DNA from: Mytilus edulis
Lineage: Eukaryota
Assembly (NCBI RefSeq): GCF_963676685.1
Contig: NC_092357.1
Coordinates: 43,214,001 to 43,278,000, forward strand
Length of the DNA: 64,000 nt
Reading direction: 5' to 3'
Translations under genes and position numbers: made by a program
The notes under the pieces: model-generated
What the model saw: the letters and a program-made list of their open reading frames with translations, nothing else
The model's database searches: none
What the model was told of the DNA's origin: nothing
Part shown: piece after piece, positions 1 to 64,000 of the stretch
How positions within the stretch are numbered: position 1 is the first letter of the stretch
Layout of the letters: each line of letters opens with the position of its first letter

Positions 1-12565: not shown

Positions 12566-14257
12566 CGTATTTCGATTGGTACGAACTGTTTGCAGCTGGT
12601 AGTAAACTTCTTCTTGCACTAAATAGATGTATGCAACATCCTATTAAAGCAAAGAACTTGAATCTAGCAAAATCATTTATAATACTACTTTGATAATGTG
12701 CATTGCGAAATGCATGTACACAGTTGTTTCATTCGTTTGAGCTTTTGATTTTGCCATTTTGCAAAGAACTTATCATTTTGAATTTTCCTTTTGAGTTCTG
12801 TAATTTTGTTATTTTACTTGCACTCCGTTGATTATTTTAAAGTATTCTTTTAAAACCCCGTAACGTTAATGTTTCTCCATTGTTACATATCACTGAATGA
12901 GAAACATCCGAGAACACCTCAGTTTTTTGTAGGGTTCGTGTTGCTAATACTTTAGTTTTCATTCTCGTGCGTTCTGACTTTTCATAGTATTGTTGTTGTT
13001 TTCTGTACCCTATGAAAACCGTACTGTGATCTATAATGGTTTACTTTTACAAAGTGTGACTTGGATGGAGAGTTGTCTCATTGGCACTAATACAACGTCT
13101 TTTTAAAACCATTGCACGGTGAAAGAGGGTCGAAAGATACCAGAGGGACAGTCAAACTCATACTGACAACGCCATTGTTAAAAATTGAAAAGACAAATAA
13201 TAGTACAAATGACACAACATAGAAAAATAAAGACTAAGCAACACGAACCCCGGCCACCAAAAACTGGGGGTGATGTCAGGTGCTCTGGAAGGGTAACCAC
13301 ATGTGGCACCCGTCGTAATGCTTATGTTATTACAAACCCAATAAATAGTCTTATTCGGTAGGTAACAATCGTGGAATGGGAATGTAGCTACGACATAAGG
13401 AAATGTCCGATATCGTCTGTGAAGCGGATATCCCATAACGGTCAACCAACTCGTGATGGCGTCCGTAAAATTTACGGAGGGGTGATTTGGAAATCTTGGT
13501 TTAATAGCTTCCTTGTGAGCAGCAACCATCTATCAAGAAAATCATGGTAGAAAATACAAGCCCGGGAATGTCGTATCAATTGAAAGTAGGAAATTCTTTT
13601 CAATTCAGTTTTCAAATAAACATATCGATGTTTTCAACATCAGCAACGTTCTACATCACAAAGACACCACATCTTACATTCAAACTACTGGTATATTGGC
13701 TCATCAAATTTTCTTGATATGATGCAACTTCTTAACTGACATACAAGTGGGATGTTTAGCTAGCTATAAAACTAGGTTTTTCCTCGGAAAATTCCTGTCC
13801 TGTACAAAGTCAGGATTAAGAGAGTTGTTTCTATTCGTTCCGTTAATTGAATAATTCTAACATTTGATTTTGTCAGCGTTTATAAACTTCATCTTTTTAA
13901 AACGCAGTCGGAGTACGTTATTTCTGTGACAAGTTTTATCCATGGCTTACAGAAAGGTTCTAGACAAATAAGGACGTAAAGACTATAAATAAATAAATGA
14001 TGAATATATTTTATTTTTTATCACAAATTTATTGTACATGATACAAAAACATGATAACACTATGCATTCACACAATTGATACAGAACAATTAAATTGGCT
14101 AACTTGACACGTTTTTTTTTACAAAATATTTAAAATTCATATGATTATATCATTTTCCTAAATTTGTTATTTGAAAATTGAAAATAACTGATTATCTAAA
14201 AAAATACTCATTCAGGTTATATATTAAAATAAATCAATTAATATGTAAATAAAAATA

Positions 14258-14332
14258 TTTTTATTTTTGTTATTTTGTTATTTTTGTTATTTTGTTATTT
14301 TTGTTATTTTGTTATTTTTGTTATTTTGTTAG
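14258..14332. repeat. (ttattttg/ttatttttg)n microsatellite
   Basis: Direct reading; only 2-3 units at the paralogous site ~47127-47150. Confidence 0.8.
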
Positions 14333-15249
14333 TTTAACTATTTTTTTAAACAATTTTCAATGCATTTTATATAAATCCAAATATTAGTTTTACAGAATGT
14401 GCATTCCATTATATCTATGCAGAAAACTGTCAAATTTGTTTTTCTTCAGGTTTCAGAAAAAGGTACAAAAAATTGAGGGCAAAATATTAAATGCCAGTGA
14501 ATAAATATGAGATTTTTTTTAATATTATTTAGAACTATGAACAGTGCAATACAGAAGATCATGTTAGTACAGTGATAAAAACACATTTGACACACTTTTC
14601 TTGTCATTACACGATCTTCAAGAAATTAATTTGGAAACTGTAATTCAGCATCCGATATAGTTCATCTCAGTTCTATGAAAAATATTGGATGATTCAATGA
14701 TTTGTTTTCGATGTATATACCAATAAAATACAGATATATAAAATGACTATAGTTAGCTTCGAGAAAAAAAAAGAAATATGAATTTGTATTTAAAGATTGT
14801 TTACTATTAAAACAATGATGGCTATATTAAGATATCAACATCACAAACGTTAAGTGTCATTAAAAACAAATTGTATTTACATTGTTGTGCGAATTTATCC
14901 GATAAAATTATCAAAAAAAAATCTTTATATAAATTTGATGCATTTGAAGTGCTTTTCTGGATAACCTTTCTATAATAAACCCACCATCCAATCCCAATGA
15001 AACTACCATTGTCTCGCGCATTATTACCCAACTAGATCAAATCAGCCTTGCACTATATATCTGTAATATTATAAAATTATCACGAAGAAGCAATGTAAAC
15101 TCATAATACAACATTGAGGTGTCACTAGAAACATTGGCTTTAGTATTCCTGCACTAACAATACTTTCACTCCATAATATTAATGAACATATCACAATCAC
15201 AAACAGACTTCATACTTATATCCGGGTATTAATAACATTGAATGTACCA

Positions 15250-17110
15250 ATGTACAATGGTGTTAAAAAATATTCACCATACACATCTTATATGTACAGC
15301 AGTATCAAAAAATAAAGTTTACCATACACATATTATATGTAAAGTGGTATCAAAAAATAACATTCACCATACACATAATTATATTGTATGTAAAATGCTA
15401 TCAAAAACAAAATTCTGCATACATATATTAAGGCAGCAACCATTTGATTTTCAGTGGGGGGGGGGGGGGGGCTATGGATTTTTTTCCGGGACAAACTTTT
15501 TTTTTCGCCTTTGTCGAAAATAATTTTTTTTCTTTCAATTTTAGCATTCCATATAGTGGCAGATGAGGATGAAACAAACAATTTTTTTTCTCAGGGTCAA
15601 AAACAAATTATTCTTTTCTCCAAAAAAATTCACCATACACATATTGAATGTACAGTGGTAACAAACAACTCAATTCACCATACACATATCATATGTACAA
15701 TGGTATCATAAACAAGTTTCCCCATACACAAATTATATGTACAATGATCTCAAAAAATAAGACTCGCCATACACTTATTGTATGTACAACTGTATTAAAA
15801 ACAAGTCACCATACACATATATGATATGTACAATGGTTTTAGAAAGAAGAATCCCCATACAACATAATATGTACAATCATGGTATAATAAAACAAGAATA
15901 GTCATACACATATTACATGTACAATGGTAACTAAAACAAGAATCACTATACACATATTACATGTAAAATGGTATTAAAACAAGATTCATTATACACATTA
16001 TATCTACAATGGTATCCCCAAAAAAAGATTCACAAGACTCGCCATACACTTATTGTATGTACAACTGTATTAAAAACAAGTCACCATACACATATATGAT
16101 ATGTACAATGGTTTTAGAAAGAAGAATCCCCATACAACATAATATGTACAATCATGGTATAATAAAACAAGAATAGTCATACACATATTACATGTACAAT
16201 GGTAACTAAAACAAGAATCACTATACACATATTACATGTAAAATGGTATTAAAACAAGATTCATTATACACATTATATTTACAATGGTATCCCAAAAAAA
16301 GAATCACTCTACATATAGTATGTGTAAAATGTTATAAAAACAAGATTCACTATACACATATTAAATGTAAAATGGTATAACAACAAGATTCACTATACAC
16401 ATATTATTTGTACAATGGTTATAAAATCAAGAATCGCTATAGACATATTATATGTATAATGGTATTAAAAACAAGAATCACTATACACATATTATATGAA
16501 CAATGACAATAAAACAAGAATCACTATACACATATTATATGAAAAAACGGTAATAAAAACAAAAACCACTATACACATATAATATATCAAAAAAAAGATT
16601 CATCATTCACATACATGTATATGATATGAACAATGAAGTTAAAAAGAAGAATCACTATACACATATTACATGTACAATGGTATTAAAAAGAAGAATCACT
16701 ATACACATACTACATGTACAATAGTATTTAAAAAAGAAGAATCACTATACACATATTGTATGTACAATGGTATTAAAAAACACGAATCACTATACACATA
16801 TTATATGAACAATGGTAATAAAAATACAAGAATCAATATACACATATTTTATGTACAGCGGTATTAAAACAAGGTTCACCATACACAAATATTATGTACA
16901 ACAGTATTAAAAACAAGATTCACCATTTTCATATATTATGTACAACAGTACCAAACACAAGTGTAACCATGCACATATTATATGTACAACGGTATTAAAA
17001 CAAGAATCACTATACACATATTATATGAACAATGGTAATAAAAACAAGAATCACTATACACATATTATAGGAACAATGGTAATACAAACAAGAATCACTA
17101 TACACATAAA
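15250..17110. repeat. 43-44 bp satellite (aaaacaagaatcactatacacatattatatgtacaatggtatt)
   Basis: Dozens of tandem units, with a 275-bp higher-order duplication (15761 vs 16036). Confidence 0.9.
15432..15625. mobile_element. PIF/Harbinger-like MITE, right end deleted
   Basis: Left TIR ggcagcaaccattt after TAA. Complete copy at 48232-48469. Confidence 0.65.
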
Positions 17111-20100
17111 ATTTGTCCTTTGGGTATCTTTCGTCCCTCTTTTATGTACAACGATACAAAAAACTAAATTCATCGTACACATATATTATATGAACAAAGG
17201 TATTAAAACACCAAGATTTTCCATGGCATATTATACTTTTGGTTAACACATAAACCCTCTTGCTCAAGTCAAAATACTAGATATCACAGAAAATTTCCAT
17301 CAATTAGGGGAAAGATACTTTATGAAAAATTAAGAATGAAATATTCTGAATTCTAAAATTTAATTACCAATTTCCTGTTTGTCAAATATATATATATATA
17401 CAAATAATTTGGATGGAGAGTTGTCTCATTGGCACTCATACCACATCTTCCTATATCTTAATAGGAAAATTCTAAAATGTAGAAACTTTTAAGTATTGCA
17501 TGTTTTGAAATAATACTGTTTATCGATAAGAATCCTTACAAAAAAAAGAATTAACATTCTTTTCAAATATACACAAAAAATTCTCGCTGCTTTATATTCT
17601 ATTTGAGGATAAAAAAAAATGTGCCGTGTAAATTAAAAAATTATAAAACCTATACATTTCAAAGCATTACATCTTTAAGAAAACAATACTATAGATAAAA
17701 TAGAAACATCAACAAAAGTATATGAAGTATTAAAGCATGGTTTCTTATACTTCAAAACAAAAATACCAATGAGAAAGCAATTGCAAAATCTACATAAATT
17801 GAGGAAACATTAAGACTCATTATACACAATGCATTATGTCGACCGTTTATCTTATGATTTTTATCTATTTTTTTTTATTGGGGGGGGGGGGGGTGGAGGC
17901 ATGTTCTTAAATTGAAAATTAGAAGGAAGAAAAACGACATTTAATCTCCCATTTAGAAAAAAACACATGCTCTCCAACAAAAGATGAATGATCGGTGCCA
18001 AATCTTTGATAGTGTAATTACAATGACATCTATTTACATTTAAGTAATCGAATATTAGAGTTTCATATGGATATATAACTATTTACACATAGTGGAAGTA
18101 ACCACAGATGATTAAAACATATTTTCTGATATCTACACATTAGAAACATTACATTTTTTGATAAAAGTATTTTTACATAAAAAAATTTGATTACATCAAA
18201 ATAAACGGCTGTACATGTATAAACTCATTAACAAGTATTAAAGTTACTTTGAGTTTACCTGTCTGTACAAAGACACAATCAGAATAACAGCTAAAAAATT
18301 CAACATTATATATTTCTATATACACATAGTGACAATCATCAAACTTAAGCCTGTTAAGGGTACATCGTATTATCTATAAAATAAAACAAAACACATTTAC
18401 AGTCGTTTAATGTACACATTGATTGATTGATTGGTTGGCGATTGCTTTACCCAACATCATACTTAAAAGCCTATATCGCAACGATAATTGTTTTAAGTCA
18501 CAAAAAATATGTATTCTTACCAATCCCATCATATGTCTTTATGTTCAAAAACCTTGATCGCTTTAAAACATTAGACTACATCTGCCATTAAGATCAATAA
18601 CAATTTCTATCAATGAATACACAGAGCTATAGTGATTAGTTTGTACAAATTCTCAAATATGTCAAAAATGTCAATTGCTATAATGAGTCAAATTTTGATA
18701 TATTAGCATTATTTTGATTCTAGCATGCTAGTATTCTGGTAATTTCAGAAAATTTATATATTATTTCCATCAATAATAGTTTGTAAGTTAGTTAAGAAAA
18801 GTTCTAAAATTAGTATTTATATCTTAACTTATGTCATGTAAGATAAAATAAGATACGCGACTTTTGTAAACATCAACATACACATTACACTTTCTGTAAC
18901 AAACTATGCGTAAACTTTTACTACAAACATTTAAATTATAAAGCAAATCTTTGAACACTATATGTCCATTAGAAGTCAGATAAAACTTTCTCTAACTTCT
19001 GTTCAAAATAATTTATTCTCATATTTACGCATTCAATGAAGTATGTCTTACATTAAAATCACTCCATGCTATGGTGCCGTTTACTTTAAGAGTTCATTCT
19101 TGTTTTCTATTAGTTATATTGAAGAACTAATGATAATCCAAAATAAATTTCGTTTAGAGGCCAAATCCATTGCATAATCTTATGCTACATTCAGTGTTGT
19201 TTCTCTGTTTGGTGATATAAACTTTTTATTTGTTCCTTGTTACTTTTTCCGTTCGTTGTCCAGTTGGTATAGATGTCAAATCCTTCGTTGTAATTCTTTT
19301 TATCTTTAAGTAGTTTCTTTTCCTCCATTAATGCCAGATACTCTGTTGTGACCTCGTTAGTCTCATGTTGCTTTTTTTATTCTAAATATCATTTTGGTAC
19401 CTTATTACTTTTAAGATTTGTACATTTGGGGGGGGGGGGGGGGTCATATCTCCTGGTTTTGCCGAATAACATTTTGTTTTTCCCTATTGTATCTAAACGA
19501 TATTCGTTAATCTCTATCCACCTTTATCATCTGGCGTTGATTCCAGGGTTCTTACATAACGTTTTGATTTTCTCTAATTACTGATGATGTCCGATATTGA
19601 CTTGTCATCTCTTCACTATGCATTTTCTTTGTACTGAGTTGCATCTACTATATCACTTGCTCATTCTGGGTTATGTCAGACCTTTGCTTTTTTTTTCGCT
19701 TTTTTAATCATTTTCCGATCTTCTGATGTTGTCAGATATTCGATTGCTATTTCTATTACGATATTTTGTTGTAACATTTTGTTGATTTGCTTTTTATCAA
19801 TATTAGGTATATACTAGTAATTATCAACTTTCGACTATAGTCAATCCGATTCTGATCTGAAATTGTCTATTTATACTTTTTTAGTTTTTCTTCTGTTGAT
19901 ACTTTGACACTTTTTTCCATATGAATGTGCCAAGTATCTAAAAAAAAATAATTTCGTGTTTGGTCATTAATTTTCCCTCGCCAATTCCATCACTCCGTTG
20001 AGAATTAATGATTATATTTTTTCACCAGGAACATTATTTATTAAAAATCTAGGAATCAAATAAGACTCATATACAGAAATAATTAAAACCTGAACAGTAC

Positions 20101-20299
20101 TTAATTTTCATAGAAGTCAACCGATTGTTTTGTTTTTATTATTGCTTCCCAATTCCTCATTCAATATCTTTCCGAATGTTTTTATTTACTTGTAAACTAA
20201 TAATGCCATGACACAAATTTCAAGCTGCTATGTTCATAATGTAGTACCAGTTCAAAATTGAAAAATATACATTATGATTGAAACATTTAAATATTGAAA

Positions 20300-23200
20300 T
20301 CAAACATGACCCATCAATACCAAAAGCATATGATGTAGAATGTGTCTCTTCATCATATCTACCACAGATCTATGTCCATTATCAATTGCAATGTTTAAAG
20401 GGAATTTCCCATCAATTTTACATATGCCTGTGTCTGCTCCTTTCTCTAACAATAAATGTACTATTTCACTATGTCCTAGTTCGCATGCATAAAACAATGG
20501 CGTGGTGCCATCTTCTTTTTTCAAACTGATGCTAGCATGGTGATCCAGAAGACAACTGACTACTTCTTTCCAACCCATGAAACATGCAATGTGTAACGGA
20601 AAAGAACCAGCTACTACATCAAAGGCATAATCTGCTGACTTCCTACTGACATAATCTTTTACATTTGATGACCTATTATTTGCAAGGCAGTCAAAACAAT
20701 CTTGTTTTACTTTGTCTATTGTTGTCGTTGCATGGTAACTAAATTTATCGGCTATAGACTGTTTCCGATGGATACAACTTTTGCTGTTAGCATTGTTCTC
20801 TAAAAGTAACCGAGTTATTTCTACATTTCCATTAAGTGAACTGAAAAATAAAGCATTACCACCACCATTTGTCTGGGCATTAATGTTCGGTTTCGGGTTA
20901 TGTTGAATCAACAGTTGTACTATACTGGTGTTGTTTGTGGCACATGATGTGATCAGTGGTGTAAAGCCATCTTTTCTACATAGATTAATGTTAGGGTTTT
21001 TCTGTAATAGCAACTTTACTATATTAGTATGTTCGTTTTGAATTGCCATTAATAAAGGACTACAGCCAGTATTGTCACATAGATCAACGTTGGGGTCATT
21101 CTCTAACAGCAACCTTGCTGTATCAGTGTATCCAAACATAATTGCCATTAAAAGAGGACTACTACCCTCAGCGTTAGATAGATCAACGTCAGCATTCCAC
21201 TCTAACAGTAACCTTACTACATCAGTATGCCCAAATGTACTTGCCATTATCAGAGGACTATACCCATCTTTATCACACAGGTCTATGTTAGGACTTCTCT
21301 CTAACAGTAACCTTAGTATACCAGTGTGTCCTTTCATACTTACCATATACAATGGACTGCAGCCATTAATGTTACATAGGTCAACATTAGATTTGCTTTC
21401 TAATAGTAACCTCACTATATCAGTATGTCCTTTTGCACTTGCAATCAACAAAGGACTACAGTGTTCTCTATTACAAAGATTAACATTGGGGTTCCGCTCT
21501 AAAAGCAATCTCACTACACCAGTATGTCCGTTTGTACTTGCCATGAACAGAGGACTACACATATCTTTATCACAAAAATTGACATCGGGATGCTTCTCTA
21601 ATAGCATGCTCACAATAGTTGTTTTTCCTTGATAACTTGCGATGGCAAGTGCAGTAACCTTATCTGTGTTAAATAGATTAATATTAGGTTTTCTCTCTAA
21701 GAGCAATCTTACTACATTAGCGTGTCCTTCTTGACTTGCTACGTACAGAGGACTACTTCCATCTTTTGTGCATAAATCAATATTAGCGTTATACTCCAAT
21801 AGCATACTTACAAAAGACGTATTCCCTTGAGAACATGCAATAATCAGTGCAGTGGCCCCATCCGTGTCACATAGATCAACATTAACGTTCTTTTTTAACA
21901 GTAATCTAACTATATCAGTATGCCCAATCCGAATTGCAACGTACAAAGGACTACAGCCTTTGGCACATATATCAACGTTAGGATTCTTCTCTAATAACAT
22001 ACTCACAAAAGAAGTGTTTCCTTGAAAACATGCAAGTGTCAGTGCGGTAGTCCCATCTGTGCCACATAAATCAATATTAGCGTTCTTCTTTAACAGCAAC
22101 TTTACTATAGCAGTATGTTCATTCCGAATTGCAACGTGCAGAGGACTACAGCCATCATTGTCACATAGATTAATGTTTGGACTCTTCTTTAATAGCAATC
22201 TAACTATTTCAGTATGTCCTGCACGACTAGCTACATAAAGAGGACACGTTCCATTTTCAAAGTAACATGGATCAAGGACAAGTTCTGACAGAGACTCTCC
22301 AAAAGTTTTATTTACATATTGCCTAACTTTACGAAAAAGACTGTAGTCAATATTGACACATATATTTATGTTAGGATTTCTAGCTAACAACATACGTACT
22401 ATATCAAAATGCCCATTATCACATGCTACGAACAAAGGACTTATACCATAAATGTTACATTGATCGATACAAGGATTATTTTGTAAAAGCAACCTTACTA
22501 TGTTAGTATGTCCTCCCATGGTTGCTACGAGCAGAGGACTAAATCCTTGAACGCAACATACATCAACTTTATGGTTCTCTTTTAATAACAACCGAACTAT
22601 ATCAATATGTCCTTTCATACTAGCTGCTAATAGGGGACTTAAGCCGTTAAGGTCACATAGATCAACACAAGGGTTCCTTTGTAACAACATCCTTAATATA
22701 TCAGTATGTCCATTTATACTTGCTTTGAACAATGGACTACTGCCATTTGTGTCGCATAGATCAATGTTCGGATTTTTCTTTAATAACATGTTCACAATAT
22801 CAAGATACCCTCCCTCACATGCAAAACTGAGTGCAGTGACCCCTTGATTGCTACATTGATCAACATAAGGATTCCTCTCTAAGAGCAGCCTTACTATGTC
22901 AGTATGTCCCTTCTGACTTGCAACTAATAGAGGACTACAGTAACTAGTGTTACATACATCAACATTAGCATTTCCCTCTAAAAGCAACTTTATTATACCA
23001 GTATGCCCATTCAGACTTGCAATGTACAGAGGAGTACAGCTTTCATTGGTACATAGATCAACAGTGGCTTTCATTCCTATCAACAACCTAATTATATGAG
23101 TATGTCCTTCCATACTTGCAAAATAAAGTGAACTACATCCATTGATGTCACAAAGGTCAACATTAGGTTCTCTCTCTAACAGCAAACTCACTATATCGGT

Positions 23201-25594
23201 ATGTCCTTTCTTAATTGTAACTATCAGAGGACTACGCCCATATTTGTCACATAAATCCACGTTAGGGTTCCTTCCTAAAATCAACCTTACTACATCAGTG
23301 TGTCCTTCTCGACTTGCCATGTACAGAGGACTACATCCTTTTTTATCACATAAATCAACATTAAGATTTTTCTGTAATAGCATACTAACAATAGACGTAT
23401 AACCTTTATAGCTTGCCATGTGAAGTGCAGTTACCCCATCTATGTTGAAAAGATCAACTCTTGGATTTCTCTCTAAAAGCAACTTTACTATTTCAGAATG
23501 TCCGTTCTGACTTGCCATGCACAGCGGACTATAGTGATAATGGTTACATAAATCAATGTTAGGTTTCCTGTCTAAAAGCAACCTAACAATATCAGTATGT
23601 CCATTTTGACTTGCTGTCAACAGTGGGCTACAGAATTTTTTATTACATAAATCAACTGTAGGTTTCCTCTCTAAAAGCAGCCTTACTATATCAGCATGTC
23701 CTTCCTGACATGCCAAATAGAGTGGACTATAGCCTTTATTGTCAAATAAATCAACATCAATATTCTTGTCTAATAACATTTGAACAATTAGAGGATACCC
23801 TTTATAGCAAACTTTGGTTAGTGCAGAGGCCCCCAAATTGTTACATAGATCAATTTCCGGATTCCTCTCTAACATCAATCTTACAATACTAGTATGCCCT
23901 TTCTGAATTGCAATAAGTAGAGCACTTCTCCCATTATTGTTACATAGAACAATATTAGAATTTTTTTCTAACAGCAACTTTACTATAGCAGTATGTCCTT
24001 TCTGACTTGCCAGTAATATAGGACTACTGCCATTATTGTTACATAAATCAACGTTAGGATTTTTCTTTAACAGCAACTTAACAATATGAGTATATCCTTT
24101 CTGACTTGCCATTAACAAAGGACTACATCCTTTTTTTTTCACATAGATCAACATTTGGATTCTTCTTTAATAACATATCCACAATAGAGGAATAACGTTT
24201 ACAACATGCCATGTTTAGTGCAGTAACCCTGTCATCTTTATAATGATTTACATCCACTTCATTATCTAACAACCACTGTATCATTTCTGTATATCCATCA
24301 CGACAGCTCAATATCAGTGGAGTAGTGCCTGATCCACATTCCTCCTTTGGTATCACTGTATCCTTAATATTGGCCAGTACTATTTGTTGTTCCTTATCCA
24401 GTCGTATTAAATGTTGTAACAACTGTTGTCTGAATAATAATACTTTCATATTAGAGCTACTAAATACCAATGCTACTATTCCTGCCGACCAAATCTTTAT
24501 CAATCTTTTCAAATATGAATCTAAATATTTATCTTGTATATCAATAATAAAGTCTATGTTTTTCATTTTCTCATCTTGTGATTTCATCCAAAGAAAACGT
24601 TCAGTTACAAAACAACTATCCCCATGTTCTATTAAACATTCAATCATTTTCTGACCAAAGAAATAAGCAATGAAGTCAAATAGTTTATCATGTAAGATAC
24701 TATAAACTCCATTCTCTTTACACATGAATGTGCCATCTAGAGAGTCCAGTGCCATTTTAAGTTCTGCCTTGGATGTACTTCTATTCAATTTACAACCCTC
24801 ACATGTGTCTTCTATTATCTGTCGTTGTTCATCCGTAACCTTACCTTGCAACCATTCCTCTAATAGTCGATTATTAAATAAAACACATAAAGCAAGACCG
24901 CACACCTTATGTTTCCCTTCATCTCCATGTCTACTAAAATTGTCTAACTCTTTTTTATAGATATCAAAAGGAATTCTGAAAAATTCTTTAACATCTGTAC
25001 CTTTTTTTTCATGAAAAAGATAACATAAAAGAGGAAAGAATTCACAATGCTTTGCACTTTCATTAAGATTCATACTATTCAAACCAATATTATACTTATC
25101 TGCTATTTTTGTTTTTTCGTTTTCTGTAAGACATAACTCATCAGATATTAAGTTACATTCGCAAGGTATCAAAGGGGATAACATTATAAACTTATCATCT
25201 TTAAAAACTTGTAATCTACAACATACAATCACCTTACAGCATTTGTCAGCGATTATTGTGTTTATAACAGGTAGTAGCTGTTCCCAGTTCTCAATCTGTT
25301 GTTGGTTGGCAGTGAAATTTCCACAAATATCATCTACAATGAAGACTGTCTGTTTACCAGGTTGGTAATACACTCGTATATCAGTTGGTGAATAAATAGG
25401 TATGATTGTGTATCCCTCATTCTGCAAAACCAGTGTAGTGTGTCTAGCGATAAACGATTTCCCTACTCCTGCTGGGCCAGTTAAGGTCACACAGCTGTTA
25501 TCTTGTAAACATTTGATGACGTGATCACTAGCTCTTGTAGACACAAACATCTTATCTTTCTTTTTCCAGTTTTCAATTTGTTTATTTATCTGAT
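20300..25594 (-). CDS. Paralog B, coding exon 5: nSTAND3-like NTPase plus about 38 ankyrin repeats; one +1 frameshift in an A9 run (24131-24139)
   Basis: ORF 24123-25607 (Walker A GPAGVGKS, Walker B VFIVDD) and ORF 20300-24154 (33-aa ankyrin units) join if one A is removed. Acceptor at 25595-25596, TGA at 20300-20302. Confidence 0.88.
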
Positions 25595-25944
25595 CTAAAT
25601 TATGCAAGTAAAAGTCATTTGAAAAATAAAGTTAACTCATCTTGCAAAATAATTAGTTTGCTTACGTATACAATCTAAATCTAATCTATATACATGCTAC
25701 AACTTAAGCATGTATAGACAAGTGTGAACGATAAACAGGTTCAGCCCATCATTTTTTTCTTAAAATGTCTAGTACCAAGTCCGTTTTATGTATCATGTGT
25801 ATGCTGGTGTTTGCTTTTGTTGCAGTTTAGTGTTTCTGTTTAATTAGTGCGTTTCCCTCGGTTTTGCTTTTATATCCAGATTTGTTTTTGCTTAATCGAT
25901 TTATGACTATTGAACCGTGGTATACTACTGTTGCTCTTATTTAC

Positions 25945-26019
25945 CTCTGATGTTCTTTGGAATCACTTCTTCTTGCACCGTTTTCAACACCTCAATTTCC
26001 GTCAATAGTTCTTCTTTTG
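25945..26019 (-). CDS. Paralog B, coding exon 4 (75 nt)
   Basis: AG at 26020-26021 and GT at 25943-25944. Same peptide as paralog A exon 4. Confidence 0.88.
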
Positions 26020-26338
26020 CTGAAAAAATGTATTTTCTATTAACATCATAATAATGATAACCAATAATTTAAATGGTACTAGTATTAGATTTAAAACATT
26101 TCACAATTTAAAACATTGCCCTTTTTATTTGTAATGTGGTCTTTTAAAGGCAATAAAATTTATACTACTCTACTTTATGTACATTTTTATCAAACTTAAA
26201 TCCAAGAACCTCAATAAACTGATATAAAAAAACTCAGGGCTAAAAACAAACTGCATGCAACCATATGAAATGAAACATAAGCATTACTGCCAATAATTAT
26301 TAATAATAATATGGGTAATATAATCATTTTTATATTAA

Positions 26339-26715
26339 GTAAATTAACTCATCATAAATACCAGGACTAAATTTTGTATATACGCCAGACGCGCGATTCG
26401 TCTACAAAAGACTCATCAGTGACGCTCGAATCCAAAAAAGTTAAAAAGGCCAAATAAAGTAAGAAGTTGAAGAGCATTGAGGACCAAACTTCCTAAAAGT
26501 TTTGCCAAATACAGTTAAGGTAATCCATGCCTGAGGTAGAAAAGCCTTAGTATTTCATAAAATTCAAAATTTTGTAAACAGTTAATTTATAAATATAACC
26601 ATATCAATGATAATTCATGTCAGCACTAAAAGGTGCTGACTACTGGGCTTGTGATACCATCGAGGAAATAAATCTCCACCAGCAGTGGCATCGACCCAGT
26701 GGTTGTAAATTAACT
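26339..26715 (-). mobile_element. Full-length retrozyme-like monomer (366-bp period) with near-intact hammerhead at 26382-26425
   Basis: 11-bp direct repeat gtaaattaact at both ends; absent in paralog A (~1087). Minus strand GCGTCA-CTGATGA-GTCT(TTTGT)AGAC-GAATC-GCGC-GTC-TGGCGT with a single A15.1>U change. Confidence 0.82.
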
Positions 26716-28016
26716 AAACACATAAAGTTACTTTATCTGTTTTCAATGCGCTGTTTTTATCATGATCAGTTATTTGAACGTTTCTATTTGTATGGAAGTA
26801 TGCAATAATAGTGGCAAAAAGATTTATCCCGGCATATATATATGTTACGAAACATTGGTCATCTTCGTGAAATTAGGAGTGTACTGAATATTCAACAGTA
26901 TAAAATTACATACACCCATGATTAAAACCACCAATAACATTTTTTTTACGTATTTGAATTCATTCGGCATATTTGCTATCTAGCAGTGGTGTAATTTGTT
27001 TTCTAGATTAAATACACTGCAATGAATAGGAAAACATACACCATGAAAGCATGCAGAATTTGCACATTTGCACATCAATCAGTTTGGTAAGTTTCAAATA
27101 AACTAAAAAATGAAATAATCACGAAACGTATAGATGGAATACCATACGAAACCAACTCACATTGTTTGTAAGTAAACTGCTGAAAAGCAATATTTTATTT
27201 TCACAACCGACATGCCGTTATTTTTTCGATGTCAGTACACATATTAATTGTCTTTCATTTATGATATTTTGACTTGCAAGAGAAATTATCCCGAGGTCAT
27301 AGTAATCTATGGAAAAAACAGTCCCTGGGATCGGATTTTTAATTGTAGTTTGAACCACAAATGAAAAATGTGACCACTGCAATTAAAGTTAAGCATTGTT
27401 GAATGTATAATTGGTTGGAATAATCCATAGCATGAAGGAGAAAACCTTGACTAAGAAAAAAGAATATTAAACTCTTTCAAACAATATTTTTTATTATAAT
27501 ATTTCGGATATTTTTGAAAATTAGTATATCACAACTTCAAATTATGCATGTTCTTGTCAGATTAGCTTCCGGTCACTTGAATATGCTTATCACAATGCTC
27601 ATATTTGTGTGGTTTTGTGTTGATCAGTCTCTTTGGGTTTTTTCATATTGTGTACTGTTGTTTGTCTTGTTATGGTTTTGCGTTTTTTTTGCCTCAATAT
27701 ATGGTTTTAATTATTATTGTTTGCAATTCGTTATCCATTTTTGAGAACTTAAGCTAGGTATAAAGCATGTTAAAAATTCTATGTAATAAAGAAGAAAATG
27801 CACCAAGCCAGGAATATGGCAGTTGTTATCCATTCGTATGTTTTGTTTCAGCTTTTGATTTTGCCATTCGATTACAGACTTTCCGTTTTTAATTTTTCCT
27901 CGGACTTCGGTATTTTTGTTATTTTACTATTTTCAGTTGTTAAAAAAGGAATGTTGTTTTACTGGCAAAATGTGTTAACTTAAGGGAACTCATTTTCATA
28001 TTTATCTCACACTTAC

Positions 28017-28206
28017 TTTTAGCATTAGCTGCTTGTTCCTCTTCGTGACATATTTTCAAGATCTTAAATGACTGTTTTAACTCCTCAATCTCATTCTTTG
28101 AGTGTTTAATTTCCAGAATTATTTCTTTATTTGTTTGATCAAGTACCTTTGTCTTTAACTGATCACATTCTAACCTCATTGATGGTCCACCTAATCTTCC
28201 AATAGC
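28017..28206 (-). CDS. Paralog B, coding exon 3
   Basis: 190 nt with canonical AG/GTAAGT sites; ORF 27940-28179. Confidence 0.88.
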
Positions 28207-28508
28207 CTAAAATAATATAAGATGCGTTTATAAAAGTAGGAGGTTTAGCTAGCTATAAAACCAGGTTTAACCTTCAAGTTTTTTCCCCGAAAATGCCTGT
28301 TCCGAGTCAACAGTCCGAGACAATGTTTCAAGTCTGGAATATGATAATGTTTCAAGTATACAATATGACAATGTTACATGTCTCGAATAGGACAAATTTC
28401 AATATCTGGAATATATTGTGAAAGCAATTTACATATATGATTGCACCAAAGAGAAAACATACGTTCATACATCAATAATGTTTTTCAAATTTTTGATTGC
28501 ATACAAAC

Positions 28509-28738
28509 CTCACTTATGTCCTCCCAGGAAGTTGAGAAAAAAGTATTGTCTATCTTGCAGATTTCCATGTGCGCTATGTAGTTTCTGTAATACTTTATTC
28601 TTGCCAAATCTGAAGCAGGAGATGTCTCAGTAGACCCAGGCAGGTGGTCATATCCCTTTACAGGATACGTTAACTCTGCTAAGTTTCTCAGTAATGTTAT
28701 AATCAAAGTAACGTCAAAGGTGTCTGACTTGGGAATAT
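28509..28738 (-). CDS. Paralog B, coding exon 2 (HEPN core, RNYIAH at 28569-28586)
   Basis: 230 nt with canonical splice sites; ORF 28485-28793. Confidence 0.9.
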
Positions 28739-29899
28739 CTGTCAATAAGAATCTATTACTTTGAAGAACAAATGCATATAAAAGTGACATCATTTCCTAG
28801 TAACACGTTATCGGATGAGCAGACAAAAATATATTTTTCTTTTGTTGAAAGCTTCTTCTTTCATTTTTTATGTATAAATAAATCCTAAATGTATAGGTCA
28901 TATAAGCTTTATCAGATAGAAGTGTACATATTTGATTCAAGGACATCGTTCATTATAATATTATTATAATCGTATTACAAGAAACGCAAGAACTTAATAG
29001 TGACCAATGAACCATGAACTATGAAGTCAAATTGAGATGAATTATGTTAAAACGAGATGTACATACATCTCATCATTATATATTGCAATTGTAGTGGACA
29101 TTAAATTAGCGTAATTGTGTAACCTTTACTCACACATCATTCAAGAAGGTCTATGAAAAATGATGAGATCAAGGTCAGATCAACCTAGTCAGACCAACAC
29201 GAAGAACTTTTAAAGTCATTCTTAGTAACGAAAACTTAACAGCTAATCACTAAACCATGAATGTAACATATTATGCTACTAATTCTTAATTATTTGTATC
29301 TTTTCAAAATACACTTAAGTTTTGAATATCAGTCAGCTACTGTTGTCGCAAATTTAGGTATAAAGCAACATACGATTTCACTGGCGTTGGTTCATATAAC
29401 GAAATGTATGATGGATTAATATTAACCCATCAAAGATACCAGGATTGAAATTTTTTATTAAAGTGTAAGAAGTTTATGAACATGGTGAAGTGTCAACTAT
29501 CAAATCCATATCAGGACGAGAACATATAAATATTAAATGAGTATTAAAGTGCATTTCTTTCTCACAAAAAATGTAAACGTTGTGTGGCGTTTGTTGTTGT
29601 TTTCAAAACGCTACAAAAGTAGAAACAAATATATCGTTTAATTAGTGTTTATTGACCCTGTTTGAACTTTCAAAAATGCATGCACATGTTGGTGAACTGA
29701 CTTTTTCACAACGTAGAAACAAATACATCGGTTAATCAGGTTGAAGTTACAAACAAATGTAGCGTTTGTACTAACAAATGATGAACGAAAAACTGTAGAC
29801 GTATTTCTAGCAAGTGCATAGTTTGTCAAAGTTTACTTAAACTTATGTTAGAAACAAATGATCAAAGCTTACCCGTTTGCATCGTTTGTGGTAAATCTA

Positions 29900-30210
29900 A
29901 ACCCGAGGGTATCACCACCCCAGTAGCCAGTACTTCGGTACTAGCATGAAAATACGGATTTTTTGTGTTATTAAAATTAGCTGTTACAAAATGATAGAAA
30001 TTATTATAAATTAAGGAATGTATCTCTCTCATGCAAAGCTCTGATTCCTTTCACGGATTTGGCTATACTTTTTGGACCTTTTGGATTATAGCTTTTCATC
30101 TTTTATATAAGCTTTGGATTTCAAATATTTTGGCCACGAGCATCACTGAAGAGACATAAATTGTCGAAATGCGCATCTGGTGCAAGAAAATTGGTACCGT
30201 TAATTTTATT
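29900..30210 (+). mobile_element. Second-family retrozyme-like repeat
   Basis: Shares the cccgagggtatcacc..cccagtag motif with the reverse complement of 26634-26665 and carries an intact hammerhead. Absent in paralog A. Confidence 0.75.
30140..30183 (+). ncRNA. Type I minimal hammerhead ribozyme with intact core; predicted cleavage after AUC (C30177)
   Basis: GCATCA-CTGAAGA-GACA(TAAAT)TGTC-GAAA-T-GCGC-A-TC-TGGTGC. Helix I has 6 bp, helix II 4 bp, and helix III is short and palindromic. Confidence 0.85.
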
Positions 30211-30372
30211 GTACTATATTGAAATGTTGAGCTGGAAGATTGTTGATGTTGTTCATAAGTTTCATAGGGAACAGTGATTGGTCGATTGATTTGCTAATTT
30301 GATATATTAATTAAATCCAGTATAATTACAATTAAATTCAAATTCAATTGATAGCATTTAGATTACCTTTCT

Positions 30373-33300
30373 ATGTATTTTTCAAAGTTGTACAAAATCG
30401 AACATGTAAAATGTTGTTTGTTTATAGTTAACACGTGTTTGGTTAATTATAGTAAGGTCGGTTCGATTGGGATATTGAGTTTATGCACGAGTGAACTCGG
30501 GTGGTTTAAAGTCATTCGAGCCATTGCAGTCAAAGTGTACAGTAGCATTTTATTAGTTTCTCTTCGAATTGTACTTTCGTAATATGACAAGTTCTGAACG
30601 TGAAGAAAGTCAACTCTATGACATTATGATACTGACATAACAGATAGAGACATGTTAACAAAAATTGCAGACATAACCATTGAACAATTCTTAAGCGGAA
30701 CAAGTTATTACGATTGCTGATAAGTCACCAGCAGGTTGTGATACAGTCAAAGAATATCTGTCAGACGAGCTTGCTTAGGTTTCTGATGATGATAAGAAAA
30801 CTAGGTCGGACTCCGCTTTAACACGGACCTTGACGCACCTAGAAGCAAAAATAACAAGAGAGTTTTAAAGATCAAGGTGATAAGTATTGTTTACATAATG
30901 TATGGTTTTTCATCATATTGATATGAATATAAAAATTTATTATATAAAATGAACATTTAGATACAATTCAGAACATGACATTTTAATTTGAAAAAGAATC
31001 CCTCTTCATGATCTATTTAGGGAAATGAGAAGAACATAAATATTTGAAAAATAATGATACAAATTTTTTCGTTTTATACATGATTGATAATGGTTATTCT
31101 ATCCAGTTTATCACGATTCAACCAGTTATACTGTAATATTTAACAAGAACTATATAAAAATGCTGAATTTGTTTCAGAAGCTAATCCAGAGAAAGGAATT
31201 GTAAAGGGGATCATTTTTGTCCTACATGTAGTTAAACAACACGTTTACGAATAATTAATCAGTTCTTTTTTTCTTGGTATCCAGTTCAGTATACATCAGA
31301 TTTTTAGCATGTTTAATGAGTACTAACTATTAAAAAAGTTAGAAAAGGAGAAAAAGATATCTGACATGTGCAGTAGATAAAAAAAACATAGTTATCATGA
31401 GCTTTATCTAAATTTTAATACAGTAACCAAGAGTTTCATTTTGAATATTGTTGTCTAATTTACGCATTTTGAATGATACTAGTCGAATTCTTTTAGGTTT
31501 AGTACTTTTTGAGTAAATTAATCATTTGTCTTAATCGCTGGGCTGATTGATTATTAAATCTACTGATAGTTATATAAAGGCACTGGGCTATTAATCAATT
31601 AATCCACTGGACAGGTTGTTATTGAAGCCACTGGTCTAGTTGTTAGTGATGCCACTATTCGTGTGGTTATTGAAGACATTGTACACATTGTAATTAAAAC
31701 CACTGGGCTGATAAATAATTAAGCGTCTGGGCATGTTGTTATTGACGCAACTGGGCGTGTTATTATTGACGCCACTGGGTCTGTTATTATTGACGCCACT
31801 GGGCGTGTTTATTGTTGACGCCTCTTTGCGTGCTATTGACACCACTGGGCGTTTTGTTATTGACGCCACTGGGCGAGTTATTATTGACACTACTTGGCGT
31901 GTTGTTATTAACACCACTGGGTGAGTTGTTATTGACGCCACTGGGCGTGTTATTATTGACGCCTCTTGGGGTGTTATTGACGCCACTGGGCGTGTTGTTA
32001 TTGATGCCACTGGACGTGTTGTTATTGACGCCACTGGGCGTGTTGTTATTGACCCCACTCGGCGAGTTATTTTTGACGCCACTGGGCGTGTTGTTATTGA
32101 TACCACTGGACAAATTGTTATTGACGCCACTGGGCGTGTTATTATTGACGCCTATAGGCGTGTTATTGACGCCACTGGGCCTGTTGTTATGGACGCCACT
32201 GGGCGTAATGATATTGATGCCACTGGGTGAGTAATTTTTGACGCCACTGGGCATGTTGTTATCAAAGTCACTGGGCAAGTTGAAATTGAGGCCACTTTGC
32301 AAGATGATGTTGAGGCCACTGGGCAGGTTGTTATTGACGCCTCTTGGCGTGTTATTGACGCCACTGGTCGAAATGTAATGGACGCAACAGGGCAGGCTGT
32401 TATTGACGCCACTGGGCGTGTTGTTATTAAAGCCAATGGGTAGGTTGACATAGAAGCCGCTTGGCAAGATGCTGTTGAAGCCACTGAGAATGTTGTAATT
32501 CAAGCCATGGGCTAGAAGTTATCTAAGCCATTAGGCATGTTGTTTTTAATGCACTGAGTATGTTGTTATAGACGCAACTGGACAATTTGTTATTGAAGGC
32601 ACTGGGCAGGTTATTTTTAAAGCCACTGGGAAGGTTGTTATAAACGCCACTTGGGAGGTTGGTATTGAAGACATTGGGCAGGTTGTTTGTAAAACCACTT
32701 GGCAAGTTGTCATTGATGAAGACACTTGGCTGGTTATTGTTGAAGCCACTGGACTGGTTGTTATTGATGCCGATGGACAGGTTGTTATTGACTCCACTGG
32801 ACATGTTGTTATTGACACAACTGAGCAAACTTATTATTAATGTCGAGGGAAAGGATGCTGTTGAAGTCACTGGGTATGTCGTAATTAAAGCCATGGGCTA
32901 ATAGTTATTTAAAACGCTGGGCAATTACTATTGACGCCACTGGGTAAGTTGTTATAGACGCCACTGAGCGGATTGGTATTGAAGCTGCTGGACATGTTGT
33001 TTGTAAAGCCAGTGGACAGTCTGTTAGTGAAGACACTTGGCTTGTTCTTATTGATGCCCATGGGCAGGTCGTTGTTCACGTCACTAGGCAGGTTGTTGAA
33101 GCCATCGGACGTGTTGTTATTGAAGAAACTTGGCAATTTGTAATTAAAGCCAATGGGCTGATAGTAAATTAACCCACTGGACATGTTATTATACAAGCAA
33201 CTGGACATATTATTATTAATACATATAGGCATGATGTTGTTATAAAAGATATAGGCTGATAGTTAAATTAGGCAATTGGGCATGTTATTAAGGCCACTGG

Positions 33301-35321
33301 GCAGGTTGGTATTGAAGCCACTGGGAAGGTTAACGTTGTTTGTAAAGCAAATGAGCCGGTTGTTTTTTGAAGACACTGGGCAGGTTCTTATTGACATCAG
33401 TGGGCAGCATGTTGTTGAAGACATTTGACTGGTTGTTGTTGAAACCACTCGACATTTAGTAATTGAAGCTACTAGGCTGATAGTTACTGGACTTGCAGTT
33501 ATTAAAGACTCTTGGGTAGTAGTTGTTGAAGACACTGGGCTTGGTGTTGAGAACATTGGGTTGGTAGATGTTGAAGACACTGGGCTTGGTGTTGAGGACA
33601 TTGGGTTGGTAGATGTTAAAGACACTGAGCTTGGTGTTGAGGACATTGGGTTGATCGATGTTGAAGACACTGGGCTTGGTGTTGAGGACATTGGGTTGTT
33701 AGATGTTGAAGACACTTTCTGTGACTTGGCTGCTTGTTGTTGAAGCCACTGAGCAGGTTGTTATCACATCACTTGGCTGGTAGTTGTTCAAGACACTGGG
33801 CATGTTGATCTTGGAAACAGTGGGTAGGTTGTTATTACAAACACTTGGCTGGTAGTTATTCAAGACACTGGGCATGTTGATGTTGAAAAGACTTGGTAGG
33901 TTGTTATTGAAGACACTTTGTAGGTTATTATTGAAGACACTTGGCAGGTTTGTTGATGAAGCCTCTGTGTATGTTGTTATTGAAGACACTGCTGATTGTT
34001 GTTGAAGACATTGTACAGGTTGTTTAGTTATTGAAGACAATGGGCTTGTTGTTATTGGAGACACTGAGTTGGTTGTTGAAATTCTCGGCTGGTTGTTAAA
34101 GATACTGGGCTGGTTGTTGTTGAAGACACTGGATCAGTTTTTGTATACACCACTGGAGATGTTATTAAAGACACTGAGGTGGTTGTCGTTGAAAACAATG
34201 GGCAAGTTTTAATTAAAGGCACTTGGCTGGTTGTTGTTGAAGACACTGGGTATGTTGTCATTGAAGACACTGGACAGGTTGTTATTGCAGACACTGGGCT
34301 GGTTGTTGTTGAAGACACTGGACAGGTAACTGTTGATGAAGCAACTAGGCTGTTTATTATTTTAGTAACTTAGCATATTATTATTTAAGTCACTAGGGCA
34401 TGTAGGGCGAATGTATAGACAAAACGGATTGTTATTGAAGCTATATGGATGAATTTCAGACATGTATATTGGTATATTATTTAACAAAATAAATGTCTTT
34501 AAATAGTTATATTAAAGATGCTGACATACACCTTGATTAATTACTTAGACTAGTGAGAAAAACATTCGCCAAGTAGTCAAATGTTCATTCTCAATTTTAT
34601 AAGTTTCGAAATGATTCGTCTCTCGTATACAAGAGCCAGTGCTAACACCTGTACTTCTGATAAGATTTTTCTGAAGCTTAACAGGTAAAAATCAGACTGA
34701 GAAAAGAATGGTTACGTTAGAGAAGACTTTCCAGGACAATTATCTGTTCGTCGAAATGAAGAAATTAAAATAAATATTCAATGCTATTCTCCCGTTCTTT
34801 GTGTTTCGAGAGCACTTGTCTCTGCAAGTGGCGTCTCCCATGTAAGAGTTTGTGGTTATTTGATAAATATTTTATGTTCGTTTGAGTTTACGAATTATAA
34901 TTTAAATGTATTTTTCAAATTTGTACAAAATCGAACGTGTAAAATGTTGTTTGTTTATAGTTAACACGTTTTTGGTTAATTATAGTAAGGTCGGTTCGAT
35001 TGTGATATTGAGTTCATGCACGAGTGAACTCGGGTGGTTTAAAGTCATTCGAGCCATTGCAGTCAAAGTGTACAGTAGCATTTTGCAAAATAAATAATAT
35101 TATTAATCATATTATTTATTTTCAGATTTGTGGACCACAAGTGTGGGGAAACCAGTACAAGCTGCTTAATAGCTATATATTTATATGAACTTTCAACAAT
35201 ATGATACTCATATTTATAATAAAATGTGCGCTTGTCTCTGCAAGTGGCGTCTCCCATGTAAGAGTTTGTGGTTATTTGATAAATATTTTATGTTCGTTTG
35301 AGTTTACGAATTAGAATTTAA
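30373..35321 (+). mobile_element. Decayed tyrosine-recombinase retrotransposon with split direct repeats (Ngaro/PAT-like), about 4.95 kb
   Basis: A1 30373-30551, B1 ~34812-34905, A2 34906-35084, B2 ~35230-35321. gag-like remnant at 30693-30805 and YR remnant at 34620-34757. No TSD; empty site in paralog A at ~4354. Confidence 0.8.
31540..34370. repeat. Degenerate 24-bp (21/24/45-bp variants) minisatellite, consensus near gacgccactgggcgtgttgttatt
   Basis: Tandem units read directly. Most homogeneous at 31740-32430, with a 45-bp sub-array at 33527-33715. Confidence 0.88.
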
Positions 35322-36664
35322 TTAAAATAATTATGATTCTTTGAATTGCATACGAGAATATTGGATACGGTGATTAAAAATATTTTCGACATTTTATTCG
35401 CAAATGAAAAATTTAGGTTGAGTGAAAAATTGTGTTTTAATATCGTTAATGTTTACATGTTATAAAGAACTTTGAACATAACCACTGTAACATGTGTATT
35501 GTTTAATAATGTATACAAGTGTCTCTTCACTGTAGAATAAACAACATTGTTTTTTTAATTAAATATTTCAGCTCAGTGCACATTTTCAATAAACGAAAAG
35601 AACGGTACAAAGCGTGACAAAATAATGATCAAGTAGTTAAATTGTCTGCGGAGACACAATGACATTAACATTATGATTTTACAGGTTTTGATCACTAATT
35701 CAATTGTTAGAATGGTTTAAGTATAACAATGAATTGTAATAATAGCGATAATCCATAATAAAGTTATAGATAGTTTATTATTCTCAATATGAATATGATT
35801 GTATGAAAAACTTCATAGTTTGATATTTAGGAAATATTATATTTTAAATTGTAATTATATTTAAATTGTGTCAATTTCATGTCCATTTTCAAATTTATAA
35901 ATTGAAACAGAGTCAACTACAATAAATTGATTACTAATTATCTGTGATTTCATTGTAATATGTCATTTATTATAGCTTATTATGATTACTGTTTACAGTT
36001 ATTCAATGTCTCCTAAGGAACAACATATAAGAATGGTGTTATATTTTACATTTCTTAGACATTTGATACAAATCAAAGTCCTAATGATATGCATAGGCAG
36101 TTTCATAATTGTCTCAGTACTAGTATTTAGGAACTTCCAGTTTATTTCCCTATTAAAAAGTAAGTTAGTAACAACAGATGCAATTGATGGCAATTTATAA
36201 CACATCTTAATTTGTTAATACTTATCATATTGACTATGGAACACGAACTTTCATGCCTGCAAATTTGTCTACGTTGCACGTCAGTCCTTCAAACTATTCT
36301 ACCCTATTGGGGAAATCTCATAGTCGGTGTACACCTGACCCTTACAAAATTCAATTACTTAGACTCAATACTTTAAAAAGCATTCAGAGGTATAGAAAAC
36401 ATTTAAACACATTATTCTTATTAAAAGCCATAGAGGTTCTGAATAAGTACACTAATCATATGCATATGTCCTTGAACTTAAAATTCCACTTAATATTTTA
36501 AATGGTTGGCTTGTATGCATGTATTTTAATAGTAGCCAAGATGTTAAGAAACAACAAATAGTATTGCTTCTTGTTCACAGTATGAAACGGTATCCAGATT
36601 ACATAGGAAATTTCAAATTGCATTGCAGGTGGTTTATAACATGTATCAGTTTATTAATACTTAC

Positions 36665-36884
36665 CAGGTTGCCTTGGAAACAACAAGTTCCACTGCTGCA
36701 AGTTTATAACTTTTTTCTTGTCTTTCAAGTCATTCAGTTTCTTATATTCTTTCTTCAGCGTTGCATATAAAAAAGAAGGATGGAATTCCCTATCAAATAA
36801 AACTCGTGCAGCACGTGGAGATATCCCTGTTATCAGCAAGCCAATTCTCACATAGTTGTCTTCTTCTTTGGTGAGAGATGCCAT
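36665..36884 (-). CDS. Paralog B, coding exon 1 (MASLTKEEDNYVRIGLLITG...)
   Basis: ATG at 36884 and GTAAGT donor at 36664. 220 nt, phase 1. Confidence 0.9.
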
Positions 36885-38071
36885 CTTTCTGGTGTATGTT
36901 TTGCTATTAATCCCAATACTATTTAAATCACGGCATGGTCACATATTTATCAAATTTAGACAACTTCACACACATATATTACTTTTGTATGAGAAAAATT
37001 GTTTTGAGTTCATTGGTTTGCCCTTTATACGATATGTTCTGTCGCTTTAGATTCCATTATTCTATTATCTAAAGGTAAAAAATAACAATTAAAATTCACA
37101 TTTCAAGAATACCAAATGAATTGGTCAAGTGAAATCTCTTTGCAATAAAACATCGTAGCAGTTGTCCTAGGTTCACAAAATAGAAGTGTGCTACTACAGT
37201 TTTTCATTTTTCGATAGCTTCTTTGAAAAATTACTTTAAAACTATGAAGCACATTGATTGCCCTATGCATGAACATGTACAATTAGTGTCGACATCGAAA
37301 ACACTTTCATCAACACCCCTTTATATTACTAACAAACATCCGTGACAGCGTTTACCTTTTTCCATGGAAAATACATAACTTCAGATAAATGTTGAATGAC
37401 CATACAATGTATATTATGTGTGGCTACTGAGTATGGTTGTAAAATGCTGGTCCTTTTTCTCGGAGTGCGGTATTTTTGTTATTTTATTTCTGTAGAGTCT
37501 CTCAGTTTTTGTATGTTACCTTGATATGTCTTCGCAATCGATTAACGAGATTTGAACATCAGACTTCCTTTATTAACGTCTAAATTTTGTAATCCTGATA
37601 TATAGTCTTATTAACATAAAAACAGAAACAACCATTTAAACCATTGAAACTTTTTTCTGCAACCCGAATGAAATCCTGTCATGTAAATTGCTTCAAAAAC
37701 ATTGTCTAGTTCCAATCTTTATGCATGCGACGAGCGAGAATGGAATACCATACTCACTCGTCGTATGCACAAAGATTAGTATCAGATGGTTTAAATAAAA
37801 ACTCATTAAAAATTAATAAACCTTTATTTTGTTGGTATTATTTTAGTTGTTGCATGAATCACAGAGAGCGGCGACGTAAAATTCGTAAAACATTATTAAT
37901 GTCCCTTTGGCATCATTTGCCTCTCTTTTAATGTTTTACAGAGTTTATCAACTATAAATTTAAAAACAAATTCAAGGTTAATGATATTCCTTTAAGTAAA
38001 AAAAATGGGAACAGTCGGCATAATAGTGACTTTGACAAAAACTTTGAAATTTTAGTTAAAAGTAAACTTAC

Positions 38072-38180
38072 TGTTTAAGATAATCTTCCTTTTTGAGGAA
38101 ATTCACTTTGATGGAATCAGTGAATACTATATTCAGCACAATATACCACTACAATATTGTACCTTTTCGCCATTTTGAAT
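38072..38180 (-). promoter_or_regulatory. Putative non-coding first exon of paralog B with YY1-like motif
   Basis: Conserved with 7391-7500, including the donor and CAAAATGGCG. Confidence 0.45.
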
Positions 38181-38374
38181 TTAGAAGACTAAAATAGTAA
38201 TTAAAGTCATTTGTAAAGATCAATAAGAAATGGAAGTATAAATTACGTCACTTACTAAATAGTTAGTATGAAGATATTTTTAAATATTAACCTAGATAAT
38301 TTCAATAGTACACGTTTAAACAACCTGATGTAATATAATATCTTTATTCATTTATTGGTATATATATATTTCAT

Positions 38375-39870
38375 ATAAGAATTAACTCATAACTGAATAA
38401 AAGTCCGAAGGACTTTTCGGACTTTGATGTAAAGTTTGTGAGTAAGAGCCCCGGTTAAAACATCAATAACCTTTAGAAAAAATGTGTTTAATCCTTATAA
38501 TTCTTAAGCTAAATAATCGCTATTTTTAATTCACACTTTTATGTGTAAACGCTACTATAATAAACATCAAATACTCAATATAGCAAATTAACCTGACGAT
38601 ATCGGGATATGGGTATTTAGTCGGATCTTAACACGTACTTGTGATTTGTTTAAAACCGGCTTTAACGAAGAAATGTCGAAATGTTCAGAACTTAATTAAA
38701 TCTGTTTTTGAGTGAGATGGTGCAAGCATACGATTTTTATTGCGTCTTACACTTTGAGAAGCGAATAATCTTTAGCTACTTTATTTAAATATTGTGTAAA
38801 AATGTTAATTAAGAGCTATGAAAGTCAAGTGGCTCAAGCATTTTACTGAGGAAGTTTTAAAAAAATGCAAAGAAATATTTTAACAGTGGGTTAGATTTCA
38901 TTAGTCTTTACTATCTATAGATTAACAACTTTTGGTTATATTTATAATTTAGAATCATCATTGAAGGTGAAGCGATTGCACAGTTAATTAATTATATTAA
39001 TGTGCCATTTGTATGCAAGAGTGACATTCCGTTGTATTATGTGCCAATTCGAAAAATTTATGCGAGTATTGTCTCCCTTTAACAGGTTCATTATTTTATA
39101 ATTAAGTTTAGGTTTCTGATATAAATTTGAATAGTTACAAAATGTATCAATTCAATATATTTCAGTTTTTGTTATTGGTGTATCAAAAACATTGATGTAC
39201 GAATATAATTTCATAAATTTAAAACGTTTAAAATGATTACATACCAATATAAAGAACCGTTCATCATTTTTGAAAAAGACTATGATTGAAATTCGTATTA
39301 TTTATCTTCCCTTCATGATAGATTGATTGGGAAATGAACCAAACTTCTCTACAGGTAATCACAGAGAGGGACTAGAAAGCATTTTTTTATTGTAGCGTAT
39401 TTAACGTTAAAACTTCCACTATAAACAAATGTTATTTTATACAAATATAAGGACCTTATTAGCTAAATCTACAAATTTTATTGGATATTATGATTTTTTA
39501 TTACAATAGATTAATATGCTACACAATAGACATGTCGTAATTAAGGAGTTGATCGCCATATTGACTTTCTAAAATCCATAAATGTTTGAAAAAATGCAAC
39601 AGAATTTAAAGTAAAATAGAATCTACCTCCAAAACTTCATTTTAATGAGATATTATCCGAATTTCGAGCGATCAAGTCACGATTAATCTTTCGAATGAAA
39701 TTGTCCATTCGTATGACGTCGTGTTTTGCCGTGATGTAAATTCACCAAATCATTGTAGACATTTCGCGGAATTTATTTAAATTTTAATTTTACACATTTA
39801 GAAGCTTAAGTAATTTTATTTTAATTCTTTTTTTTATATATGGACAAGATTAGACACAACTGTTCTGCAT
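38375..39870. other. About 1.5 kb paralog-specific segment upstream of gene B, probably transposon-derived
   Basis: No counterpart between 7690 and 7835. Short inverted termini tataagaattaa/ttaatccttata at 38375-38499. Confidence 0.4.
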
Positions 39871-41767
39871 TTTTTTCGGTTGAGGAGACCGAGGGGATAG
39901 AGAAGATATGGAATGAATAGGTCATGTGATATGACCATGCGATGTCAGAAAATTTGTCTGATTTATTGTTGTCTACATTTATATATCGTGTTACTGTAAA
40001 CGTGTGTGTATGAGTAATGTTTTATCCTGTCCAGTACTGTAGAAAAAGGTTCACATAATATGTCATTGCAAATAAGAAAATAACCATCACTGGAAGTCAG
40101 CCTATCAAATTTCTCCCCTTATTATGTGTACAAGGTTTAGTCACCATGTAACCTCAAGATTACAAAATATTCTATAGAAATCCCAAATAAAAAAAATAAT
40201 GGGCTAAAAAATACCCAAGACATATGTTTATGACACAGAAATCTTTTACTGCAATGAAATGTAGGATTAGTTATCTACAACTGTCAAATTCAAGGGAATA
40301 TTTTTTTCGACCTATTTTTGTATACAACCGGATGTGATGTACCATGATTTGGTGGTATTACACCTTAAAGAAATTGGTTTCGGATCTCTGTTATTCATCA
40401 AAAAAATCATGTGTTAAATAATGTAATAGGTTCAACTAATTTCCACTGCTATTTTCATATATGTTACAATATAGGCTATGCTTAGAAAGTATTATTTAAG
40501 AGGTCTGTCATAGGATAAGTTTTAAATTGTATTCTAAATCTTGCATTTTACATCACATTCGTATAAATCATATAAAAAAGGGAAAAAAGATACAGCTTGA
40601 AGAATTATCTCAAATTTGCAGCTAAATCTGGAAAACATGTTTTTTTTCAATGTAATTACGATTTGTGTATGAGTTGAAAAATATACAAGACATTAAAGAT
40701 TATTTATTCAACCATGTTGTATATTAAAATTCTATCAGAAATTTACCAATAATTAATTGGATTTTCCAAATGTTAATTGATATATTGATGAACTTGTTGA
40801 AATGTAAACTGTTATGATGTATTGTGCTGTAAACTTTTATTGAACTGTATTCGTCCCATTAAATAGTCCAATTAGTAGTACAACCATATGTTGGATTGCA
40901 GGAGTCTCAGCAATCATGATTCATGATTGCCCATCTCCTATTTGTTTGTTTTACAGTTTTTAATTCAAACAATTCATCAGAACTGATATACCATGTTTAA
41001 AAATACAATTGGAAGATTAGTTTTAATCTTAAGGTCTTGTTATCACTATAAGGTTTGATTCATTCATATTGTTAGTGATTTAAATATACAGATGTACAAA
41101 TTTGTGGATGGGGGTTTAAAGAAGATAATGAATGACCTTAAAATTAAAGATTACAGAAATGATGGAGCTTGAAAGATCATATTGCAAATAATTATAGACA
41201 GCAGAATCTGATTCAACTTTACTTTTGAAATGAGGAGTATATCCACTTTTAAATTACATATGCTGATACGGTGAAGATAGTGAACGATCCTAGCAATGGT
41301 ATATTAGGTCCAGGTGTAATGTATATTTTAACTAATGGATTTGTAGAATAATTATGTTTTATTGAAATAAAAAGACCACTTGCATACTTTCTATTCTTTT
41401 TTATGCCCCACCTACAATTGTAGATGGACATTATGTTTTCTGGTATCTGCGTCTGTTCGTCTGTCCCGCTTCAGGTTAGTGTGTTTGGTAGATTTTGATG
41501 AAGTTGAAATCCAATTAACTTGAAAACTTAGTACACATGCTCCCTATGATGGGGTCAATTCAATGCCAAATTACAATTTTTATCCCAATTTCATGGTCCA
41601 CTGAACATAGAAAATGATAGTGATGATGGGGCATCCGTGTATAATGGACACTTTCTGTTATATTTCAGTCACAACACACCTTATTGCTATTGAGTCCAAT
41701 CTGGGAAAAACAGAGACAACTTCCTGTATAGGTCAGTTGTTGCGAAAAAACAGAGGTCTTCAGCAAT

Positions 41768-42244
41768 GGGCCATTCCAGTTAATTTCTGACAGGTGGGGA
41801 TGGATGGCGAGATTTTTTTTTATACGTATCAGAAAAAAACATCACGAAAAACTACCTATCAGATATAAAAAATCAAGACCTATCAGATGAAGAGTTCCTG
41901 TTCATGTTGGGTGGATGGGCTTTCATGGAAAAAAATGACCTATCAGATTTTTTTACAGCAAGGATTGTACCCATCAGAATTTTAAAAACAATACCAGATA
42001 ATGCATGATACGAAACTGTCTACATTTCAAAGCACCTATCAGATCTGACATAGGCATTTTTGTTACCCCTAAGATGTAATCATTTTTAATTATTTACTGC
42101 TGCCAAGATCCTCAGAAGTTTTTTGCGTATAAGTGTACCTGTCAGATGAAAAAACCCAAAATTTCACCCCTAAGATGTAAAAATTTTACACCCCTCAGAA
42201 AGAACCATCCATCCCCCTTTAGCAGATATTAACTGGAATGGCCC
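41768..42244. mobile_element. PIF/Harbinger-like MITE, 477 bp
   Basis: TIRs gggccattccagttaat / attaactggaatggccc, 3-bp TSD AAT and internal acctatcaga repeats. Empty site at ~9351. Confidence 0.85.
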
Positions 42245-42529
42245 AATGAGCTGAGGGAGGAAAAAATATTTGGAAATTAAACATTGTACAACTTGGATAA
42301 TTTTTAAAGCAATTTTTATAAACAAATTAAAGTCTTTAAAAATGCTTTGTTTGATGTGTTTACAATATTTTAAACATGTCTTTGTGAAAAGTTTTATGCA
42401 CAATACATTTGTTGAACAAGGCCTTGGGTCGGTTCAACTGGTTTGAAGACGTTGTATTAGTTTAGAACATTCTTGGACTGGAATAAATAGTGAATAGGTG
42501 TATGGGCCAGTCCTATGATCTTGCAGTGT

Positions 42530-42690
42530 TATTATACCCCTGCTTTGAAAAAGGGGGGTATACTGTTTTACCTTTGTCTGTCCATCCATCCATCCTTCCG
42601 TCAGCCTGTCCGTCCAATGAATATTTTTCGTCACATTTTTCCCAGGAACTACAATACAAAGATTTCTGAAATTTGGTTTCATTATTTATC
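42530..42690 (+). mobile_element. Truncated HINE/DINE-like element
   Basis: tatacccc...gggggtata hairpin followed by a gtcc/atcc microsatellite; absent in the paralog. Confidence 0.5.
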
Positions 42691-43505
42691 TCTTAATTCT
42701 AATTGCTTTAAGGTCACCATAAAAGCACTAAAATATTAGTTTGAATCTTACTAATAAATACAAAGAACACTTCTGTAGAAACTCAAATGATTCACTCCTT
42801 ACTCTTTAGTTACACCATCAATAGAAAAATAAGATATGTGATATGTGAATTAAAAGGAACGTTGGGTATACACGAATGAAACACCTAATATCACAAATAA
42901 TAAAAAGTTATTCATTGTTCAATGACAAACATGCATTTATAGAATACGTGAACTTTTGAACACCGAAAGTTTAAAATTCATCAGAAACTATCAATGAAAT
43001 GGCATAAAACAACATTGCTGTGACAAAATTCCTGATTGAGAGAATGTTTTTTTGAGGACCCAATTGTTCCCCCTTTTCATCTGCTGTTATCAGCCTCATT
43101 TTAGTGCATGGTAAAACTACTGCTAGTTGGTTATCATGTGGCTTTCTTAGTTAAATGATCTGTAATCAAGATCAAGGTGACAGTTACATGATAAGGTTCG
43201 TGTCTAAGATATTGTAAGCAGTAAGTCAACTGTATTAAGTGTCTGGAATGATAATTAGATGTAAATGTCAGTCTGATCTTGACCAGTTTTTGCCAGTTTT
43301 TCTTATACCAGAAGCTTGTTATTGTTAAATTTATGTGATACTTGTAGATAAAATTTATCTTTAGGACTATCAACATAAATAAATAATGAATATTAAACCA
43401 AGCAAGACATTTTAGCGTGTGCACACTTGTTACATATATAATCTGAGGAAACTCATCGTTCTTTTCGTTTCAATTGCGCCATGTGTTGAGGGGTCATTGT
43501 AAGGT

Positions 43506-44614
43506 TGTTTGTCGAGCCTGCGACTTATGTTGCAGAAAGCTTGACATAGGGATAGTGATTCGGCGGCAGGGTTCGCTAACTTCTTTAAAAAAAAGCTTTA
43601 TATTTTAGAAGGTTGAAGACCTGGAATCCTCATGTTGCGAAGTTTCCGTCAGTCATATGTCCAATGTCTTTAACCTCATGTTCATGGTTCAGTGACTACT
43701 TTAAAAATAAGTTATGATTTTTTGTAATGTTAAATTCTCTCTATTATAAGTACTATTAATAGGATTACTATACTTGTTTTGTGCTTACCTTGCAAGGTCC
43801 TCATGCTCGTCAGACCGTTTTCACTTGACCTGGACCTCATTTCATGGATCAGTGACTAAGGTTAATTTTGGTGGTCAAGTCCATATTTCAGAAACTATAA
43901 GCAATAGGTCTAGTATATTTGGTGTATGGAAGGACTGTCAGGTGTACATGTCCAACTGGCAGGTATCATCTAACATTGTCCTCATTTTCATGGTTCAGTG
44001 GTTATAGTTGAGTTGTTGTGTTTTAGTCTTATTTTCTTATACTGTATGCAATAGGTCTACGAAATTTTGTGTATGAAATGATTTATAAGGTGTACATGTC
44101 TAGCTGGAAAGTGTCATCTGACCTTGACCTCATTTTCATAGTTCAGTGGTTAAAGTTAAGTTTTTGAGTTTTAATTTTTTTTAATACTTTATGCAATAGG
44201 TCAACTGTATTTGGTGTATGAAAATATTTTATGATTATAGGTCAGTCACACAGGTTTTATTTGACCTTGACCACATTTGCTCAGTGTTAAGTTTTTGTGT
44301 TTTGGTCTGTTTTTCTTAAAATATATGCAATAGGTCAACAGTATTTGTTGTATGGACGAATTGTTTGCTGTACATGCATGCCTGGCATGGTTCATCTGAC
44401 CTTGACCTCATTTTTATGGTTCATTGGTCAATGTTTAGTTTTCTTGGTTAATGTTAGGGCTTATGTGACAGTTGTAATAAAGCTTTATATTCAGGACTAT
44501 CAACATAATATTAATGATTATAGTAGTAATAGTTATCAAAGGTACCAGGATTATATTTTAGTACACCAGATGCACGTTTCAAGAAGGCGAGACATTTCAG
44601 CGTGTTCACTCTTG
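43506..44614 (+). mobile_element. HINE/DINE-like element, paralog of 10021-12165, with a ~60-bp retrozyme fragment inserted at 44521-44580
   Basis: 5' gtcgagcct...aagcttgac hairpin, internal tandem units and the same 3' end. Confidence 0.6.
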
Positions 44615-44833
44615 TATCCATTTAGTCCTGTTTTGTTTACTTTAGGCAAGGACTATTCCATTGCTTCTGATACATGGACAAAGCGATTTTATGTAACACT
44701 TAAGCATATGCCATCTACATTTCTTATTGTAGTAATATCTATTTATTAAATAAGATAAGATTTTCCGGTTCCTAGAGTGACCTTCATATTCAGGTCTGAC
44801 TAAGTTATATGGATTTTTGTGATAACAAGGGTA

Positions 44834-44975
44834 ACAGTTATCAAAGGTACCAGGATTATAATTAAATAAGCCAGACGCGTGTTTCGTCTACTTAAGACTC
44901 GTCATTGACGCTCAGATCAAGATAGTTATAGAGCCAAACAAGTACAAAGTTGGAGGAGCATTGAAGATTTAAAAT
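44834..44975 (-). mobile_element. Retrozyme-like fragment with C3-mutated hammerhead (44869-44911)
   Basis: Minus strand ATGACGA-GTCT(TAAGT)AGAC-GAAAC-ACGC-GTC; shares the C3>A change with the copy at 12457-12499. Confidence 0.65.
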
Positions 44976-46039
44976 TCCGTATTTCGATTGGTACGAACTG
45001 TTTGCAGCTGGTAGCAAACTTGTACCTGCACTAAATAGATTTATGCAACATCCTCTTAAACCAAAGAACTTGAATCTAGCAAAATCATTTAATACTACTT
45101 TGATAATGTTCATTGCGAAATGCATGTACACAGTTGTTTCATTCGTTTGATCTTTTGATTTTGCCATTTTATAAAGAACTTATCATTTTGAATTTTCCTT
45201 TTGAGTTCTGTAATTTTGTTATTTTACTTGCACTCCGTTGATTATTTTAAAGTAATCTTTTAAAACCCCGTTAATGTTTCTCCATTGTTACATATCACTG
45301 TAATTAAAGATACAATGAGCAACATCCGAGAGCACCTCAGTATTTTGTAGGGTTCGTGTTGCTCATACTTTAGTTTTCATTCTCGTGCGTTCTGTCTTTT
45401 CATCGTTTTGTTGTTGTTTTCTGTACCCTTTGTGTGACTTGGATGGAGAGTTGTCTCATTGGCACTTATAATACATCTTTTTATAATTATATCTATAAAA
45501 TATTCTTTTCCCAATATAAAGACATATAATTTTAAATGGGAAATATCTCTCATTCGTCTATTCAAACCAGCAAGATCAGAACCATTGCACGATGAAAGAA
45601 GATCGAAAGGTACCAGAGGGACAGTCAAACTCATAAGTCGAAACCCCACAAAAAACTGGGGGTGATGTCAGTCGCTCTGGAAGGGTAAGCAGAGCCTGCT
45701 CCACATGTGGCACCCGTCGTAAGGCTTATGTTATTACAAACCCAATAAATAGTCTTATTCGGTAGGTAACAATCGTAGAATGGGAATGTAGCTACGACAT
45801 AAGGAAATTTCCGATATCATCTGTGAAACGGATATCCCATAACGGTCAACAACTCGTGACGGCGTCCGTAAAATTTACGGAGGGATGATTTGGAAATCTT
45901 GGTTTAATAGCTTCCTTGTGAGCAGCAACCATCTATCAAGGAAATCATGGTAGAAAATACAAGCCCGGGAATGTCGTATCAATTGAAAGTAGGTAATTCT
46001 TTTCAATTCAGTTTTCAAATAAACGAATCGATGCTTTCA

Positions 46040-46493
46040 GGTTGCACTTTGTAAATACAGCTGTTTCTCAAAACACGTCTCTTTTGGGGAGATCTTGAAT
46101 ATTCATAGAAAATTAATTTTGTTTACATACTGATTCCCAGTTACATGTATGCTCTCTGTGTTCCATCTCACAGAGACATAACTTGGGAATGTTACCTGTA
46201 AATTTACATGTGCATATTGTTTACATTGAAATATGTGGTAACCTTTCATTCGAGGTAGTGGTAGTTAAGAAAATTAGTGTTAGTTTAAACTCTGAGAAGT
46301 TCAGGGCATATAAACGTTGAAAATATGCCGCACAGCCCTATATTTTGACCTTTGAAAAAAATTGTGGTGCATATGAACTTTCAATTCTAGGATAAGATTA
46401 TTTTCAAAACTTTATAGTAAAAGTGGTACAGTTTCAGCCATAAAAGAAGTTCCTATGGGAAATTGAATTGTCAATATTTACAGAAATGCAACC
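46040..46493. mobile_element. Non-autonomous TIR element, 454 bp, 4-bp TSD TTCA (Kolobok/piggyBac-like target)
   Basis: Imperfect TIRs ggttgcactttgtaaata / tatttacagaaatgcaacc. Empty site gttttcaacat at ~13630. Confidence 0.8.
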
Positions 46494-48231
46494 TTCAACA
46501 TCAGCAACGTTCTAATTCATAAAGACACCACATCTTTAATTCAAACTACTGGTATATTGGGTGCTCATAAAATTTTCTTGATATGATGCAACTTCTTAAC
46601 TGACATACAAGTGGGATGTTTAGATAGCTATAAAACTAGGTTTTTCCTACACAAACCTGTACAAAGTCAAGAATAAGAGAGTTGTTTTCATTCGTTCCGT
46701 TAATTGAATAATTCTAACATTTGATTTTGTCAGCTTTTATGGACTTCATCTTTTTAAAACGGAGTCGGAGTACAAGTTTTACTTTTGGTACTTTTGATAA
46801 CTATTATCCATGGCTTACAGAAAGGTTCTAGACAAATAAGGACGTAAAGACTATAAATAAATAAATGGTGAATATATTTTATTTTTTGTCACAAATTTAT
46901 TGTACATGATACAAAAACATGATAACGCTATACATTCACACAATTGATACAGAACAATTAAATTGGCTAACTTGACACGGTTTTTTTTTTACAAAATATT
47001 TAAAATTCATATGATTATATCATTTTCCTAAATTTGTTATTTGAACATTGAAAAAGACTGATTATCTACAAAATTACTTATTCAGGTTATGTATTAAAAT
47101 AAATCAATTAATATGTAAATAAAAATATTGTTATTTTTGTATTTTGTTAGTTTTTAAACATTTTATATAAATCCAAATTTTAGTTTTACAGAATGTTCAT
47201 TCTATTATACCTATGCAGAAAACTGTCAATTTTGTTTTTCTTCACATTTTCAGAAAAGGTACAAAAAGTTGAGGGCAAAATATTAAATGCCATTGAATAA
47301 ATATGAGATTTTTTTTTATATTATTTAGAACTATGAACAGTGCAATACAGAAGATCATGTTAGTACAGTGATAAAAACACATTTGACACACTTTTCTTGT
47401 CATTACACGATCTTCAAGAAATTAATTTGGAAACTGTAATTCATCATCCGATATAGTTCATCTCAGTTCTATGAAAAATATTGGATGATTCAATGATTTG
47501 TTTTCGATGTATATACCAATAAAATACAGATATATAAAATGACTATAGTTAGCTTCGAGAAAAAAAAAGAAATATGAATTTGTATTTAAAGATTGTTTAC
47601 TATTAAAACAATGATGGCTATATTAAGATATCAACATCACAAACGTTAAGTGTCATTAAAAACAAATTGTATTTACATTGTTGTGCGGATTTATCCGATA
47701 AAATTATCAAAAAAAAATCTTTATATAAATTTGATGCATTTGAAGTGCTTTTCTGGATAACCTTTCTATAATAAACCCAACATCCAATCCCAATGAAACT
47801 ACCATTGTCTCGCGCATTATTACCCAACTAGATCAAATCAGCCTTGCACTATATATCTGTAATATTATAAAATTATCACAAAGAAGCAATGTAAACTCAT
47901 AATACAACATTGAGGTGTCACTAGAAACATTGGCTTTAGTATTCCTGCACTAACAATACTTTCACTCCATAATATTAATGAACATATCACAATCACAACC
48001 AGACTGCATGCATACTTATATACGGGTATTAATAACATTGAATGTACCAATGTACAATGGTGTTAAAAAATATTCACCATACACGTCTTATATGTACAGC
48101 AGTATCAAAAAATAAAGTTTACCATATACATATTATATGTAAAGTGGTATCAAAAAATAACATTCACCATACACATAATTATATTGTATGTAAAATAGTA
48201 TCAAAAACAAAATTCAGCATATACATATTAA

Positions 48232-48469
48232 GGCAGCAACCATTTGATTTTCGGGGGGGGGGGGGGGGGGGGGGGCTATAGATTTTTTTCCCGGACAAAC
48301 AATTTTTTGGCGACAAGTCGAAAATAGTTTTTTTCTCTCAATTTTAGCATTCCATATAGTGGCAGATGAGGATGAAACAAACAATTTTTTTCTCAGGGTC
48401 AAAGACAAATGATTTTTTTCTAAAAAAAAGCCCCCCCCCCCCTCCCCAGAAAATTAAATGGTTGCTGCC
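48232..48469. mobile_element. PIF/Harbinger-like MITE, 238 bp
   Basis: TIRs ggcagcaaccattt / aaatggttgctgcc, TSD TAA, with subterminal poly-G and poly-C. Confidence 0.82.
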
Positions 48470-49161
48470 TAATTGAACAATGGTATAACAAAATCACGAT
48501 ACACATATTTTATGTATAACGGTATCAGATAATAAAATTCACCTTTACATGTACAGTGGTATTAAAATTCACCATACACATATTTAATGTACAGTGGTAA
48601 CAATCAACTCAATTCATCATACACATATCATATGTACAATGGTATCATAAACAAGTTTCCCCATACACAAATTATATGTATAATGATCTCAAAAAATAAG
48701 ACTCCCCATACACTTATTGTATGTACAACTGTATTAAAAACAAGTCACCATACACATATATGATATGTACAATGGTTTTAAAAAGAAGAATCCCCATACA
48801 ACATAATATGTACAATCAAGGTATAATAAAACAAGAATAGTCATACACATATTACATGTACAATGGTAAATAAAACAACAATAACTATACACATATTACA
48901 TGTATAATGGTATTAAAAACAAGATTCATTATACACATATTATATCTACAATGGTATCCCAAAAAAAAGATTCACTATACACATGTTATTTCTACAATCG
49001 TATCCCAAAACAAAAGATTCACTATAAATATATTATATGTAAAATGGTGTAAAAACAAGATTCACTATACACATATTAAATGTAAAATGGTATAACAACA
49101 AGATTCACTATACACATATTATTTGTACCATGGTAATAAAAACAAGAATCGCTATTATATA

Positions 49162-49620
49162 GGTGTCAGACCACCAATTAAAAATCCCTATCTGTTCAAC
49201 CAAATTTTGCAATTTTCTCAGCTTTCTAAATATTTTACCTTAAGTTTAACTTCATAGAAACGAGGTATATTCTTAATTGTACATGTATCAGCTTTCTACA
49301 TGCCAATTTTCACCATACCTTTAAAGCCTTCTAACAAAATAACTGACCTTCAAACAGAGGTACTCCAAAACAAAAACCTGGTTTTCTGGAAATCTAAAAT
49401 TAGTATACTATGGAGGGCATTAATCCTCAATTTTTAATGCAAACTCATAGACAAGTAAATTTTGGCTCAAGATGATCTAGATATATTTCTCTTTCACCAA
49501 AAGTTTCATTTCTGCAAATTTGTTGGTTAGTTTAAGTAAACAAGGACGTCAAAAGCACTATTTTGTGTCAGAGTAGGGCTACTTTTACATACGTTCTAAA
49601 TTGGAAGGAGGTCTGACGAC
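49162..49620. mobile_element. TA-flanked TIR element (about 459 bp) inserted in the satellite
   Basis: Imperfect TIRs ggtgtcagaccacc / ggaggtctgacgac. Absent at the paralogous site ~16440. Confidence 0.7.
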
Positions 49621-52600
49621 TAAAGACATATTATATGTATAATGGTATTAAAAACAAGAATCACTATACACATATTATATGAACAATGGCAATAAAACAA
49701 GAATCACTATACACATATTATATGAAAAAACGGTAATAAAAACAAGAATCACTATACACATATAATATGTAAAATGGTATCAAAAGAAAGATTTATCATT
49801 CACATATATGAAATGAACAATGAAGTTAAAAAGAAGAATCACTATACACATATTACATGTACAATGGTATTAAAAAGATGAATCACTATACACATAGTAC
49901 GTGTACAATGGTATTAAAAAGTAGAATCACTATTCACATGTTACATGTACAACGGTATTAAAAAGAAGAATCACTATACGCATACTATATGTACAATAGT
50001 ATTAAAAAGAACTATACACATATTATATGTACAATGGTATTAAAAACACGAATCACTATACACATATTATATGAACAATGGTAATAAAAATACAAGATCA
50101 ATATACACATATTTTATGTACAGCGGTATTAAAACAAGATTCACCATACACAAATATTATGTACAACAGTATTAAAAACAAGATTCACCATTTTCATATA
50201 TTATGTACAACAGTACCAAACACAAGTTTAACCATGCACATATTATATGTACAACGGTATTAAAACAAGAATCACTATACACATATTATATGAACAATGG
50301 CAATAAAACAAGAATCACTATACACATATTATATGAAAAAACGGTAATAAAAACAAGAATCACTATACACATATAATATGTAAAATGGTATCAAAAGAAA
50401 GATTTATCATTCACATATATGAAATGAACAATGAAGTTAAAAAGAAGAATCACTATACACATATTACATGTACAATGGTATTAAAAAGATGAATCACTAT
50501 ACACATTGTACGTGTACAATGGTATTAAAAAGTAGAATCACTATTCATATGTTACATGTACAACGGTATTAAAAAGAAGAATCACTATACGCATACTATA
50601 TGTACAATAGTATTAAAAAGAACTATACACATATTATATGTACAATGGTATTAAAAACACGAATCACTATACACATATTATATGAACAATGGTAATAAAA
50701 ATACAAGATCAATATACACATATTTTATGTACAGCAGTATTAAAACAAGATTCACCATACACAAATATTATGTACAACAGTATTAAAAACAAGATTCACC
50801 ATTTTCATATATTATGTACAACAGTACCAAACACAAGTTTAACCATGCACATATTATATGTACAACGGTATTAAAACAAGAATCACTATACACATATTAT
50901 ATGAACAATGGTAATAAAACAAGAATCACTATACACATATTATAGGAACAATGGTAATAAAAACAAGAATCACTATACACATATTGTAGGAACAGTGGTA
51001 ATAAAAACAAGAATCACTATACACATATAATTTGTCCCTTTGGTATCTTTCGTCCCTCTTTTATGTACAACGATACAAAAAACTAGATTCATCGTACACA
51101 TATATTATATGAACAAAGGTATTAAAACAACAAGATATTCCATGGCATATTATACTTTTGGTTAACACATAAACCCTCTAGCTCAAGTCAAAATACTAGA
51201 TATCACAGAAAATTTCCACCAATTAGGGGAAAGATACTTTATGAAAAATTAAGAATGAAATATTCTGAATTCTAAAATTTAATTACCAATTTCCTGTTTG
51301 TCAGATATATATATATACAAATAATTTGGATGGAGAGTTGTCTCATTGGCACTCATACAACGTCTTCCTATATCTTAATAGGAAAATTCTAAAATCTAGA
51401 AACTTTTAACATGTTTAAGTATTGCATGTTGAGAAATAATACTGTTTATCGATAAGAAACCTTAAAAAAAAGAATTAACATTCTTTCCAAATATACGCAA
51501 AAATGTCTCACTGCTTTATATTCTATTTGAGGATAAAAACAAAATGTGCCGCCTAAATTGAAAAATTATAAAACCTATACATTTCAAAGCATTACATCTT
51601 TAAGAAAAAAATACTATAGATAAAATAGAAGCACCAACAAAAGTATAAGAAGTATTAAAGCATGGTTTCTTAAACTTCTAAACAAAAATACCCATGACGA
51701 GAAGCAATTGCAAAATCTACATAAATTAAGGAAATATTAAGACTCATTATACACAATGGATTATGTCGACCGTTTATCTTATGATTTTTATCTATTTTTT
51801 TTATTGGGGGGGGGGGAGGCATGTTCTTAAATTGAAAATTAGAAGGAAGAAAAACGACATTTAATCTCCCATTTAGAAAAAAACACATGCTCTCCAACAA
51901 AAGATGAATGATCGGTGCCAAATCTTTGATAGTGTAATTACAATGACATCTATTTACATTTAAGTAATCGAATATTAGAGTTTCATATGGATATATAACT
52001 ATTTACACATATTTGAAGTAACCACAGATGATTAAAACATATTTTCTGATATCTACACATTAGAAACATTACATTTTTTGATAAAATTATTTTTACATAA
52101 AAAAATTTGTTTACATCAAAATAAATGTCTGTACATGTATAAACTCATTAACAAGTATTAAAGTTACTTTGAGTTTACCTGTCTGTACAAAGACACAATC
52201 AGAATAACAGCTAAAAAATTCAACATTATATATTTCTATATACACATAGTGACAATCATCAAACTTAAGCCTGTTAAGGGTACATCGTATTATCTATAAA
52301 ATAAAACAAAACACATTTACAGTCGTTTAATGTACACATTGATTGATTGATTGGTTGGCGATTGCTTTACCCAGCATCATACTTAAAAGCCTATATCGCA
52401 ACGATAATTGTTAAGTCACAAAAAATATGTATTCTTACCAATCCCATCATATGTCTTTATGTTCAAAAACCTTGATCGCTTTAAAACATTAGACTACATC
52501 TGCCATTAAGATCTATAACAATTTCTATCAATGAATACACAGAGCTATAGTGATTAGTTTGTACAAATTCTCAAATGTGTCAAAAATGTCAATTGCTATA

Positions 52601-54297
52601 ATGAGTCAAATTTTGATATATTAGCATTATTTTGATTCTAGCATGCTAGTATTCTGGTAATTTCAGAAAATTTATATATTATTTCCATCAATAAAAGTTT
52701 GCAAGTTAGTTAAGAAAAGTTCTAAAATTAGTATTTATATCTTAACTTATGTCATGTAAGATAAAATAAGATACGCGACTTTTGTAAATATCAATATACA
52801 CATTACACTTTCTGTAACAAACTATGCGTAAAGTTTTACTACAAACATTTAAATTATAAAGCAAATCTTTGAACACTATATGTCCATTAGAAGTCAGATA
52901 AAACTTTCTCTAACTTCTGTTCAAAATAATTTATTCTCATATTTACGCATTCAATGAAGTATGTCTTACATTAAAATCACCCCATGCTATGGTGCCGTTT
53001 ACTTTAAGAGTTCATTCTTGTTTTCTATTAGTTATATTGAAGAACTAATGATAATCCAAAAAAATTCGTTTAGAGGCCAAATCCATTGCATAATCTTATG
53101 CTACATTCAGTGTTGTTTCTCTGTTTGGTGATATAAACTTTTTATTTGTTCCTTGTTACTTTTCCCGTTCGTTGTCCAGTTGGTATAGATGTCAAATCCT
53201 TCGTTGTAATTCTTTTTATCTTTAAGTAGTTTCTTTTCCTCCATTAATGCCAGATACTCTGTTGTGACCTCGTTAGTCTCATGTTGCTTTTTGTATTCTA
53301 AATATCATCTTGGTACCTTATTACTTTTAAGATTTGTACATTTGGGGGGGAGGGGGGGGGGTTGGGGGGGGGGGGGGGTCATATCTCCTGCTTTTGCCGA
53401 AAAACATTTGTTTTTCCCGATTGTATCTAAACGATATTCGTTAATCTCTATCCACCTTTATCATCTGGTGTTGATTCCAGGGTTCTTGAATAACGTTTTG
53501 ATTTTCTCTATTTACTGATGATGTCCGATATTGACTTGTCATCTCTTCATTATGCATTTTCTTTGTACTGAGTTGCATCTACTATATCACTTGCTCATTC
53601 TGGGTTTATGTCAGACCTTTGCTTTTTTTTCGTTTTTTAATCATTTTCCGATCTTCTGAAGTTGTCAGATATTCGATTGCTATTTCTATTACGATTTTTT
53701 GTTGTAACATTTTGTTGATTTGCTTTTTATCAATATTAGGTATATACTAGTAATTATCAACTTTCGACTATAGTCAATCCGATTCTGATCTGAAATTGTC
53801 TATTTATACTTTTTTAGTTTTTCTCTATTTTAGATGATCTTCGATTGCCGCTTTCTTATAGATTTTGAATTGATCATGCCATCAGATCTTCTGTTGATAC
53901 TTTGACACTTTTTTCCATATGAATGTGCCAAGTATCTAAAAAAAAATAATTTCGTGTTTGGTCATTAATTTTCCCTCGCCAATTCCATCACTCCGTTGAG
54001 AATTAATGATTATCTTTTTTCACCAGGAACATTATGTATTCAAAATCTAGGAATCAAATAAGACTCATATACAGAAATAATTAAAACCTGAACAGTACTT
54101 AATTTTCATAGAAGTCAACCGATTGTTTTGTTTTTATTATTGCTTCCCAATTCCTCATTCAATATCTTTCCGAATGTTTTTATTTACTTGTAAACTAATA
54201 ATGCCATGACACAAATTTCAAGCTGCTATGTTCATAATGTAGTACCAGTTCAAAATTGAAAAATATACATTATGATTGAAACATTTAAATATTGAAA

Positions 54298-57200
54298 TCA
54301 AACATGACCCATCAATAACAAAAGCATATGATGTAGAATGTGTCTCTTCATCATATCTACCACAGATCTATGTCCATTATCAATTGCAATGTTTAAAGGG
54401 AATTTCCCATCAATTTTACATATGCCTGTGTTTGCTCCTTTCTCTAACAATAAATGTACAATTTCACTATGTCCTAGTTCGCATGCATAAAACAATGGCG
54501 TGGTGCCATCTTCTTTTTTCAAACTGATGCTAGCATGGTGATCCAGAAGACAACTGACTACTTCTTTCCAACCCATGAAACATGCAATGTGTAACGGAAA
54601 AGAACCAGCTACTACATCAAAGGCATAATCTGCTGACTTCCTACTGACATAATCTTTTACATTTGATGACCTATTATTTGCAAGGCAATCAAAACAATCT
54701 TGTTTTACTTTGTCTATTGTTGTCGTTGCATGGTAACTAAATTTATCGGCTATAGACTGTTTCCGATGGATACAACTTTTGCTGTTAGCATTGTTCTCTA
54801 AAAGTAACCGAGTTATTTCTACATTTCCATTAAGTGAACTGAAAAATAAAGCATCACCGCCACCATTTGTCTGGGCATTAATGTTCGGTTTCGGGTTATG
54901 TTGAATCAACAGTTGTACTATACTGGTGTTGTTTGTTGCACATGCTGTGATCAGTGGTGTAAAGCCATCTTTTCTACATAGATTAATGTTAGGGTTCTTC
55001 TGTAATAGCAACTTTACTATATTAGTATGTTCGTTTTGAATTGCCATTAATAAAGGACTACAGCCAGTATTGTCACATAGATCAACGTTAGGATCATTCT
55101 CTAACAGCAACCTTGCTGTAGCAGTATATCCAATCATAATTGCCATTAAAAGAGGACTACTACCATCAGCGTTAGATAGATCAACGTCAGCATTCCACTC
55201 TAACAGTAACCTTACTACATCAGTATGCCCAAACGAACTTGCCATTATCAGAGGACTACTGCCATGAGTGTCACATAAATTAATATTAGCATTCCCCTCT
55301 AACAGTAACCGTACTATATCAGTATGACCATTTTGACTTGCCATTATCAGAGGACTATACCCATCTTTATCACACAGGTCTCTGTTAGGACTTTTCTCTA
55401 ACAGTAACCTTAGTATACCAGTGTGTCCTTTCATACTTACCATATACAATGGACTGCAGCCATTAATGTTACATAGGTCAACATTAGATTTGCTTTCTAA
55501 TAGTAACCTCACTATATCAGTATGTCCTTTTGCACTTGCAATCAACAAAGGACTACAGTGTTCTCTATTACAAAGATTAACATTGGGGTTCCGCTCTAAA
55601 AGATCTCACTACACCAGTATGTCCGGTTGTACTTGCCATGAACAGAGGACTACACATATCTTTATCACAAAAATTGACATTAGGATGCTTCTCTAATAGC
55701 ATGCTCACAATAGTTGTTTTCCCTTGATAACTTGCGATGGCAAGTGCAGTAACCTTATCTGTGTTAAATAGATTAATATTAGGTTTTCTCTCTAAGAGCA
55801 ATCTTACTACATTATCGTGTCCTTCTTGACTTGCTACGTACAGAGGACTACTTCCATTTTTTGTGCATAAATCAATATTAGCGTTATACTCCAATAGCAT
55901 ACTTACAAAAGACGTATTCCCTTGAGAACATGCAATAATCAGTGCAGTGGCCCCATCCGTGTCACATAGATCAACATTAACGTTCTGTTTTAACAGTAAC
56001 CTAACTATATCAGTATGCCCAATCCGAATTGCAACGTACAAAGGACTACAGCCTTTGGCACATATATTAACGTTAGGATTCTTCTCTAATAACATACTCA
56101 CAAAAGAAGTGTTTCCTTGAAAACATGCAAGTGTCAGTGCGGTAGCCCCATATGTGTCACATAAATCAATATTAGCGTTCTTCTTTAACAGCAACCTTAC
56201 TATAGCAGTATGTCCATTCCGAATTGCAACGTGGAGAGGACTACAGCCATCATTGTCACATAGATTAATGTTTGGACTCTTCTTTAATAGCAATCTAACT
56301 ATTTCAGTATGCCCTGCACGACTGGCTACATAAAGAGGACACGTTCCATTTTCAAAGTAACATGGATCAAGGACCAGTTCTGACAGAGACTCTCCAAACG
56401 TTTTATTTACAAATTGCCTAACTGTACTAAAAAGACTGTAGTCAATATTGACACATATATTTATATTAGGATTTCTAGCTAACAACATACGTACTATATC
56501 AAAATGCCCATTATCACATGCTACGAACAAAGGACTAAGACCATAAATGTTACATTGATCGATACAAGGATTACTTTGTAAAAGCAACCTTACTATGTTA
56601 GTATGTCCTCCCATGGTTGCTACGAGCAGAGGACTAAATCCTTGAATGCAACATACATCAACTTTATGGTTCTCTTTTAATAACAACCGAACTATATCAA
56701 TATGTCCTTTCATACTAGCTGCTAATAGGGGACTTAAACCGTTAAGGTCACACAACGGTTCCTTTGTAACAGCATCCTTACTATATCAGTATGTCCATTT
56801 ATACTTGCTTTGAACAATGGACTACTGTCATTTGTGTCGCATAGATCAATGTTCGGATTTTTCTTTAATAACATGTTCACAATATCAAGATACCCTCCCT
56901 CACATGCAAAACTGAGTGCAGTGATCCCTTGATTGCTACACAGATCAACATCAGGATTCTTCATCAAGAGCAGCCTCACAATGTCAGTATGTCCCTTCTG
57001 ACTTGCAACTAATAAAGGACTACAGTAAATAATGTTACATCAATCAACATTAGCATTTCTCTCTAACAGCAATTTTACTACATCAGTATGCCCATTCTGA
57101 CTTGCAATGTACAAAGGACTACATCTGTCATTGGTACATAGATCAACATTAGCATTCCTCATTAACAACAACCGTACTATATCAGTATGGCTATGCCGAC

Positions 57201-59554
57201 TTGCTATGTACAGAGGACTACACCCACCTTTGTCATAAAGATCCACATTAGGGTTCCTCTCTAAAAGCAACATTACTACATCAGTATGTCCTTCTTGACT
57301 TGCCATGTACAAAGGACTACAGCCACTTTTGTCACATAAATCAACGTTAGGATGTTTGTGTAATAACATATTCACAATAATTGTATACCCTTTATAACTT
57401 GCCCTGTTAAGTGCAGTGACCCCATGTATGTTACATAGATCAACTTTAGGGTTTCTCTCTAGCAGTAACTTTACTATATCAGTATGCCCATTCTGACATG
57501 CCATGTACAGGGGACTATATCTATTATGGCTGCATGGATCAACATTAGCTCTCCTCTCTAAAAGCAACCTCACGATATCAGTATGTCCATTCTGACTTGC
57601 AGTCAAGAGACAACTATAGGAATATTTGTTACATAAATCAACATTAGGTTCCCTCTCTAAAATCAACCTTACTATATCGGTATGTCCTTCTTGACTAGCC
57701 ATGTAGAGTGGACTATAGCCTTTATTGTCAAATGAATCAACATTAATATTCTTGTCTAATAAAATTTTCACAATTGGAGTATACCCTTTATAACAAACCT
57801 TGGTTAGTGCAGAGACCCCAAGATTAGTACATCAGGATTCTTCTCTAACATCAACCTTACTATAAAAGTATGTCCCTTCTGACTTGCCATAAGTAGAGCA
57901 TTTCTACCATTATTATTACATAGAACAATATTAGGATTCTTTTCCAACAACAACCTTACAATACCAGTATGTCCTTTCTGACATGCCAGTAACAGAGGAC
58001 TGCTGCCATTATTGTTACATAAATCTACGTTAGGATTCCTCTTTAACAGCAACCTAACTATAGACGTATGTCCTTTCTGACTTGCCATTAATAACGGACT
58101 ACATCCACTTTTTTCACATAGATCAACATTAGGATTCTTCTCTTATAACATACTCACAATAGCAGAATAACCTTTACAACATGCCATGTTCAGGGCAGTG
58201 ACCCTGTCATCTTTATAATAATCCACATTGACTTTATTATCTAACAACCACGGTATCATATCTTTATATCCATCGCGACAAGTCAATATTAGAGGAGTAG
58301 TACCTGATCCACATTCCTTATTTGATATCACTACATCTTTGGTATTAGCCAATTTTATTTGTTGGTCTTTGTCCAGTTGTATTAAATACTGTAGTAACTG
58401 TTGTCTAAATGATAATGCTTTCATATTAGTGCTACTAAATACTAATGCTACTATTCCTACTAACCAGTTCTCTATCAACCTTTTCAAATATATATCTAAA
58501 TATTTATCATGTATTTCAATAATGAAGTCTATTTTTTCCACTTTGTCATCTTGTGATTTGATCCAAAGAAAACGTTCGGTTACAAAACAACTATCACCAT
58601 GTTCTATCAAACATTCAATCATTTTCTGACCAAAGAAATAAGCAATGAAGTCAAAAAGTTTATCATGTAAAATACTATAAACTCCATTCTCTTTACACGT
58701 GAATGTGCCATCTAGAGATTCTAGTGCCACTTTAAGTTCTGTCTTTGATGTACTTCTGTTCAATTTACAAGCCTCACATGTATCTTCTATGATCTGTCGT
58801 TGTTCATCAGTAACCTTACCCTGGAACCATTTCTCTAATAGTCGATTATTAAATAAAACACATAAAGCAAGACTGCAAATTTTATGTTTTCCTTCATCTC
58901 CATGTCTACCTAAATTGTCTAACTCTTTTTTATAGATATCAAAAGGAATTCTGAAAAATTCTTTGATATCTGTACCTTTGTTTTCATGATAAAGAGAACA
59001 TAAAAGAGGGAAGAATTCACAATGCTTTGCGATTTCTTTAAGATTCTTACTATTTGTACCAATATACTTTAATTTTTTGTTTTCTGTAAGACATAATTCA
59101 TCCGATATTAAGTTACATTCGCAAAGTATAAAAGGGGATAACATTACAAATTTATCATCTTTAAAAACTTGTAATCTACAACATACAATCACCTTACAGC
59201 ATTTGTCTGCCATAATTGTTTTTATCACAGGTAGCAGTTGTTCCCAGGTCTCAATCTGTTGTTGGTTGGCAGTAAACTTTCCACAAATATCATCTACAAT
59301 GAAGACTGTCTGTTTACCAGGTTGGTAATAATCTCGTATATCAGTTGGTGAATAAACTGGAAATATTGTGTATCCCTCCTTCTGTAAAACCAGTGCAGTA
59401 TGTCTAGCGATAAACGATTTTCCTACTCCTGCTGGGCCAGTTAAGGTCCCACAGCTGTTATCTTGTAAACATTTGATAACATGATCACTAGCTCTTGTAG
59501 TCACAAACATCTGATCTGTTCTTTTCCAATCTTCAACTTGTTTATTTATCTGAT
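54298..59554 (-). pseudogene. Paralog C, exon 5 (nSTAND3-like NTPase plus ankyrin array), disrupted
   Basis: In-frame TAA at 58143-58145, 10-nt deletion at ~57829, in-frame TGA at 57040-57042, 10-nt deletion at ~56749 and 2-nt deletion at ~55602. The NTPase part is open. Confidence 0.88.
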
Positions 59555-60135
59555 CTAAATTATGTGAGTAAATGTCATTTTGAAATAACTGTAAACACAT
59601 CTTGCCAAAAAAATATGGTTTTACTTAATAAAAATACAAACTAATTTGATTTATACTTAAACTACAACTTAAACATGTTGTACTGACTACTGACATATTT
59701 CTCTAATTTTTGTGCTTTACTCACATTTTTTTAACGGTGTGAGAAAAAACATTTTTCCTCGTTTTTTTTTCATAGATTGTTAATTTTAGTTCTTTTAAGG
59801 TATGTATCTTTTTTATTTCCGCATCAACTTAAAAGGGAAGACATAGTTCTTTGAAATGAAGTTTAACCGAGACAAAAATGTGCCTAACCCAAGTCATCCT
59901 TGTCAACTTTATGTTACTGTTTTATTTCATGATTTCAGTGGCGCATCAATATACTCCAAATGTGTCTACAGTCTTTTTTCTGTAGAGCTTGACATATAAC
60001 ATAGACACATGTATGTTTGTTAAGACTAGTTTGGACGGGCTGCTGTCTTATTTACAATATCCCAATGTTTCCTTTCATGTACATATTTGTTTTGATAACC
60101 TTATTTTCCAAAAACCATGCTCCCAACTCCGTATA

Positions 60136-60311
60136 CTGTAAACCAACTTATTTTCGCGGCTACTTAATTTCGCGATTTTCAAATTTATTTGATGTAGTTT
60201 AATAAGGAAAGATCCAAGTTTTGCATATTCGCGACGATTTATATTCGCTTTAGTTTTCTACTCGCGAAAGTCGCGAAAATAAATCACTCGCTAAAATAAG
60301 TTGGTTTACAG
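60136..60311. mobile_element. Tc1/mariner(pogo)-type MITE, 176 bp
   Basis: TIRs ctgtaaaccaacttatttt / aaaataagttggtttacag, flanked by TA. Confidence 0.82.
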
Positions 60312-61190
60312 TATACAATTCCGTTACAACAAAGCCTTCCTTTAGAACACATTTTTACAGTCTTTATATAATCTCACAAAAATAGTCCAACTTTTACTAA
60401 AAGATGGAAAAATTCTTTCCTCAAGAGATTAAAATTTTTACCAATTTGCAAAACACAAATAATGAACCTTTAAAGAGCATCTTTATCAGTATGTTTTAAT
60501 AAGAGTTTTTTTTACAAACCACAGCTTATATATAAAGCATATATAATATTGGTTGTAGCATATATCTTTACTTGTTTGTCTATAGACCCTATATAATTGC
60601 TTCTTGGTTTTATAAGATATGGGATGGCTCTTATCTTCATCTATGATGCAAACTGACATATCAGTATCAGGGCTAAACATAAGGACTTACATATATACAA
60701 ATTTGTCTTGGTGTAACAATAGAGTTGGTTCAAGACGGGTAAATATTGACCCTTAAATTCCGTGACTTAAACTAGAGTAACAATTATAAACATTTGAGGA
60801 TTAAATACGAAAAATATATCTAAAACCTGTAAAAATAAAAACTCCCTGACTCATTCATGATGTTTGAATGACGCCATTGTTGTGTACTCAAATAAAGAAA
60901 ATCATAATTTTGAATAATAATTTGCTTTAATTGTAATAGTTTTGCTTCAAACAGAATGAGCTAAATGTAGGGACCACCATAATGTGTTTGTGTATCTGAC
61001 CAATATTCATCTCTTTATAACAATTATAGTATTGTCTAAGGTGTGGTTAATGTTTTACAGAAGGAAATAGATACAACACATTACATTTGCTTATTTAAAA
61101 TCGTTAATAAAGCGAGACTGAATGCATGCTTCATCAGTCACTCGATTCATCACTCAGACAAAATTTCATTATACGTAATAGGACAAAGTC

Positions 61191-62316
61191 GTTAAATTTA
61201 TAGATCAGCAATTATCTTGGTATTTAAAAAATATGATCGTCAAAAATTATCGCATATTACAAATGTTGTATGTTGCTATACGTGGTATTGGTCAACCAGT
61301 TCGTGATTGTGTCCCTTCGAATTTGTATTGTCGAGATCAGTCGTTCTCTCTCTCTTAACCCCGATGGAACATTTGTTCTCAGTGTCATCAGCACATTCGT
61401 GGTATTGACGTCCGTTTAATATTAATGTTGATATTGAGAAACACATCATATATGATATGGAAACGCATATGAAGCGATCCGTTTCCCATATACCTGGTGA
61501 CAAATCGTCCATTATCAGTTCAATATCAGTTCAAACATCAAGATATGATGCAGATCGATTAGTTTCGACAGTACATCTATTTCAAGCTGAGATATATGTA
61601 ATGCAACCGTTCACTGAAATTTGGGTTAATGATTGATAAGACATTACTAATATATTTGAGAATAAAATTAAAGAACATAGCAAGACGCTTTTACTTGGGG
61701 TATTTTTTTATGACTTCAGGAGTTATTATGTACTCATTTGACAAGTTATAGGCACTCCAAAAACATATTATTGGGTAAGTACATATAATCGGTCTGTAAA
61801 AGTAAAATAACAAAATTACTGACCTCCAGTGAAAATCCAAAACGAAAAAATCTTTACAAATAATAAAATAAAAAGCTCAATCACATCAAACGAATGGAAA
61901 AACAACTGTCATATTCCTTTTGTTACAGGCATTTCTTTATGTCGAAAATGATGGATAAAATCTGGTTTTATAACTAGCGTAACCTCTTACTTGTATGACA
62001 CGGTTTTCTCATTTGTTTCTAATGTGGTATAACAAAATCAAATAATATATAGACTTAAGATGTGGAATGACTGCCAATAAGATAACTCTCTTCAAGAGAC
62101 CAAACAACACAGATGCTGATGACATTGAGAACAAATGTTCCATCGGGGTTAAGAGAGAGAGAACGACTGATCTCGACAATACAAATTCGAAGGGACACAA
62201 TCACGAACTGGTTGACCAATACCACGTATAGCAACATACAACATTTGTAATATGCGATAATTTTTGACGATCATATTTTTTAAATACCAAGATAATTGCT
62301 GATCTATAAATTTAAC
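61191..62316. repeat. Near-perfect 203-bp inverted repeat (61191-61393 / 62114-62316), 720-bp spacer
   Basis: Direct reverse-complement reading; only 1-2 differences seen. Confidence 0.9.
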
Positions 62317-62463
62317 TATGTGTCACCGTACGGCCTTCAACAACGAACAAAACCCATACCGCATAGTCAGCTATAAAAGGCCCCGAAATATCAGATGTAA
62401 AACAATTCAAACGAGAAAACTATATACAAATTTAAATTAGGACAATTGTGGACAGCACATTAC

Positions 62464-62538
62464 CTCTGATGTTCTTAGGAATCACTTCGACCTGCATCAT
62501 TTTTAATGCCTCAATTTCCGTCAATAGTTCTTCTTTTG
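62464..62538 (-). CDS. Paralog C, coding exon 4 (KEELLTEIEALKMMQVEVIPKNIR); upstream exons lie beyond the window
   Basis: AG at 62539-62540 and GT at 62462-62463, 75 nt. The gene is probably a pseudogene or truncated. Confidence 0.8.
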
Positions 62539-62986
62539 CTGAAAAAAAGTATTTTCTGTCAAATGCATTCCATCCACTTATGAGAACAATACTAGTATTA
62601 GATTTGAAACAATTTTGCTAAAAACAATGCAGTGAACTTTTAAACTGCATTTTTTTCTTTTCAAGACAATAGGTTTTACACGCCTATGCTTAAGGAACAC
62701 TTTTATCAAACCCGTGAATCTAAATTCAAAATTTGGATATTGTTCTAACATGATTTTTTGTAATAACATTATATAAGATTGATACCCATGATATGAAAAC
62801 TTTATTTCTAAGGCAGCAATAATCTTTCAAACTGACTCGTTAAACATATTGCAGGTGTAAGTAGCACCCAAACTAAACTGTTTACACTCAGGGGGGAAAC
62901 GTAATATCTAACTACTCACAGCAATATGTAATGATACATTAACATAACTACCAATAATGCGGGTAATATACTCGTCTTTATATTAA

Positions 62987-63657
62987 AGGGGCAATAGCAA
63001 CAAAATATAAAAAATATGATTTTTTTTTTGTTCAATCATAAATGAAAGTGAAATTGTGAAATAATAATTAGCTTTAAGCAGCCAGGTTTGTTCAATTTTG
63101 TCAAAATAAATTTAGAAACATCGCTAATGAAATATTCACTTGCTTGTGAATAATTAGACGTCATTGAGTCCGTATTCATGTGACCTTCAATTCGCCCCTT
63201 TAGCTAGAGATATGTTTTGCATTTATAAGTCGTGTCCAGCCATTTAAAGGAAAATAATTTCAACATTAAAAATTAAACAAAGGTGAACCATTTCGTTGAC
63301 CGATTCGATCCACAAATAATAATTCTTATACGATGATTAACTAATTTTTATAACCTATAACATGAAATGAAACAGGCCTAGAATAGTCCAATTGCACGAG
63401 GTCACTATCTACTTATATTTATGTTTATGTTTGTATCGGGTTATGTGATCGTCATCATCTTCGGAGGTCATATCGATGGTTAATAGATGGAGTCTTAACT
63501 AAAATAAACACACAATGCGGATATATATCAAATCTATGCCTTTTTAATTGTTTCTTTCAGATTTATTGTAAGTTGGATAAACTTTTAATTATGTTATAAA
63601 TCAAATATGAGAATTTGAGTCAAATAGGTGAATATGAGTTTAACAGCTAATGCCCCT
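62987..63657. mobile_element. Kolobok-like non-autonomous TIR element, 671 bp
   Basis: TIRs aggggcaatagc / gctaatgcccct, flanked by TTAA and TCAA. Empty TTAA site at 1083-1086 in paralog A. Confidence 0.78.
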
Positions 63658-64000
63658 TCAAGTACTATAATTAACGTAAACTAAATGAATCTTATTTACA
63701 TGATTTTTTATTTGTTGTTATTGGATTTGAACTAGCTGGCAGTAACTGAGAGTACTCTCAAATCTGTTCTCAGTGATTTTTTATTTGTTGAAGGGGTGAG
63801 GGATGGATAAATACTCCACCCCGTCCGGTCTACGTCGGTGTTTTTGTTTGATGTTTTTCTGGTTTGCATCGATCTGATGCATTAAGCATTTTTCAACTGT
63901 TTTAATATATAGTCTGGTCATGTGTTGTGCTGCTACACCACTGTCCAAGTTTAAGGGAGGGTTAAGCGCTCACAAACATGTTTAATCCCCGCCACATTCT

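Follow-up and report, generated by a model that had tools for sequence, protein, structure and literature searches.

HEPN-STAND-ankyrin genes in a tandem array of Mytilus edulis as candidate NLR/Avs-like switches with a putative RNase head

Could the large HEPN-STAND-ankyrin genes that lie in tandem in the genome of Mytilus edulis encode receptors that answer a ligand with an RNase of their own? Adaptive immunity is lacking in bivalves, whose genomes contain huge families of receptor-like genes for intracellular proteins, and these families change fast. We analysed a window of 64,000 nucleotides (the whole stretch of DNA under study) on a chromosome-scale contig (C14). An earlier note on this DNA had reported at least three tandem copies; three were found, here called copy 0, copy A and copy B, all on the minus strand. 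The window sequence is free of N. The copies show 85–92% identity, are mosaic and differ by large indels; for these reasons, a haplotype-duplication artefact was rejected as the origin of the three copies. Across the genome we counted at least 87 NTPase bodies of the nSTAND3-ankyrin type and at least 150 HEPN_DZIP3 exons. The introns of the array genes hold very high-copy elements, and the genome is repeat-rich. Open reading frames between the genes and in the intron minisatellite of the window matched no Pfam family above threshold. The array is part of a family of cytosolic proteins, very large in bivalves, with a DZIP3-type HEPN head, a coiled-coil-like linker, an nSTAND3 NTPase with helical and winged-helix domains, and ~38 ankyrin repeats. 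Taking our best explanation as a whole, we consider it probable on balance that its genes act as an NLR/Avs-like switch with an RNase head.

Copy A was proposed to consist of five phase-compatible exons with one base to correct, and this model was borne out. Exon 1 (36665–36884, 220 nt) starts with an ATG at 36884, has a GT donor past 36665 and encodes the N-terminal part of HEPN_DZIP3; it is collinear with residues 1–59 of the annotated paralogue P0009. Exon 2 (28509–28738, 230 nt) encodes the HEPN core, exon 3 (28017–28206, 190 nt) the end of the HEPN domain and part of the coiled-coil-like linker, and exon 4 (25945–26019, 75 nt) a further part of the linker. Exon 5 (20300–25594, 5295 nt) encodes the nSTAND3 NTPase, including a helical and a winged-helix part, followed by 38 ankyrin units, and ends in a stop at 20300–20302. 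The exons have canonical AG/GT borders and compatible phases, and lack in-frame stops. Exon 5 is covered by two open reading frames (24123–25607 and 20300–24154), into which it is split by a single surplus base in the nine-T homopolymer at 24131–24139, read as nine A in the coding direction. This base, located by aligning the three copies, of which copy 0 is intact, is the only defect of copy A in the reference. The homopolymer lay outside the coverage of the DNA run X15.

RNA data show that copy A is transcribed, with splicing as predicted. An RNA-type contig from run X1 spanned 28508–28739 with zero mismatches to copy A, in an exon (exon 2) that sets copy A apart from copy 0 at 17 sites; the contig's 66 and 60 extra letters mapped elsewhere. 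A contig of the same run joined 28017 straight to 26019, that is, exon 3 to exon 4, with 0 other letters. From run X2, a contig spanned 28017–28205 with flanks that mapped elsewhere, and an RNA-type contig lacked one letter of copy A at 24132 and had T>G at 24131, which gives the copy 0 length and an open frame. An in-frame version of copy A is thus expressed in a second sample. Unique intron stretches had zero depth in the RNA data of two studies, compared with ~100x in a DNA run. In the raw RNA-seq run X21, of which ~6% of the reads were sampled, no reads fell on exons, only on intronic high-copy repeats. Of the spliced transcript on which the earlier note had made its reading depend, the RNA-type contigs directly showed the join of exon 3 to exon 4 but not that of exon 1 to exon 2.

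BLAST with the exons of copy A located copy 0 (1–6479, continuing past the left edge of the window), which is intact. Its exons 1 to 4 (6479–6260, 3187–2958, 2606–2417 and 761–687) have AG/GT borders and no stops, and exon 5, whose first base is 358, leaves the window at the left in an unbroken frame (L001:4566–9872), 5294 nt long from the acceptor. The product is 2002 amino acids long, the length that had been anticipated for copy A. Copy B is dead. Its exon 5 (54298–59600) is a pseudogene, with frame-changing deletions of 10, 10 and 2 nt and a TAA stop that leave frame pieces of 416, 392, 243 and 485 aa; a remnant of exon 4 (62460–62550) has 89% identity to that of copy A, and exons 1–3, including the HEPN exon, lie outside the window.

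A broken frame in the copy A assembly next to a clearly dead copy B is what would be expected if the locus were mainly the graveyard of a birth-and-death family, in which the copy A frameshift was genuine and the reference animal had no other form, and the array had no joint function. Only copy 0 would then still be protein-coding. However, copy A is transcribed and spliced, with copy-A-specific reads that match it at all 17 differing exon 2 sites; its defect sits in a nine-base homopolymer, the kind of place where assemblies classically err or lengths vary between individuals; and its in-frame version is expressed in X2. The dN/dS ratio of copy 0 versus copy A was also well below 1, at 0.24–0.46 in every region. 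We consider the graveyard explanation quite unlikely.

Exon 5 of copy A is a clean chimera, whose 5' 2.74 kb match copy 0 and whose remainder matches copy B. Among 743 informative sites, the first 300 were nearly all of the copy 0 type and the others of the copy B type; 686 fit one breakpoint, at 22851–22856 within the ankyrin array, upstream of which the sequence follows copy 0 and downstream copy B. The flanks of copy A agree with this pattern. Such a composition is the signature of one unequal crossover, and copy A arose from one between the copy 0 and copy B lineages. Copy A is a natural chimera, in which whole blocks of the ankyrin sensor were swapped between neighbours, as blocks are likewise exchanged by unequal crossover in plant NLR clusters.

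The count of about 38 ankyrin repeats given in the earlier note proved accurate: a self-built repeat profile found 2+36 = 38 units in copy A, Pfam Ank matched 31 stretches, and Ank_2 matched exon 5 with E 2e-236. The DNA of the ankyrin region has a 99-nt tandem period. When dN/dS was calculated per position of the ankyrin unit, the highest values (~1.0–1.3) fell at two canonical binding-surface positions and at others. This is a weak, unreplicated hint that binding-surface positions may be changing faster, and we do not claim positive selection, because the top ratios also occur elsewhere in the unit and each position is represented by only ~30 codons.

Upstream of the ankyrin units, the 5' part of exon 5 matched Pfam nSTAND3 (PF20720) with E 1.9e-26. 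This agrees with the P-loop NTPase that had been read from the motifs of copy A, both of which were located (GPAGVGKS at 25478–25455 and VFIVDD at 25346–25329). In 22 paralogues, Walker A residues G47, G49 and K50, Walker B residue D93 and sensor-1 R131 were invariant, and Walker B residue D92 was invariant or nearly so; F191-P192 (GxP-like) and H306-D307 (MHD-like) were also invariant, with motif equivalences assigned by position. In a confident AlphaFold2 model (pLDDT 85.7), the nucleotide-binding domain is of the alpha/beta kind, and helical domains and small ones of beta-hairpins come after it. The best PDB matches that Foldseek gave for this model, with probability 1.0, were Avs5, NLRP2/3, NOD2, Apaf-1, NLRC4, Dark, a TPR-STAND protein and SAMD9, at TM-scores of 0.2–0.4, low values that are expected because these are multi-domain hinge proteins. 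A PDB sequence search with the NTPase alignment was swamped by ankyrin proteins and returned no NTPase relative. The NACHT family (PF05729) was absent from the Pfam matches at E <= 0.01, and the C-terminus had no LRR, carrying the 38 ankyrin units instead. Since neither NACHT nor LRR matched, the array gene is, as judged by its predicted domains, not an NLR by family rules. The effector-STAND-repeat layout of NLRs ascribed to it was thus upheld in domain order, STAND hallmarks and an NLR/Avs-like predicted fold, but not in family membership.

The HEPN domain is split over exons 1–3. For profile searches each exon was queried separately, with the frameshifted exon 5 as two pieces. Exon 2 alone matched HEPN_DZIP3 (PF18738) over profile positions 37–115 with 82 bits (cut-off 27; E 4.5e-23), and exon 1 continued the profile over positions 3–35 (E 3e-4). 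The R-x4-H dyad, RNYIAH at 28586–28569, is shared without change by copy A and copy 0, so the DZIP3-type HEPN domain with an intact, conserved dyad stands as first described. The coiled coil named with it fared less well, the linker being coiled-coil-like by weak profile matches and composition. A PDB sequence search with HEPN exon 2 returned no relative. Characterised HEPN RNases are active as dimers; a homodimer prediction for residues 1–170 of paralogue P0009 in two copies scored 0.01, a result that speaks neither for nor against dimerisation. An Asn directly after the Arg of R-x4-6-H, as found here, is typical of active HEPN RNases (PMC9646362), and RN-x3-H is kept in 33 of 45 HEPN-headed relatives. 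We found no RNase activity in the searched literature for any DZIP3-type HEPN domain.

In close paralogues the head position holds either HEPN or CARD. The two kinds of head were interleaved on the NTPase tree, which implies 16 switches or more; both occur together in three proteins of Mytilus coruscus. Replacement of HEPN by CARD fits an effector or signalling slot, and the interleaving of heads on nearly identical bodies supports reading HEPN as a putative output module. The same pattern suits an alternative in which the head is an RNA-binding sensor or homotypic adaptor rather than a nuclease, and the STAND oligomer a signalling platform as in CARD-headed NLRs, given that HEPN swaps freely in one slot with CARD, a pure adaptor, and sits beside it in the three M. 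coruscus proteins. One sub-clade of the HEPN-headed relatives has K-N-x4-H, with Lys in place of the catalytic Arg of R-N-x3-H. Coral authors call the HEPN domain 'RNA-binding', and recent papers report RNA binding by the HEPN domain of SACSIN. The head could also bind RNA rather than cut it by the example of human DZIP3, which is known as an RNA-binding ubiquitin (E3) ligase. Retention of the R-N-x3-H dyad in copy A, copy 0 and most of the relatives counts against a head that does not cut, and we think this alternative unlikely.

Fusions of DZIP3-type HEPN to ankyrin or NACHT, with an expansion in the oyster, were described by Anantharaman 2013 (PMC3710099), and tandem HEPN_DZIP3-NACHT arrays, enriched in bivalves, by Takeuchi 2022 (PMC9646362), where the RNase hypothesis is likewise put forward. 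Surveys of cnidarians, corals and amphioxus agree on HEPN_DZIP3-NACHT proteins (including Emery 2021, PMC8260672). Hence the novelty attached to this locus by the earlier note was overstated: both the architecture and its expansion in bivalves were already in print (2013 and 2022), in computational accounts only, and the locus adds no new kind of system. Its remark that the combination would be present in automated annotations was correct, and, as it had also supposed, the searched literature yielded no functional description of HEPN-STAND-ankyrin proteins. The array genes share with the published HEPN_DZIP3-NACHT-repeat proteins an N-terminal HEPN with R-x4-H, a central STAND, C-terminal superstructure repeats, tandem arrangement, lineage-specific expansion and a predicted RNase effector. 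They differ in having nSTAND3 rather than NACHT and ~38 ankyrin repeats rather than LRR, TPR or WD40, although the 2013 table does list ankyrin fusions.

Likenesses extend to other systems. Bacterial Avs proteins, such as the SIR2-STAND protein Avs5 (PDB 9jap), are built alike, with a STAND switch between an N-terminal enzyme effector (predicted here) and a repeat sensor at the C-terminus; Foldseek placed Avs5 first among the matches of the NTPase model, at ~13% sequence identity, and the nucleotide-binding domain matched the PADLOC candidate defence family PDC-S73 (E 2.9e-15). In contrast to Avs, the array genes are animal, have introns, a HEPN head and an ankyrin sensor, and no known ligand class applies. 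RNase L, with the KEN domain it shares with Ire1, likewise couples an ankyrin ligand sensor to a dimerisation-dependent RNase of the HEPN superfamily (predicted in the array genes), but it has 9 N-terminal ankyrin repeats, carries a pseudokinase where the array proteins have a STAND NTPase, and ends in a KEN domain that comes from another HEPN family. No exon of copy A gave a Pfam match to a kinase or KEN domain, and the resemblance would be functional only. Human SAMD9/SAMD9L are reported (PMC10246899) to be animal proteins of the STAND type whose own effector, an RNA nuclease, is switched on by infection. SAMD9 was among the fold matches (as 9zjs); its effector is not HEPN, it lacks an ankyrin array, and the gene is single or low-copy. 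Fungal NLR-like proteins (NACHT or NB-ARC with ANK, TPR or WD40) have non-death-fold or enzyme heads, ankyrin-type sensors and reshuffled repeat units, but belong to another kingdom and other NTPase clades, and the relation is one of analogy.

In Avs and NLR proteins, N-terminal effectors are switched on by oligomerisation. By this logic, the NTPase of the array proteins would keep ADP at rest via the His-Asp motif of the winged helix, and a ligand on the ankyrin solenoid would free it from that state. NTP-dependent oligomerisation would gather the HEPN heads, and a composite RNase site built from two R-x4-H motifs may then cleave host or viral RNA. In the array, the sensor would be diversified by crossovers, both among repeats and from gene to gene. 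Motifs and predicted fold agree with an NLR/Avs-like reading; the RNase activity and the activation by oligomerisation are inferred. As an alternative to pathogen sensing, the proteins might serve genome defence or RNA surveillance against transposons or the animal's own RNAs, or another role with the ankyrins as a scaffold; Takeuchi 2022 (PMC9646362) suggested transposable-element RNA as a possible target, and the repeat-rich genome with its high-copy intronic elements would suit such a role. Lineage-specific expansion, tandem arrays, chimeric reshuffling of the sensor and CARD/HEPN swapping are, however, the usual marks of innate immune receptors, and although these marks are compatible with transposons as the trigger, we judge a role other than pathogen sensing very improbable.

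HEPN-STAND fusions have been predicted as sensor-nucleases since 2013, and the present locus offers an intact copy 0 for expression and a transcribed sister copy. We suggest tentatively, as a possibility that falls somewhat short of probable, that the HEPN-headed members, with copy 0 as the intact example, are ligand-activated RNases, and that swapping of HEPN and CARD heads, and of ankyrin arrays by unequal crossover as seen in copy A, provides bivalves with a combinatorial sensor/effector repertoire. If true, no animal STAND receptor before these would have been shown to carry out defence itself by means of a HEPN nuclease, and RNase activity, if shown, would tie animal innate immunity to the logic of bacterial Avs.

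The exons of the candidate gene (copy A, minus strand) were set by reading the DNA together with a script that printed splice contexts, in a window that spans C14:43214001–43278000 and contains no N. Exon 1 starts at an ATG (36884..36665, 220 nt) and is followed by exon 2 (28738..28509, 230 nt), exon 3 (28206..28017, 190 nt), exon 4 (26019..25945, 75 nt) and exon 5 (25594..20300, 5295 nt), the last divided between two frames (ORFs 24123–25607 and 20300–24154). All boundaries were AG/GT, the phases were compatible and there were no in-frame stops, confirming the five-exon model of the earlier note. The exons were queried against Pfam one by one, with exon 5 in two pieces. Results showed HEPN_DZIP3 in exon 1 (profile positions 3–35, E 3e-4) and in exon 2 (positions 37–115, E 4.5e-23), and nSTAND3 at the start of exon 5 (E 1.9e-26) followed by ankyrin repeats; the HEPN, P-loop NTPase and ankyrin parts claimed for the protein were thus all matched. 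The HEPN catalytic motif RNYIAH (28586..28569) and the Walker A and B motifs GPAGVGKS (25478..25455) and VFIVDD (25346..25329) were found where the first reading had placed them, and a repeat profile made from the protein's own units counted 2+36 = 38 ankyrin units, for an estimate of about 38. Copy A is almost certainly a gene of the HEPN-STAND-ankyrin family.

At least three tandem copies had been proposed, and window self-comparison, a whole-genome search and BLAST of the exons gave three units in the window. For copy 0, at the left edge, BLAST placed exons 1 to 4 on the minus strand at 6479..6260, 3187..2958, 2606..2417 and 761..687; exon 5, also minus, runs from 358 past the edge, with its remainder in the fetched adjoining DNA (L001). 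Because this exon is a single open frame of exactly 5294 nt counted from the acceptor, copy 0 is intact, with 2002 aa predicted, and has exactly the form that the earlier note had given copy A (~2002 aa) after correcting one base. Relative to copy 0, copy A has one additional base in the nine-T run 24131–24139. Exon 5 of copy B (54298–59600, minus) has lost 10, 10 and 2 nt at three places and is interrupted by a TAA stop, and copy B is therefore a pseudogene; its sole small exon within the window, by BLAST, is exon 4 (62460–62550, minus). A diverged fourth family member (69% identity, 2219-aa open frame) lies ~60 kb beyond the window at C14:43338028–43339485. HEPN exons were also seen outside the window at C14:43294638–43294919, ~20 kb upstream of copy B, and at C14:43359842–43360090, ~20 kb upstream of the fourth member; the former may be the missing exon 2 of copy B.

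We compared exon 5 of copy A with those of its neighbours by sliding identity. The first 2.7 kb was 93–98% identical to copy 0, and the sequence beyond that point was 96–99% identical to copy B. Of 743 informative sites, at which copy A shares the base of one of two differing neighbours, nearly all of the first 300 agreed with copy 0 and the others with copy B, such that one breakpoint at exon-5 nt 2739–2744 (window 22856–22851) accounted for 686 of the 743. The flanks were divided in the same way: the upstream region of copy A matched that of copy 0 at 92% and its 3′ flank matched that of copy B at 90%, whereas the 3′ flank of copy 0 was just ~80% like that of either copy A or copy B. Copy A is thus a chimera: for minus-strand genes in the order 0, A, B, a single unequal crossover between the two genes of an ancestral array would yield exactly this arrangement, although gene conversion at a later stage may have made the pattern sharper. 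The dN/dS ratio between copies 0 and A was 0.24–0.46 in all regions, indicating purifying selection on both lineages.

Four public sequencing runs were compared with window positions 23900–28850. Runs X1 and X2 came from different studies and were both labelled 'RNA?'. Their depth was zero at the unique intron stretches 26058–26223 and 26722–27717, the exons were covered, and the same stretches had ~100-fold coverage in the DNA-type run X15; X1 and X2 therefore behave as RNA. A contig of X1 joined 28017 straight to 26019 with no mismatches, which is the exon 3 to exon 4 splice; no contig directly showed the join of exon 1 to exon 2 or that of exon 4 to exon 5. Exon 2 was exactly spanned by an X1 contig (28508–28739) whose 66 + 60 extra letters mapped elsewhere, and an X2 contig showed the same pattern for exon 3. 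The contigs come specifically from copy A, which is distinguished from copy 0 by 17 sites in exon 2 and by 3 in the stretch of exon 3 that was covered. The annotated paralogues P0009, P0018 and P0005 were collinear with all four small exons, and the raw RNA-seq run X21 yielded no exon reads in the ~6% of it sampled. At the homopolymer, one X2 contig was a base shorter (at 24132) and read G in place of T at 24131, and the loss restores the copy-0 length and the open frame; this length was read from X2, as X1 contigs break there and X15 is without coverage. Because the X2 version is in frame, the frameshift of copy A reflects an error in the assembly or else a polymorphic run length, and does not prove the gene dead.

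Several repeats accompany these genes. A GC-rich minisatellite block (43% GC) in intron 1 of copy A (31604–34327), absent from the much shorter intron 1 of copy 0, consists of a 24-nt unit (31604–33097, ~63 copies; 33734–34327, ~25 copies) and a 45-nt unit (33512–33716); long periodic reading frames of as much as 238 aa run through both of its strands, and no Pfam family matched them above threshold. A 44-nt AT-rich satellite, which is part of the duplicated unit, forms arrays (15630–17108, ~33 copies; 48567–49155, ~13; 49619–51035, ~32) 3–5 kb past the 3′ ends of copies A and B. The intergenic part of that unit holds short tandem arrays with periods of 126–161 nt (10330–11677, 43894–44223), and nearby ORFs (e.g. 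44297–44749) had no Pfam match. Introns 2 to 4 of copy A carry very high-copy dispersed repeats (26224–26721, 27718–27900, 28216–28381), probably short transposable elements, with summed word depths in X15 of hundreds of thousands to millions; they were also plentiful in the RNA-type runs, among them raw RNA-seq reads, which matched both strands.

The NTPase was aligned using a 494-aa piece of copy A, copy 0 and 20 same-genome paralogues (40–69% identity). Invariant or nearly so were Walker A G47/G49/K50, Walker B D92/D93, R131 (the Arg at the sensor-1 position), the GxP-like F191-P192 of the first helical domain, and H306-D307, which recalls the MHD motif of Apaf-1 and plant NLRs, the sensor-1, GxP-like and MHD-like equivalences being assigned by position. 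AlphaFold2 run on this alignment gave a mean pLDDT of 85.7 and pTM of 0.79. The best PDB matches in Foldseek, all at probability 1.0, were Avs5 SIR2-STAND, NLRP2/3, NOD2, Apaf-1, NLRC4, Dark, archaeal TPR-STAND and SAMD9, with TM-scores of 0.2–0.4; low TM-scores are usual for hinged multi-domain proteins. We therefore class the NTPase as a STAND. Its nucleotide-binding domain (24126–25607 piece, residues 6–140) was also matched by PDC-S73, a candidate phage-defence family in PADLOC (E 2.9e-15), a hint that the nSTAND3 body has a relative in bacteria. Because the Pfam search of copy A matched neither NACHT nor LRRs, the predicted protein is NLR-like rather than an NLR.

In the 1.37 Gb genome, at least 87 NTPase bodies of copy A type were scored, and at least 150 HEPN_DZIP3 exons exceeded the Pfam cut-off (150/150 scored, from 651 candidates). 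Relatives formed 503 clusters at E ≤ 1e-30 among 1.8 billion representative proteins; close relatives were all from Mytilus species, and the named distant clusters were from Mytilus and the blood clam Tegillarca. Among the best 120 relatives, bodies 60–69% identical began with either HEPN_DZIP3 or CARD, and three Mytilus coruscus proteins (P0109, P0114, P0116) had both ahead of nSTAND3; they are genuine two-headed proteins or else adjacent genes merged into one model. In a quick FastTree built from the NTPase region, the two heads were interleaved and at least 16 switches were required, a count subject to gene-model errors and the weaker tree method. This places HEPN in the slot held by a death-fold signalling domain in sister genes. 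RN-x3-H was retained in 33 of 45 HEPN-headed relatives, and a 12-member sub-clade (P0045, P0048, P0049, P0053, P0064, P0072, P0101, P0104, P0109, P0110, P0114 and P0116) had K-N-x4-H in its place, where activity may be altered or lost. The main rival to a nuclease head is a HEPN that serves as a non-catalytic RNA-binding or adaptor module; no experimental test of DZIP3-type HEPN-STAND activity was found in the literature searched.

Our data show the architecture with its motifs and fold, the purifying selection and the transcription. From the workings of Avs and NLR proteins and of HEPN RNases, we infer that the ankyrin solenoid would bind a ligand, that the ADP-locked STAND would then open and oligomerise, and that paired HEPN heads would form a composite RNase site. 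We give this full chain slightly less than an even chance. The observation in the earlier note was correct, and its NLR-like sensor-nuclease reading is a reasonable hypothesis that is not new. The DZIP3/hRUL138 HEPN family was already known to be fused to ankyrin, NACHT, CARD, Death and LRR and to show lineage-specific expansions in oyster and Nematostella, with RNase-L-like defence roles proposed (Anantharaman 2013, PMC3710099). [quoted passage not shown] The same head appears in cnidarian, coral, Aplysia and amphioxus surveys, and Mytilus members are already entered in UniProt as 'DZIP3-like HEPN domain-containing' or 'Novel STAND NTPase 3 domain-containing' proteins. To this our analysis adds the intact copy 0, the expression of copy A and its homopolymer frameshift, the origin of copy A as an unequal-crossover chimera, and the exchange between HEPN and CARD heads within the family.
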